DNA of 64,000 nucleotides, from NCBI GenBank assembly GCA_020851455.1, contig JADZCT010000034.1, positions 1,200 through 65,199 of the forward strand, read 5' to 3'. Both the position numbers and the translations under genes were made by a program. Positions 1 to 64,000 of this stretch are shown here, one piece after another. Numbering within the stretch: position 1 is the first letter of the stretch; every line of letters starts with the position of its first letter. The notes under the pieces were generated by a model. The model saw nothing but the letters and a program-made list of their open reading frames with translations, was not told where the DNA came from and ran no database searches. The DNA is from Gemmatimonadaceae bacterium. Its GTDB lineage: Bacteria; Gemmatimonadota; Gemmatimonadetes; Gemmatimonadales; Gemmatimonadaceae.

Positions 1-28
1 CGATGAGCGATGCCGGGCGCAGGCGGGC

Positions 29-946
29 TCAGGCCTGGGGGACGCCCGCGGCCTGCACCTGCTGCCATGCGTGGTAGCTGGAGCGCACCAGGGGGCCGCT
101 CTCCACGTGCCGGTACCCCATCTCCATTCCAGCTTCGCGGAACATGCGGAACTCCTCGGGCGTCACGTACCGGTCGAGCGTGATGTGAGAATCGGACGGA
201 CGGAGGTATTGGCCCAGCGTGAGGATGTCCACGCCCACGTCGCGAAGGTTGCGCATCGTCTGGAGGACTTCCTCATTTGTCTCTCCAAGGCCAAGGATCA
301 GGCCCGACTTCGTCGGCACGTGCGGCGCGTACGACTTCGCGAACCTGAAGATCTTCATCACGCGCTCGTAGCGGCCGCCGGGCCGCGCCTTCTTGTAGAG
401 GCGGGGCACAGTCTCGGTATTGTGGTCGTATATCTCGGGGCGGGCGTCCAGAACCGTGCGGATCGAGGATTCGTTCCCCTGGAAGTCGGGAACGAGGACT
501 TCGACCGAGCAGCCGGGCACCCTCTCGTGTATCTGCCTGATGACCTCAGCGAAAATCCCTGCTCCGAAATCCGGCAGGTCGTCGCGGTCAACCGAGGTGA
601 TCACCGCGAGGCGGAGCTTCATCTCCGCCACCGCGTCGGCTACGCGCGCCGGCTCGTCCGGATCGAACTCGGGCGGACGGCCGTGTGCCACCGCGCAGTA
701 CGGGCAGTTCCGGGTGCACACCCGTCCAAGGATCATGAAGGTCGCTGTGCCGTGATCCCAGCACTCGCCCACGTTCGGGCAGTGGGCCTCTTGGCACACC
801 GTATGGAGCCGCCGGTCCCTCACCGTCGCCTTCACGCGAAGGTATTCAGCCCCCCCAGGGGCCTTCACCTTCAGCCATTCCGGCTTCCGGGTTGGCAAGG
901 GTTCCTTGCGGTGAACCCCGATGATCTGGTGCAGCGTGTCGGTCAT
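29..946 (-). CDS. lipA: lipoyl synthase
   Basis: 305-aa ORF with radical-SAM motif CTRNCPYC and N-terminal auxiliary-cluster cysteines (CQEAHCPNVGECW). Full-length LipA architecture. Confidence 0.95.
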   Translation of the reverse strand: MTDTLHQIIGVHRKEPLPTRKPEWLKVKAPGGAEYLRVKATVRDRRLHTVCQEAHCPNVGECWDHGTATFMILGRVCTRNCPYCAVAHGRPPEFDPDEPARVADAVAEMKLRLAVITSVDRDDLPDFGAGIFAEVIRQIHERVPGCSVEVLVPDFQGNESSIRTVLDARPEIYDHNTETVPRLYKKARPGGRYERVMKIFRFAKSYAPHVPTKSGLILGLGETNEEVLQTMRNLRDVGVDILTLGQYLRPSDSHITLDRYVTPEEFRMFREAGMEMGYRHVESGPLVRSSYHAWQQVQAAGVPQA

Positions 947-1247
947 TTCGGCCAGGGACTCCTGGTCTGGCGGCAGGGCCTAACTGCAAGCAGGACACCA
1001 AAGTTACGCACGGAGTACGCCGTTCGCTATGTAGAGTACCCGCTAAAAGGCATTTAGGCGGTTACGAATGAGTGCTTACCCTGTTGCAGCGTGAGGCATG
1101 CCCTGACTGCGGTCGCCTGGTCTGGGCGATGCGAGCACCCGGGCTGGCCGCGCGGCATGCCGGGAAGCCGCCAGCGGCACGGGGGCGTGTGAAACAGCGG
1201 GGCCGGCTCGTTCGTAGTGAAGGCAGCGTCAGACCGAGGAACTCACG

Positions 1248-1475
1248 ATGCTCCGTACGCTCTTCAAGATCGGGCTCATGGCAATGGCGGGGATCTTCCT
1301 GCTCAAGTTCGCGTTCGGACTCTTCGGCACGTTCGTGGCGCTGATGATCTGGCTCGTTGTCCTCGCGCTGAAGATCCTGGTGGTGGGCGCGGTGGTCTAC
1401 GTGATCATCCGCATTGTGAGCCCGGCCACGGCGCGCCGCATGACGGACGCATTCACGGGCCGACCGACGAACTGA
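1248..1475 (+). CDS. small membrane protein (two predicted TM helices), function unknown
   Basis: 75-aa ORF with very hydrophobic segments (IGLMAMAGIFLLKFAFGLFGTFVALMIWLVVLALKILVVGAVVYVII). GAGGA lies 7 nt upstream of the ATG. Confidence 0.55.
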   Translation: MLRTLFKIGLMAMAGIFLLKFAFGLFGTFVALMIWLVVLALKILVVGAVVYVIIRIVSPATARRMTDAFTGRPTN

Positions 1476-2439
1476 GCGGCTGGCTCTCGAGGCGGTCCGC
1501 GACGGCCCAGGCCAGGAGCGGGATCATGAGCTCGTGGTGTCCGGTGACTTCGTAGCCCGCACCGTTGTCGAGCGTTGGCCGCTGCACCACGTTCACGCGC
1601 GGCCTGTACTGCCGCTGCATGTCGAAGTCGCACGTAACGAATCGGCGCGGCCTGCCGCCATCGAGGTTACGCGCAATGGTGAGCGCCTTGAGGAACACCT
1701 CGGGCATGATCACCGCGCTGCCGATGTTCAGGGCGACTCCTCCGTCGTCCAGCCCGGCGAGGCTTGCGGCGAGGCGCTTGAAGTCACGGTGGCTCGTCGC
1801 TCCGATCGCGGCGCCGTCGGCGGCGGGGTGCTGGTGAATGATCTCCGCGCCGAGCGCGGCGTGCACGGTAGCCGGAACACCGAGGCGGTGGGCCGCGAGC
1901 AGCACCGAGAGTTCTGCGTGGGCAAGCGATTTCTCCGCGGCGAGGGCGCGCGCGACCGACTCGCCCATCCCCCATTCACGGGTGTGGCCGAGCGTGAAGG
2001 CCTCGTTCATCCCGCGTCCCGTCTCCTCTGCCATGCCGAACGATCCGTCGCGCAGGCCCGCGGCGACGTCCTCCGAGGTGGAGCCGAACCGCGCGACCTC
2101 GTAGTCGTGGATCGCCGCCGACCCGTTCATGGCCAGGTGCGTGATCACCTTGCGCTCCATCAGGTCAATGAGGAGGCGCGAGAGGCCGGTCTTCACGACG
2201 TGGCCGCCGAGCATCACCACCACCGCCTTCCGCGCGCGGGCGGCGGCGGCAATGGCGTCGGCAACCTTCAGGAAGTCGCGGGCGACCAGGATGTCGGGGA
2301 GCGACGCGAGGAACGCGGCGAAGCTGCGGTCGGCGCCGGGCGGCGCTGCGAACTCCTCGGCGCGCACCTTGCTCGCGCGGCCGCCGATGGGCACCGTGCG
2401 AACCCTGGAGAGGTCCGCCTCGCGGGGAGTGTCGCTCAC
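1453..2439 (-). CDS. deoxyhypusine/homospermidine synthase-like family protein (tentative)
   Basis: 328-aa ORF whose GTG start overlaps the upstream stop (GTGA). The segment VVVMLGGHVVKTGLSRLLIDLMERKVITHLAMNGSAAIHDYE resembles the DHS-family core pattern. The family assignment is from memory only. Confidence 0.5.
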   Translation of the reverse strand: MSDTPREADLSRVRTVPIGGRASKVRAEEFAAPPGADRSFAAFLASLPDILVARDFLKVADAIAAAARARKAVVVMLGGHVVKTGLSRLLIDLMERKVITHLAMNGSAAIHDYEVARFGSTSEDVAAGLRDGSFGMAEETGRGMNEAFTLGHTREWGMGESVARALAAEKSLAHAELSVLLAAHRLGVPATVHAALGAEIIHQHPAADGAAIGATSHRDFKRLAASLAGLDDGGVALNIGSAVIMPEVFLKALTIARNLDGGRPRRFVTCDFDMQRQYRPRVNVVQRPTLDNGAGYEVTGHHELMIPLLAWAVADRLESQPLSSSVGP

Positions 2440-3344
2440 GGGGGCGATGTGAGGGTTGGGCCGTTGGGCGTGAGCGGCGGCAGCACGTACTTGCGGAGAT
2501 AGAGGTTGAGGGAGCCGAACGAGAGCTTCGACTTCATCTGGAGGAGGATCCGGCGGTCGTCGTCCGAGAGCCAGAGCTCCGCCTGGCCGCCCTCGGAAAA
2601 GATGCCGCTCGTCTTGATCAGCGGCTGGATGACGATGGCCGGAAAGGTGCCTGCCGGGACGCTCACGGTGTCGCGCCTGAGCACGCGGATGGTGACTGGG
2701 TTGGCCTTCGGGTCGAAGTAGCGGTAGAAATCGTACGACTTCCCGACATCGAGCGGAATGGTGCGGATGAAGTAGAAGAACGTTGCGTCGTCGAGCGGGT
2801 CGGCAACGGACGGCTTGTCCTCGCCGCCCTTGAGGGTGAAGACCGACCGGTCGGGGAAGATTTCGTACACGCGGTTGCGCTTGTATCCCGGCTCGGAGAT
2901 GCGCTGCTCGAACCGCAGCGAGTTCAGGGTGCGGACGTCGAGCCAGCTCACGAAGGCGTCATTCACGCGGAAGAACAGCGTGCCGCCGGAGAAGTCGAAT
3001 TGGAGTTGCCATGTATCGCGGCCGCGGATCGCCTGGCGCCCGAGCACCTGCATGCGTCCCGAGCCCACGGAGAGCGCGCCGTACTTGAGGGTGTACTCGA
3101 GGAACTCACCAACCGCCCATCGGGTAGCCGCGGCCGGGGTGTCTGCGCCGGCGGCGACAGACCGCGGGTTGGCGCCCTGCTGCGCGGCGGCACCGGCTTG
3201 CGCCGCGTCGCCCGACGCCGGGCGCCCGGAGGTCGCGCCGCCCGGCACTGCCGCGACCCCGACCGCGAAGGCGACGGCAAGGGGCAGGTGGACGAATGCG
3301 GCGCGCGCGCGCGCAGCGCGCGACGTGCGACCGGCGCTGGTCAC
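2436..3344 (-). CDS. DUF3108-like secreted/lipid-anchored protein
   Basis: The track ORF (to 3668) is over-extended: its first ~108 aa are R/P-rich and overlap the upstream GT2 gene. Trimmed to the GTG at 3342-3344, which overlaps the GT2 stop (GTGA). This start is followed by the signal-like VHLPLAVAFAVGVAAV. The C-terminal part fits the DUF3108 pattern (YTLKYGALSVGSG, DDATFFYFIRTIPLD, PAGTFPAIVIQP, ELWLSDDDRRILLQMKSKLSFGSLNLYL). Confidence 0.75.
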   Translation of the reverse strand: MTSAGRTSRAARARAAFVHLPLAVAFAVGVAAVPGGATSGRPASGDAAQAGAAAQQGANPRSVAAGADTPAAATRWAVGEFLEYTLKYGALSVGSGRMQVLGRQAIRGRDTWQLQFDFSGGTLFFRVNDAFVSWLDVRTLNSLRFEQRISEPGYKRNRVYEIFPDRSVFTLKGGEDKPSVADPLDDATFFYFIRTIPLDVGKSYDFYRYFDPKANPVTIRVLRRDTVSVPAGTFPAIVIQPLIKTSGIFSEGGQAELWLSDDDRRILLQMKSKLSFGSLNLYLRKYVLPPLTPNGPTLTSPP

Positions 3345-4111
3345 GACTCCCGCGGCCGGCGGGCCGGGAAGAGGCCGCGCGTGGCCCAGGCGCGCTTGGC
3401 GACGTCCATGGCGTCGCGCCACGGCGTCGCCCGGGATGCGCGCGGGCGAACGTCCCAGCGGGGCGGGACGGGAACCGTCTCCACGCGCCTGGCGTGGGCC
3501 ACGACCTCGCGGGCGAGCTCCGCGTTTGCCGCGGAAACGGGCAGGTCGGTGACCGGGCGCGCTTCGCGCGCCTTCAGGACGTCGCGCACGACGCTGAGCC
3601 GGATGAGCCGGTAGGCCCCGAACGGGTCGGGCACGCCGTCCACGGCGACGAAGCTGCGAAACGGCCACACGGTGGTGGCGCGCCTCAGCAGACGCGCGCG
3701 CTTGCGCTCCGCCTCCGGCGCGGTGTCGTCGAGCACGCGTTCGGTCGCCACGAAGTCGGCGCCGCCCTCGAACCGCTTTACCAGCTCGGGAAGGTGCTCC
3801 GGCTGGTCGGTGAAGTCGGCCTGCATGAGCACCACGGCGTCGCGCCTCGGATAACGGGTGCGCTCGCTCGCCGCGCGCAGGAGCGCATCAACCGCCCGGG
3901 CGTAGCCAACCTGCTGCGAACCACCAAGGATAGCCAAGGGCATCACCTTGGTATACGGCTCAAGGGTATCGCGCGTAGCGTCGGTGCTCGCGTCGTCGTA
4001 CACGAGCACTTCGTATTCACGCGAATACTCGGAGAAGACCTTCCGCATGCGCCAGAGGAGCACGCCGATGGTCTCGGCTTCGTTTCGGGATGGCAGGCAG
4101 ATATACAGCAC
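3341..4111 (-). CDS. family-2 glycosyltransferase (polyprenol-phosphate sugar transferase-like)
   Basis: 256-aa ORF with the GT-A N-terminus LYICLPSRNEAETI...VLVYDDASTDAT and a later MQADFTDQPEHLPELV, typical of the DPM1/GtrB-like GT2 fold. Confidence 0.85.
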   Translation of the reverse strand: MLYICLPSRNEAETIGVLLWRMRKVFSEYSREYEVLVYDDASTDATRDTLEPYTKVMPLAILGGSQQVGYARAVDALLRAASERTRYPRRDAVVLMQADFTDQPEHLPELVKRFEGGADFVATERVLDDTAPEAERKRARLLRRATTVWPFRSFVAVDGVPDPFGAYRLIRLSVVRDVLKAREARPVTDLPVSAANAELAREVVAHARRVETVPVPPRWDVRPRASRATPWRDAMDVAKRAWATRGLFPARRPRES

Positions 4112-4297
4112 GCGTTTTCTCGCTGGTTCCCTTAAAGGTAAATGGTACCCTCGACCGGAACCGTGGCTCCGGAAGGCGCCAGTCCGGCTGCGCGGCGGCG
4201 GGGCCTCCGCCGCGGGCCGGGTGAGGCAGGGCGAGCGCCCCGCCAGTCGCGGCGGCGTTGCCCGCGGCAGCAGGTTCGCGGTAAGCTACCAGTCGCG

Positions 4298-4861
4298 ATG
4301 TTCGAATCCCTCAAGGCAACGCTCCACGACCTCCTGCACGGCCAGGTGTCGCCGGCCGACCGGCACGCTGTCATCGCCGACATGAGGCGCGCGCTGGTCG
4401 CCGCGAAGATGGGCGTGGCCGACCTTCGCGAAGGTGCGGGCGTCACGCGCAAACGCCTTGCCGGTGAGCGCGACCAGCTCGCTACCGTCAGGCGCCGCAA
4501 GGCGCTCGCGGAAGCTATTCCCGACGGCGAGACGGTCGCTGTTGCCGCGAAGTTCGAGGCGCAGTATGAGGAGCGGATCGCGGTGCTCGAACGCAAGCTC
4601 GCCGCGCAGGAGGACGAAGCGGCGCTGGCCGAGCGCGATTACGACGAGATGCTCAAACAGCTCAAGGCCGCAAACGCAGGCGTCGGATCCGGGATGACGC
4701 CGGAGTCACGAGGACCGACGGACGCGGAACTCGGGCTACCGGACGACAGCGACCTGCGTGCCGAGCTGGACTCGCTCGCACGCGGCCGCTCGCGCTCGGA
4801 CGCGGAGGCCGCAGCCGCCATCCGGCTCGAAGAGCTGAAACGGAAGATGGGCCGTCAGTGA
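4298..4861 (+). CDS. coiled-coil protein, PspA/IM30-like (tentative)
   Basis: Trimmed to the ATG at 4298 (MFESLKATLHDLL), because the upstream part of the track ORF is R/P-rich. 187 aa with heptad-like charged helices and a C-terminal ELDSLARG...RLEELKRKM. Confidence 0.45.
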   Translation: MFESLKATLHDLLHGQVSPADRHAVIADMRRALVAAKMGVADLREGAGVTRKRLAGERDQLATVRRRKALAEAIPDGETVAVAAKFEAQYEERIAVLERKLAAQEDEAALAERDYDEMLKQLKAANAGVGSGMTPESRGPTDAELGLPDDSDLRAELDSLARGRSRSDAEAAAAIRLEELKRKMGRQ

Positions 4862-6396
4862 TCCACGGCGCTGCTCGTCTTCATCATGTTCCGGATGGGA
4901 ATGATGAGGACGGCAAACACGCCGGCGACGACGAACAGTGAGATTGCCGTCCGGCTGAACAGCTTGGGCATGAGATCGAGCTTCTCGGGGTCTATGCTCC
5001 CGCCCACCAGCCCGGCGATGAGGTTGCCGAGCGCCGCCGCCATGAACCAGACGCCCATCATCTGCCCGGTGAAGCGACGCGGCGCGAGCTTCGTCATGGA
5101 AGAGAGTCCTACGGGGCTGAGCGAGAGCTCGCCAACCGTCTGCAGGAGATAGCTGATGGTGAGCCACCAGATTGACACTTTTGCCACGCCGCCGGAAGCG
5201 ATGACGATATCGGCGGGGATGAGCATCATGTAGAACGCGATGCCGCAGAAGATGAGTCCGGCCATGAACTTCGTGGGGCTGGACGGCGAGATGCCGCGCC
5301 TGGCAAGCGCAAGCCAGAGCGCCGCGAACACCGGCGCAAGCGAAACGACGAAGATCGAGTTGACCGACTGCATCCAGGTCGCGGGAATCTCGTACCCGAA
5401 GACGTGGCGATCGGTGAAGTCGCGCGCGAAGAGGTTGAGCGAAGTGGGCGCCTGCTCGAACGCGGCCCAGAACGCAGCGGCGCCCACGAACAGGAGGGCA
5501 ATCACCGCGACGCGCTTGCGTTCATCGCTGTCGAGCTTACCGAAGATGAAGAGATAGGCGAAGTATGCGAGTGCGAGGCCGATGATCGCGTTGGTGCTGT
5601 ACTCGGCTATCGCAACGGGGTTGACGCTGTAGAGCCCGGCCATCCCGGCGAGGATGACGAGCACCACTGCAGCGGCCGCTGCAAGCGTGACCTTTCGCGC
5701 CTTCGCGGTCTCGCTGGCGCTCACCGATACCGTGGTGCCGATCGGGCCGAGGGTTCTGCGGGCCCAGATCCGGAAGGTGATGAGGCCGATGAGCATGCCG
5801 ACACCAGCGGCGCCAAAGCCGAGGTGCCAGCCGACCTTCTCGCCGAGGTACCCGGTGACGAGCTGGCCGAGCGTGGCGCCGACGTTGATGCCCATGTAGT
5901 AGACGGCGAAGCCCGAATCCCGGCGCGCGCCGCCTTCGGGGTAGAGGTCGCCGACGATTGCGGAGATGTTGCCCTTGAGCAGCCCGGTGCCGATCACGAT
6001 GAGCACGAGGCCGAGGAAGAAGGCCTTTTTCTCGAACAGCGCAGAGAGCGCGATCGAGAGGTGCCCGCATGCGATGATGACCGCGCCCCACCAGACCGCG
6101 CGCTGGAGGCCGAGCCAGCGGTCGGCGATCCACCCGCCGGGGAGCGTGGCGAGGTAAACGCCCGCGGCGTAGATGCCCACCACCGCGCCGGCCGTCGTGC
6201 GGTCGAGCCCGAATCCATTGGACGCGATTGCCGCCGTCATGAAGAGGATGAGCAGCGGGCGCAGGCCGTAGTAGGAGAATCGCTCCCACATCTCCACGGC
6301 GAAGAGCGTTCGCAGCCCGCGTGGGTGGCCGAAGAACGATCGGTCTGCGACGACTTCGTTCACGGTCGGGGCGCCGGCGTGTGCGGGAGCGGTCAT
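4855..6396 (-). CDS. proton-dependent oligopeptide transporter (POT/PTR2 family)
   Basis: 513 aa with about 14 hydrophobic segments. PTR2 signatures FFGHPRGLRTLFAVEMWERFSYYGLRPLLILFM and GGWIADRWLG. Confidence 0.9.
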   Translation of the reverse strand: MTAPAHAGAPTVNEVVADRSFFGHPRGLRTLFAVEMWERFSYYGLRPLLILFMTAAIASNGFGLDRTTAGAVVGIYAAGVYLATLPGGWIADRWLGLQRAVWWGAVIIACGHLSIALSALFEKKAFFLGLVLIVIGTGLLKGNISAIVGDLYPEGGARRDSGFAVYYMGINVGATLGQLVTGYLGEKVGWHLGFGAAGVGMLIGLITFRIWARRTLGPIGTTVSVSASETAKARKVTLAAAAAVVLVILAGMAGLYSVNPVAIAEYSTNAIIGLALAYFAYLFIFGKLDSDERKRVAVIALLFVGAAAFWAAFEQAPTSLNLFARDFTDRHVFGYEIPATWMQSVNSIFVVSLAPVFAALWLALARRGISPSSPTKFMAGLIFCGIAFYMMLIPADIVIASGGVAKVSIWWLTISYLLQTVGELSLSPVGLSSMTKLAPRRFTGQMMGVWFMAAALGNLIAGLVGGSIDPEKLDLMPKLFSRTAISLFVVAGVFAVLIIPIRNMMKTSSAVDH

Positions 6397-6438
6397 CGTG
6401 GCGTGGAGTTGGGGTCGGTGGCCATTGGAGGAGGGCGG

Positions 6439-7298
<860 letters not shown>

Positions 7299-7302
<4 letters not shown>

Positions 7303-8099
7303 GCCCGCTTCCGGAGGCGGGGCATGGCTTCGAGCAGTTCGCGCGTGTACTCGTGCTTCGGTGCGTGGAAGAGATCGTCTACGCTTGCGCTCTCGACGAT
7401 CCTGCCGGCCTGCATCACCATTGCCCGTTCGCACGTTTCGGCGACGACGCCCAGGTCATGCGTGATGAGGAGCACGCCGGTGCCCGATTCGCGTTGCAGT
7501 TCGAGGAGGAGCCGCAGCACCTGTGCCTGAACGGTGACGTCGAGTGCGGACGTCGGCTCGTCGGCAATCACGAGTGCGGGTTCGAGGAGCAGCGCCGCCG
7601 CGAGCATCACGCGCTGGCGCATCCCGCCGGACAGTTCGTGGGGATACGCGTCGTAGAGGGCCGCGGCGTTGGGAAGGCCGACGCGCTCGAGCATTGCCAT
7701 GGCCCGCTGGCGCGCGCCGCGCCGGTCGTCCGTATGGTGCACTATCGCGACTTCGGCGACCTGATCGCCTACGCGCATTACCGGATTGAGCGCGGCCGCA
7801 GGTTCCTGGAAGACCATGGCGATCCGCCTGCCGCGCAGGTCGCGGAGTTTGCGTTCCGGCATTGCGAGCAGGTCCTGTCCGTCGAGCCGAACCGCGCTTC
7901 CGGGGCCAATGTGCCCGCCGTCGGGCAGGAGCCCCATGATTGCGAGGGCCGTCGCGGTCTTGCCGCTGCCGGATTCGCCTACAAGCGCGACCACCTCGCC
8001 GGGGTTCATCGCAAAGGAGATCCTGTCCACCGCAACATGCGCTCCGCTCCTCCGCTCGAAGATCACGCGCAGTTGCTCCACCGAGAGGATGGGCGTCAT
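7299..8099 (-). CDS. peptide ABC transporter ATP-binding protein (OppD/DppD-like)
   Basis: Trimmed to the ATG at 8099 (MTPILSVEQLRV), which overlaps the permease stop (ATGA). Walker A GESGSGKT, signature LSGGMRQR, Walker B VIADEPTSALD. Confidence 0.9.
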
Positions 8100-8932
8100 T
8101 GCGTGTCTCCGGACGCCCGGTGCTGGAGCCGTTCGCCAAGCACGTTCACGCTGAGGACGGTAGCTGCTATCGCGAGGGACGGGAAGGCGAGCAGCCACCA
8201 GGCGTCGAGCGTGCGGTCGCGGGCGTCGTGGAGGACGGCGCCCCAGCTTGGCGTTGGGGGCGCAATCCCGACGCCCAGGAACGTCAGGGCGGCTTCGAGC
8301 GGGACTATCGCGGCGAGGGCCATGACCGCCGCGGCGAGGACGGCCGGCACGGTGCCCGGCAGCACGTGGTGCACGAGGATGCGCGCGGGCGGCGCTCCGA
8401 CCGCGCGGGCGGCGGCCACGTAGTCGGTCGCAGCTATCTCGCGCACCCGGGCGCGCACGATCCGGCTCATCGGCGGCCAGCTCGTGAGGCCGATGAGCAC
8501 CGCGAGCGTGACCGGCGAGACGCGGCCGGTGAACGCGACCAGTGCGAGCAGCACGAGGAGCCGCGGTGTAGCGAGCAGGGCGTCCACGATGCGCATCATC
8601 CATCGGTCGGTTCGCGCGCCGGCCATCCCTGCCACGCCGCCCCACGCCATGCCCAGGGCTACGACGATCCCGAGTGCAAGGACGGCGGTGCCGATCGAGA
8701 CGCTCGTGCCTGCCATGAGGCGCGAGAGCACGTCGCGCGCGATCGCGTCGGTACCGAGGAGGTGGTGGGCCGACGGCGGGAGGAGGCGCTCGGTGGCCGC
8801 GTCGCCCGGGAGCGCGGCGTCGTAGGGTGCGATCCAGCGCCCGGCAATCGCGACGATGGCGATCGCGATGAGGGTTGCAGTCGCGCCGCGGGCTGCGAAT
8901 CTGCCGGGACGCAGCCGGGGGCGCAGCGTCAC
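8096..8932 (-). CDS. peptide ABC transporter permease (OppC/DppC-like)
   Basis: Trimmed to the GTG at 8932, which overlaps the upstream stop (GTGA). Multi-TM protein with the BPD-transporter EAA-like region AARAVGAPPARILVHHVLP. Confidence 0.88.
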   Translation of the reverse strand: MTLRPRLRPGRFAARGATATLIAIAIVAIAGRWIAPYDAALPGDAATERLLPPSAHHLLGTDAIARDVLSRLMAGTSVSIGTAVLALGIVVALGMAWGGVAGMAGARTDRWMMRIVDALLATPRLLVLLALVAFTGRVSPVTLAVLIGLTSWPPMSRIVRARVREIAATDYVAAARAVGAPPARILVHHVLPGTVPAVLAAAVMALAAIVPLEAALTFLGVGIAPPTPSWGAVLHDARDRTLDAWWLLAFPSLAIAATVLSVNVLGERLQHRASGDTQ

Positions 8933-9900
8933 GAGCCGGTTCTCTGCGCCGGGTTCGCCATGAGCGCGCCGAAGTCGGCGAGCGCGCTTCCTGCCGAAAC
9001 GGCCACAGACCCGATGAGCACGAGGCCGATGACGAGCGGGTAATCGCGTCCGTTCACCGCGCCGAGCAGTGCGGATCCGGCGCCGGGCCAGTTGAACACG
9101 ACTTCCACGAGGGCCGCGCCGCCCACGAGGAGCGGAAGGAGCAGGCCGATCACCGTCAGGACGACGGGCGTGGTGCGCCGGAGAACGTGGCGGAACACGA
9201 TGTCCCGCGTGGAAGCGCCGCGCGCGCGCGCCGCCCGCACGAAGTCCTCGGCCATCGCTTCGGCGGCCGCCGCGCGCTGGTAGCGGGCCACCGCGGCGGC
9301 GATTGCGATCACAAGCGTTGCGCAGGGGAGTGCCGCGTGCCACGCGACGTCAGGGATGGAACCGAGCCAGGAGCCGGCCACGGCGCGCGCGTCGCGCATT
9401 CCGGTCGCGGGAAACCATCCCAGCCGCAGGGCGAACACCGTGCCGAGCATGAGCGCGAGCAGGAACTCGGGTAGAGAGACCAGCGCGAGCGTGAGCGCGC
9501 TCGTTGCACGATCGGAGAACCGCCCCACCCTCACCCCCTGCCATGTCCCGATCGCAACGCCGAGCAGCACGCCAATGAGAAGGGCCGGCCCCATGAGCAG
9601 CAGCGTTCGCGGGATCACGCTTGCCATCACGGACGATACCGGGCGCGCATGGGAATACGACACCCCGAAGTTGCCGCGTGCCAGGTTGCCGACCATTGCC
9701 GGGTACTGGATCCAGAGGGGACGGTCGAGTCCGTACGTCCGGCGCATCGCCTCGCGCGCCTCGGCGAGTTCGGGTGGGTCACCTGGGCCAATCGAAAACG
9801 GATCGCCTGGCGCGAGGTGGATCGCGAGGAACGCGACCGACGTGACGACGAACGCCACGAGGACGGCCTGGAAGGCCCGCGCGCCAAGGAAACGCAGCAC
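8929..9900 (-). CDS. peptide ABC transporter permease (OppB/DppB-like)
   Basis: Trimmed to the GTG at 9900, 2 nt after the SBP stop. Typical N-terminus VLRFLGARAFQAVLVAFVVTSVAFLAIHLAPGDP and the motif RAARARGASTRDIVFRHVLR. Confidence 0.88.
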   Translation of the reverse strand: MLRFLGARAFQAVLVAFVVTSVAFLAIHLAPGDPFSIGPGDPPELAEAREAMRRTYGLDRPLWIQYPAMVGNLARGNFGVSYSHARPVSSVMASVIPRTLLLMGPALLIGVLLGVAIGTWQGVRVGRFSDRATSALTLALVSLPEFLLALMLGTVFALRLGWFPATGMRDARAVAGSWLGSIPDVAWHAALPCATLVIAIAAAVARYQRAAAAEAMAEDFVRAARARGASTRDIVFRHVLRRTTPVVLTVIGLLLPLLVGGAALVEVVFNWPGAGSALLGAVNGRDYPLVIGLVLIGSVAVSAGSALADFGALMANPAQRTGS

Positions 9901-9902
9901 GC

Positions 9903-11546
9903 TTATCGCGGCGGCTCGGCGGCGCGCTTGCCCGCCGGGCCGATGACGTTCCAGTCCCGTATGGACTGCCACCACGCGTCCGGCGGCATCGTGCCGATCA
10001 CGAGCCGGCGGTTGGCGGCTGCGGGAAGGCGCGGCTCGTACAGCCAGATGGCGGGCGGGTCGTCAATCGCGGCCTGGAATGCCCGTTTCAGGTGGGCTCT
10101 GGCGCTCGCGATGTCGAACGCGGCGAGCCCGCTGTCCACCTGCAGGTCGAAGGCGGGACTTGCGTAGCCGCCCGCATTGAACGGCGAGCCAGGCTTGAAC
10201 GATGCCGCCGTCCAGCTCTGCCTCAGGCCGGTGGGGCTGGGGGTGGTGTTCCACGCGAACAGCGCGGCATCGAACTGGTGCGCCGCGAGCCGTGAGCGGA
10301 AGGCGAGCGGATCCACTGCGTCAATCTTCACTTCGACTCCAACCTCGCGCATCGCCTGCTGCAAGAGCTCCGCCATGCGAACCCGGGGCCGGCTCGACGT
10401 GCTCACCAGCACCGAAAGCGAGAGCCTCCTTCCGTTCCGGGCGCGGCCGCCGGCTGCGTTCCTTCGCCAGCCCAGCGAGTCCAGCGCCCCGCCGGCCGCG
10501 GCGGTGTCGTAGGGGAGGGGAGTGATGGCGGTGTCGGCTGCCCACTGGGCGCGCGTGAACGGGCCGAAGGCGACGAGCGCCAGCGTGTCGTACACTGTCC
10601 TGACGACCTGCGCGCGGTTGACGGCCATCGTGAGGGCGCGGCGCACGCCCCGGCTCCCGAGAATCGGATGGGGGCTTCGGCCGTCCGCGCCGCGAAGGTT
10701 GAACTCGAGGAACCCGTACTCGTAGCGGCGCGCCGGGACGAGCCGGACTTCCGGGTGCCGGACCGCCTCGGCGGCGTCGTCCACGGTGACGACCTCGATG
10801 AAGTCCGCGTCGCCTGCGAAGACCGCGCGTGCAGCCGCGGAGCCGTCGGCGAAGATCGAGAAGACGAGCCGGTCAATCCGCGGCCGGCCGAGGAAATAGG
10901 CGTCGTTCGCGGCAAGCTCGAAGCGCACCTTCTTGTCCCAGGACACGAACCGGAACGGCCCGTCCCCGACAGGATGCTGGGCGAAGGCCGACTGGCGAAG
11001 TGAATCGTGCGGAATGCCGCGCAGCAGGTGCTCCGGGAGCGGAACGACGTTGTACGCGATCGCGTGGAACATCTCCGGCCGGCGTGCGCGGTACCAAAAC
11101 GTCGCGGTGAGCGAGTCCGGCGTGGTGAGCGAGTCAATGAGCGCCGTGAAGTCAACGGCATTCGCCCCGGATGCCGGGTCGTTGTAGATCTCCCATGCAA
11201 TGCGGACATCCGCGGCGCGCACCGGGACGCCGTCGTGCCAGCGCGCGCGAGGGTCGAGGTGGAAGGTCACGGCCGTTGAATCGTGCGACCACTCCCAGCT
11301 CTGCGCGAGCCGAGGCAGGTAGCCGGCGTCGCCCACGGTGTTCTGCGCCGCGCCGATCTCGGCGAGCTTGTCGAAGATCAGGTCGGTGTAGAGCCGCGCC
11401 TGAGTCTCGGTCCACAGCCGCGGCACGAGCACGTCGCCGTCGCCGCCGGATGCGATGACGACCGTCCGGTCCGCGCCGGTCTCCGCGCGGCACGCGAGTG
11501 CCGCGATGCATGCAACCAGCCACAAGCGCCGGGCACCGGCCATCAT
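9903..11546 (-). CDS. ABC transporter substrate-binding protein, family 5 (OppA/DppA-like)
   Basis: Trimmed to the ATGATG at 11546, preceded by GGAGG. Signal peptide MMAGARRLWLVACIAALAC. The body matches SBP_bac_5 (LAQSWEWSHDSTAVTFHLDPRARWHDGVPVRAADV). Confidence 0.9.
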   Translation of the reverse strand: MMAGARRLWLVACIAALACRAETGADRTVVIASGGDGDVLVPRLWTETQARLYTDLIFDKLAEIGAAQNTVGDAGYLPRLAQSWEWSHDSTAVTFHLDPRARWHDGVPVRAADVRIAWEIYNDPASGANAVDFTALIDSLTTPDSLTATFWYRARRPEMFHAIAYNVVPLPEHLLRGIPHDSLRQSAFAQHPVGDGPFRFVSWDKKVRFELAANDAYFLGRPRIDRLVFSIFADGSAAARAVFAGDADFIEVVTVDDAAEAVRHPEVRLVPARRYEYGFLEFNLRGADGRSPHPILGSRGVRRALTMAVNRAQVVRTVYDTLALVAFGPFTRAQWAADTAITPLPYDTAAAGGALDSLGWRRNAAGGRARNGRRLSLSVLVSTSSRPRVRMAELLQQAMREVGVEVKIDAVDPLAFRSRLAAHQFDAALFAWNTTPSPTGLRQSWTAASFKPGSPFNAGGYASPAFDLQVDSGLAAFDIASARAHLKRAFQAAIDDPPAIWLYEPRLPAAANRRLVIGTMPPDAWWQSIRDWNVIGPAGKRAAEPPR

Positions 11547-11583
11547 GAATCCTCCGCTGGCTCTGCTGGCCAACGTTACCGGG

Positions 11584-12348
11584 CTACCTGCGCCACGTCC
11601 ACTGCGGATCCGCGAACTGGGCGCGCCATGGCGCGGCATACCGTGCGGCTTCTGCACGCTCGATGGGCTCGAGCGGCCCATGCGCGCGCTCCACGGCGGT
11701 TCGGAGCGCGGCGCGGACTTCGTCGCGCGTGACGCTCCGGCCCAGCGCGGCCTGGAGCGTGGCGCCGCGTGCGGGCGCTGGCATCCCTGCGCTCGCCAGT
11801 TCCGGGAGCGCGCCCTGCCGGTCCGCGAGGAGGATGGACCCGTGCTGGAGGAGCGCGCCCGCTTCGCGCCGCTGCGCGCTCGCGACAAGCTTGCGGCCGT
11901 CGAGCACCAGTTCGCCGGCGGACGGCGCCGCGAAGCAGGCATCGGCGCCGGGGCGCCGCTCGCGCGCAGCGGGCGCGGCTGGCGCAGGACGGACTCCGAG
12001 CGAGGCGATGGCATCCGCGAGCAGGGTGTTTATCCGGTCGAACGCGGCGCGGATGGACTCGCCGTCCGTCTCCGGCGCCGTCACGCTGTAGGTGACTTCG
12101 TCCTGGTGGAGCAGCACCCGCCCGCCCGTCGGCCGTCGCACCGCGCCGTAGCCGCGCGCATCGAGGAAGGCCGGATCGAACCTGCCGGCAACGCTCTCGT
12201 GCCGGCCGAACGAAAGCGTGGGACGGTCCCATCCATAAACCCGGAACACCGCCTCGCCGGTTTCCCGCGCGAGCACCATGAGCCCGGCGTCAACGGCCAT
12301 CTGCTCCGCGCCGGTTGCGTCCGGCGATTCGAGCCAGCGCCAACGCAC
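11584..12348 (-). CDS. lipoate-protein ligase / octanoyltransferase family protein (BPL_LplA_LipB domain only)
   Basis: Trimmed to the GTG at 12348. Motifs: AEQMAVDAGL, FRVYGWDRPTLSFGRHE, RRPTGGRVLLHQDEVTYS. About 254 aa with no LplA C-terminal domain. Confidence 0.72.
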   Translation of the reverse strand: MRWRWLESPDATGAEQMAVDAGLMVLARETGEAVFRVYGWDRPTLSFGRHESVAGRFDPAFLDARGYGAVRRPTGGRVLLHQDEVTYSVTAPETDGESIRAAFDRINTLLADAIASLGVRPAPAAPAARERRPGADACFAAPSAGELVLDGRKLVASAQRREAGALLQHGSILLADRQGALPELASAGMPAPARGATLQAALGRSVTRDEVRAALRTAVERAHGPLEPIERAEAARYAAPWRAQFADPQWTWRR

Positions 12349-12352
12349 GGGT

Positions 12353-12532
12353 TCAGCGGGCGATCGCGTAGTAGATGACGTAGATCCAGCCGAGGAACCC
12401 CTGGATGATCGCCCACAGGATCGAGTGGTGCTCGGTCCACGAGATGGCGATCGCAAGGGCGCTCCCGAAGCTGATCCCTGCCCGCGCCGCTCCGCCTGCG
12501 GAGATGACTGTCACGCGCCTGCCGTTGCCCAT
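12353..12532 (-). CDS. 59-aa membrane protein, below the ORF-track size cutoff
   Basis: Hand translation gives [59 protein letters not shown]. It has two hydrophobic segments. Its stop lies 4 nt before the GTG of the next gene on the same strand. Confidence 0.45.
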
Positions 12533-12588
12533 GCCGCAATCTAGCCACGCCGCGTATTTTTCGAGCGCACCCTACACCCGGCCTCAAC

Positions 12589-15450
12589 GTGACTTCAATA
12601 CCTGCCCCCGATACCTTCGTCTCGCGCCACCTCGGCCCGAGCGACGCAGACGTCCGCGACATGCTCGAAGTCTTGGGCTACCCATCGCTCGACGCGCTCA
12701 TGGACGCCACGGTTCCCGCCAACATCCGGCTTCGCCGCGCCCTCAGTCTGCCGGCTGCAATGTCGGAGCAGGAGGCACTCGCGGATTTCCGCGCGATGAT
12801 GTCGCAGAACGAAGTGTGGCGGACGTTCATCGGGATGGGCTACTACCCGACTCACACGCCCGCGGCCGTGCAGCGCAACATCCTCGAGAATCCCGGCTGG
12901 TACACGGCGTACACGCCCTACCAGGCGGAAATCGCGCAGGGGCGGCTCGAGGCTCTCCTCAACTTCCAGACCGTCGCGACGGATCTCACCGGGCTTCCGA
13001 TTGCGAGCGCGTCGCTGCTCGACGAGGCCACCGCGGCCGCCGAGGCGATGCAGCTCGTGCATGCCGTCGGGGGCGACCGCAATGTCTTCCTCGTGGCCGA
13101 CGACTGCCATCCGCAGACGATTGACGTGGTGAAGGCGCGGGGCGCCGCGCGGGGCATCCGTGTGCGGATCCAGTCCAGGTCGGCTTTCACCTTCAGCGCG
13201 AAGGTATGTGGGGTGATGTTGCAGTACCCGAACACATACGGCTCCATCGAGGACTACCGCGACGTCGTCGAGCGCGCCCACGCCGCCGGCGCGCTCGTGA
13301 CGGTCGCTACCGACCTTCTCGCGCTCACGCTGCTGGCGCCGCCGGGAGAGTGGGGCGCCGACGTGGTGTTCGGCAGCGCGCAGCGCTTTGGCGTGCCGAT
13401 GGGCTACGGCGGACCGCATGCGGCGTTCCTCACCGCGCGCGACGAATACAAGCGCCACATGCCGGGCCGCATCATTGGCGTGTCGAAGGACGCCGACGGC
13501 AGGATGGCGCTCCGGATGGCGCTCGGTACGCGCGAGCAGCACATCCGACGAGAGAAGGCTACGAGCAACATCTGCACCGCGCAGGTGCTCCTCGCCGTGA
13601 TGAGCGGCATGTACGCGGTCTGGCACGGCCCCGATGGCCTCGTGCGAATCGCCAGGCGCGTGCACGCTCTGGCCGAGGCGTTCGCCGAAGGCGCGCGCGG
13701 CCTGGGGCACACCGTGCTGCACGATGTGTTCTTCGACACGGTGCAGGTGAAGCTTGGCGCGCTGCGCCCGCTCGCCGCCGTGAAGCGCGAGGCAAAGAAG
13801 CACCGCGCCAACCTCAGGTACTTCCGCGACGGATCCGTCGGGGTGTCGTTCGGCGAGACGCACACGGTTGCCGACGTGGACGACCTCCTCGCCTGCCTTG
13901 GCTCGACCAGGTCAGGCGCCGCCGCGGCCGCCGCGGCGAAGACCGACGCGCGCTACGACGAGCGCTTCGCGCGCACCAGCGCGTTCTGCGCGCACCCGGT
14001 GTTCAACACGCACCACTCGGAAGCGGAGTTCCAGCGCTACGTGCGCCGGCTCGAGTCGAAGGACCTCTCGCTCGTTCACTCCATGATCGCGCTCGGCTCG
14101 TGCACGATGAAGCACAACGCCGCCGCGGAGATGTTCCCGGTAACGTGGCCCGAAGTGGGCGGCCTGCACCCCTTCGCACCCCGCACGCAGGCGAAGGGAT
14201 ACACGGCGCTCTTCGAGCGCCTCGAGAAGGCGCTGGCCGAGATCACGGGATTCCACGCCGTATCGCTCCAGCCGAACGCCGGGTCGCAGGGCGAGTACTC
14301 CGGCCTGCTGGTGATTCGCGCCTACCACCACTCCCGCGGCGACAAGAAGCGCGACGTTTGCCTGATCCCGCAGTCGGCGCACGGAACCAACCCGGCGAGC
14401 GCGGTGATGGCAGGCATGCGGGTCGTGGTGGTGAAGACCGACGAGCACGGCAACATTGACGTGGCCGACCTCAAGGCGAAGGCGACCGAGCACAAGGAGG
14501 ATCTCGCGGCGCTGATGGTCACGTACCCGTCCACGCACGGCGTGTTCGAGGAGGCGATCACCGAGATCACGTCGGTGATCCACGCGAACGGCGGCCAGGT
14601 GTACCTCGACGGCGCCAACATGAACGCGATGGTCGGGCTCTGCCGCCCTGGCGACATCGGTGCCGACGTATGCCACCTCAACCTGCACAAGACGTTCGCG
14701 ATCCCGCACGGCGGTGGTGGTCCGGGCGTGGGGCCGATCGGTGTCGCGGAACACCTTGCGCCGTTCCTGCCAGGGCACGCGGTGGTTCCGACAGGCGGCT
14801 CGAAGCACATCGGCGCAGTGAGCGCCGCGCCGTGGGGAAGCGCCAGCGTCCTCCCCATCTCGATGATGTACATAATGATGCTGGGCGGCGACGGACTCAC
14901 GCTGGCAACCAAGTACGCGATCCTGAACGCGAACTACGTGGCCAGGCGGCTCGAGGGGCAGTACCCAGTGCTCTACAGCGGCGCCAACGGTACCGTCGCG
15001 CACGAGTGCATCGTTGACCCACGTGAGCTGAAGCAGTCGGCGGGGATCGAGGTCGAGGACATTGCGAAGCGGCTCATGGACTACGGCTTCCACGCGCCTA
15101 CGGTCTCGTTCCCGGTGGCGGGCACCCTGATGATCGAGCCGACGGAGAGCGAGCCGAAGGAAGAGCTGGACAGGTTCATCGAGGCGCTGGTGGCCATCCG
15201 GAAGGAGGCCGAGGATGTGGCGGCTGGCGTGCTGCCGCGCGACGACAACCCGCTCAAGCGAGCGCCGCACACGATGGAAGCGGTAGTGACGGACGGATGG
15301 GCGCGCGCTTATACGCGCGAGCGCGCGGCGTTCCCGCTGCCGTGGGTGCGGGGGCGCAAGTGCTGGCCTGCGGTCGCGCGCGTTGACAACGCGTACGGCG
15401 ACAGGAACCTCGTCTGCGCCTGCCCGCCGATCGAGATGTACAGCGCCTAG
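12589..15450 (+). CDS. gcvP: glycine dehydrogenase (decarboxylating), single-chain P protein
   Basis: 953 aa with GTG start. Collinear with fused GcvP and carries the PLP-lysine region [18 protein letters not shown]. Confidence 0.97.
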
Positions 15451-15472
15451 GAGGTCTGGCGCCGTGGTAAGA

Positions 15473-15511
15473 GGGCGGGGCTGTCGCCGCGATCAGGCGG
15501 CGGCCCCGCCC
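15473..15511. terminator. GC-rich hairpin between convergent gcvP and gcvH (possible bidirectional terminator)
   Basis: GGGCGGGGC (15473-15481) pairs with GCCCCGCCC (15503-15511). An inner pair is CGCCGC/GCGGCG. There is no U-tract. Confidence 0.35.
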
Positions 15512-15516
15512 GCAGC

Positions 15517-15909
15517 TTAGTTGCCCGAGAGCAGCTTCCCGTACGCGGCGGCGTCGAGGAGCGCGGCCACGTCGCTTTCGGCGGCGACCTTGAGCTTGAT
15601 CATCCAGCCGTCGCCAAAGGCGTCGCGGTTGACGATTGCCGGGTCGCCTTCGAGTGCCGGGTTCACCTCCACGACCTCGCCTGCGACCGGGCAGTAGAGA
15701 TCGCTCACGGCTTTCACGGCCTCGATCGAACCGAAGGTGTCGTGCGCCTTGAACTTCGCGCCCGGCTTGGGCAGGTCGAGGAAGACGATGTCGCCGAGTT
15801 CGCCCTGGGCGTAGTCGGTGATGCCTACGAGGTACACGCCGGCCTTGCCGGACGGCTTGAGGTACTCGTGGTCCTTGGTGTATCGGAGGTCAGCGGGGAC
15901 GTTTGCCAT
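15517..15909 (-). CDS. gcvH: glycine cleavage system H protein
   Basis: Trimmed to the ATG at 15909 (MANVPADLRYTKDHEYL). Lipoyl-lysine motif SIEAVKAVSDLY. Confidence 0.95.
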   Translation of the reverse strand: MANVPADLRYTKDHEYLKPSGKAGVYLVGITDYAQGELGDIVFLDLPKPGAKFKAHDTFGSIEAVKAVSDLYCPVAGEVVEVNPALEGDPAIVNRDAFGDGWMIKLKVAAESDVAALLDAAAYGKLLSGN

Positions 15910-15940
15910 GCGCGAATGGTACGCCCGGCGCGCTGCGTTC

Positions 15941-16552
15941 TCAAGGATGGGTGGCGGCGCGCGCCGAGATTTCCTTCCACAGCGCATCAATCTGCGTGGC
16001 GAGCGCTTCCTCGGTGCCGGTGTTCTCGATCACGAACGAGGCCCGCTGCTTCTTCGGGCCGACGGGCGCCTGGGCGGCCATCATGGCGCGTGCGTCGTCT
16101 GGCTTGACGCGGCGTCTCTCCACGAGTCGCTTCAGCCGGTCTTCCTCGGGCGCGTCAACCACGACGATGAAGTCCACGCAGCCGTCGAGCCCGGTTTCGA
16201 AGAGGAGCGGCATGTCGGACACGACGACCTTCGCGCGACGCTCTCTCGCGGCTTCGAGGCCCCGGTTCCAGAGCCGGAAGACTTCCGGGTGCACGATGGC
16301 CTCGAGGTCGGCGAGCGCTCCGGGATTGGCGAAGACGATGCGGCCAAGGGCGGGACGGTCGAGCGACCCGTCGCGTCGGATGACCCCGGATCCGAAGCGC
16401 GCCACGACTGCGGCCCGGCCCGGAGTGCCGTGCGCCACGGCGTCGCGAGCGAGCGAATCGGCGTCCAGTACCATCGCGCCGCGGGCGGCCAGCCGGGCCG
16501 CGACCGTGCTCTTGCCACTGCCGATGTTGCCTGTGAGGCCGACGTGGAACAT
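15941..16552 (-). CDS. coaE: dephospho-CoA kinase
   Basis: 203 aa with N-terminal P-loop VGLTGNIGSGKSTV and CoaE-like length and order. Confidence 0.9.
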   Translation of the reverse strand: MFHVGLTGNIGSGKSTVAARLAARGAMVLDADSLARDAVAHGTPGRAAVVARFGSGVIRRDGSLDRPALGRIVFANPGALADLEAIVHPEVFRLWNRGLEAARERRAKVVVSDMPLLFETGLDGCVDFIVVVDAPEEDRLKRLVERRRVKPDDARAMMAAQAPVGPKKQRASFVIENTGTEEALATQIDALWKEISARAATHP

Positions 16553-16619
16553 GTGCGGAATGGCGCGGTGTGAAGGCGGGTGAGGTGGCGGCCGGTATTA
16601 TCTTTACCCGGTCTCCACG

Positions 16620-17270
16620 ATGCTACAACCCGGGATTCATCCGCGAAAGCGCGCCGGCAGATCATGCGATGCCGGTCCGACGCGCCGCGCCGGCCATCGA
16701 GCGCACGCGCGGTCTCAGGGCGCGTTGCCGGGGTTTACCGTGATCGAGCTCGCGATCACGCTTGGCGTCGCCGCGATTCTCGCGGCGCTGGCCCTGCCCG
16801 CGATTGACTTCAACCGGTACAGGATGGACGCCAACGCGCGCCTCGTCCAGAACACGCTGCTCTGGGCGCAGACCCGCGCCGTGCAGCGGAACATGGACGT
16901 GCTCGTGCAGTTCGACTACGATCGTTCCCGGTTCCGCATCGTGGACGACAGTACCGGCGACGGCGCCTTCACGAGCGGTGAGGTCGAGTCGTACCGGCAG
17001 CTTGCGGAAGGAATGAGGTTCGCAATTCCGCCGTCCACGATAGATGGCCAGACGCGGGCGTATGCCACTGGCGCCGGGATCACCGTGCCGGGCTACCCCA
17101 CGATCGTCTTCCATCCAAACGGATCCTCGAGCGGTGACGCGGTCATCTACCTCGGCAGCCCGCGCGGCCGCACGCAGGATTACCGCGCAGTGAAGGTCAC
17201 GGCATCCACGGCGAAGATGACCACCTACCGGATGCGCTCCGACGGCGCCTGGAGCCGCAGCGAGCTATAG
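16620..17270 (+). CDS. GspH/FimT-type minor (pseudo)pilin
   Basis: Prepilin cleavage/methylation motif G|FTVIELAITLGVAAILAALALP followed by a GspH-like body. The only in-frame canonical start is the ATG at 16620, which gives a 38-aa leader. Confidence 0.8.
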   Translation: MLQPGIHPRKRAGRSCDAGPTRRAGHRAHARSQGALPGFTVIELAITLGVAAILAALALPAIDFNRYRMDANARLVQNTLLWAQTRAVQRNMDVLVQFDYDRSRFRIVDDSTGDGAFTSGEVESYRQLAEGMRFAIPPSTIDGQTRAYATGAGITVPGYPTIVFHPNGSSSGDAVIYLGSPRGRTQDYRAVKVTASTAKMTTYRMRSDGAWSRSEL

Positions 17271-17310
17271 ACCGGCCCGAGAGGCTGCGGCTCCGCGCCC
17301 CGCGCGCCGG

Positions 17311-18078
17311 CTACTTGCGGCCGATTGCCTCCAGGAACCTCTCCACGACGAACGCCGCGCCTCCCTGGTCGCGGATCTCGCGCGGCGTGGCTTTCAGGTA
17401 GCGCTGGCAGGTATTGCGGAATGCGCTCCCCGAGGGGAAGTCGAGGGCGCGCGCGGCGCCGTCGGCGCTCCGTCCGGCGTCCTCGATCATCTGGGCGGCA
17501 ACGATCAGGCGTCCCCAGGTGATGAGCTGCTGCGGCGGCGGAATGCCGTCGTCCTGCAGCCGCGTCAGCAGGACCCGTCGCGACGTGTTGAGGATCTCGG
17601 CGAGGCGGTGGCCTGTGAGGCGGAGGTGCGCGCGCGTCACCGCGACAAGCACCGCGTCGCGCGCAACCGGGTGAAGCACGCCAAGCTTGTTGCGCAGGAG
17701 ACTTGCGACGCCGCGAGCCTCGGCGTGGCCCAGCACGCTCCTGAGCTGACCCGGAGAGTCGTCCCGGTCTACGACGATCAGCCCGTCCAACCCCGCGCGC
17801 CCCGCGTCGAAAAGATCGCGTACACGGTCTGGAGTGAACGCCACGTACGCCACGAGTGTGACGCGCGCAAAGCGCAGCTTGAGTTGCCGCACGCGGTCGA
17901 AGTTCGCGCGTCCGTCGGCGAAAAGGTCCAGCGCGGCGATATGGACGGGCTCCTGCTCGCACGCTTCCTGCACCTCGTCCCAGGTTCCGCACGGGATGAC
18001 GGTGTGCTGGCCCGCCACGGCCGTCATGACGCGGGCGAGGCAGCGTTCTTCGGGGAGCAGGGTGGCGATGATGCCCAT
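17311..18078 (-). CDS. AraC-family transcriptional regulator with receiver-like N-terminal domain
   Basis: Trimmed to the ATG at 18078 (MGIIATLL). The C-terminus carries a dual-HTH AraC pattern (LAEILNTSRRVLLTRL ... AARALDFPSGSAFRNTCQRYLKATPREIR). The N-terminal alpha/beta part resembles a CheY-like fold. Confidence 0.7.
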   Translation of the reverse strand: MGIIATLLPEERCLARVMTAVAGQHTVIPCGTWDEVQEACEQEPVHIAALDLFADGRANFDRVRQLKLRFARVTLVAYVAFTPDRVRDLFDAGRAGLDGLIVVDRDDSPGQLRSVLGHAEARGVASLLRNKLGVLHPVARDAVLVAVTRAHLRLTGHRLAEILNTSRRVLLTRLQDDGIPPPQQLITWGRLIVAAQMIEDAGRSADGAARALDFPSGSAFRNTCQRYLKATPREIRDQGGAAFVVERFLEAIGRK

Positions 18079-18224
18079 GGCGAAACGTAGTGTATGGATT
18101 CTGGCCAGCGCTCCGGCGTGACGATACCATAGCGCGGCAGCGGGGAAAACACCATCGCGATAGGATAGATTCGGAGGTGCGCACCCGAGGTGGCCAGCGC
18201 TGCCCGAACGCGCTGACCTCGTCA

Positions 18225-18737
18225 ATGGCTCCCGCAAGGTTCATGACGCCTTCCGCCCACTGCATGCACACCGATCCGCTGTCTGCGCGCACGGCCGTGG
18301 CGCCGCGCCGCGCGGGGCTCGCGGTCGCGCGGCGGCCGCGGTGCATCGGTGGCGCATCACGCGGGATGACGCTGGTGGAGGTCATCCTCGCGATCGTGAT
18401 TCTCAGCGGGACGATGCTCGGGCTCGGCAACTTCTCGCGGAAGTTTCAGGCCGCCAACACTGGCTCCACGACCAAGACACTCGCGAGCGACCTCGCGGCG
18501 CAGCGCATCGCGGAAGTCGAAGCGTACCGTCCGTACAGCGCGATCGTGGGCGCCTACAACGGGACCGTCGAGCCATTTGCGGCCGGCACGTACACCGGGC
18601 TCACGAGGACCACGCGGGCGGTACGGTGCGTCGGCTGCCCAACGGCCACCAACGACTACGTCACTGTGACGGTGTCGGTTACCGGGAACGACCTCGCGGC
18701 GGCCGTCACGAAGACGACCGTCATCGCCGCGTATTGA
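18225..18737 (+). CDS. PilV-like type IV minor pilin
   Basis: Prepilin motif G|MTLVEVILAIVILSGTMLGL. The only candidate starts are ATGs at 18225, 18243 and 18264, giving leaders of 34-47 aa. The stop overlaps the start region of the next pilin gene. Confidence 0.65.
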   Translation: MAPARFMTPSAHCMHTDPLSARTAVAPRRAGLAVARRPRCIGGASRGMTLVEVILAIVILSGTMLGLGNFSRKFQAANTGSTTKTLASDLAAQRIAEVEAYRPYSAIVGAYNGTVEPFAAGTYTGLTRTTRAVRCVGCPTATNDYVTVTVSVTGNDLAAAVTKTTVIAAY

Positions 18738-18739
18738 CG

Positions 18740-19888
18740 GTGGCGCGCGCGATACGCGGCGGCCGCGGCCAGCGCGCCAGCGGGTTCACGCTGATGGAAA
18801 TGCTCGTCGCGATGACGCTCACGATGCTCGTGTTCGCCATCACGATCCCGTTCTTCCGTGCGCAGACGCGGGCGATGGGCGCCGGCGCCAACCGTTCCGA
18901 TGCGCTGCAGAACGCCCGTTACGCGCAGGCGACGATTGATCGCGAGCTCCGCCGCGCCGGGGGCGTCTTCGGGCAGCCCGTCATCGTGCAGGCCGCCCCG
19001 TTCTCCGTGACGTTCAACGCGGACCTGTACACTCGCGACACTATCACCGACCCCAACGCGGCGTTTTTCAGCGCCACGCTCGACACCCTCGCGACCGAAT
19101 CCTTTCAGATTGGGCTTGCCAAGGCGCTCCCCACAGGCGGCAGGACCTATCCGACCGCGACGTACACCGACTCCAACGGCACGCGGTCTCCCGCCGAGAC
19201 CATATCGTTCTTCGTGGTGAAGGATGCTTCGGCGGGAAGGAACGACATCTATGCGCTTTACCGGCGCGTGAACGCCAAGGACAGCACCCTGGTTACGTCG
19301 AACCTCTGGATTCCGGCCGACACGGGGTACTTCTTCCGCTACTACCGGGTGGCCGCGAGCGGCGGCATCACGCAGGTCGCGAGTTCGAGCCTGCCGCTCT
19401 ACTGGGACGACGCGGCGCGCACGATAGATTCGCTTGGCGTTGTGGAGATGCGCATCGCCGGCTGGTACCACAACCCGGTTGACAGCACCGACGTCTTTCG
19501 TACCGTGTACCAGCGCACGCGCATTGACAACGGGCTGACGCTGGCGCTGCGGCCGTGCGGCGCCGCGCCGGGCAACCCATCCAACGTCACCGGCGCTCGC
19601 GTCAACAACGCGAATGGCGACCCCGTGCAGGTGAACGTTGCGTGGACAGCGTCGGCCGACGACGGCACCGGCGAGAAGGATGTCACGGCGTACGCGATCC
19701 TGCGGAAGCCCTTCGCCGGAACCGCGTGGAGCGCGGTGGGCAACGTTCCCGCGCGCGGCGCGGGCACGTACAGCTTTGCCGACTACGCGCCGGTTCGCGG
19801 GACGTGGGTGTACGGCGTGGCTGCCATTGACTGCGGCCCGTCGTGGTCGGGGACGGCATCGCAGGCCAGCTCGGTAACCATACCGTGA
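18740..19888 (+). CDS. PilW-like type IV minor pilin with C-terminal FN3-like module
   Basis: GTG at 18740 (or TTG at 18734) lies right at the pilV-like stop. Prepilin motif G|FTLMEMLVAMTLTMLVFAITIPFF. The last ~105 aa look fibronectin-III-like (VNVAWTASADDGTGEKDVTAYAILRK...TYSFADY...YGVAAIDCG). Confidence 0.7.
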   Translation: MARAIRGGRGQRASGFTLMEMLVAMTLTMLVFAITIPFFRAQTRAMGAGANRSDALQNARYAQATIDRELRRAGGVFGQPVIVQAAPFSVTFNADLYTRDTITDPNAAFFSATLDTLATESFQIGLAKALPTGGRTYPTATYTDSNGTRSPAETISFFVVKDASAGRNDIYALYRRVNAKDSTLVTSNLWIPADTGYFFRYYRVAASGGITQVASSSLPLYWDDAARTIDSLGVVEMRIAGWYHNPVDSTDVFRTVYQRTRIDNGLTLALRPCGAAPGNPSNVTGARVNNANGDPVQVNVAWTASADDGTGEKDVTAYAILRKPFAGTAWSAVGNVPARGAGTYSFADYAPVRGTWVYGVAAIDCGPSWSGTASQASSVTIP

Positions 19889-22101
19889 CGCTCACCCGCC
19901 GCGGCCGCCGCGGGTCGGCGCTCGTGCTCGTGCTGCTCATGACGCTCGCGCTCGCGGGGCTGGCGATTTCGGCCGTACTCATGACGTCGAGTTCGGCGCT
20001 GATGCAGCGGTACTTCGACAAGGAGAAGGACTTCCGGTATTCCGCACGGGCGGCCGTTGCGCTCGTGAAGAGCCTCGTCCAGCGCGACACGACGGTGGTG
20101 GTTCCCGGCGACACCGCCCTGCGTGTATTCACGGGCGCGACGATCGCCGACGCTGGCGGCGTGGCCAACGGCTCGATCAGGGTGAATGGGTTCGCGGCAT
20201 ACACCGGCGACACCGCCGGAACGCACGTTCCGTTCCTCACTGTCATGGCCCAGGCGTACGACTCGGCCGGCGTGCGCAGCGTTGTGCGCGAGGACATGCA
20301 GTCCGACGCGTTTTCCCGTTACGCGATGTTCATGGACTCCGTGTCGCTGGGCGTCATCCCTTCAGGCCAGATTTTCCGCGGCCGGGTCCACGGCAATCGC
20401 GGTTGGCTCCAGTCGGCCGCGCCTCCCGGGCCGGACTACTACGACACGCTCACGGTGGTGGGGTCGCTGAGCGGCAGCGGCAGCTTCCGCGGGCCGCCAG
20501 CCGTGACGGGAGTGGGCAGGATTCGGTGGCCCACGACGACGACGCTGGCGCCGCTGGCTGCGCTGGGGCAGGCGGGGAACCTCGCATTTGCGCCGGTTTC
20601 GGCGAGTGACTGGGCGGCGTGCTCGGACCTCGGCGCTTCCGGAATAGACCTCACTGGCAGGGATCCGACCGGCGTGTGCTGGGCGTGGTGGGCTTACGTT
20701 TCGCCGTTCACGCAGGTGCCCAGCGGCACACGCCTGCGGCTTCGCCCGGTGGACGTGAACGCCAACGGCGTGTACGACGCTGCCGAGGGTTTCTTCGAAG
20801 TGTACGACCTGAGCCCCGGGATTGACACCAGCAGCCTGCGCGCGGACATCTCCCGCGTCGGCGGCAACCCGAACAACATCGTCGTCCAGAACCAGTGCGG
20901 CCTGATGGTCACGATCGCCGGGCGGCGTGAGTTCTTCCCGGTGGCACGATTCCGCGAGGGCTGGGTCCGGAACCGCGTGCAGCTGAGCACCGCGCCAGTC
21001 GTCAGCGCGGGCGATGCGTGGACCATGAGCCAGAGCACCGGTGACTCGCCGTCCGCAGCGGCGGTAAGCAAGATCCTCAGCTACGGCGTCGGCTACTCCC
21101 GGTGCTTCCCCGCGGGCAGCCCGTACCTGATGCTGACCGAGCGATACGTGGGGAGCGGCAGCGGGTGCGTCCCCACCTTGGGCGTGACGTCCGGCATGTC
21201 GGCGCCGTACCCCTACGCGTGGGGCGCAGTCGGAGGCGGGTGCGGGGCCGCAAAGCAGTACGGCGGGCAGGATACGACGTTCACGCCCACCGGAAGCCGA
21301 TGCCGGTTGGTGGGCGTGGCCGGGCAATGTGCGCCATATGGTGCGCGTCTGGGATCGTGGAAAGCGTACTCCGGCACAAACACGGCGAGCATTTCCGGAA
21401 CGGTGATGCAGGGTGTCGAGCGTCCTTACCTCTGGCCCATCTCGCCTACCTACAACCCGAACTCGCGCGGCGTCGCGTACGCATCGAACACGAACCCGCT
21501 TTACGTGAGCGGAGCACTGCGCGGGTACCTCACGCTCTACTCGCTCGGTAAGATCGTTCTCATTGACGACGTCGTGTACGACGGAGACCCAACCGCCCCG
21601 GGAAACCTCTGCCGCAACTTCCTCGGCCTCATCGGCGCCCGCGGCGTGGATATTGCCGACAATGCGCTGAACAGGCCGCGGCCCGATCCGGGCGGAACGT
21701 ACAGGTTTCTTGGAACTCCGGACTTCACCCTGCACGGCATAGTGATGTCGCTTGCCGCGCCGTTCACGGTCGAGGGGTGGTCGAACAGCCAGGCGACGTC
21801 GCCGGCGCTGAGCTGCAACGGCGTGAGCAGTTCCGGCGGCTGCATCAACCATACGGGCGGCGTCATCGCGAAATACTACGCAGCCACGACTTCAGGACCG
21901 AGCAGTGGGCTCGTCGAGAACCGCACCTACGATCCCTGCCAGGCGCAGCCGGCGAACCGGAGGCCTCCATACTTCCCGCTGACCGGACGGTACACGGACT
22001 ACAAGTCGTACGAGCTCGACACGAGGCGGCTTGCCACATGGCCCGCGGTCAAGGCTTATCTGGCGCGGCTCAGGGGCGGCACGGAACGCGCCGTCCCCTG
22101 A
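19885..22101 (+). CDS. large PilX-N-domain protein (putative pilus tip/adhesin component)
   Basis: GTG at 19885 overlaps the upstream stop (GTGA). N-terminus RRGSALVLVLLMTLALAGLAISAVLMTSSSALMQRYF fits the PilX N-terminal pattern. The remaining ~690 aa are G/S/T/Y-rich and look secreted. Confidence 0.6.
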   Translation: MTLTRRGRRGSALVLVLLMTLALAGLAISAVLMTSSSALMQRYFDKEKDFRYSARAAVALVKSLVQRDTTVVVPGDTALRVFTGATIADAGGVANGSIRVNGFAAYTGDTAGTHVPFLTVMAQAYDSAGVRSVVREDMQSDAFSRYAMFMDSVSLGVIPSGQIFRGRVHGNRGWLQSAAPPGPDYYDTLTVVGSLSGSGSFRGPPAVTGVGRIRWPTTTTLAPLAALGQAGNLAFAPVSASDWAACSDLGASGIDLTGRDPTGVCWAWWAYVSPFTQVPSGTRLRLRPVDVNANGVYDAAEGFFEVYDLSPGIDTSSLRADISRVGGNPNNIVVQNQCGLMVTIAGRREFFPVARFREGWVRNRVQLSTAPVVSAGDAWTMSQSTGDSPSAAAVSKILSYGVGYSRCFPAGSPYLMLTERYVGSGSGCVPTLGVTSGMSAPYPYAWGAVGGGCGAAKQYGGQDTTFTPTGSRCRLVGVAGQCAPYGARLGSWKAYSGTNTASISGTVMQGVERPYLWPISPTYNPNSRGVAYASNTNPLYVSGALRGYLTLYSLGKIVLIDDVVYDGDPTAPGNLCRNFLGLIGARGVDIADNALNRPRPDPGGTYRFLGTPDFTLHGIVMSLAAPFTVEGWSNSQATSPALSCNGVSSSGGCINHTGGVIAKYYAATTSGPSSGLVENRTYDPCQAQPANRRPPYFPLTGRYTDYKSYELDTRRLATWPAVKAYLARLRGGTERAVP

Positions 22102-22120
22102 CGTCTCTCGAAGTCGCCGG

Positions 22121-22735
22121 CTAGAGCAGCTTACCCTGGCTTTCGTCCGCCGGAAGGACGACATGGCAGGCGCGGCACCTCGCCTCGTACGACTCGGTGC
22201 CTCCCACCATGACAACCGGCGAATCGTAGCGCGCCGGCTGTCCGCCGATGAGCCGCTGGTTGCGCGTTGCAGGCGCGCCACAGCGCACGCATATCGCGTG
22301 CAGCTTGTCCACGACCTCGGCGGCACACAGCAGATGCGGCATCGCCCCGAACGGTTCGCCGCGGAAATCGGTGTCGGTGCCCGCGAGGATCACCCGCCGC
22401 CCCCGCGCGGCCAGGCTGTTGGCGAGCGGCACTATTCCGGCGTCGAGGAACTGGACTTCATCAATGGCGACGACCTGTGCGTGCGGGTCGAGGCGTAGCG
22501 CGATCTGCTGCGCCGAGTCCACCGGGATTGCCTCGATGCTGCGGCCGTCGTGTGAGCCGACTGCGTACACGCCGTTGTAGCGGTCGTCGAGGTGCGACTT
22601 GAACACCTGCACCCGCTTCCTGGCGATGAGGGCGCGACGCACGCGGCGGATCAGCTCCTCGCTCTTTCCGCTGAACATCACGCCCGCGATGACCTCTATC
22701 CACCCCCCGTTGGGCTGGAAGATGCCAACGGTCAC
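22121..22735 (-). CDS. tdk: thymidine kinase
   Basis: 204 aa with P-loop [12 protein letters not shown], the motif AIDEVQFLD, and the C-terminal zinc ribbon CVRCG...CRACH. Confidence 0.95.
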
Positions 22736-24261
22736 GACCTTGGTTCTCCGCGCCTTGGCCCGCCGCGCGGGCTGCGCGCCGGCGCACTCCGCTCACCACG
22801 TTCACTGCGGCTGAACCCGCGCGGCGGCCCGCCCCGATCATCGCGGTCGCCGCGGCTGAACCCGCGCGGCGGTCCACTCCGATCATCGCGATCGCCGCGG
22901 CTGAACCCGCGAGGCGGCCTGCTCCGATCATCGCGGTCGCCGCGGCTGAACCCGCGAGGCGGCCTGCTCCGATCATCACGCTCGCCGCGGCTGAATCCTC
23001 GAGGAGGGCCGCCTCTGTCGCGATCGCGTGGCTGCCTGGGTCTGTCGCCGCCGCGCTCCTCCCTGAAGCGCGGCCCGGGAGCACGGAGCCCGGGTTCATC
23101 GCGTCTGGCGGTGGCCGGTTCGCGCGGCTCCGCCGGCTTGGCCTGCCGTGCTGCCGCGCGGGCTGCTGCCTGCGCCTCGTGCATGCGGAGCATCGCGCCG
23201 GCTACCGTGAGGGCGTCGAACTCATCGAGCAGCGGCTCCAGCGCGAGCATCTCGCGCGAGGGCAGCCTGGCGCGGATGTCGCGGCGGATACCCTCACGCA
23301 TGGCTTCTTCCGCCGCGACTGCGCCTTCACGCGACTGGGCGGGAGCGAACGGGATCATCTCGCCGGCACCGGGCAGCGAAGCGAGCACCGCGCGTTCGCG
23401 CGCGGCCACCAGTGCAACGATCCGGGCCGGCGTGCCGGAGCGGACCGCGCCAAGTTGCTCGGCCGTGGGTGCGCCGAGGAGAATGACGAGAGCAGCTCCG
23501 CCGGTCGCGCCATCGGGAGCAAGCGCCGCGAGCGGCGAAGCGGCCGGGTATCCCATCGCGGCGAGTGCGGCGCGCGCCGCGTCCGCGAGTGCCTGGTTGC
23601 CGGGAACGATGGCCGCGGACGGGGCGTCAACCAGGTCCAACACGTCGGCAAGGGCTCCTTCCGGGTGGCCGGACCGCGTGGGCAACACCTCGATTGCCGG
23701 GCCCGCGACTGCGGCCTGCGGTGGTGCACGCAATGACGAGTCGAGCCTGCGCGCGCCGTGCAGGTGCGCGGTCACGAGTTCGTCAACGAACGGCGTCACG
23801 CTTGAGCATGTGAGCACCTTCGCGACGCCACGGGGCACTTCAGCGAGCACGGCATCGAGAACTGGCCGGTCGGCTGCGAGTTCGTCGGCGGCCACGAGGG
23901 CCACTCCGCTCACCGATCCGAGCGCCAGCGCGCTCGCCTGCATGAGCCCCAAAGCAATGCCTGGCGTGGTCACCACGATCGGCGGCTGCGCCACCGCCAC
24001 CAGCCGGCGCGCGCGCCGCACGGACGACAGCGGCATCACGGGCGGGCAGTCAGGCACTGCGGCGCGCAGCGCGGCCGCGAGCGCCGCCGTGTCTCCCGGC
24101 GTTGGCACGATCACGAGGACCTGAGTGGCTGCCTCGGTGGCGGTTACCCTGGACACCATAGCGCGCAGCCGCTCGGCGACCGACGGCCACGACGGGGCAA
24201 GCACATGCACGGTATTGCTGGTGCGCGCGGCCTGGGGCTCTGCGCGCTCGACTGATGACAC
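22732..24261 (-). CDS. DEAD-box-helicase-like protein with degenerate motifs and C-terminal RGG-type repeat tail
   Basis: 509 aa. Remnants of the helicase motifs are in the correct order: [10 protein letters not shown] (Ia-like), IVVTTPGIA (Ib-like), [10 protein letters not shown] (II-like) and VLTCSSVTP (III-like). No Walker A GSGKT and no HRIGRTGR. A DeaD-like segment ([22 protein letters not shown]) is followed by five [14 protein letters not shown] repeats. The stop overlaps the tdk start (GTGA). Confidence 0.65.
22795..23030. repeat. about five tandem copies of a 45-bp unit (coding, in frame)
   Basis: Units start at about 22801, 22846, 22891, 22936 and 22981 (gatcatcgcggtcgccgcggctgaacccgcgMggcggYcNNctcc). 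They are nearly identical. On the minus strand they encode [15 protein letters not shown]. Confidence 0.9.
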
Positions 24262-24335
24262 TTCAACCTCCGCGGGGTTTGGCGCGGAGCTTGCCCCGCA
24301 CGTATCGTTCCGCAGCCAAATCTAGCGCCCCACCG

Positions 24336-25538
24336 ATGCCCACGCCCGGTTTCGAGCCGTCAGCCAACGTTGCCCGCCTGCGCGAGAGCGCGACGATCGC
24401 CGTGTCGCAGCGGGCAAAGGCGTTGCGGGCGGCGGGCCGTGCCATCCTGGACCTCGGCGCGGGCGAACCCGACTTCGACACCCCGGCGCCGATTCGTGAG
24501 TCCGCGAAAGCGGCCATTGACGGCGGGGCCACGCGGTACACGGCCACCCAGGGCACGGCCGAGCTTCGCGCCGCGATCGCGGCGAAGGCCTCGAGACGCC
24601 GTGGCGAAACGATCGGGCCGGACGAAATCGTGGTGTCGTCCGGCTCCAAGCAATCGCTCTTCAATGCCTGCTACTGCCTTTTCGGGCCGGGTGACGAGGT
24701 GCTCGTGCCCACGCCTGCCTGGACGAGCTATTACGAAATGGTCAGTCTCGCGCGCGCGACGCCGGTGGCAGTGCACGGCAGCCCGGACCACGGCTTTCGC
24801 GTGACACCAGCCATGATCGAGCGTCACGCGACGAACCGCACGCGCGGCCTGATGCTCAACTCGCCGGTCAACCCTACCGGCACGGTCTACTCGGGCGCGG
24901 AACTGCGTGAGCTCCTCGCCCTCGCGGCCGCGCGCGGGTGGTGGGTGATCAGCGACGAGATCTACCTGCGTATCGTGTACGGCGGCCCGGCGGCGTCGAG
25001 TCTCGACGTCGCCCCGGCGCGTGAGCGTCTGGTCGTGGTGGACGGCGTCGCAAAGGCATTCGCGATGACCGGCTGGCGCATTGGCTGGTCGGTTGCGCCG
25101 CCGGAGCTGACCCGTGCGATGACCGCGTTCCAGTCGCACACCACGTTCAGCGCTTCGGCGCCGTCGCAAGCCGCCGCCCTTGCCGCGGTTACCGGCGGGC
25201 CGGAGCTCGACGCAGCCGTAGCGCAGATGGTCGCGCGATTCCGTGAGCGGCGCGACGCTGCCATGGCCATTCTCGCAACGGAACCGGCGATCACGCTGGC
25301 GCCGCCGGAGGGCGCGTTCTACCTGTTCCTGCGTGCGCCCGGCGCGGGACGGGTCCGGGACGCAGGCACGGCGTTCGCCTCGCTGCTCCTCGAGCGGTTC
25401 GACGTTGCGGTCGTCCCCGGCGCCGCGTTCGAGACGCCCGACTGGATCCGCGTGTCGTACGCCACTGAGCGCGCCGCCGTGGAAGAGGCAAGCAGGAGGA
25501 TCGTTGCCGCGTACCATGAGGCCTCGCGCGGGCTGTAG
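24336..25538 (+). CDS. aspartate/aromatic aminotransferase (class I PLP-dependent)
   Basis: Trimmed to the ATG at 24336 (MPTPGFEPSANVARL). Motifs GEPDFDTP, NSPVNPTG, and the PLP lysine in DGVAKAFAMTGWRIGW. Confidence 0.9.
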   Translation: MPTPGFEPSANVARLRESATIAVSQRAKALRAAGRAILDLGAGEPDFDTPAPIRESAKAAIDGGATRYTATQGTAELRAAIAAKASRRRGETIGPDEIVVSSGSKQSLFNACYCLFGPGDEVLVPTPAWTSYYEMVSLARATPVAVHGSPDHGFRVTPAMIERHATNRTRGLMLNSPVNPTGTVYSGAELRELLALAAARGWWVISDEIYLRIVYGGPAASSLDVAPARERLVVVDGVAKAFAMTGWRIGWSVAPPELTRAMTAFQSHTTFSASAPSQAAALAAVTGGPELDAAVAQMVARFRERRDAAMAILATEPAITLAPPEGAFYLFLRAPGAGRVRDAGTAFASLLLERFDVAVVPGAAFETPDWIRVSYATERAAVEEASRRIVAAYHEASRGL

Positions 25539-25687
25539 GGCGGTAGCCGCGTTGAGAGGGCGTGCACGGGCATGGGAGCTGGGCACGTGCGGCCCGTGCT
25601 GGCGCCGGCGCACGGGTTGTATCGTGACGGCAGGGGGAGCCATGTTTCCACGCGTAGCCTGCATCCCGCTCCCGTGCCCCGCGTGCC

Positions 25688-25966
25688 ATGATCACCACGA
25701 TCGTCCTCGTTCGCGCCGACCCGAAGCAGATACCCCAGTGCGCCCGCCACCTCGCGGGGATGGACGGCGTGACCGATGTCTATTCCGTGTCGGGCGACTG
25801 GGATCTCGTCGTCATCCTGAGGGTCGCGAAGTACGAGGATATAGCGCGCGTCGTGACGGAAGAGTTTCCGCGCGTCCCCGGGCTGGCGAGGACGACGACG
25901 CTCACGGCTTTCCGTGCCTACTCGAAGGCAGACCTCGAGCAGGCCTGGGACATCGGAACCGGCTGA
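25688..25966 (+). CDS. stand-alone Lrp/AsnC ligand-binding (RAM) domain protein
   Basis: 92 aa: ITTIVLVRADPKQIPQCARHLAGMDGVTDVYSVSGDWDLVVILRV. It matches the AsnC_trans_reg domain and has no HTH. Confidence 0.75.
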   Translation: MITTIVLVRADPKQIPQCARHLAGMDGVTDVYSVSGDWDLVVILRVAKYEDIARVVTEEFPRVPGLARTTTLTAFRAYSKADLEQAWDIGTG

Positions 25967-25984
25967 GGCGGCGCCGGGCGGCTG

Positions 25985-26971
25985 CTACTTGGCCGGCTTC
26001 GGCAGGTCGAGGCACCAGTCGGACGGAGCGCGGAGCGCTTCATGCCACTGGCCGCCCTTGAACGCGAGCACGACGAGCTGGTTCCGGCCGCCGAACTTCC
26101 ACGCCTCGAGCATGATCTCGTCCACGCCGTCGCCGTTTACGTCCAGCCGGTCCACGAGGCGCTGGAACTCGACGCCTTTCGCGTCGCCGCTCTTCACGTG
26201 GCGGTAAGTGGCTACGTATCCGGTGTCGGCCTTGTCGAAGAGCGCGAGGATGTGGGACGTGTGCCCGATTCCGGGCGCCACGTCTCCCGCCTGCTGGTCA
26301 ATGAACGACACGAGCAGCGTCGGGTTCTTCGTCGCGCCGGTGTTGAGCATTCTCGCAACGAAGTCGAGCGAGTCGAGCTCCTGTTTATCCATCCCGTTCT
26401 GTGCGCCGAGCGCCTGGCCGAGGGAACGGCCGAGCTGGGCTATCGCGGCGTCGGGCGGCAGAACCGGGGGCTTGCCCGGATGAGCCGTCATCGCGGTTGA
26501 CGACGCGATGAGCTCAACGGAGGGATCGGACGGCGACGTCTCGAAGTCGAGCCGGGCAGCCCCGACCGGCCGCAGTTCGCGGCATCCGGGCAACGGATAA
26601 AGCGGCGCATCGCCGCCGGTCCACATCCCGCGTGTCACCGTCACGGTGCCGCGCGGCGCATCGTCGGAGTACACCTCGTACCTGGATCCTGGCGCGAGAT
26701 AAGCGCTGTCGAGCTCGCGCCAGCCCGCGCGGGTGAGCGCGATCGGCTTGATTGCCCCGTTGGTCACCGCGGCGATCGGCATGATCTTTGGTTCTTTCGC
26801 GTCGCCGAACACCTGAAAAAGGACCGTCGGGTGGCTCGCGAGGTCGAGCGCGGGGACGCCGTCCGGCAGAACCTGGTTGGGGTCGGCCTTGGATGCCTTG
26901 TCGCAGGCGGCTACGGCGAGTAGCATGGCCACGACGAGTCCACCGGAACGCACTGGCAGCGAGGGTCTCAT
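25985..26971 (-). CDS. lipoprotein, function unknown
   Basis: Trimmed to the ATG at 26971. Lipobox LLAVAAC. The C-terminus has an FG-GAP/calcium-loop-like DVNGDGVDEI. Confidence 0.65.
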   Translation of the reverse strand: MRPSLPVRSGGLVVAMLLAVAACDKASKADPNQVLPDGVPALDLASHPTVLFQVFGDAKEPKIMPIAAVTNGAIKPIALTRAGWRELDSAYLAPGSRYEVYSDDAPRGTVTVTRGMWTGGDAPLYPLPGCRELRPVGAARLDFETSPSDPSVELIASSTAMTAHPGKPPVLPPDAAIAQLGRSLGQALGAQNGMDKQELDSLDFVARMLNTGATKNPTLLVSFIDQQAGDVAPGIGHTSHILALFDKADTGYVATYRHVKSGDAKGVEFQRLVDRLDVNGDGVDEIMLEAWKFGGRNQLVVLAFKGGQWHEALRAPSDWCLDLPKPAK

Positions 26972-27008
26972 GGGCGAATCGTACGGCGGGCTGCCGCCGG
27001 GGGCAAGC

Positions 27009-27956
27009 ATGGAGGCAGTTGCGCGGTTCCTTGCCGGCCTCCGGGGCAGCAGCGCCTGGCCAGCTTCCCCCGCGTCTGCCGAGTCGTTCGGCCTCCCGGA
27101 ACGGCGTCCTGCGGCCGTCGTGGACGCCGACCCTTTGGAGGAGGTGGCCGAGGGCGGGCTGGCGGTTCCAGGCGTCCCTGAGCCCGGCTTCGCGGCGTTC
27201 CTTGACGGCATCCAGCGTTCAGTCGTGCTTCCGGGCGGCCCGCATGGCGTGCCGCTGGTCTACGGCACCGTTGCGGCAGCCATCCGCCGCCGGCGGGATG
27301 ACCGCGTGCTGGAGACGTGGGGCGGCGGCGCGATCGTGCGCCATTCGCTCTACGCCCCGGTTGCGCGCGCCGACCGCGGCGTGCTCGGCCAGGCCGGCGC
27401 CGCCGGGCTCGACGTCGTTGACACGGCGGCGGAAGGCGCGCATCCGCATGAGGTTCTCTCGGCGGCGCTTGACGCCATCCACCGGGCACGCGGGGCGGTC
27501 GAAGCCGAACTCGCCACGCGCTGGTGCGCGCGGGAGACGGCGCTGCTCTACGTGGACGGCGGGATTGCCGGGCTTGGCGAGCCGGCGTCGAGCGACCGCG
27601 CCGTTGGGGTGGTCAAGTCGCATCGCACCGTATACGGCGGGCAGGCGGCCATGAACGCCGCGTTCGCGATGGCAGCCGGCCAGCGAACGCACGCATTCAC
27701 GGTCGAAGGCCGCGGCCGCGCCAGCGTCGCCAGCTGGTATCTCCGGTTGCACGCGGGCGACGGCACCGACCCGTTCGGCGGAATCGTGAGGGTCGAGGTT
27801 GCCAGCGGCGCGTTTACGTCTGAGCGTGCCGACTCCGTCTCGCGCTGGATCCTCGCCGAGCGGTCGCCGGTCGCTCTTCCCGACCCACGCTGGCGCGTGA
27901 TGCCGTACGGGATAAGGGCGGTGGAAGAGTACCTGCGCGCAGCCGTTCCGCGATAG
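27009..27956 (+). CDS. nurA: NurA-family nuclease
   Basis: Trimmed to the ATG at 27009, because earlier starts would overlap the divergent lipoprotein gene. NurA-like motif series: AAFLDGIQRS (catalytic Asp), LLYVDGGIAGL, AVGVVKSHRT, and C-terminal PYGIRAVEEYLR. It lies 4 nt upstream of herA. Confidence 0.62.
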   Translation: MEAVARFLAGLRGSSAWPASPASAESFGLPERRPAAVVDADPLEEVAEGGLAVPGVPEPGFAAFLDGIQRSVVLPGGPHGVPLVYGTVAAAIRRRRDDRVLETWGGGAIVRHSLYAPVARADRGVLGQAGAAGLDVVDTAAEGAHPHEVLSAALDAIHRARGAVEAELATRWCARETALLYVDGGIAGLGEPASSDRAVGVVKSHRTVYGGQAAMNAAFAMAAGQRTHAFTVEGRGRASVASWYLRLHAGDGTDPFGGIVRVEVASGAFTSERADSVSRWILAERSPVALPDPRWRVMPYGIRAVEEYLRAAVPR

Positions 27957-27960
27957 CGGC

Positions 27961-29931
27961 GTGGCGGTACCTTACAGGATGGCTGCGATCCTTGGCCACG
28001 TCGTCGCGACCGAGCGTCGCCCCAACACCCCGCACGAGTTCCACTTCTGGACGGCGCTCGACGCGCCGGTCGGGATTGGCACGATCGTGCGCGTGGAGGG
28101 CACCGACGCCGTCGCCGGCCACGTTCCGCAGGTGTACGGCGTCGTGGTCGAGGGATTCAGCTACTCCGATCTTGAAACGCCGCTCCACGACGTGCTCGGC
28201 GCCGACGGATCGCCCGAGCGCGCAATGCGCGTCCCCACGCGCCGCACGGAGATTCGCCTCTACACCGCCGCGGTCCTCCGCCACGTTCCTGACGAACCGC
28301 TCCAGCCGGTGGCGCTTGGCGGCGTGTACCTCGCCGATGATGCGGACGTTGCCGTGGCCCTGCGGATGGACCGGTACACGCAGGGCGAGGCGCCGACCGG
28401 TATTCCGATCGGGCTCTACCGCGCAGGCGCCACGGCATCGCCGATCTACCTCGACGCCGACTTCCTGCTGGGGCCGGAAGCTGCACACCTGAACATCACG
28501 GGCGTCTCAGGGCTTGCTACCAAGACGAGCGCGGTCGAGTGGCTCCTGGCCTCGGTTTTCGCGCACTTCCCTTCCGCGAAGGGGAGCGTTGCCGCGCTCT
28601 GCTTCAACGTGAAGGGCCCGGACCTTTGCTTCCTCGACCAGCCTGCGGAACGGCTCGATGGGTCCGACCTGGATCTGTACGCGCGCCTTGGCGTGCCGGC
28701 CAGGCCGTTCGCGGGCGTGGAATACTTCGCGCCGTACACTGCGCGCGGACACACGCTGAATACCCTCCGCTCGCACGATGCGCTCTCTCACAACGTGCAT
28801 CCGCTCCGGTGGGGGCTGGGCGAAGTGCTCCAGCACGTCGAGGTGCTGCTCAACAAGGACGACGTTGATGCCAAGGCGGATGCGTTGATCGAGTTTATCC
28901 GCGAGCGCATCGTGGGTCAGGAGTTCCGCGACCCGCTCCTCGGCGCTGACGCGCATCGCGTCCAGACCTTCAGCGACCTGGACCAGTGGTTCCGCGGCGT
29001 GCTTCGCGCCATGGAGGAGCGCAACCAGGATTCCTGGCGCACGCATCACGTGGCCACGATCCGCAAGGTGCGAAACCGCCTGTCGAACATCTCCACCCGA
29101 TGCCGCGGGCTCGTGGCCGACGACGGGCTGGCGAGCGACCTCCCGTGGGGGCAGTTCCGCGACCGCGGCGTGTACGTGGTGGACGTGGCCAACCTGGAGG
29201 AAGACGCACAGGATCTGATATTCGCACGCATCATCACGAAGCTTCGCGAACTCATGGAGAAGCGCGCCCTCGGCGTTGATCACCTCGTCGTGTTTGTGGA
29301 CGAGCTGAACAAGTACGCGCCGTCCGATGGTGCCGACACGTACGTCCGCAAGATGCTCCTCGACATCGCAGAGCGTGGGCGCTATCTCGGGCTCGTGCTG
29401 TTCGCGGCGCAGCAGTTCCGCTCGCAGGTTCACCGGCGCGTGGTAGGCAACAGCGGGACTGCGTTATACGGCCGGATGGACGTGGACGAGCTGGCGACGC
29501 CCGGGTACTCGACGCTTGCGCCTGCCACGCGCGCGCGGCTCTCCACGCTCGACAAGGGCGAGCTGATGGTGCGCCATCCGCACTTCGCCCACCCCGTCTT
29601 CGTGCGCTTCCCGCGGCCCGCGGTGCTGTCCGGGCGCGAGGGGGTCGAGCGGTTCCCGGCCGCGGGCGAGCCGACCCTCGAGGAGGCGATCGTCCGCTCC
29701 CTCAGGCAGCTCGACAAGGCGGTGACGCTCGAGTGGGTGAAGGATGCAATCGCGCTCGCCGAGGAGGACGAGGTGCTGCGCGCCCGCAACCGCACGCTGC
29801 AGGTCCGGCCGGATGACGTGAAGGCGTTCTTCCGCGCGCAGCTTCGCCGCCGCGTGCACGCCGAGCCGGCCGCGCCTCGCCCGCGTCCGGTGATCCGCTC
29901 CAGCCCGGGCGACGACCCGTACGCCTTCTAG
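27961..29931 (+). CDS. herA: HerA-family (FtsK/HerA superfamily) hexameric ATPase/translocase
   Basis: 656 aa with GTG at 27961 (alternative ATG at 27979). HAS-barrel-like N-terminus (ILGHVVATERRPNTPHEFHFW...IGTIVRVEG...VYGVVVE). P-loop-like HLNITGVSGLATKTS. Walker B HLVVFVDELNKYAP. Also ERGRYLGLVLFAAQQFRSQV. Confidence 0.8.
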   Translation: MAVPYRMAAILGHVVATERRPNTPHEFHFWTALDAPVGIGTIVRVEGTDAVAGHVPQVYGVVVEGFSYSDLETPLHDVLGADGSPERAMRVPTRRTEIRLYTAAVLRHVPDEPLQPVALGGVYLADDADVAVALRMDRYTQGEAPTGIPIGLYRAGATASPIYLDADFLLGPEAAHLNITGVSGLATKTSAVEWLLASVFAHFPSAKGSVAALCFNVKGPDLCFLDQPAERLDGSDLDLYARLGVPARPFAGVEYFAPYTARGHTLNTLRSHDALSHNVHPLRWGLGEVLQHVEVLLNKDDVDAKADALIEFIRERIVGQEFRDPLLGADAHRVQTFSDLDQWFRGVLRAMEERNQDSWRTHHVATIRKVRNRLSNISTRCRGLVADDGLASDLPWGQFRDRGVYVVDVANLEEDAQDLIFARIITKLRELMEKRALGVDHLVVFVDELNKYAPSDGADTYVRKMLLDIAERGRYLGLVLFAAQQFRSQVHRRVVGNSGTALYGRMDVDELATPGYSTLAPATRARLSTLDKGELMVRHPHFAHPVFVRFPRPAVLSGREGVERFPAAGEPTLEEAIVRSLRQLDKAVTLEWVKDAIALAEEDEVLRARNRTLQVRPDDVKAFFRAQLRRRVHAEPAAPRPRPVIRSSPGDDPYAF

Positions 29932-29944
29932 GACGCGGCCGCCC

Positions 29945-31165
29945 ATGCGACTGGTCCACTTCTCCGACGTTCACCTGGGCTTCCGCCAGTTCCAGCGCGT
30001 CACCCCCGCGGGGATCAACCAGCGCGAGGCAGATGTCGCCCGCTCCTTCGCGAACGCAATCGAGAAGACGATCGAGCTCCGGCCGGATCTCGTGCTGGTC
30101 GCCGGCGACGTGTTCCACACGGTTCGCCCCACCAACCCCGCGATCCTGCACGCCTTTTCGCAGTTTGCGCGCCTCGTGCGCGAACTGCCCGGCGCAACGG
30201 TCGTGGTGGTAGCGGGAAATCACGACATACCGCGGTCCAGCGAGTCAACGTGCATCCTCCGGCTGTTCCGGCAGCTGGGCGTTCACGTGGTGGACGGATC
30301 CGCGGCAACCGCCGACGCGGTTCCGGCGCAGCGGCTGGCTTTTCCGGAGCACGACTTGTCCGTCCTTGCAGTGCCGGAAGTGGCGAGCCAGAACCTCGAC
30401 TGGTCGCCGGACCCCGCGGTCAGACACAACGTCCTGCTTGCGCACGGGGAGGTGCAGGGACTCTACCCGTCAGGCCACGCGCCGGACGACCCGGGGTCGC
30501 TCGAGATCCCGAAGTCCGTCTGCGAGTCCTCGGCGTGGGACTACATAGCGCTCGGGCACCACCACACGTACCGGCGCATGGGCCCGAACGCGTACTACAG
30601 CGGTTCGCTCGACTACGCGAGCACGAACGTGTGGGGGGAACTGGCCGAGCAGAAGGCGCAGAAGCTGCCGGGAAAGGGCCTGATCGAGCGCGACCTGGTG
30701 ACGGGCAGGCAATCGTTTCACCCGCTGCCGGTCGTTCGCGAGTTCGTGGACCTGCCCCCCCTCGACGGGCGCGGGCTTGCAGCCGCCGACCTCGACGCGG
30801 CGATCGGCATGGCCGTCAGGCGCGTGAGCGGCGGCATCGAGGGCAAGGTCGTGCGCCTCGTTGCGCGCGACGTCGCGCGCCACGTCGTCCGCGAGCTGGA
30901 CCACAAGGCGCTGCGCGAGGTGCAGCGCGCGGCGCTGCACTTCCATCTCGACACGCGGCGCCCGGACGTGATCAGGCACGAAGGGAGCGGCGCGCCTGGC
31001 CGACGTCCGTCACTCGTTGATACGCTGCGGGAGCGCCTGCGCAGCCGCGAGCTCGCTCCAGGGGTGGACCGAGAGCGCCTCATTGCACTCGGCCTGCAGT
31101 ACCTGGCGATGGCCGAGCACGAGGGCGCGCCATCTGAAGCGGCCGTCCCGCCCGGGGACGCATGA
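29945..31165 (+). CDS. Mre11/SbcD-family nuclease (calcineurin-like phosphoesterase)
   Basis: 406 aa with phosphoesterase motifs in order: HFSDVHLG, VAGDVFH, VAGNHD, LLAHGEV, ALGHHH. The stop overlaps the rad50 start (ATGA). Confidence 0.9.
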   Translation: MRLVHFSDVHLGFRQFQRVTPAGINQREADVARSFANAIEKTIELRPDLVLVAGDVFHTVRPTNPAILHAFSQFARLVRELPGATVVVVAGNHDIPRSSESTCILRLFRQLGVHVVDGSAATADAVPAQRLAFPEHDLSVLAVPEVASQNLDWSPDPAVRHNVLLAHGEVQGLYPSGHAPDDPGSLEIPKSVCESSAWDYIALGHHHTYRRMGPNAYYSGSLDYASTNVWGELAEQKAQKLPGKGLIERDLVTGRQSFHPLPVVREFVDLPPLDGRGLAAADLDAAIGMAVRRVSGGIEGKVVRLVARDVARHVVRELDHKALREVQRAALHFHLDTRRPDVIRHEGSGAPGRRPSLVDTLRERLRSRELAPGVDRERLIALGLQYLAMAEHEGAPSEAAVPPGDA

Positions 31166-33630
31166 AGCTCGAGCGCCTTCGCCTGCTGAACTTCCGGCAG
31201 CACGAGGATTCTACCCTCGTGTTCGAGGATGGGCTCACGGGAATCATCGGCCCGAACGGCGCGGGCAAGTCCACGCTGCTCGAGGCGGTCGCCTGGGCGC
31301 TGTACGGCGGCGACACGGCGCGCGGGGGGAAGGAGTCAATCCGGTTCGCGCGCGCGGCAGCGCGTTCTCAGGTGCGTGTGGAGCTCGACTTCGACCTCTC
31401 CGGCCACCGGTACCGGGTGGTGCGCGGGCTCTCGATGGCGGAGCTGTACGTGGACGACGGCGAGCAACCCATCGCGAACTCGGCGACGGGCGTCAGCGAC
31501 GTCCTCCAGCGCCGCCTCGGCATGACGCGCGACGAGTTCTTCAACACGTACTTCGCCGGGCAGAAGGAACTGGCCGTCCTTGCGGCGCGCTCCGCGGTCG
31601 AGCGTGCGCAGTTTCTGTCGCGCGTGCTCGGATATGAGCGGCTCCGGGTGGCGCAGGAACTGGCCGATCAGCGCCGGCGCGACCTCCGGTACGAGATCCA
31701 GGGGATGCGCAGCGGCATGCCCGACGCTGCCGCGATCGAAGCCGAGGAGGCCGAGGCCGCCCGTGCGGTCGAGGCCTCGCGTGCGCGTGTGGTTGATGCG
31801 GAAATCGAGCGGTCGCGCGTGCAGGCGCAGGTGGACGCAGTCGCGCCCCGGTGGGAGGAGGCCCAGCGGCAGCGAGACGAGCGCCAGCAGATGGAGGCAG
31901 ACATCAGGGTCACGCAGACGGAGCTCGCCGCGCAGCGCAGGAACGTCGAACGCCTCGCCGCGGAACTCCGCCATGTGGACGAGGCGCGGAGCGCGCTTGC
32001 GCCGCTCGCGGCGGAGCTTGGCCAGTTCGACGACCTTGGGCGCGAACTTGCCCAGTTGCGGGACCTGGCCGCGCATGACGGACGGCGTCGCGCCCTGTCG
32101 GAGCAGGAGGCGATCATCGCTTCGGAACTGGTCGCGCTTCGCGCACAGCGCGAGGTGCTGTTCGAGGCCGCAGCCGGCGAAGAGCGGGTGATCGAGCACC
32201 TCGAGTCGCAGCGGCGCCGCCTCGATGACGTCCAGGGGCGGCTGGAGCTGCGCCGCACGGACTGGGTGCGCGATCGCCAGGAAGCAGAGACGCGGCGCAA
32301 CGCCCTCCGGACGCAGTACGCCGAGCTCCGCGACCAGCGCGGTCGGCTCGTGGCGCGGGGCGAGCAGGGCGTGTGTCCCACCTGCCAGCGGCCGCTGCTT
32401 GAGCATTACAGGCAGGTCCTCGACCTGCTCGACAATCAGATGGAAAGCGTGAACGCCGACGGGTCGTACTATCGCGCCCGGCTCGAGCAGCTCGATGCGA
32501 TGCCCGGCGACCTGGTCGAGCTCGACAACGAGCGCCGTCGCGTGCAGCAGGACGTGAGCGCGATCGAGCGTCGGCTTGCGCGGACACAGGCGAGCGTGCA
32601 GCAGCTCGAGCACGTCGAGCGCGACATCGCCGCCAGGGAGCAGCGGCACGCGGCGCTGGTGCGCGACCTTGTAGCTGTACCGGGTGGCTACGACGCCGCG
32701 CGCCACAGGGCCGTGGAAGCGGAGTTCGGCCGGCTCGTCGAGCTCAGCGCGCAGGCGAACCGGCTCACCACGCAGGTCGAACGCGAGTCCGGGCTGCGGC
32801 GTGAGATAGAGAACGTCGGCCGGAGCGTCGAGACCCTTGCCGCCCGCGACGCCGGCCTCGTGACCCGGCTGGCTGCACTCGTCATGTCGGAGGCGGAGTA
32901 CGTGACGCTTCGCGACCGGCACGCGTCGGCTGCCGTGGAACTGCAGGCGGCGATGGTGGCGACCGCTGCCGCAACGGAGGCGATGGCGGCTGCGCAGGCG
33001 GCCGCCGACCGCGCGGCAACGGCGCGCGCGAACCTTGCGCTGGCATCGCAGCGCGTCGAGGCGCTGGAGCGCGAGAGGCAGCTGCACGAGGAGCTGCACC
33101 GCGCGTACTCCGACCTCCGCACCGACCTCAACCACGCGATGCGGCCCGAGCTCTCGGACCTCGCAAGCGCCTTCCTCGCCGAACTGACCGACGCCCGCTA
33201 TACCGGCCTCGAGCTCGACGACAAGTACCGGATCGTCGTGCTAGAGGACGGCGTGCCGAAGCCAGTGATCTCAGGCGGCGAAGAAGACCTCGCCAACCTC
33301 GTCATGCGACTCGCAATCTCGCAGATGATCGCCGAGAGGGCCGGTCAGGCGTTCTCCCTCCTCGTGCTCGACGAGGTCTTCGGTTCTCTCGACGACATCC
33401 GCCGGCAGAACGTCGTATCGCTCCTCCGCGGCCTCCAGGACCGGTTCGAGCAGGTCATCCTGATCACGCATATCGAGGACGTCCGCGACGGGCTCGACCA
33501 TGTCTTCGAGGTGCGGCGCGACGAGCATACCGGGGCCTCGGTCATCGCGCGCGGCTCGGCGAGGGGCAGGGAATTCGCCGACGCGATTGCCGCGGGCGAA
33601 CCCGCCGAACCTGGGGGGAGAACGGAGTGA
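31162..33630 (+). CDS. Rad50/SbcC-family SMC-like ATPase
   Basis: 822 aa. Walker A GPNGAGKSTLLEA, long coiled-coil arms, a CPTC zinc hook at 32374-32385 (residues 405-408, mid-protein), signature SGGEEDLANL, and Walker B LLVLDEVFGSLD. Confidence 0.9.
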   Translation: MKLERLRLLNFRQHEDSTLVFEDGLTGIIGPNGAGKSTLLEAVAWALYGGDTARGGKESIRFARAAARSQVRVELDFDLSGHRYRVVRGLSMAELYVDDGEQPIANSATGVSDVLQRRLGMTRDEFFNTYFAGQKELAVLAARSAVERAQFLSRVLGYERLRVAQELADQRRRDLRYEIQGMRSGMPDAAAIEAEEAEAARAVEASRARVVDAEIERSRVQAQVDAVAPRWEEAQRQRDERQQMEADIRVTQTELAAQRRNVERLAAELRHVDEARSALAPLAAELGQFDDLGRELAQLRDLAAHDGRRRALSEQEAIIASELVALRAQREVLFEAAAGEERVIEHLESQRRRLDDVQGRLELRRTDWVRDRQEAETRRNALRTQYAELRDQRGRLVARGEQGVCPTCQRPLLEHYRQVLDLLDNQMESVNADGSYYRARLEQLDAMPGDLVELDNERRRVQQDVSAIERRLARTQASVQQLEHVERDIAAREQRHAALVRDLVAVPGGYDAARHRAVEAEFGRLVELSAQANRLTTQVERESGLRREIENVGRSVETLAARDAGLVTRLAALVMSEAEYVTLRDRHASAAVELQAAMVATAAATEAMAAAQAAADRAATARANLALASQRVEALERERQLHEELHRAYSDLRTDLNHAMRPELSDLASAFLAELTDARYTGLELDDKYRIVVLEDGVPKPVISGGEEDLANLVMRLAISQMIAERAGQAFSLLVLDEVFGSLDDIRRQNVVSLLRGLQDRFEQVILITHIEDVRDGLDHVFEVRRDEHTGASVIARGSARGREFADAIAAGEPAEPGGRTE

Positions 33631-34595
33631 TGGGCATGCGCAGAGAGCACTCGCCACTCTTCGGGCCGCATCCAGTGACGATGGACGACGTCCCGTCGCT
33701 CAACGATCTGTTCAGCAGCGCGTTCACCGCCAGGTATCGCCGCGACGGCCTCGTGGGCGTGCGCGTGCCGCCGCTCAACCCCGCGATCTGGGAATACGCG
33801 ATTTCCGCGGCCGGGCGCGGCGCCATGCTGTGGCGTGATTCCCACGGCGCCATTGCGGCCTTCAACTTCGCGCATACTTCGGGCCGCGAAGGATGGATGG
33901 GTCCGCTCGCCGTGCGGGAGGACTGCCAGGGCACGGGGGTGGGCAAACTGGTCGTCCGCTCCGCGATTTCACACCTCATGGGGTCGGGCTGCGCCACGAT
34001 CGGACTCGAGACCATGCCCCGTACGGTGGACAACATCGGCTTCTATTCGACCCTCGGCTTCGTGCCGGGCACGATCACCGTCACGCTCACCATGGAGGCC
34101 ACCGAGTCGGGCGAGGTGCGTGGGCTGCTGTCTCAGCTCAACCCGGCGGCGCGCGATGCAGCAGTTGCGGAATGCTCGGCGCTCACTGCGCGGGTCCTTC
34201 CGGGGTCGGAATACGCGCGCGAGGTGCGGCTTACCCACGAGCTTCGGCTGGGCGATACGATATTGCTGCGGCGCGACGACGCCCTCGTGGCCTTCGCACT
34301 CTGCCATGCGTCGCCGCTGGTCGAGGGGCGCGGCCGCGAGGAGCTTCGCGTGCTCAAGCTGGTCGCCGCAGACCAGGCGGCGTTCGAGGCGCTTCTGGCG
34401 CCGCTGGCTTCGCTGGCGCGCAGGACGTCAAACGCGCGCTTCGCCATGCGCGTTCAGGGCGAGTACCGCGCGGCATATGCCTCCGTGATCCGGGCGGGCG
34501 GTCGCGTGCGCTGGACGGACCTTCGGATGACCCTCGAGGGATACCCGCAGGTCCCGCCCGTGGGCGGAATCGCCTTCACGAACTGGGAGATCTGA
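33627..34595 (+). CDS. GNAT-family N-acetyltransferase with extra C-terminal domain
   Basis: 322 aa. The start (GTG 33627, ATG 33630 or ATG 33636) overlaps or abuts the rad50 stop. Acetyl-CoA motif LAVREDCQGTGVGKLVVRSAISHL. About 170 aa of additional C-terminal sequence. Confidence 0.75.
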   Translation: MMGMRREHSPLFGPHPVTMDDVPSLNDLFSSAFTARYRRDGLVGVRVPPLNPAIWEYAISAAGRGAMLWRDSHGAIAAFNFAHTSGREGWMGPLAVREDCQGTGVGKLVVRSAISHLMGSGCATIGLETMPRTVDNIGFYSTLGFVPGTITVTLTMEATESGEVRGLLSQLNPAARDAAVAECSALTARVLPGSEYAREVRLTHELRLGDTILLRRDDALVAFALCHASPLVEGRGREELRVLKLVAADQAAFEALLAPLASLARRTSNARFAMRVQGEYRAAYASVIRAGGRVRWTDLRMTLEGYPQVPPVGGIAFTNWEI

Positions 34596-34605
34596 CTCCA
34601 GGCCG

Positions 34606-34800
34606 CTACCGCTTTCGCTTCGCCTCGCGTGGACAGGCTGCGCGCTGAGCGCGCGTGACGATTCGCCAGATGAGCAGAAAGACGCCGCCCGTGAGGAGCA
34701 GGTGGATCCAGCCGGGGCCATCGGCCCACGTGCCCGCGGCCCACACTGCCAGCATCGTAACGGCAACGACGATGATCGGGTCCAGCGGGCGCTCCTCCAT
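34606..34800 (-). CDS. small membrane protein (lmo0937-like pattern)
   Basis: 64 aa with two TM segments. GWIHLLLTGGVFLLIWRIV resembles the small GxIHLLLVIAVV-type family. No clear SD. Confidence 0.45.
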   Translation of the reverse strand: MEERPLDPIIVVAVTMLAVWAAGTWADGPGWIHLLLTGGVFLLIWRIVTRAQRAACPREAKRKR

Positions 34801-35084
34801 GTTTGAGCGGCATTCGGCTCCCCGCAGTGCGCCAATCTAGCGCCTGCGCGCCCAAGGCGGGCGCGCAGGCCACCTCGCCCGGCCTCGCTCTGGACGCTGT
34901 CCCTGCGCTCTCCTACATTCAGCCGAAGGTGCGAAGAGGCCAAATTTTTGAGCCGATAAGTCCTTCGGGTGGGTGCAACACCATCGTTGACGTCATGCCC
35001 GCACGGCGGGAAGGCGGAAGGCGGCGTGAGTACCTCAGACATTCGACAGGGCTTCAAAAACCCCTCTTCGTGCCCCCCTTGATG

Positions 35085-35124
35085 CGGAAGCTCCGGCCGG
35101 GGTGACCTCCGGCCGGAGCTTCCG
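35085..35124. repeat. perfect 16-bp inverted repeat (stem-loop) in the queD-folE leader
   Basis: CGGAAGCTCCGGCCGG (35085-35100), an 8-nt loop, then CCGGCCGGAGCTTCCG (35109-35124). There is no adjacent U-tract on either strand. Confidence 0.9.
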
Positions 35125-35557
35125 TCTCTGCGACCCACTTCACGTGCCAACAGTCTCAGTCACGCATGTCGCGCGCTTCAGCGCGGCGCACCGCCTGCAC
35201 AACCCCTCGATGCCGGACGCGGAGAACGCGAGGGTGTTCGGCAAGTGCAACAGCCCGAACTACCACGGGCACAATTACACGCTCGAGGTGACGGTAGCCG
35301 GCGAGCCTGATCCGGTCAGCGGATTCGTCGTTGACTTTGGCGACCTGAGCGATATCGTGGATCGCTCCTGCGTGGACCTCCTCGACCACCGGAACCTCGA
35401 CGTTGACGTGCCGTTCCTCAGGGGCGTAGTGTCCACGGCGGAGAACATCGTGGTGGCCTGCTGGAAGCAGCTCGAGCCCGCTGTCCGCCCGCGGCGCCTT
35501 GTGCGCCTCCGGCTCTGGGAAACGGAGAACAACCATGTCGAGTTCAGCGGAGACTGA
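35102..35557 (+). CDS. queD: 6-carboxy-5,6,7,8-tetrahydropterin synthase (PTPS family)
   Basis: Motifs [30 protein letters not shown]. The 5' end is uncertain: the longest ORF starts inside the hairpin loop, and a GTG near 35144 ([16 protein letters not shown]) is more plausible. Confidence 0.85.
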
Positions 35558-36203
35558 GCGCGCGGCGTCCATCGCCGTGGGGCTCCCGGAATACGGCGAC
35601 CAGGGCGAAGGGCCGTCGCGCCTTGGCCAGGACCGCTACGCCGAGCTGCAGCAGATCGTCAGGCGTCAGCTCGAGCTGATCGGCGAGGATCCTTCCCGCG
35701 AGGGGCTGCTCAAGACGCCCATGCGCGTATCGCGTTCCCTTGCCTGGCTCACGCGCGGGTACACGCAGGACATCCGGAAAGTGGTGCACGGCGCGGTGTT
35801 CGAGGAGGAATACGAGTCCATGGTGATGGTGCGCGACATCGAGCTCTACTCGATGTGCGAGCACCACATGCTGCCGTTCTTCGGCCGCGCGCACATAGCG
35901 TACCTGCCCAACGGGCGGATACTCGGCCTCTCCAAGCTTCCGCGCATCGTGGACGTATTCGCAAGGCGTCTGCAGGTGCAGGAGCGGCTCACCGAGGAGA
36001 TCGCCACTGCGATCCAGGACGTGCTCAGGCCGGCCGGGGTGGGTGTGGTGATCGAGGCGTACCACCTCTGCATGATGATGCGTGGCGTCGAGAAGCAGAA
36101 CTCCCGCACGGTGACGTCGGCGCTGAAGGGGGCGTTTCGCGACGATGCGCGCACGCGCGACGAGTTTCTCCGACTCGCGCAGGGCGCGGCCGTCCCTCGC
36201 TGA
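35535..36203 (+). CDS. folE: GTP cyclohydrolase I
   Basis: ATG at 35535 preceded by GGAG. It overlaps the queD 3' end by 23 nt. Motifs [12 protein letters not shown] and [11 protein letters not shown]. Confidence 0.95.
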
Positions 36204-36233
36204 GCCAGGCGCGGAACACCCGCGCGACGCCGC

Positions 36234-36845
36234 TTGCTCCTGGCCCTCACCCACTACATGCGGTGCACGAGCGCCCACGCGGACTCGTGGCTCGTGGCGC
36301 AAGCCGATACGGTCGAAAACCGCCGGGTCGTCGAGGGAACCCTCGGCTGCCCGGTCTGCCGCGTCGAGCGCGCCGTCCGGGGTGGCGTTGCCTGGTGGAG
36401 CGGCGAGCCCGCTGCGGTGGCGCCGGACCCGCGCCCGGACCTTGCGGGCGACCCCTTGATGCGCGCCGGAGCGCTGCTGGGGTTGCAGGAATCTCCGCTC
36501 CCCTTCCTGCTCTGCGGCGCGGCCGGGCTGGCCGCAAACGGGCTGGTGACCCTTGCGGACGCGCCGCTCGTGCTGCTCGACCCGCCGGACGACCGCGCGG
36601 CGCCCTTCACGACCATCGTGCGCGGCGCCCCGTCGGTGCCGTTAGGCGCGCAGAGCGTGCGCGGTGCGCTGCTCGAAGGCGCGTGGGCCTCGGAGCCGGC
36701 ACGAGTTGCGGGCATCGTCGCCGCCCTGAGCTTCCGCGGGCGGCTCGTCGCGCCCGCGGCCACCCCGCTGCCGCGGGGCGTGCGCGAGCTCGCCCGCGAC
36801 GCCGATCAGTGGGTGGCCGAGCGGGCGCCGGGATCCTCGACGTAA
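36234..36845 (+). CDS. hypothetical protein with Trm112-like N-terminus and degenerate methyltransferase-like body
   Basis: 203 aa. N-terminus LLALTHYMRCT...GTLGCPVCRVERAVRGGVAWW resembles a Trm112-type zinc ribbon with only one intact CxxC. The later LLCGAAGLAANG resembles a decayed SAM motif I. Confidence 0.45.
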   Translation: MLLALTHYMRCTSAHADSWLVAQADTVENRRVVEGTLGCPVCRVERAVRGGVAWWSGEPAAVAPDPRPDLAGDPLMRAGALLGLQESPLPFLLCGAAGLAANGLVTLADAPLVLLDPPDDRAAPFTTIVRGAPSVPLGAQSVRGALLEGAWASEPARVAGIVAALSFRGRLVAPAATPLPRGVRELARDADQWVAERAPGSST

Positions 36846-38647
36846 AGGCCGTCTATCACCTTCTCGTAGGCGTCCTCGATCACGCGCCGCTTGACCTTGA
36901 GCGTCGGCGTCAGCTCGCCGCGCTCGATCGAGAAGTCGTGCTCGAGCAGCGCGATCTTCTTGGGCGTCTCGAAGCTCGCCAGCCCGGCGAAGTGCTTCGT
37001 CACTTCCTTTTCCATCTTGGCGTGGATCGTCGGCATCTGCAGCAGCTGCGCGCGGTCGGTCCAGATGATGTTGTGCCTGGCGGCCCACTTCTCGAGCTGG
37101 TCCCAGTTGGGGACGACCAGAATGGCCGGGAACTTCCGCTTGTCGCCCACCACCACAGCCTGGCTGACGTACTTGTTCGTCCTGACGGCATTCTCTATCG
37201 GCTGCGGCGCGACGTACTTGCCGCCGGCGGTCTTGATGAGGTCCTTCTTGCGGTCGGTGATCCGGAGGTACCCGTCCTCGATCACGCCGATGTCGCCCGT
37301 GCGGAACCACCCGTCAGCGTCAATCGCCTCCGCCGTGGCACCCGGATTGTTGAAGTACCCCTTCGTCACGTGCGGCCCGCGGGTGAGGATCTCGCCGTCG
37401 CCCGCGATTGCGACCTCGACGCCAGGCACTGGCTTGCCCACGGTACCGATGCGGAACGCGGCCGGCGTGTTCACGCAGATCACGGGAGACGTCTCCGTGA
37501 GCCCGTACCCTTCGAGAATGACCAGCCCCGCGGAGTAGAAGAAGCGGTTTATGTCGGGCGAGAGCGGCGCACCGCCCGACACGAAGAAGCGCAGCCGGCC
37601 GCCCACGCGCGCCCGCAGCTTCGAGAATACGAGACGCTGAGCGATGCGGTAGGCGATTGACGTGAGCAGGGACGGGGAGCGGCCGGCCAGTCGTGCTGTG
37701 GCCCAGCGGTCAGCCACGCCGCGCGCCCAGAAGAAGATCCGCTTCCTCAGTCCGCCGCCCGCGAGCGCATTCTCCAGCACGCGCGCGTACATCTTCTCGT
37801 ACAGGCGCGGCACCGAGAAGGCAATCGTCGGCCGCACCTCCGAGAGGTTCAGCGGCACCGCGTCGAACGACTCTGCGTATGCGATGGATGTCCCCGTCGC
37901 CACGAACAGATAGTCGCCCATGCGCTCGAATACGTGCGTGAGCGGAAGGAACGACAGTGCCACGTCAGTGCCGTCGAACGGGATGCACGAAGCCCCCGCG
38001 CCCACGTTCGAGAAGAAGTTGTCGTGGGTCAGCATGACACCCTTGGGGAGCCCCGTCGTCCCGGACGTGTAGATGATCGTCGCCATGTCGTCGGGCTGCA
38101 CGGTGAGTGCGGCGGCGCGCCATTTCGCCGCCGCGTCCGCGCCGTCGGCTGCCTTCCCGCGCCGCTCCAACTCGGCAAATGTCAGGTCGGCGCCGGCGCC
38201 CACGGCGGTGTCGAACGTGACAACGTGTGAGACCGCAGGCACCTCACCGCGGATCGCCGCGATCTTCGCCGCCTGGTCGGGGTTCGACACGAACACCACC
38301 TTCGTCCCGGAGTCGGCGAGCAGGTGCGTGATCTGCTCGGCCGGCAGCGAAGGATAGATCGGGACGTCAATGATGCGGCCTGTGAGGCAGGCCCAGTCCA
38401 CAAACGCCCATTCCGGCCGGTTCTCCGACAGGATCGCGACCCGGTCGCCTGGCTCCAACCCCAGTCCAGGCAGCGCGAGCGATACCCTTCTGACGCGATC
38501 CAGCACCTCTTCGTGCGATATCGCGCGCCACTTGCCGCCCTGCTTCACCTGGTACATCGCCGCGAGCCGATGACGCTCGATGGCGGAGAAGAACAGCTCG
38601 TTCAGCGTTCCGCGCGCCGGCCTGGGCCCACCGCTCACCACGTCCAT
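36806..38647 (-). CDS. long-chain acyl-CoA synthetase (AMP-forming)
   Basis: Trimmed to the ATG at 38647. AMP-binding motif IIYTSGTTGLPKGV, plus GYGLTETS and TGDIG...DRKKDLIK. Confidence 0.9.
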   Translation of the reverse strand: MDVVSGGPRPARGTLNELFFSAIERHRLAAMYQVKQGGKWRAISHEEVLDRVRRVSLALPGLGLEPGDRVAILSENRPEWAFVDWACLTGRIIDVPIYPSLPAEQITHLLADSGTKVVFVSNPDQAAKIAAIRGEVPAVSHVVTFDTAVGAGADLTFAELERRGKAADGADAAAKWRAAALTVQPDDMATIIYTSGTTGLPKGVMLTHDNFFSNVGAGASCIPFDGTDVALSFLPLTHVFERMGDYLFVATGTSIAYAESFDAVPLNLSEVRPTIAFSVPRLYEKMYARVLENALAGGGLRKRIFFWARGVADRWATARLAGRSPSLLTSIAYRIAQRLVFSKLRARVGGRLRFFVSGGAPLSPDINRFFYSAGLVILEGYGLTETSPVICVNTPAAFRIGTVGKPVPGVEVAIAGDGEILTRGPHVTKGYFNNPGATAEAIDADGWFRTGDIGVIEDGYLRITDRKKDLIKTAGGKYVAPQPIENAVRTNKYVSQAVVVGDKRKFPAILVVPNWDQLEKWAARHNIIWTDRAQLLQMPTIHAKMEKEVTKHFAGLASFETPKKIALLEHDFSIERGELTPTLKVKRRVIEDAYEKVIDGLYVEDPGARSATH

Positions 38648-38708
38648 GCAACGCCTCCGCGTCACGTGCAGGCGCGGGCGCCCCCTGCAGGCACGCGCGC
38701 CACGATGG

Positions 38709-39509
38709 CTACTGCTTCGGTCTCAACAAGATTACGAAGCGGAGCGGGCTGCCGCGAACTTGCGCCCCGCGGTAGCGAACGGTGGCAAGCACCGTCACCG
38801 AGTCCACGGCGGCTGCCGTGATCCCTATCGGCCGCACCCGCAGGCGGCGCGAAGCGGTGCCGTCCGCGCCCGTGGTGTCGAGCTGCGAACGCTGCGTGCC
38901 GTTGCTCGTGAGGAACACCACCGACGTGTCGCCCGGGGCCACGACCGCGCCGCGAAAGACCGCCTGGAACGACACCCGCCAGCCCTGCGTGGCCGTGATC
39001 CCGCCGGCCGTATCGTACGTTACCACCCGTGCCGCGAGCTCGATTGACGAGTTCACCGCCGGATTGTCTGGCAGGACGTAGTCCACCGTGTCGCGCGCTG
39101 CGGCGGCGAAGGCAACCGTGTCCGGCCGCCGGGCGATCAGAAGGGTGATGGGCCTCGTCTGGACGCCGCCCGCACTCGCCATCAGCCGCACCGAGCCCGA
39201 CCTGATCTGGGCCGTGAGGATCCCGCCCGCGGCAATCGTCACGCCCGTGTCGAGTGCGATGTACTGGATGGGCGCGCCGGCGATCGGCGTTCCAGTCCCG
39301 TCAAACGCCACGGCGCCGAGCGACGCAGCGAGGCCAAGGGAGTCGCGCAGCGTGTCGCCAGCGACCACCGCAGGCGACGGAAGCGCGTCGAATTGCAGCG
39401 AAGCTACGTGCGCAGGGCTCGTGCTGATCTCGGTGCAGCCTGCAACCCCCGCCGCCACCGTGAGCGCCCACGCCGCGAGCGCGCGCGCGGCGCGCGCTCG
39501 CGACTTCAT
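38709..39509 (-). CDS. lipoprotein with Ig-like (Big_2-like) repeats
   Basis: Lipobox VAGC after a signal peptide. Two beta-rich modules with a Big_2-like pattern. The start overlaps the parA-like stop (ATGA). Confidence 0.6.
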   Translation of the reverse strand: MKSRARAARALAAWALTVAAGVAGCTEISTSPAHVASLQFDALPSPAVVAGDTLRDSLGLAASLGAVAFDGTGTPIAGAPIQYIALDTGVTIAAGGILTAQIRSGSVRLMASAGGVQTRPITLLIARRPDTVAFAAAARDTVDYVLPDNPAVNSSIELAARVVTYDTAGGITATQGWRVSFQAVFRGAVVAPGDTSVVFLTSNGTQRSQLDTTGADGTASRRLRVRPIGITAAAVDSVTVLATVRYRGAQVRGSPLRFVILLRPKQ

Positions 39510-40276
39510 TCGACGAACCGCTCCGCCAGTCTCGTGGCGAGGTTCACGTAGGCCTGCGCGGCCGGGTCCGCCGGCGTGCGCACCACGACGGGCTGCCCGG
39601 CCGCGAACGCGTCGCTCACCGCGCTGCTCCGCGGGATCATCAGGTCGAACACGAGGTTGGCCGGCACGTTCGCTCTCACGTACTTCACGGTGCGCTCGCA
39701 GGCGGGGTTCCCCGCCTCGTACATCGTCAGGAGGATGCCATCGAAGGTGAGCCGCTTCTGCTTCGCCACGATGTCCTGGATCCCGCGGAAGATCTGCGGC
39801 GTCGTCTGGAGCACGAGCGGCTCGGCCTGGAGGGGCACGAGCACGCGATCGCTCGACGCCAGCGCCCTTCGCGTGATCGCGCCGAGCCCCGGCGGCGTGT
39901 CAACCACCACGATGTCGCAACGCTCGGCGGCTGTGGCCAGCATCGCAGGGAGCAGGTCGCCCTGCGCGATCGTGTTCGCGTAGTCGGTGTGATCGGCATC
40001 CTCGGCCACGGAGCCCACGAGCATCACGCGCAGCCAGGGAAGCGCGGTGGGCAGGATGACGTCGCGCAGCGGCCGCGCGCCGCTCATGTAGTCCGCAAAC
40101 CCGTGGGTCGGGTGCCCCTTCCGAAGACCCGCGCCAAACCGGACCGACCCCTGCGGGTCAACGTCCACCACCAACGTCTTCAGCCCGCGGCGCGCAAAGG
40201 CGGCGCCGAGGTTCACGGCTGTCGTCGTCTTGCCCACGCCGCCCTTCTGGCTCACGATCGCAAGAATGCGTCCCAA
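39506..40276 (-). CDS. ParA/Soj-family ATPase (orphan, no ParB nearby)
   Basis: Deviant Walker A SQKGGVGKTTTAVNLG, then VDVDPQGS and VVDTPPG. Confidence 0.9.
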   Translation of the reverse strand: MGRILAIVSQKGGVGKTTTAVNLGAAFARRGLKTLVVDVDPQGSVRFGAGLRKGHPTHGFADYMSGARPLRDVILPTALPWLRVMLVGSVAEDADHTDYANTIAQGDLLPAMLATAAERCDIVVVDTPPGLGAITRRALASSDRVLVPLQAEPLVLQTTPQIFRGIQDIVAKQKRLTFDGILLTMYEAGNPACERTVKYVRANVPANLVFDLMIPRSSAVSDAFAAGQPVVVRTPADPAAQAYVNLATRLAERFVE

Positions 40277-40279
40277 CGC

Positions 40280-40735
40280 TCAACTCTCCTGGGGCGGCTC
40301 TGGTTGTTCCGCCTGGCTGGTAATCTGCTCCAGTGTCGCCTTGGCGTGTGTAACCCAGCGGTTCGCGTCTTCTCCCGTGGGCGGGTGGGCCAGGACTGCC
40401 TGCAGGTGCTTCACTCCGCCGTTCACGTCGCCGCGCTTGAGCAGGAGGAATGCCAGCCCGTAGTGCGCGCCGGCAAGCATGGGGTCGAGCTCGATCGCCT
40501 TGCGATAGGCGCGCACGGCTTCGTCCTGCCGGCCAGTGCGGGAGAATGCGATCGCCATGTTCTGGAGCACGCGAAGGTCGTTCGGGTTGTCGCGCAGGGC
40601 GAGCCGGTACGAAGTCAGGGCGGCGTCGTAGTCGCCCTGGCGTTCCAGCACCAGCGCCTCGTTCAGGTAGTCGAGGCGCTGCGCCTTGGCGTCAGTCTTC
40701 GGTCTCCCGCCGAGCAGGCGGCTCAACCACGACAT
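40280..40735 (-). CDS. TPR-repeat protein
   Basis: Trimmed to the ATG at 40735 (MSWLSRLLGG). Three to four TPR units (ALTSYRLALRDNPND, AVRAYRKAIELDP, AHYGLAFLLLKRGD). Confidence 0.75.
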   Translation of the reverse strand: MSWLSRLLGGRPKTDAKAQRLDYLNEALVLERQGDYDAALTSYRLALRDNPNDLRVLQNMAIAFSRTGRQDEAVRAYRKAIELDPMLAGAHYGLAFLLLKRGDVNGGVKHLQAVLAHPPTGEDANRWVTHAKATLEQITSQAEQPEPPQES

Positions 40736-40884
40736 GCAGTGCTCCCGGCCGGGTAACGCGCTCCTAACATCGGATGGCACAAGCTATTGCCGCAGCATGA
40801 CTTGGGCAACCGAGGTATCGTGGGCGACGCGCAGCGGGTAGCTTGCGTCCAGAGGGTCCGCCACCTTCGCCCCCCGAGAGCCAC

Positions 40885-41403
40885 ATGCCGCGCAGCCCGA
40901 TAGCAGGCACGCCAGCCACCCGTGAATTCTTCCACCTCGACTGGCCTCTCTTCGGGGAGCTTTCCCGGGCCCTCGCGCTCAAGGTTGCCCGCGAATTCGA
41001 TCCCGACGTGGTGGTGGGCATCGCCACGGCCGGAGTCGTGCCGGGAGCGGTAGTGGCTGCCATCCTCGACCGCCCGTTCCGCTCGATGATCGTGAGCCGC
41101 CGCCACATGGCCAGGACCGTGCGCGCGACACCGGCCGTCTTGGGCGAGGCGCCCGTGGAGGCGCGCAACGCGAAGGTGCTCGTCGTTGACGAAACATGCG
41201 ACTCGGGCGACACCATGCGCCTCGCGGTGGCAGCGCTGGTGAACGCGGGTGCGCGCGACGTTCGAACGGCCGTGGCCATCCGCACTGGCGCCTACGAAGC
41301 GCACTACGCCGCGCTCGAGACGCCCGCGACGGTCGTCCTCCCGTGGGATCGCGAGATCCTCGTAAACGGTGCGCTCGTCCCGAATCCGAAGTACGGCGCC
41401 TGA
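40885..41403 (+). CDS. phosphoribosyltransferase (purine PRTase-like)
   Basis: Trimmed to the ATG at 40885. PRPP-binding motif VLVVDETCDSGDTM preceded by VVGIATAGVVPGAVVA. Confidence 0.8.
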   Translation: MPRSPIAGTPATREFFHLDWPLFGELSRALALKVAREFDPDVVVGIATAGVVPGAVVAAILDRPFRSMIVSRRHMARTVRATPAVLGEAPVEARNAKVLVVDETCDSGDTMRLAVAALVNAGARDVRTAVAIRTGAYEAHYAALETPATVVLPWDREILVNGALVPNPKYGA

Positions 41404-41416
41404 TTCCCGACCGCCC

Positions 41417-41962
41417 TCAGCGGAGGGCGGCCGCCGCGGTCTCGTACGGCTCTCCCGCGGCCATCCGGTCGTAGAGATACCCCATCACGTCGGCGCTCCC
41501 CACGAGGAACCGGCAGCGCGGGCTGCCGGACGAGCGGCACTCGACTTCGAGAACGGCCAGCGGCGCGGTTGCCGTGCGACCGAAGAAATCCGCGAACAAT
41601 CCGGTCGTGTAGTGGCAGGCGGGATACGGCATCCCCGTGGCGGGGTCTGCCTCGGCCCAGTCGGCGGAATCAACCATTGCGATCACGTCGCCGACCGGCG
41701 TGATCGTCAGGCTTCCCCAGCCCGCATCCCGGAAGAACTCGGCTCCCCGGCTCTGGAACTCATCGAGGTCGAGCGTCTCGATATCCTCGCCCTTCGCATC
41801 CAGCCATGAACGGAACGCAGCGTACACGGATTCCCCGCCCCCGTAGCCCGCTTCCTGCAGGTACGTCGCGAACGCGCCCCCAGTATCACGAACGAGAGCC
41901 GCGCGAAGGGCCGCCAGTGACCTGACGGGGAATGCCAGACAGTTTGCGGCTTTCAGGTCCAT
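41417..41962 (-). CDS. V4R-domain protein
   Basis: 181 aa. The C-terminus CHYTTGLFADFFGR...EVECRSSGSPRCRF matches the V4R (4-vinyl reductase) small-molecule-binding domain pattern. Confidence 0.6.
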   Translation of the reverse strand: MDLKAANCLAFPVRSLAALRAALVRDTGGAFATYLQEAGYGGGESVYAAFRSWLDAKGEDIETLDLDEFQSRGAEFFRDAGWGSLTITPVGDVIAMVDSADWAEADPATGMPYPACHYTTGLFADFFGRTATAPLAVLEVECRSSGSPRCRFLVGSADVMGYLYDRMAAGEPYETAAAALR

Positions 41963-42013
41963 GGTGTGCGCTGGGTGGGGTTGGTTGAAGCTATGATGGG
42001 CAGCCGCCGGGTG

Positions 42014-44909
<2,896 letters not shown>

Positions 44910-45073
44910 ACGGGTGGCGTACCCCTGAAAGGGTGGAGGCGGTGGGCGTTGCAGTCCTTCGCCGGCGGCAGCGGTGCGTGCGCTAAGTTCAACCCACGGT
45001 ACATGATGCGGTGCAATCCGGTGACGCCGATCCTTGGGATGCTGAACGTAGGCCAACCGCTTGGCCGCGGTCA

Positions 45074-46402
45074 ATGACGCTTCGCGACCTGATCGCCCGC
45101 AAGCGCGACGGCGGCGCCTTGACGGACGCCGAATGGACCTTCGTGGCCCGGGGGGTGGCTGTGGGCACATTCCCGGATTACCAGGTCTCGGCGTTGCTCA
45201 TGGCCTGCTTCATCCGCGGGATGGACGCCGCCGAGACCGCTGGGCTGACTGCCGCGATGCTTCGTAGCGGGCGGACGCTGGGGCTTAGCCACCTCCCGGC
45301 CCGCGTTGACAAGCACTCCACCGGCGGCGTCGGCGACAAGGTTTCGCTGGTGCTCGCCCCGCTCGTAGCCGCCTGCGGCGTTGCCGTGCCGATGATCTCC
45401 GGCCGAGGGCTCGGACACACCGGCGGCACGCTGGACAAGCTCGAATCGATACCGGGATTTCGCACGCGGCTTACGATCGAGGAGGCCGAGCGGCAGGTGG
45501 CGCGAATCGGGTGCGTCATGATGGGGCAGACCAGCGAGATCGCGCCGGCGGACCGCAAGCTCTACGCCCTGCGCGACGCCACGGCCACCGTGCCCGCAAT
45601 GCCGCTCATCGCCGCCTCGATCATGAGCAAGAAGCTCGCCGAGGACCTGACCGGGCTGGTGCTCGACATCAAGACCGGCGCTGGCGCCTTCCTCACGGCG
45701 CTCGATGACGAGATCGCACTCGCGCGACGGATGGTCGAACTCGGCGAATCCCACGGTTGCCCGGTGGTGGCGATCCTGTCGCGCATGGACTCGCCGCTTG
45801 GACGTGAGTGCGGGAACGCCAACGAGGTCGAGGAGGCCGTCGCGGTGCTGCGTGGCGGAGGACCCTCCGACGTGCGCGAGCTTTCCGTTCGGCTCGGCGC
45901 GGAAATGCTGGTACTCGGCCGCGCCGACAACGACGTCGCGGCTGCCACCCGGCGGATCGAGGCCGCGCTCGCGTCTGGCGCAGCCCTTGAACGGTTCCGT
46001 GAGCTTGTCGTGGCGCAGGGCGGCGACCCCGCCGTGTGCGACACGCCATGGCGTGTGCTCCCGCAGCCCGCGTTCCGGGAAGCGTACCGTGCGCGGCGCG
46101 ACGGAATCGTGCACCGCGTTGACGCTCTCGCCATCGGCCGCGGCATCACCGCGCTGGGCGGCGGGCGCGCAACTATGGAAGACGCGCTCGATTACGCTGC
46201 CGGTTTCAGCGTGTGCGTCGCACCCGGCCACACGGTGCGGCGCGGCGACGTGCTTGCCGAGGTTCTCTGCGAAGACCAGGGGTGGATGGGCGCGGGCGTC
46301 GCCGCGCTCGATGAAGCAATCGTCATTGGCGACGCCCCGATTGCCGTCCCGCCACTCCTCTCGCACCGCGTCACGGCCAGCGGGGTGGAACGCCTCGACT
46401 GA
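45074..46402 (+). CDS. thymidine/pyrimidine-nucleoside phosphorylase
   Basis: Trimmed to the ATG at 45074 (MTLRDLIARKRDG). Motifs DKHSTGGVGDKVSL and SGRGLGHTGGTLDKLES. Confidence 0.92.
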   Translation: MTLRDLIARKRDGGALTDAEWTFVARGVAVGTFPDYQVSALLMACFIRGMDAAETAGLTAAMLRSGRTLGLSHLPARVDKHSTGGVGDKVSLVLAPLVAACGVAVPMISGRGLGHTGGTLDKLESIPGFRTRLTIEEAERQVARIGCVMMGQTSEIAPADRKLYALRDATATVPAMPLIAASIMSKKLAEDLTGLVLDIKTGAGAFLTALDDEIALARRMVELGESHGCPVVAILSRMDSPLGRECGNANEVEEAVAVLRGGGPSDVRELSVRLGAEMLVLGRADNDVAAATRRIEAALASGAALERFRELVVAQGGDPAVCDTPWRVLPQPAFREAYRARRDGIVHRVDALAIGRGITALGGGRATMEDALDYAAGFSVCVAPGHTVRRGDVLAEVLCEDQGWMGAGVAALDEAIVIGDAPIAVPPLLSHRVTASGVERLD

Positions 46403-46522
46403 CCGCCAGCGCCGCCGCGGACCCGCGCCGGCCGGAGCGCGGGGCAGGCCGGCGCACCCTGGTTTGCGCGATTGCCGCACTGTCCCGCATCTTTCACCGT
46501 ACTTCCAACCGCCATACCGATC

Positions 46523-46783
46523 ATGCCCGAACGTTTCGTCAGGATCGCATCGCGGGCCGCCATCTCCACGGGCCCGATTGCAGCGCTGGTGTGGCTGCTC
46601 CTCATCTACATCGGCCACCCGACACCCACCGGCGGCGCGCCGGGGAACGGCGGCGGAATAGACGCAATCAACTGGTGGATCCTCATCTTCTCGTCAGCTG
46701 TCCCGCTCGGTCTGGCTGCGGCGTGGCACATTTCGTTCGGGAAGCTGCTCAAGCACGGCAAGAATACCTGCCCCGGTGTCTGA
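46523..46783 (+). CDS. small membrane protein, function unknown
   Basis: ATG at 46523. Two hydrophobic segments (IAALVWLLLIYI, WWILIFSSAVPLGLAAAW). No recognisable family. Confidence 0.4.
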   Translation: MPERFVRIASRAAISTGPIAALVWLLLIYIGHPTPTGGAPGNGGGIDAINWWILIFSSAVPLGLAAAWHISFGKLLKHGKNTCPGV

Positions 46784-46909
46784 CGCACGCGACGCATGAC
46801 GAGCGGGGCGGCCTGAACGGTCGCCCCGCTTTTTGTCAGGACCGGCGTCACCGACGAGCCGCGATGCGCGCGTCGCGCGGTCGCCGCGCTCCCCGGCGCC
46901 TGCGGGCCG

Positions 46910-46939
46910 TTGACATATCAACAAGAGTTGATGTATTCT
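46910..46939 (+). promoter_or_regulatory. putative sigma70-like promoter with embedded ArsR-type operator palindrome
   Basis: TTGACA (46910-46915), an 18-nt spacer, then TATTCT (46934-46939). The spacer holds the imperfect palindrome ATATCAAC-aaga-GTTGATGT (46915-46934). The arsR ATG lies 7 nt after the -10 element. Confidence 0.4.
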
Positions 46940-46945
46940 CCACCC

Positions 46946-47296
46946 ATGGCCGCTCCTGCCGTCCACCAGGTCCGCGCTGCGCAGCTCTTCCATGCGCTGT
47001 CCGACGAGACGCGCCTCGGCATCATCGAGATGCTCCGCGGCGGAGAGCGGTGCGTCTGCGACCTGCAGGCTGATCTCGACGCGGCCCAGAGCCGCCTCTC
47101 CTTCCACCTCAGGGTGCTGAAGGAGGCGGGCCTCATCGTGGACCGGCGCGATGGACGCTGGTCTTACTACAGCATTGTGCCGGAAGCGCTGGCGGAGGCG
47201 CACGACATGGCCGTTGCGCTGCTGCCTGAGAAGGGTGTCTTGCCAGCGGCGGTGGGCGCGTCCTGCTGCCGCCGGCCAACCACGAGGTTACCATGA
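46946..47296 (+). CDS. arsR: ArsR/SmtB-family metalloregulator
   Basis: Trimmed to the ATG at 46946. HTH LFHALSDETRLGIIEMLRGGERCVCDL with the CVC metalloid site, plus SFHLRVLKEAGLI. Confidence 0.88.
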   Translation: MAAPAVHQVRAAQLFHALSDETRLGIIEMLRGGERCVCDLQADLDAAQSRLSFHLRVLKEAGLIVDRRDGRWSYYSIVPEALAEAHDMAVALLPEKGVLPAAVGASCCRRPTTRLP

Positions 47297-48282
47297 GCAC
47301 CGAGTCGAGGCAGGAGACGGTCAATCCCACGATGGGTCCCGCGACGCTCGATGGGATTCGGGCGGTGGTGCAGGCGCGCTACGGCGCCACAGCAAAGGCG
47401 GTCGCAGAAGGCGCGGGCGCGGCGGCGTGTTGCGCGCCTGCCGGCGAGTCGAGCGGGTGCTGCGGCGCCACCAGCGAGACTTGGGACCCGATCACGGCGG
47501 ACCTCTACGACGCTGGCGAGACGGCGGGGCTCCCCACCGAGGCGCTCCTCGCTTCCCTCGGTTGCGGCAACCCGACTGCGCTCGCAGAGCTGCATGAGGG
47601 CGAGGTCGTTCTCGACCTCGGCTCCGGCGGCGGCATTGACGTCCTCCTTTCGGCGAAGCGTGTCGGGCCCACCGGAAAGGCGTATGGCCTCGACATGACG
47701 GACGAGATGCTGGAACTCGCGCAGGCGAACAAGGAGCGGGCGGGCGCAACGAACGTCGAGTTCCTGCGCGGCCATATAGAGAGTATCCCGCTGCCGTCGA
47801 ACACGGTTGACGTCATCATCTCGAACTGCGTCATCAACCTCTCGGGTGACAAACCTCGGGTGCTGAAGGAGGCCTTCCGCGTCCTCAGGCCCGGGGGCCG
47901 TTTCGCTGTGAGCGATGTCGTCACCCGCGCCGGGCTCCCTCAGCCGGTCAGGGAGAGCATGGCACTGTGGACTGGGTGCGTGTCCGGCGCACTCGACGAG
48001 CAGGAGTTCATAGATCTGCTCAGGGACGTCGGGTTCGAGAACCCGGGTATCGAGCCGACGCGCATTTACACGCGCGACGATGCGGCGGCGCTGCTTCGGG
48101 GGACGGGGCTGGACGAGACCCTCGCCGACCAGGTTGAGGGGCGGATCATGAGCGGCTTCGTGCGGGCCACCAAGCCCGGCGGCGCGCCACGAGCGACGAA
48201 GCCCGTCCGTCAGCTCGCCAGCCTCGGCGCGGCAAACGCGGCGACCCGCGGCTGCGGCTGCGACGACCGCTGCTGTACCTGA
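47293..48282 (+). CDS. arsM: arsenite S-adenosylmethionine methyltransferase
   Basis: The start overlaps the arsR stop (ATGA). Cys-rich N-terminus ([15 protein letters not shown]), SAM motif [12 protein letters not shown], and the conserved GCGNP and NCVINL segments. Confidence 0.87.
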
Positions 48283-48300
48283 CCGGACGGGGGGCCATGG

Positions 48301-48319
48301 CGGCGGCAATCGCCGTTTT
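48301..48319 (+). terminator. weak intrinsic-terminator-like hairpin after arsM
   Basis: CGGCG-gcaat-CGCCG followed by TTTT. The stem is only 5 bp. Confidence 0.3.
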
Positions 48320-48351
48320 CATGACTGCGCTGCCTGGCCCGTCGCTTCGGA

Positions 48352-50382
<2,031 letters not shown>

Positions 50383-50446
50383 TTAACGCGTCAACCATAG
50401 AGGCGCAATAGCGGCGCAACGCTGCAACCGCTTGCCGATCAACAAC

Positions 50447-50755
50447 TTATCGGCGCATCCCCCACCTGATCTTCCGCACAGGGTCGGCGCCCTCACGCGC
50501 GTTGATCCGCGCCAGCAGATGCACTTCCATCATGGACAGCTCCGTCATCCACTGCGGCGATGAAACGTCCACGAACAGGGTGCCATCGCGCGTGATTCGC
50601 TGTGGGGTCGTCACCGTCGCGATCTGCGGGCCAACGATCTCCGCCCACTCGGCGAGCACGGATGTCCGGCGCAGCGACGCATCGAGTCCGCTCTTCTTGA
50701 GGAAGCTCGCCATCGCCTCTCCGATCGAGGCTGCCGTTTCCTTACGGTCGGCCAC
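50447..50755 (-). CDS. DUF721 (DciA-like) protein
   Basis: 102 aa. The segment WAEIVGPQIATVTTPQRITRDGTLFVDVSSPQWMTELSMM matches the DUF721 pattern. It sits in the classic position between recF and gyrB. Confidence 0.8.
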   Translation of the reverse strand: MADRKETAASIGEAMASFLKKSGLDASLRRTSVLAEWAEIVGPQIATVTTPQRITRDGTLFVDVSSPQWMTELSMMEVHLLARINAREGADPVRKIRWGMRR

Positions 50756-51914
50756 GGCCGTTCTCCGGAAAGAATGCGCCGCCGCTCACGCGCCAGCGTT
50801 CGAGGCGCGTAAAGGCCGCGGGAATTTCGTCCGCACGCGGAACGCAGAGGATCACCTGCGCCGCGCCGCCAACCGCGTTGTCGGCGATGAGTCCGAGAAC
50901 GCGCGCCACGCGGTTGTGGTCCAGCTCGGCGAACGGGTCGTCGAGCAGGAGGACGGGCTGCACCAGCTTGCGTTCGCGGAACGTCTCCGCCTCGAGCAGG
51001 CGCAGCGCAATGGCGGCGGTGCGATGCTGTCCCGCGGAGCCGCTTAGCCGGAGCGCGCGCCGGTCCAGCGTGATCGTGAGGTCGTCGCGGTGGGGGCCGT
51101 GCTGCGTCATGCCCCGGAGCTCGTCCTGCTCGCGCGCGGCTTCCAGTGCGGCTTCGATGTCGCCCTCGGTGCCGGCATGGGCGCCAAACTCCGACGCGTA
51201 CGCCAGTGCCATTGGCTCCACCTCGCCGATCGTGGCCGCGAGCGACGCAAACCGTGTGGCGTAAGCGCCGGTCCACTCGTGCCGCGCGCGGACTATCACG
51301 GCGCCATGCTCGGCGATGGCCGGGTTCCACGCGCGTGCGGTTGCGCGCGCCGCGAGGCTGCCCCGAAGGGCCGCGTTCCGTCGCGCCAGTGCGGCGCGGT
51401 AATGCCTGAGCGCGTGCAGATAGGCGGCGTCGGTGAGCCCGAGCATGACGTCCAGCAGCCGGCGGCGTTCGCCCGGCCCGCCCGCCACCAGTGCCGCGTC
51501 CGCCGGCGACACGCACACGGAGGGCACTGCACCAACCGCGTCGCCCAGCCGCACTGTCTCGACGCCGTCGAGCGTTACACGCTTGTCGCCCGCCCGCGAC
51601 ACGCCCACCGACACGCGCCTCGCTCCCGTTCCCTCTGCGCTCGCGCCCAGGTGAAACGCCTCCGCGCCAAAGCGGATGAGGTCGCGGTCGCGTGCGCTCC
51701 GCATCGAGCGGAGGAGCTCGAGGTATGCGATTGCTTCAAGCAGGTTCGTCTTGCCCTGTCCGTTGTCGCCCACTACGGCCACCCCTTCGCGCGGGATGCG
51801 GAGGGTGGCGCTCTCGATGTTGCGGAAGTTGCGGAGATCCAGGGTCCCGATCCGCGCCGGGGTTACGACCCTGCCTTCGCCATCAGCCGGAGAAGCAACG
51901 GGCGCAGCCGCCAT
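50742..51914 (-). CDS. recF: DNA replication and repair protein RecF
   Basis: 390 aa. Walker A GDNGQGKTNLLEAI, signature SAGQHRTAAIAL, Walker B LLLDDPFAELD. Confidence 0.93.
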   Translation of the reverse strand: MAAAPVASPADGEGRVVTPARIGTLDLRNFRNIESATLRIPREGVAVVGDNGQGKTNLLEAIAYLELLRSMRSARDRDLIRFGAEAFHLGASAEGTGARRVSVGVSRAGDKRVTLDGVETVRLGDAVGAVPSVCVSPADAALVAGGPGERRRLLDVMLGLTDAAYLHALRHYRAALARRNAALRGSLAARATARAWNPAIAEHGAVIVRARHEWTGAYATRFASLAATIGEVEPMALAYASEFGAHAGTEGDIEAALEAAREQDELRGMTQHGPHRDDLTITLDRRALRLSGSAGQHRTAAIALRLLEAETFRERKLVQPVLLLDDPFAELDHNRVARVLGLIADNAVGGAAQVILCVPRADEIPAAFTRLERWRVSGGAFFPENGRGRP

Positions 51915-51915
51915 C

Positions 51916-52695
51916 CTACGCGCCGCGGAACGCGGCCGCGCGCTTCTCGAGGAACGCCCGCGTGCCTTCCCGCATGTCTGCCGTATCGCCCAGGGAGCTG
52001 AAGAGCCGCGCCTCCGCCGTCAGGCCTTCGTCGAGCGTCAGGTCGAGCGCAAGGTCCACCGCGTCCAGCGCGCGGGCAACCGCGACGGGCCCGTTGGCGA
52101 GCACCGACGCAACGAAAGAGCGCGCCGCGGGAAGCAGCGCCTCCGGCTCGGCCACCGCGTCGGCGAGGCCGATCCGATACGCCTCCGGCCCGTCAATCGG
52201 TTCGCCGGAGAGGATGAGGCGGAGTGCCGCACCGCGGCCCACGAGCCGTGGCAGGCGTTGCGTGCCCCCGTACCCGGGAATGAGCCCCAGTTTCACTTCG
52301 GGCAGGCCGAACTTCGCCTTCGTGGACGCAAACCGCACGTGGCAGGCGAGCGCCAGCTCGCACCCCCCGCCGAGCGCGAATCCGTTCACCGCCGCCACTA
52401 CCGGCTTGCGCGACTGCTCGATGCGGCGGAACAGCGCCTGTCCCCGCTTCGCGAACGCCTCGAGCGAGGCCGGCGGCTCGCTTGCGATCTCCGCGATGTC
52501 AGCCCCGGCCACGAACGAGCGCCCCGCACCGGTTACTATCACGCCGCCAGCGCCGCTGTCGCCGGCGATGGCGTCGAACGCGGTGTCGAGCTCGCCCAGT
52601 ACGTCGGCGTTCAGCGCGTTCAGCTTGTCGGGACGGTTGATCGTGACGGTGACGATTCGGTCGCTCGACTCGAGGAGCAGGTGTTCGAATGCCAT
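51916..52695 (-). CDS. enoyl-CoA hydratase (crotonase family)
   Basis: 259 aa with motifs VTINRPDKLNALN, FVAGADI and VNGFALGGGCELALACH. The stop lies 1 nt before the recF start. Confidence 0.92.
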   Translation of the reverse strand: MAFEHLLLESSDRIVTVTINRPDKLNALNADVLGELDTAFDAIAGDSGAGGVIVTGAGRSFVAGADIAEIASEPPASLEAFAKRGQALFRRIEQSRKPVVAAVNGFALGGGCELALACHVRFASTKAKFGLPEVKLGLIPGYGGTQRLPRLVGRGAALRLILSGEPIDGPEAYRIGLADAVAEPEALLPAARSFVASVLANGPVAVARALDAVDLALDLTLDEGLTAEARLFSSLGDTADMREGTRAFLEKRAAAFRGA

Positions 52696-52787
52696 TGGGT
52701 CCGCTGTCGTGTGCGTTTCCGTTGAATCTACCCAACACCGGCCGCCGACGCGGCTAGCTTTCCGGCGTACACCTGCCCCGACACTTC

Positions 52788-54260
52788 ATGACGCGCAGCG
52801 TACTCGCAATTGACCAGGGCACCACGGGTTCGCACTGCCTGGTGATCACCGAAGACGGACGCATCGCGGCCAGGGCCTACCGGGAAATCACCCAGCACTT
52901 TCCCGAGCCGGGCCACGTCGAGCACGACGCCGACGAGATCTTCACCGCCACGCGCGACGCTGCCCGCGAGGCCATCGCCGCGAGCGGCCTCCGTCCCGAG
53001 GCGATTGGCATCACGAACCAGCGCGAGACGATCGTCGTGTGGGACCGTGAGACGGGCGCGCCGCTGGGCCGGGCCATCGTCTGGCAGGATCGCCGCACCG
53101 CGGCCCGCTGCGCTGCCCTCGCGCCGCGCGCCGAGGCGATAACCCGGGCCACCGGCCTCGTGCTGGATCCGTACTTCTCGGCGACGAAGCTCGAGTGGAT
53201 GCTGCAGCACCGGCTCGGCGCCGCGGGGACCGGCTCGCTCATTGCCGGCACGATTGACAGCTGGCTCGTCTGGAAGCTCACGAACGGCCGGGTCCATGCG
53301 ACCGATCCCACGAACGCTTCGCGGACGATGCTCTACGACATTGACAGGGGCGCGTGGAGCGACGCGCTTGCCGCCCTCTTTGGCGTCCCGCTCGCGATGC
53401 TGCCCGAGGTCCGGCCGTCGTCTGGCGACTTTGGCGTCGCGGATGCGTCGCACCTGGGCTATGAACTGCCGATAGCGGGCATCGCGGGCGACCAGCAGGC
53501 CGCGCTCTTCGGGCAGGGATGCTGGTCCGCGGGCGCGAGCAAGAACACCTACGGCACTGGCGCGTTCCTGCTGTTGCACACGGGCGCCCGGCGCCCGGCG
53601 GGTGGCGGCGGGCTGCTCACCACGATCGCCTGCGACGCGGCCGGACGCCCCGCCTACGCGCTCGAGGCGAGCATCTTCATCGCTGGCGCCGCGGTGCAGT
53701 GGCTCCGTGACGGACTCGGGCTCGTCGCCCGGGCGGGAGATACCGAGGCAATGGCGAAGTCGCTTGCGTCGAACGACGGCGTGTACTTCGTGCCTGCCCT
53801 CACCGGCCTGGGCGCGCCGGAATGGGAGCCCAACGCGCGTGGCACGATCGTCGGGCTCACGCGCGGCACCACGCGCGAACACCTCGTGCGCGCGGCGCTC
53901 GAGGCGATGTGCTTCGGCACCGCCGACGTCCTCGCGGCCATGCGTAACGCCAGCGGTGCGCCCCTGGACCTGCTCCGCGTGGACGGCGGAGCCACAGCGA
54001 ACGCGTGGATGATGCAGTTCCAGGCGGACCTGCTGGGCGTGCCCGTGGAGCGCCCTGACGTGATTGACACGACCGCGCTTGGCGCCGCGGCGCTGGCCGG
54101 CCTCGCGACCGGCGTCTGGCCCGACGCCGATTCGTTCATTCACTCGCGGCGCTACGACCGCTTCACGCCGGGCCTGGGGCAAGCGGCCGCGGGCGCGGCG
54201 GCGCGCGGGTGGCAGCGCGCCGTCCGCGCCGCGCTGCACTGGGCGAAGGACGCCGGCTGA
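52788..54260 (+). CDS. glpK: glycerol kinase
   Basis: 490 aa. AIDQGTTGS, NQRETIVVWD, FIAGAAVQWLRD; FGGY-family layout. Confidence 0.96.
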   Translation: MTRSVLAIDQGTTGSHCLVITEDGRIAARAYREITQHFPEPGHVEHDADEIFTATRDAAREAIAASGLRPEAIGITNQRETIVVWDRETGAPLGRAIVWQDRRTAARCAALAPRAEAITRATGLVLDPYFSATKLEWMLQHRLGAAGTGSLIAGTIDSWLVWKLTNGRVHATDPTNASRTMLYDIDRGAWSDALAALFGVPLAMLPEVRPSSGDFGVADASHLGYELPIAGIAGDQQAALFGQGCWSAGASKNTYGTGAFLLLHTGARRPAGGGGLLTTIACDAAGRPAYALEASIFIAGAAVQWLRDGLGLVARAGDTEAMAKSLASNDGVYFVPALTGLGAPEWEPNARGTIVGLTRGTTREHLVRAALEAMCFGTADVLAAMRNASGAPLDLLRVDGGATANAWMMQFQADLLGVPVERPDVIDTTALGAAALAGLATGVWPDADSFIHSRRYDRFTPGLGQAAAGAAARGWQRAVRAALHWAKDAG

Positions 54261-54586
54261 TGCACTTCGTCTTCGTGTTCGCCATCTGGGGCGCGCCACT
54301 GCACCCCCATCCCGCGCCCGGCGGCGACCGCTGGCTCGGCGGAGACAAGCTGCTCCACTTCGTTGCCTCCGCGGCAGTGCAGGGCGCCGCTCATGCAGCC
54401 TTCCGGGCGCGCGGCGCCGACTACGGGGGCGCGAGCCGTGGCGCGGCCGCGGTGACGCTCACCGTCGGCATCTCGAAGGAACTGTGGGACCGCTCGCATG
54501 GCGGCGACGCGAGCATGCGCGACCTGGCGTGGGATGCCATAGGGGGCGCCGCGGGCGCCGTGGTCGTGCGACAAGCGGATCGCTGA
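54260..54586 (+). CDS. small membrane/periplasmic protein, function unknown
   Basis: The ATG at 54260 overlaps the glpK stop (TGATG). Pattern DKLLHFVAS...GISKELWD...SMRDLAWDAIG. The family is not confidently recognised. Confidence 0.45.
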   Translation: MHFVFVFAIWGAPLHPHPAPGGDRWLGGDKLLHFVASAAVQGAAHAAFRARGADYGGASRGAAAVTLTVGISKELWDRSHGGDASMRDLAWDAIGGAAGAVVVRQADR

Positions 54587-54589
54587 ACC

Positions 54590-56188
54590 GTGCATGGCCT
54601 TGCTGACGCCGCGCGCCTCGCGGCGTGGGTCGCGCTCGTGTTCGCGGTGTGGGCGGCGGCGGCGGGGTTGTTTGCGCGCCGTATGCTCTACGCCAACCTC
54701 GCGGTCATTGCATGGCGAGGCATGGTTGCCGCCGTCACCGCGGCCTCGATCGCGCTCGCAATCCTGTGCTACGCGCTCGCCGCGCACGACTACGGCTTCG
54801 CCTTCGTAGCCGAGCGGGCGTCAGCGTTCATGCCAGCGAAGTGGCTCCCGGCTGCGCTGCTCTCCGCGACCGGCGGCGCGACGCTGGCGTGGGCCGTGCT
54901 CGTCGGCGCGTTCGGCCTCACTGCCCTTGGCCGCGTTCGGCGCGCGACGGCACTCGATGAAGGCCGGCCCGTGACGGTCGTTGCGGCCTCGGCGGTCATG
55001 GCGGTTTCCCTCGCCGTGGCCATTGCCAGCCGCCCGTTCGCCGCGACCTTTGGCGCAGTGCGCGACGGCGCGGTGCTCCCGCCCGACCTGCAGCAGGCTG
55101 CGCCAATCGTGGTCGCGCTGGGGTACCTGACAGCCGCGGCCGCATCGCTTGTGTCCCTCTCCCTCACCGCGGGCGCGCTCGACGCACGCACCCTCGATCT
55201 CCGCTGGAGCGGAGCCGCGCGGCGCTGGAACGCGATTGCCTGGACGGCCCTCGTCGCCGGGGTCGTCGCGTCGGCGCGCTGGTACGCCGGAACGCCTCTG
55301 CGCGGAGACTGGGCAACCGACCCGGCGACTTCGCTCTGGCTCCTCCCGTGCGCGATTGGCGCGTGGCTCATCCATCTCGACGCAGCGCGGCCCACGGCCG
55401 ACCGGATCGTCACGCGACTGCTCCTCATCTTCGCGATGGCTGCGGCGGTCGCGGGCGCGCTTGCCTTTGGGCTGGGCGCTCCCGTTCACGAAATTTCTGC
55501 GCACGCGAACCCGGCGGGCCGGTGGCTCGTCGTCATTCCCCTCGGCGTCACCCTCTCCGCCGTCACGCTGCTCAGGCGCGCCGCTGGCGCGGCAGCCGGG
55601 GCCACCAGGTTTCCCGCGCCATCGCGAAACGTCGCAGCGGCATGGCTCGCGCACGCCGGCGCCATTCTCGTGCTCGGCGCCATCGTTGGAGCCAGGTTCG
55701 TCCGCTCGTACCGGATCCAGCTGGCCGACACAGCGATCTTCACTGCGCACGACCAGCTTGGCCGCCAGTGGTCCTTCACCGGCGAGGGGCAGTCAACGTC
55801 GCAGCGCGAGAACTACGCCGCGGTCACCTGGGCGCTCGTCCCGGCGCGCAACGGGGTGCGCGGGCCAGTGCTGACGGCCGAGGCGAGGGCATACGCCTCC
55901 GATGCCGACAACGACGAACGCAGCGCGGTGCAGGTGGCCTACGCCGGGTCGGTCGCGCGCGGCGTTCTCCTCGAGACTCGCGTATCTGTCGTGAATCCCG
56001 ATGCGTCGCCAGCGGTGCTCCAGGTGAGCTTCGTCCCCCTCGGTACCTGGCTCGTGCCCGGCGCGCTGCTCATCCTCGCCGGCGCGCTTATCCCGGCCGT
56101 GCGCATTCCGGAGGAGCCGGCGGGGCGCTTCACCGGCACCTCCTCCCCGGGCCCGCCTCCGCTCACCCCGCCTTCAGGGACTTCCTGA
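54590..56188 (+). CDS. CcmF-like polytopic membrane protein lacking the heme-handling WWD motif
   Basis: 532 aa with GTG start and about 10 TM segments. The C-terminal periplasmic beta domain plus final TM (LQVSFVPLGTWLVPGALLILAGAL) resemble the CcmF C-terminal region. No WGGWWFWDPVEN-type motif is seen. Confidence 0.5.
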   Translation: MHGLADAARLAAWVALVFAVWAAAAGLFARRMLYANLAVIAWRGMVAAVTAASIALAILCYALAAHDYGFAFVAERASAFMPAKWLPAALLSATGGATLAWAVLVGAFGLTALGRVRRATALDEGRPVTVVAASAVMAVSLAVAIASRPFAATFGAVRDGAVLPPDLQQAAPIVVALGYLTAAAASLVSLSLTAGALDARTLDLRWSGAARRWNAIAWTALVAGVVASARWYAGTPLRGDWATDPATSLWLLPCAIGAWLIHLDAARPTADRIVTRLLLIFAMAAAVAGALAFGLGAPVHEISAHANPAGRWLVVIPLGVTLSAVTLLRRAAGAAAGATRFPAPSRNVAAAWLAHAGAILVLGAIVGARFVRSYRIQLADTAIFTAHDQLGRQWSFTGEGQSTSQRENYAAVTWALVPARNGVRGPVLTAEARAYASDADNDERSAVQVAYAGSVARGVLLETRVSVVNPDASPAVLQVSFVPLGTWLVPGALLILAGALIPAVRIPEEPAGRFTGTSSPGPPPLTPPSGTS

Positions 56189-56633
56189 AGCAGTGCTTCT
56201 CGCCCACTCGCAGCTCGCTCCGGTCAATCTTCTCGTAGCGGGCGATCTTTTCCGGGTAGGTCGTGAGCGGCGTGCGCTCGAACCCGGCGGCGAGGAACAA
56301 GTCGTCCGAGTACGACACCGAGAAGAGATCCGCGTACCCGCGCTGCCGCGCGAGCTTCTCGATCGTCTTGATCAACGCCTTGCCGTGTCCCAGCTCCTGC
56401 TCGTCCTGCGAAACAGCGAGCGAAATGAGCTCCGCGACTGAAGGCGAGTACTCGTCCAGCCCGGCGCATGCCACGATTTCGCCGTCGGCACCGCGTATGA
56501 CCCGATACTCCGCGAGGTGAGCGTACACGAAGTCCGCGGTGCGGGGTAGAGTGAGGCCCTGCGGAGCGTAGCGGTTGTTGAGCGCGACGATGCCGGGAAT
56601 GTCGGATTCGTTCGCGCGTTCGACGCGGCTCAT
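56163..56633 (-). CDS. GNAT-family N-acetyltransferase
   Basis: Trimmed to the ATG at 56633, which overlaps the upstream stop (ATGA). 156 aa with acetyl-CoA motif LAVSQDEQELGHGKALIKTIEKLA. Confidence 0.85.
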   Translation of the reverse strand: MSRVERANESDIPGIVALNNRYAPQGLTLPRTADFVYAHLAEYRVIRGADGEIVACAGLDEYSPSVAELISLAVSQDEQELGHGKALIKTIEKLARQRGYADLFSVSYSDDLFLAAGFERTPLTTYPEKIARYEKIDRSELRVGEKHCFRKSLKAG

Positions 56634-58333
56634 AGTTCCACCTTCTCGAGGCGCCGTAGCGCCTCGCGCACGGGAAGCACCGTGGCCGCAATGCACAGCA
56701 GCCCGGCTGCGAAAAAACCAAGCGCCATCTCGCCTGGACTCGGCGCCTGGTGGAATGCCTGCGCCGACAGGTATCCGTACACCGGCCGCGCTTCGAGGAT
56801 CACGACACCGCCAATCAGGACAACCGACGCCATCATGAACACGAGGCCGCCAAAGGACGTCGGTATCTGCGCGGCGTTCTCGGTCTCGAACTGCGGGAAG
56901 ATCGTCCCGCAGCCGATTGCCAGCCCGCAGATGCCGAAAGTCAGGCCGGTAATCGAGAAGATGGACACCGCGACCATGAATTGACTCACCTGCAGCAGGT
57001 AGTCGGTCACGCCAACGATCATGAGCGCCAGGACAAGCACGGGCGTGGTCCCCACCCAGAACTTCGCCCAAAGGAGGTCCCGCATACGCATCGGGCTAGA
57101 CCTGAGGAGCCAGAGCGTCCTGCCCTCGAGCGAAACGGCGGGGAAGATGAACCGCGCCGCAATCGAGGCGAGCACGAAGCCCGCCAGCACCAGGTTCAGG
57201 AACGGCACGATATTCACGAGGAAGAACGTAATTCCCTCGCCCCGGAGCGGCAGAAACTTGATGTTGAACACGTACACGACTACGAGCACGGCGAGCAGGA
57301 TGAGCTGCGACCACTGCGTCGTGTCGCGGAAGAAGAGCCGGATCTCCTTCAGGATGAGCTCGCGCCGGAGCACGCCCAGCGGAGCGAGCGCCTTCCGGAC
57401 AAGCGCCGTCCCCGTACCCGAGCGCACCCATCGCTGCGCGCTCTCCTGCGCACGGCTGAAGCCGGACGTGTAGAGCGCGCGGTGGAGCAGCGCACCGAGC
57501 ACCACGGCTGCCGCGGCGGTGGTCCAGAGCAGGTACACGGCGAGCCAATCCGGATTGTCGCCCAGGTAGCCCATCACTCCGCGCTGGAACCACTCGCTGG
57601 GCATGAAGGGCGACGTGGGCGTGCGCAGCACTGCTATGAAGTCCACGAGCGAACGGAATCCTTCGGGGCGCGCGAGCTTCTCGGGCCGCAGCAGGCGGAA
57701 GAGCACCACCACGCCTCCCGCCGTGAGCACCGCGACCACGCTCAGGATGTCGCGCGTGCGCCTCGCGGGAAAGACGTTCACGAGGATGAGCGTTACCGCG
57801 CTCCCGACCACCGACGGAATCACGATGAAGGGCACGAAAAGCGCCATGGCGAACGGGATGAATGCCCAGCCGCCTTCGTACACCCATCCGTATGCGGCGA
57901 ACATCGGCACCGACATGAGCGCCACCATCCAGCTCGACGCGATTGCGGTCTCGAGCAACTTCGCGCCGTAGAGCCGAAGCCAGTCAACCGGGCCGCCCAC
58001 GAGGATGTCGAGATCCTTCGCGAGGAAGAAACTCGACAGCGCCGTTATGACGTTCGAAAGCAGCAGGATCGCGAAGAAGCTTACGAGGATCAGGCCGAGC
58101 AGCTTGCCCGCGAGCAGCGCGCCGATCTCCTGCACGTCGCGGAAGTAGCGGAGCAGCCGGAAGAGCACGCCAAACACGAACGCCCAGAAGAGGACCCCTA
58201 CACCGCCAAGGACCAGGTAGCGCCAGAACCCGCCGTTCCCGCTGGCCCGCGCGCGCGCCCGCGCCGTCAGCCACTTCGGGCGAAGCAGGTGCAGCAGGGG
58301 CGGGTCGGCGAGCAGCCCGGGCGCCTCAGGCAT
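56630..58333 (-). CDS. polytopic membrane protein of the putative-ABC-exporter type
   Basis: 567 aa with about 12 TM segments. The start overlaps the ATPase gene end by 8 nt. Confidence 0.72.
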   Translation of the reverse strand: MPEAPGLLADPPLLHLLRPKWLTARARARASGNGGFWRYLVLGGVGVLFWAFVFGVLFRLLRYFRDVQEIGALLAGKLLGLILVSFFAILLLSNVITALSSFFLAKDLDILVGGPVDWLRLYGAKLLETAIASSWMVALMSVPMFAAYGWVYEGGWAFIPFAMALFVPFIVIPSVVGSAVTLILVNVFPARRTRDILSVVAVLTAGGVVVLFRLLRPEKLARPEGFRSLVDFIAVLRTPTSPFMPSEWFQRGVMGYLGDNPDWLAVYLLWTTAAAAVVLGALLHRALYTSGFSRAQESAQRWVRSGTGTALVRKALAPLGVLRRELILKEIRLFFRDTTQWSQLILLAVLVVVYVFNIKFLPLRGEGITFFLVNIVPFLNLVLAGFVLASIAARFIFPAVSLEGRTLWLLRSSPMRMRDLLWAKFWVGTTPVLVLALMIVGVTDYLLQVSQFMVAVSIFSITGLTFGICGLAIGCGTIFPQFETENAAQIPTSFGGLVFMMASVVLIGGVVILEARPVYGYLSAQAFHQAPSPGEMALGFFAAGLLCIAATVLPVREALRRLEKVEL

Positions 58334-59081
58334 CGAGCACCTCGACGAGATTCCGCGCGGCGAGTTCTCCCGTGAGCTTGAGGAAGATCTCCTCCAGCCC
58401 GCCGCCCTGCGCCGACTGCTGGCGCAGGTCGTCCATCGTCCCGCACGCCGCGATCTTCCCGCTCACGTTGATCGCGATGCGGTCGCAAAGCGACTCCGCC
58501 GTCTCGAGCGTGTGGGTTGACATCATGATCGTATGGCCGCGGCGCACGTACTCCCGGAAAAGATCGCGCAGGATCCTGATGGACTTGGGGTCGAGTCCGA
58601 CGTGCGGCTCGTCCACCACGATCACCTCAGGCCGGTGCACGAACGCGCTCGACACGATGAGCTTCTGCCGCATGCCGTGGCTGTAACTCTCCACGAGTTC
58701 TTCCCGCCACTCGTCGAGATCGAACAGCGCCATCAATTCGCGCGCACGGTGCTCCACGTCCGCGCCTGCCTGGCCGTAGAGCCCGGCGACGAAGCGCAGA
58801 AACTCGATCCCGGTCAGCTTCTCGTAGATGAACGGACGGTCCGGGATGAAGCCAAGCTTCGACTTTGCCGCGATCGGATCCCGCGCGATGTCAATCCCGC
58901 CTATCTCCACGGTTCCCGACGTCGGCTGGAGGATCCCCGCGATCATCCGCAAGCTGGTCGTCTTCCCCGCGCCGTTGGGCCCGAGGAACCCGAACAGCTC
59001 GCCGGATGGCACGTCGAGGTCTATGCCGTTCACCGCGGTGAACGTCCCATATCGCTTTGTAAGCTTGGAAAGACGGATCAC
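58326..59081 (-). CDS. ABC transporter ATP-binding protein (ABC-2/DrrA-like)
   Basis: Walker A GPNGAGKTT, signature YSHGMRQKL, Walker B IVVDEPHVGLD. Confidence 0.93.
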   Translation of the reverse strand: MIRLSKLTKRYGTFTAVNGIDLDVPSGELFGFLGPNGAGKTTSLRMIAGILQPTSGTVEIGGIDIARDPIAAKSKLGFIPDRPFIYEKLTGIEFLRFVAGLYGQAGADVEHRARELMALFDLDEWREELVESYSHGMRQKLIVSSAFVHRPEVIVVDEPHVGLDPKSIRILRDLFREYVRRGHTIMMSTHTLETAESLCDRIAINVSGKIAACGTMDDLRQQSAQGGGLEEIFLKLTGELAARNLVEVLDA

Positions 59082-60694
59082 CGCGCCTCCAGTACGTCAA
59101 TCTTGAGGTTCCCGATCAGGCGCAGCAGCTCAGCTTGCCGGAAGAGCCCGCCAACCTGGAACCTGAGGTGCCCGGCGTCCGCCGGGAACTGGCCAAATGT
59201 CGGGTCCACCGCGACCCAGTCACCCAGGTAGACCTCGGGCCATGCGTGATAGTAGAACTTGCCACGCAGGTACACGACGCCTGTAGCTATACGGGCGGGA
59301 ATCCGCAGCGCGCGCGCGAACGCGACGTAGAGCTGCGTGTGCTCGTTGCCGTCGCCGCGCCGCGTCTCGAGAACCTCGAGGGCGTTCGGGACGGTGAAGA
59401 CGACTTCCTTCTTCAGCGAGTCGTGCACCCACCGCACGAGCTTTTCCGCAAGCACGCGCTGGTTGCGGTCGCCGCCTTTCACTATCTGGATCGCCTTGCT
59501 CACGATGCGCTCGTCCCGTACCTGGAGCAAGGGCTCCGGGGAGAGGTCGGCGCGAAACCGATCGCGGAACCTCCAGTTGAGCGTATTGGTCAGCTGCCAG
59601 TTGGGCGTGAGCGTCGAGTCGCGCTCGACAGTCACCGTGAGGGTGTCGCCGCGCAGCCGCTGGCGGCCGCCGTCGAGCGCGTAGCCACGCAGATCAACGC
59701 CCCGCAACCGTACCTTCAGCAACGTCAGGCGCGCTCGGCCGGCCGGCACGTTCGCGGCAATGGCGCTGCGCTCGATTATGTCGGAGGCGTCGGCCGATGC
59801 AACAGTCTCGCGTTGCCGCGCGATCCGCCAGTTTTCGAACGCCATCTCGTAGGCCATGCGCTTGAGCACGATGCCGCCGGGCTGGCTGGCCTCCACTACC
59901 CGGCCCTGGGCGTCTACCCATCCCGTGAAGCTCGACCCGGGTTGCTCCGGCTCGAGCCGCCACGCGCGAACCGTGTCAGTGAGCGCGCTCACCCACTCGC
60001 CCTTCTCCCGATCGAGCGACGCGCTGTCAACCACCGTGAACAGCGACTCCGCCCGGAACACGTATGTGACCGGCCGTTGCTGCATCGTGCCGGGGTCGAG
60101 GCTGGGCAGCGTCACCTTGCGGCCCACCTTCGGGGTCTCCGCCAGCGTGGCCGCAAGCGGCACGACCTGCGGCAGCAGGACGGGGCCGCGTACGCTCAAG
60201 CGCTGCGAGTCGGCGGGCGCGCGTCCGTCCGTGGAGAGCGCATACACCACGGAACTGTCGCCATCCATCCTGCCGCCCGCGAGCAGTCTGTTTCCCGGCG
60301 CGTCCACGGCCACCTCGAACGAGCGAAGCGCCAGGACGCGCGAAAGCTTGACCACGGAGCGGGCCGAGCCGCGCTGCTTGGTGCCCGCGACGGGAAGGTC
60401 GGCCACGAAATAGTCAACCACGTCCACGCCGGTTGCGGTGGTATCAATCGTGGTCGAGGCGAAGCCGATCCGCTCGCCGCTCTGCTCCACGCTGAAGTAC
60501 GTCGCCCCGGGCGCGAGCCGAAGCGCCGCCTCCGCGAGCCGCTGCGCGTGGCCAACGAACACCTCCCGCCGCGCAAGCATCGCCAGCCCGCCAACCCACG
60601 CCAGGAGGATCGCCACTGCCATGCGGCTGCGACGCCGCCCGCGCGCAGCGAACCTGCGCTGGCCGCCCCGGTTCCCGGCCGCTTCCTCCGTCAC
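59078..60694 (-). CDS. membrane-anchored transglutaminase-like protein (nucleophile Cys not conserved)
   Basis: 538 aa. GTG start overlaps the TPR gene stop (GTGA). N-terminal TM MAVAILLAWVGGLAML. C-terminal core RRGDGNEHTQLYVAFARALRIPAR...YYHAWPEVYLGDWVAVDPT retains the His and Asp but has Gly where the Cys is expected. Confidence 0.78.
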   Translation of the reverse strand: MTEEAAGNRGGQRRFAARGRRRSRMAVAILLAWVGGLAMLARREVFVGHAQRLAEAALRLAPGATYFSVEQSGERIGFASTTIDTTATGVDVVDYFVADLPVAGTKQRGSARSVVKLSRVLALRSFEVAVDAPGNRLLAGGRMDGDSSVVYALSTDGRAPADSQRLSVRGPVLLPQVVPLAATLAETPKVGRKVTLPSLDPGTMQQRPVTYVFRAESLFTVVDSASLDREKGEWVSALTDTVRAWRLEPEQPGSSFTGWVDAQGRVVEASQPGGIVLKRMAYEMAFENWRIARQRETVASADASDIIERSAIAANVPAGRARLTLLKVRLRGVDLRGYALDGGRQRLRGDTLTVTVERDSTLTPNWQLTNTLNWRFRDRFRADLSPEPLLQVRDERIVSKAIQIVKGGDRNQRVLAEKLVRWVHDSLKKEVVFTVPNALEVLETRRGDGNEHTQLYVAFARALRIPARIATGVVYLRGKFYYHAWPEVYLGDWVAVDPTFGQFPADAGHLRFQVGGLFRQAELLRLIGNLKIDVLEAR

Positions 60695-61629
60695 CCGCGC
60701 TGCCCGTCGCGCGCGCGCCGGTAGTACTCCGCGGCCTCCCCCGAACGCCCCATCCGGTCGAGGATGATCCCGACTCCCTTGAACGCACGCCAGTTGCCGG
60801 AGTCGAGTTCGGCCGCGCGATGGTACGACTCGAGCGCTTCTCCCAGCCGGTCGAGCTTGTTCTGCGCCTCGCCGAGGTAGAAGTGCGCCTGCGCCGAGAG
60901 TGGGTCAACCTTCACCACGCGGTGCAGCGGATCCACTGCCTCGCGCCACTTGGCGCGGCGGCAGGCGAGGATCCCCTGCTGCAGGAGCACTTCGCGATCG
61001 TCTGGCTTGAGCTTCTGCGCGCGCTGCAGCTCGCGCTCCGCCTCGTCGTAGCGAAGTCGGCCGCTGAGGATCGCCGCGCGGGCGCAGTGCAGCATCGCTC
61101 CGTCGGCTCCCGCGGCGATGGTCCGCTCCAGCACCGCCAGCGCTCCCTCTATGTTGCCGCGCTTCGAGAGCGCCGCCGAGAGCGCCAGTGCGGTCTCGTC
61201 GTCCGCCGGCTGGGCATCGTGAATGCTCTTCAGCTCGGCGAGCGCGGGGAGCGGCGTCGCCGGGGTCGGTGGCCGCGAGGCGGCGCGCGCTGCCTCCGGC
61301 CCCGACGCGCGCCTCGCCAACACGCTTCCATCGGACTGTGCCGCGGAGCGCTCGCGCTCGGGCAGGGACCGCAGGGCTGGCGTGCCCCGCGCGGGCGTGG
61401 CAGCCAGCGCCACGCGCGCGTCCGGCGTCTCGTCCGGGTCGAACGACCACTCTCCGCACACCGGCGGTTCCCGCAGCGCGCCGGGGGCTTCTGCGCCGGC
61501 TTGCGCCTCGGCGGCTGAGTCGCGGGCCGACCTGGGCGCTGCGCCGGCGTCCAGGCCGCCCAGCGTCAACTGGTCGGGATCGTGGACGGCCGACCCCATT
61601 GCCGGCGTGCGGTCACGCGCTGTTGCCAT
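60691..61629 (-). CDS. TPR-repeat protein with disordered N-terminal half
   Basis: 312 aa. The N-terminal ~130 aa are A/P/R-rich. The C-terminal half carries about five TPR units (AHFYLGEAQNKLDRLGEALESYHRAAELD and others). Confidence 0.72.
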   Translation of the reverse strand: MATARDRTPAMGSAVHDPDQLTLGGLDAGAAPRSARDSAAEAQAGAEAPGALREPPVCGEWSFDPDETPDARVALAATPARGTPALRSLPERERSAAQSDGSVLARRASGPEAARAASRPPTPATPLPALAELKSIHDAQPADDETALALSAALSKRGNIEGALAVLERTIAAGADGAMLHCARAAILSGRLRYDEAERELQRAQKLKPDDREVLLQQGILACRRAKWREAVDPLHRVVKVDPLSAQAHFYLGEAQNKLDRLGEALESYHRAAELDSGNWRAFKGVGIILDRMGRSGEAAEYYRRARDGQRG

Positions 61630-61760
61630 CCGGCCGCCCTCCTCCGCTGCTGTGCGCGCTCTGCCCGGGTTGCCATTGCGCCATCGAAGGCGAAATCTAT
61701 GCGCGCGCCGGAAACCCTGCGCTTGTATCCGGCCTTGCGTTCCCGCAGCTTTCGCTGGCT

Positions 61761-64000
61761 ATGGCGGAAGAAGCACTGGTTGTGCGCGGAGCCCGCGTCC
61801 ACAACCTCAAGAACATTGACGTTTCGATGCCCCGGAACCGGCTCACGGTCGTCACGGGGCTGTCCGGCTCGGGCAAGTCGTCGCTCGCCTTCGACACCAT
61901 CTTCGCCGAAGGCCAGCGGCGCTACGTCGAGTCGCTCTCCGCGTACGCGCGGCAGTTCCTGGGCCTGATGGAGAAGCCCGACGTTGACTCCATCGAGGGG
62001 CTCTCGCCCGCCATCTCGATCGAGCAAAAGAGCTCCGGCCACAACCCGCGGTCAACCGTGGGAACCGTGACGGAGATCCACGACTACCTCCGGCTCATGT
62101 ACGCGCGCGCCGGCACGCCCCACTGTCCCCGGTGCGGCCGGCCCGTGGAACGCCAGTCGCCTGCCCAGATCGCCGATCTGGTGCTCTCCTGGAAGGAGGG
62201 CACGCGGATCGAGATCCTCGCTCCGCTCGTGCGCGGACGCAAGGGCGAGTTCCGCGACCTCTTCGAGATGGCCCGCAAGCAGGGCTTCGTGCGCGCTGTC
62301 GTTGACGGTGAGGGCGTCGAGCTCGATTCGCCGCCGAAGCTCAACCGGCGGCTCAACCACGACGTCGCCATCGTCGTGGACCGGCTCGTCGTGCGGGAGG
62401 CGGACCGGGGACGGCTCGCCGACTCGGTCGAGACTGCCCTCCGCCTCGCCGACGGCGTGGTCGAGGTGGCCCGCGTTGCGGGCGAGAAGCGCGATTCCAC
62501 CTTCTTCAGCGAACGGTTCGGCTGCCCTGCCTGCGGCATCTCGCTCCCGGACATGGAGCCGCGGCATTTCTCGTTCAACTCCCCGTTCGGCGCCTGCCCG
62601 GCCTGCAGCGGCCTTGGCACCAAGCGCCTCGCCAGCGCCGACCTGGTGCTTGGCGATCCCGGGATCTCGATCCTCGAGGGCGTGATCTTGCCATGGGGCG
62701 AGCCAGACGGCTACCTGCGCAAGGTCATTCTCCCCGCCCTCGCGAAGCAGCTTCGCTTCGAGCTCAACACCCCGTGGGGCAAGCTGCCGGCCCGCGTGCG
62801 CGAGACGCTCCTCCACGGCATTTCACCGCGCCGCGGCGAGCCGCAGCAGGAAGGCCGCTGGGAAGGGATCCTCGCCAACGTCGAGCGCCGCTACTCCGAG
62901 ACGGCGAGTGACTCGGTGCGGGCGGACCTCGAGGAGTACATGCTGGTGGCGCGGTGCCCGTCGTGCGACGGGCTCCGGCTCAAGCCGGAGTCGCTGGCGG
63001 TGACGGTCGCGGGGGTCAACATTGGCGCGCTGGGCGAAATGTCGGTCGCCGACGCGCTCCGGTTCGTCGAGTCGGTTCCGCTCCGGGCCAGGGGCCAGCC
63101 GGGGCTGGACCCCGATGTAGCTGGCCCGATCCTCAAAGAGGTCGCCGAGCGGCTCCGGTTTCTCGTGGATGTGGGACTCGACTACCTGACCCTGAACCGG
63201 AGCGCCGAGTCGCTGTCGGGGGGCGAGGCGCAGCGCATCCGGCTCGCGACGCAGATCGGGTCGCGCCTGGTTGGAGTGCTGTACATCCTGGACGAACCAA
63301 GCATCGGCCTGCACCAGCGCGACAACGCGCGGCTGCTGGATACGCTCAGGCGGCTGCGCGACCTCGGCAACACCGTCCTCGTCGTCGAGCACGACGAGGA
63401 AACCATTCGTGCCGCCGACCACGTGATAGACCTCGGGCCTGGCGCCGGCAGCCACGGCGGCGAAGTGATCGCGACGGGAGCGGTGGACGACATCGTCGCC
63501 GCCCCGGCGTCCATCACCGGCGATTACCTCGCAGGCCGCCGCCGTGTGGCGCTGCGCGACGGAGCACGCCGGGCGCGCGACCCGAACCGAGTGCTCCGCG
63601 TCGAGAACGCACGCGAGCACAACCTCCGGAACGTCAACTTCGATCTCCCGCTCGGGCTGTTCGTCGCCGTCACCGGCGTAAGTGGATCGGGAAAATCAAC
63701 ACTCGTCCAGGATATCCTTCACCGCGCGCTCGCGCGCCACTTCTACCGTGCGCGCGTCATCCCCGGCGCGCACGACCGCATCCTCGGGATCGAGCACCTC
63801 GACAAGGTCATAGACATAGACCAGAGCCCGATCGGGCGCACGCCTCGCTCGAACCCGGCGACGTACGCCGGCCTCTTTGCGCCCATCCGGGACCTGTTCG
63901 CCGAACTCCCCGAGGCGAAACTCCGCGGCTACGGTCCGGGCCGCTTCTCGTTCAACGTGAAGGGGGGACGCTGCGAAGCGTGCCAGGGCGACGGGCTCGT
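61761..64000 (+). CDS. uvrA: excinuclease ABC subunit A (5' part, runs off the window)
   Basis: Not in the ORF track because there is no stop in the window. Hand translation from the ATG at 61761 gives [68 protein letters not shown]...SPAISIEQK. Later segments: [17 protein letters not shown] and a second GVSGSGKST. Confidence 0.96.

Follow-up and report, generated by a model that had tools for sequence, protein, structure and literature searches.

Do the NurA-HerA and Mre11-Rad50 machineries, whose genes are clustered in archaea, also work side by side in bacteria? The question is raised by a 64,000-nt stretch of the genome of a soil bacterium of the Gemmatimonadaceae (hereafter the window), in which five tightly packed genes on the + strand occupy positions 26970-34595:

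26970..27956, + strand: nurA, divergent bacterial-type NurA, putative nuclease, 328 aa
27961..29931, + strand: herA, bacterial-type HerA, predicted ring ATPase/translocase, 656 aa from GTG 27961 or 650 aa from ATG 27979
29945..31165, + strand: mre11/sbcD, Mre11-type phosphoesterase nuclease, 406 aa
31162..33630, + strand: rad50/sbcC, compact Rad50 ATPase, 822 aa
32374..32385, + strand: CPTC zinc-hook codons (Rad50 aa 405-408), read from the translation
33627..34595, + strand: fifth gene, two-domain GNAT acetyltransferase, ~321 aa

Reading of the sequence confirmed all five open reading frames and the gaps and overlaps listed for them in a preliminary description. The nurA stop codon (TAG, 27954-27956) is followed after 4 nt by the herA GTG at 27961 or, if the ATG at 27979 of the identical NCBI protein P0121 is taken as the start, after 22 nt. 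The herA stop at 29931 and the mre11 ATG at 29945 are separated by 13 nt, the rad50 start overlaps the mre11 stop in an ATGA (31162-31165), and a GTGATG (33627-33632) overlaps the rad50 stop (TGA, 33628-33630) such that both candidate GNAT starts, GTG 33627 and ATG 33630, overlap that stop. The nurA reading frame was as described, but its start, previously set at 27009, is most likely the ATG at 26970 (328 aa), because an orthologue with 95% identity (P0001) has 328 aa and because family-conserved residues (Y, GxS) lie in frame 5' of 27009.

Close packing on one strand is by itself ordinary, and a promoter and terminator scan gave no signal defining a transcription unit. The expected absence of a compositional shift was borne out, the genes having GC contents of 0.68-0.73 and GC3 values of 0.83-0.87, while the window as a whole has a GC content of 0.689. 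The flanks encode tdk, an aminotransferase, an AsnC-type gene, folE, PTPS and an acyl-CoA synthetase, which are syntenic in relatives too; the earlier argument that such housekeeping flanks, free of mobile-element genes, favor a core function is thus supported by both synteny and composition. An ARAGORN tRNA-Ala call within the GNAT reading frame was discarded as a false positive.

Identities of the five products

The motifs cited in the preliminary description for NurA, HerA, Mre11 and Rad50 are all found in the translations. Mre11 carries all five motifs of its family (DVHLG, GDVFH, GNHD, AHGE and GHHH) and matches Pfam Metallophos, the calcineurin-like phosphoesterase domain (E 1.8e-12); it scores 73.8 bits with TIGR00619 sbcd, just under the cut-off of 77.65, and matches the archaeal Mre11 NCBIfam models at E 1e-15 to 1e-16, far under their equivalog cut-offs. 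Its best PDB matches are Mre11 of M. jannaschii and P. furiosus, followed by that of T. maritima. Rad50 displays a Walker A motif (GPNGAGKST), Q-loop, signature (SGGEED), Walker B motif (LLVLDEVF) and H-loop, so that a split ABC ATPase head lies on either side of a long coiled coil, with the CPTC hook at its apex (aa 405-408 of 822, in mid-protein); CPTC is retained in the orthologue at a sister-lineage locus (L108; aa 460 of 923). Pfam assigns AAA_23, SMC_N (aa 3-788) and SbcC_Walker_B, and NCBIfam gives 200.8 bits for PRK03918 (cut-off 700) versus 90.6 bits for sbcc TIGR00618 (cut-off 478.5). Matches in the PDB are Rad50 of P. furiosus, M. jannaschii and T. maritima (73-105 bits for the archaeal and Thermotoga proteins), with E. 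coli SbcC absent at E <= 1e-3, and both Rad50 and Mre11 score higher against archaeal or Thermotoga proteins than against E. coli SbcCD. With Pfam matches, complete motif sets and a central hook, the identities first proposed for this pair stand.

The second product, currently annotated as 'ATP-binding protein [Gemmatimonadaceae bacterium]' (P0121, 100% identical; 650 aa from the database start), had been proposed to be a HerA that Pfam would recognize. No Pfam model matched it, and the NCBIfam model HerA_Thermprot (NF040937) did so only weakly (E 7e-5, 21.4 bits, cut-off 800); in a phmmer search of the PDB, none of the archaeal HerA structures matched at E <= 1. The identity nevertheless held, through similarity to the solved HerA-NurA complex of D. 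radiodurans: the phmmer match to HerA chain 7f6d_B (E 4e-45; query 12-285 and 334-564) covers the N-terminal (HAS-barrel) and RecA-like ATPase regions, in agreement with the HAS-barrel-like N-terminus noted earlier. The unusual Walker A motif, GVSGLATKTS, aligns with GISGVATKTS of D. radiodurans HerA (drHerA), the Asp of FNVKGPD with D220, and the DE of the Walker B motif (VVFVDELNKY) with D487/E488; K182/T183 (aligned to drHerA K175/T176), D215 and D441/E442 (650-aa numbering) do not vary among 33 diverse members of the family. By its sequence, gene 2 thus encodes a Deinococcus-type HerA of the FtsK-HerA superfamily, for which hexameric translocation on double-stranded DNA is predicted.

The product of gene 1, annotated as 'hypothetical protein', contains the motifs FLDGIQ, YVDGG and VGVVKSHR, but is missed by the curated models against which its identity as NurA was to be judged. 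Pfam and NCBIfam scans of its 359-aa translation gave zero families at E <= 0.01, a precomputed Pfam domain is missing in all of at least 120 homologues listed, and a single-sequence phmmer search of the PDB gave no match even at E <= 10. By contrast, both a sequence profile and the predicted fold match D. radiodurans NurA (drNurA). The profile, built from 43 homologues, matches chain 7f6d_H with E 9e-5 over 71 profile positions around the KSHR motif only. The AF2 model (pLDDT 89, pTM 0.89) was matched by Foldseek to drNurA (7f6d_G; E 9e-12, TM 0.58), T. maritima TM1739 (1zup; E 3e-10), S. solfataricus NurA (2ygk; E 2e-6) and TdpB (8wfd_G; E 1e-4), and its predicted fold is the RNase H-like fold of NurA. 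The candidate metal-binding residues D66, E165, D183, H205 and E263 (numbered from 27009) are invariant in the 43 homologues, and invariant D, E and H residues are located in FLDGIQ, YVDGG and KSHR. On profile and model, gene 1 encodes a divergent NurA of the bacterial (Deinococcus) type and a putative nuclease.

The fifth product matches Pfam Acetyltransf_1 over aa 74-145 (39.1 bits, cut-off 20.7), as do 31/31 of its orthologues, and has the acetyl-CoA motif (Q/RxxGxG/A) as QGTGVG at aa 101-106. A profile of the 31 orthologues is nearest to the protein N-acetyltransferases RimI and Naa30 (E 2e-7). The C-terminal ~170 aa give a faint Acetyltransf_17 signal in 4/31 members (best E 0.0017); comparison of the N and C halves by hhalign revealed no internal duplication (probability 2%), and a single-sequence structure model had a pLDDT of 35, too low for use.

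Gene order within Gemmatimonadota and beyond

Synteny was counted at the best 80 loci in GTDB species-representative genomes, found by a scan with a diverse HerA alignment; all are from Gemmatimonadota, and denominators are the contigs that reach far enough. Among these loci, nurA lies upstream of herA in 71/73 and directly adjoins it, as in the window, in 67/73, mre11 lies downstream of herA in 67/67, rad50 follows mre11 in 60/60, and GNAT follows rad50 in 53/55. The nurA-herA adjacency also occurs in loci L087, L088, L090 and L094-L108, and metagenome contigs from JGI contain the block as well; that scan was seeded with a distant HerA, and its matches are mostly from Gemmatimonadota. The four genes thus stay together in relatives and are not scattered, and the fifth gene, described from the outset as coupled, overlaps the rad50 stop with its start and follows rad50 in nearly all genomes. 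Recurrence of an identical gene order in 80 other species exceeds chance. The locus is a vertically inherited chromosomal core locus of Gemmatimonadota, given its housekeeping flanks and uniform composition.

The description of the genes as one operon holds for the lineage of the window, but not for most Gemmatimonadota, in which the series is broken between herA and mre11. The distance between these two genes, measured between tblastn match ends, is at least 499 nt in 46/67 genomes and within 300 nt in only 21; about 40 of the 46 wide gaps measure 0.76-1.1 kb and six measure 2.5-6.4 kb. At the only wide-gap locus with gene calls (L001), an opposite-strand gene lies inside the gap. Since this interruption affects about two thirds of the relatives, a single five-gene operon is specific to the lineage of the window; in the sister lineage L108, all four genes are tightly packed.

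Beyond the phylum, distribution was assessed from a dozen sampled loci rather than a census. The closest outgroup HerA lineages (L106 and L107) have nurA-herA without Mre11-Rad50, and HerA relatives on viral contigs or linked to DruA likewise have nurA-herA only. With the NurA-HerA of D. radiodurans (PDB 7f6d, 7wrw and 7wrx; PMC9960219), the locus shares the HerA family, with its Walker A GxSGxATKTS, catalytic Asp and Walker B DE, and the order nurA to herA is that of the 'nurA-hepA' pair of Thermus (PMC5448004). The NurA fold is common to both, yet the NurA proteins are only ~19% identical, and the C-terminal tail of the HerA in the window is longer than that of drHerA (650 aa versus 618). 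The Deinococcus nurA/herA pair has been described only as one operon, and sbcCD presumably lies elsewhere in that genome; in the window, mre11-rad50 and GNAT come directly after herA. The connection of Deinococcus SbcCD with HerA-NurA has been stated to be unknown (PMC4663267). As the closest characterized homologue, drNurA-HerA performs ATP-driven, translocation-coupled 5' resection, but nurA/herA mutants of D. radiodurans and T. thermophilus show no extra sensitivity to DNA damage, deletion even having raised tolerance, and those who solved the structure of the complex state that they are still uncertain about the role of bacterial NurA-HerA (PMC9960219).

In archaea, herA-mre11-rad50-nurA clusters are co-transcribed (Sulfolobus, Pyrococcus; PMC2288612, PMC4351679). 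They link the same four families, they encode a compact Rad50 with a CxxC hook, and archaeal proteins are the best-scoring counterparts of the Rad50 and Mre11 in the window (PDB, NCBIfam). However, the NurA and HerA of the window are not of the archaeal type, both being missed by the Pfam NurA/HerA models, and the window has the extra GNAT gene. What remains of the 'archaeal-style operon' first proposed is therefore the linkage of four families on one strand, with NurA and HerA of the bacterial (Deinococcus) type; recent transfer of the whole block from archaea is rejected for NurA and HerA, which show no sign of it, and is conceivable for Mre11 and Rad50.

The linkage had been regarded as an archaeal hallmark, with bacteria normally carrying an isolated sbcCD; the linkage is real, but there are bacterial precedents. 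Oceanithermus profundus (Deinococcota) carries nurA-hepA-sbcD-sbcC, mentioned in a passing remark for this one genus and read by the authors as an archaeal-like architecture for double-strand-break repair (PMC5448004). There, as in the window, nurA-herA is followed by sbcD and sbcC, although in another phylum and with GNAT unmentioned. We found further four-gene clusters in plasmid-database records of Ca. Chlorohelix allophototropha (Chloroflexota; L091), Streptomyces sp. BB1-1-1 (L092) and Nonomuraea gerenzanensis (L093), with NurA-like, HerA-family, SbcD and SMC/SbcC genes adjacent on one strand. The Chlorohelix order is that of the window, whereas the two actinomycete records have herA-sbcD-sbcC-nurA. 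L091 and L092, both plasmids, have ImmA/IrrE immediately beside the cluster and defence-like genes around it; L093, although listed as a plasmid, has the size of a chromosome (11.85 Mb), and its locus is without annotation. In a rough NJ tree, the HerA proteins of all three form a clade separate from that of the window, their SbcD and SbcC resemble those of the window at the level of motifs only, their SbcC is longer (1036-1117 aa), and none has GNAT. E. coli-type SbcCD shares with the window the Mre11/Rad50 superfamily, the sbcD-sbcC order and overlapping genes, but its SbcC is about 1050 aa long versus 822 aa for the Rad50 in the window.

A probable end-resection module and its alternatives

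The five proteins are identified, their catalytic motifs are intact and their neighborhood is conserved across the phylum. We consider it probable (roughly 0.6) that they constitute a chromosomal, vertically inherited module for end resection at DNA double-strand breaks, in which two machines would be combined: Mre11-Rad50 of the SbcCD class, and bacterial-type NurA-HerA. Mre11-Rad50, in which a zinc-hook ABC ATPase is paired with a Mn-dependent nuclease, would recognize and clip DNA ends, hairpins or blocked ends; the HerA hexamer would take up duplex DNA from its end and feed it to the NurA dimer, which would part the strands and digest the 5' one, so that a 3' tail remains for RecA. In the window, with gaps of 4 to 22 nt or stop/start overlaps, the five genes probably share one transcript with partial translational coupling, and GNAT may modify or regulate one of the components or substrates of these machines. 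That the linkage is under selection is suggested by its phylum-wide conservation and by the linkage of the four families in other bacteria with a different order and very divergent SbcCD.

Several observations count against such a module. As described above, nurA/herA mutants elsewhere are not damage-sensitive, and the five genes do not generally form one transcription unit. Conserved adjacency may in part be plain inherited synteny, as the AsnC-type gene upstream and folE downstream have kept their positions as well, and the outgroups L106 and L107 carry nurA-herA alone.

The tie of GNAT to the other four genes is suggested by its position, and it is quite conceivable, though not what we favor, that it is an unrelated housekeeping acetyltransferase, for example RimI-like, that joined the transcript by chance and stands outside the system. 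The closeness of its N-terminal domain to RimI and Naa30 fits this, as does its absence from the sister lineage L108, L077 (Longimicrobiales), L084, the metagenome loci L154, L155 and L176, and the clusters of other phyla. Against it, GNAT lies directly 3' of rad50 in 53/55 species, it overlaps the rad50 stop in the window and shares one base with rad50 in L001, and both its domains exceed NurA in conservation (column identity averages 64% versus 56%). The opposite extreme, in which GNAT is an integral regulatory subunit that switches resection on and off by acetylating Rad50, Mre11, HerA, NurA or an end-binding protein, and NurA-HerA with Mre11-Rad50 is the main pathway of double-strand-break resection in Gemmatimonadota, appears unlikely.

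Equally doubtful, in our view, is the reading of the adjacency as nothing but inherited synteny, with NurA-HerA and an SbcCD-GNAT unit for the cleanup of hairpins and ends as independent modules that do not cooperate. The wide herA-mre11 gaps, the opposite-strand gene in that of L001, the equally stable AsnC-type gene and folE, and the solitary nurA-herA pairs of the nearest outgroups and the viral-contig and DruA-linked relatives are all compatible with it. Yet mre11-rad50 has remained downstream of herA in every one of the 67 genomes, even across gaps of 6 kb, the four genes are packed tightly in the sister lineage, those of the window are close enough for translational coupling, and linkage of the same families recurs in other bacteria whose SbcCD are not orthologous and whose gene order differs, in Oceanithermus (PMC5448004) and in archaea.

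It is more improbable still that the block acts, wholly or in part, as a barrier to foreign DNA (phage, plasmid or transforming), with HerA-NurA and Mre11-Rad50 degrading the linear ends of the invader. Support for this comes mainly from relatives: HerA-family plasmid clusters adjoin ImmA/IrrE, TIR-domain and TIGR02678/TIGR02680 genes, one HerA relative lies in an island with AbiGi and an integrase, others form triads of a DruA-domain gene with nurA-herA, and some are found on 12 IMG/VR contigs. In addition, the NurA model resembles TdpB of the TdpAB system, and weak PADLOC matches were obtained for HerA (mad8, E 1e-9) and Rad50 (LmuB and mad3, ~2e-31). However, the screen against PADLOC-DB 2.0 matched no known anti-phage system as a set; the hits to mad8, LmuB, mad3 and PDC-S10 reflect generic ATPase or phosphoesterase similarity, and NurA and GNAT gave zero matches. 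The same housekeeping neighborhood in 80 species, with neither mobile-element genes nor a compositional shift, is the opposite of a patchy defence island. A mobile or defence island is rejected on synteny, flanks and composition.

An arrangement of this kind is known already from archaea and a few bacteria, and its novelty here is moderate. A whole, environmentally abundant phylum is now seen to keep NurA-HerA beside Mre11-Rad50. Routine annotation overlooks the system: Pfam and NCBIfam miss this NurA/HerA clade, and its proteins carry the labels 'hypothetical protein' and 'ATP-binding protein'. Comparatively, the phylum-wide adjacency and the linkage in other bacteria to non-orthologous SbcCD are evidence for bacterial cooperation of the two machines like that assumed for archaea, and cultured Gemmatimonas species are tractable organisms in which this can be tested. 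The conserved GNAT hints at a possible control point based on acetylation; if it were indeed a subunit of the main resection pathway, bacterial NurA-HerA would gain the clear physiological role that it lacks in Deinococcus and Thermus.

Gene order and protein families

Five closely packed + strand genes, as reported in the preliminary description, were recovered in the ORF listing and by reading the junctions straight from the sequence, and every motif string in that description was found in the translations:

26970-27956, +, gene 1, nurA
27961-29931, +, gene 2, herA, with a GTG start (the identical NCBI protein, P0121, begins at ATG 27979)
29945-31165, +, gene 3, mre11/sbcD
31162-33630, +, gene 4, rad50/sbcC, overlapping gene 3 via ATGA
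33627/33630-34595, +, gene 5, GNAT acetyltransferase, with its start overlapping the gene 4 stop codon

The start of gene 1, previously placed at 27009, is probably ATG 26970, because an orthologue with 95% identity is 328 residues long and because in-frame residues upstream of 27009 are conserved in the family. The adjoining stretch (25985-26969) comprises a divergent 313-aa hypothetical gene on the minus strand, which has no Pfam match and is kept upstream of nurA in part of Gemmatimonadota, and the gap of ~40 nt between its start and that of nurA. The gap shows no sigma-70-like promoter; a leaderless nurA would be one explanation, a promoter within the neighboring gene another. At the other end, a small hydrophobic ORF (~63 aa; 34612-34800, minus strand) converges on the end of the GNAT gene, its counterpart in one comparison locus (L001) being a 52-aa gene with a weak DUF5670 match. 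ARAGORN called a 91-nt tRNA-Ala(cgc) within the GNAT coding region (34312-34402, +); this was rejected as a false positive in GC-rich DNA, since an Rfam search of the whole window found no tRNA and conservation of the protein extends across the stretch.

Genes 1 and 2 have no Pfam match, NCBIfam yields only a 21-bit HerA match for the two, and a phmmer search of gene 1 against the PDB gave no match. Failure to match NurA/HerA profiles had been named beforehand as evidence against the assignment, and it does occur for curated models, yet the assignment is right all the same. Against the solved HerA of D. radiodurans (7f6d_B), gene 2 gives a match of E 4e-45 that covers both the N-terminal and ATPase parts; gene 2 also shares with that protein an unusual Walker A (GxSGxATKTS), the catalytic Asp and the Walker B Asp-Glu, residues that are invariant across 33 diverse relatives. 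A family profile of gene 1, built from 43 homologues, finds D. radiodurans NurA (drNurA; E 9e-5), and when the AlphaFold model from the same alignment (pLDDT 89, pTM 0.89) is compared by Foldseek, NurA structures rank highest (drNurA at E 9e-12, T. maritima TM1739 at 3e-10 and S. solfataricus NurA at 2e-6), with TdpB also matched (E 1e-4). The two genes therefore encode a NurA-HerA pair of the bacterial, Deinococcus type, in a divergent clade, and not one of the archaeal type. This clade escapes curated models: close homologues of both proteins are all from Gemmatimonadota and are labeled hypothetical or ATP-binding proteins, including an ‘ATP-binding protein’ from a Gemmatimonadaceae MAG that is 100% identical to the window HerA. 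A C-terminal tail (29670-29931, aa ~570-656) is also present in HerA of the Gemmatimonadota clade and of the outgroups closest to it (proteins of 650-674 aa), which exceeds D. radiodurans HerA by ~30 residues and most other family members by 60-100; since lineages without Mre11-Rad50 have the tail too, it is no particular feature of the linkage.

Gene 3 encodes a Metallophos domain with the Mre11 motifs, and gene 4 encodes AAA_23, SMC_N and SbcC_Walker_B domains with a full ABC-ATPase motif set and a CPTC hook exactly mid-protein. In pairwise similarity, as distinct from phylogeny, sbcC/sbcD models give both proteins lower scores than archaeal and Thermotoga proteins do, and E. coli SbcC is absent from the PDB matches of the Rad50 at E <= 1e-3. 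Gene 5 encodes an Acetyltransf_1 domain with the acetyl-CoA motif QGTGVG, nearest by profile to the protein N-acetyltransferases RimI and Naa30. Its C-terminal ~170 residues are as conserved as this N-domain and give faint Acetyltransf_17 hints in 4 of 31 members; hhalign found no internal repeat.

Conservation and chromosomal setting

A HerA alignment, run against GTDB species represented by a single genome each, returned at least 595 loci, of which the best 80, tabulated by tblastn, are all from Gemmatimonadota (HerA identity 62-84%). Counting only contigs that reach far enough, nurA lies upstream of herA on the same strand in 71 of 73 (directly adjoining in 67 of 73), mre11 downstream of herA in 67/67, rad50 after mre11 in 60/60, and GNAT after rad50 in 53/55, the exceptions being L077 (Longimicrobiales) and L084. 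The neighborhood is therefore a phylum-wide, vertically inherited trait, and the same block recurs repeatedly in JGI metagenome contigs. Just 21 of the genomes have mre11 immediately next to herA. The spacing of the two genes is 0.8-1.1 kb in about 40 of the 80 loci (L007-L086), as it is in most Gemmatimonadaceae, and 2.5-6.4 kb in six genomes; in L001, the sole such locus with gene calls, the gap holds a CarboxypepD_reg gene on the strand opposite to herA (13003-14070, minus strand) that overlaps the herA stop. This insert is missing from the window’s lineage, whose uninterrupted five-gene operon is a compact version.

The flanks are housekeeping: thymidine kinase, aminotransferase, AsnC-type and 313-aa hypothetical genes upstream, and small membrane protein, PTPS, GTP cyclohydrolase I and acyl-CoA synthetase genes downstream. 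No mobile-element genes were found around the block, further-out genes included, and the five genes do not differ from the window average in GC or GC3, so that the setting given in the preliminary description holds. Further out lie the NAD-dependent DNA ligase LigA (42014-44122, minus strand), GyrB (48352-50382, minus strand), RecF (50742-52019, minus strand) and UvrA (61068-63998, +, running past the window end); cumulative GC skew reaches its maximum where the block ends, near 34-36 kb.

Relatives outside the phylum

In L108, the immediate sister-lineage locus, HerA is 52% identical and nurA, herA, mre11 and rad50 follow one another closely in that order; its Mre11 (40% identical) and Rad50 (31%, with a CPTC hook) are therefore orthologous to the window pair. 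The next outgroups, L106 and L107, have nurA-herA only, as do 12 IMG/VR contigs, likewise without Mre11-Rad50. GNAT is lacking in L108, in L077 and L084, and in metagenome loci L154, L155 and L176; it was apparently added within Gemmatimonadota once the four-gene cluster had formed.

Four-gene NurA-like/HerA/SbcD/SMC clusters also occur in three plasmid-database records:

L091, 5095-13152, Ca. Chlorohelix allophototropha (Chloroflexota) plasmid: nurA-like, herA, sbcD, SMC ATPase, in the window’s order
L092, 4775-14081, Streptomyces linear plasmid: herA, sbcD, SMC, then nurA-like
L093, about 6377-13123, Nonomuraea, an unannotated, chromosome-sized 11.85-Mb record filed as plasmid: herA, sbcD, SMC, nurA-like

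Their HerA proteins fall in a clade other than the window’s in a rough NJ tree, and their SbcD and SbcC resemble its proteins at the level of motifs only. Both observations would fit a linkage that was assembled separately; a deep common origin is also possible. L091 and L092 adjoin an ImmA/IrrE metallopeptidase gene, with defence-like TIR-domain or TIGR02678/TIGR02680/DUF2397 genes nearby. A large, more distant non-Gemmatimonadota clade of the HerA family comprises conserved DruA-domain-nurA-herA triads without Mre11-Rad50, which may be a distinct, possibly defence-related system; the DruA-domain gene (PF14236) lies directly upstream of nurA-herA in L087 (5968-9644), L088 (6077-9734) and L109-L111. 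Other HerA relatives are solitary or belong to an island that carries AbiGi and an integrase: in L090 (5755-9671) a PAPS_reduct gene is followed by a 429-aa NurA-like gene and then HerA, and the island holds AbiGi, an HD-domain gene, a terminase-like fragment and a phage integrase.

Functional interpretation

With protein identities established, catalytic residues intact and linkage conserved, the best-supported reading of the locus is a double-strand-break end-processing and resection module. DNA ends would be recognized and clipped by Mre11-Rad50, the duplex would be threaded into a NurA dimer by the HerA hexamer, and the 5' strand would be degraded by NurA during translocation, by analogy with D. 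radiodurans NurA-HerA, in which the two activities are coupled (PMC9960219). We infer that the two machines cooperate, are co-transcribed and serve this physiological role; from position and conservation, GNAT would be functionally part of the same system. The main caveat is that Deinococcus and Thermus have bacterial NurA-HerA without a clear repair phenotype. Adjacency within the phylum is also weaker evidence than recurrence of the linkage in other phyla, because the surrounding housekeeping genes are syntenic as well.

A defence role, plausible for the plasmid- and island-borne relatives, is unlikely for the window locus given its fixed housekeeping context, uniform composition and lack of any system match in the PADLOC screen that had been proposed. 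The core function favored in the preliminary description is instead supported by these flanks, this composition and the shared neighborhood of the best 80 loci. Its observation is thus confirmed and its interpretation essentially supported, the ‘archaeal-style’ label applying to the linkage of the four families but not to NurA-HerA, which is Deinococcus-type. The linkage also has bacterial precedents: in Oceanithermus profundus, sbcD-sbcC downstream of nurA-hepA has already been noted (PMC5448004). Among the papers searched, none connects HerA or NurA with Gemmatimonadota in substance. The combination of NurA-HerA with Mre11-Rad50 was thus known, bacteria included; what is new is a phylum-wide variant in which a conserved GNAT joins the block and whose NurA and HerA form a clade missed by curated models.
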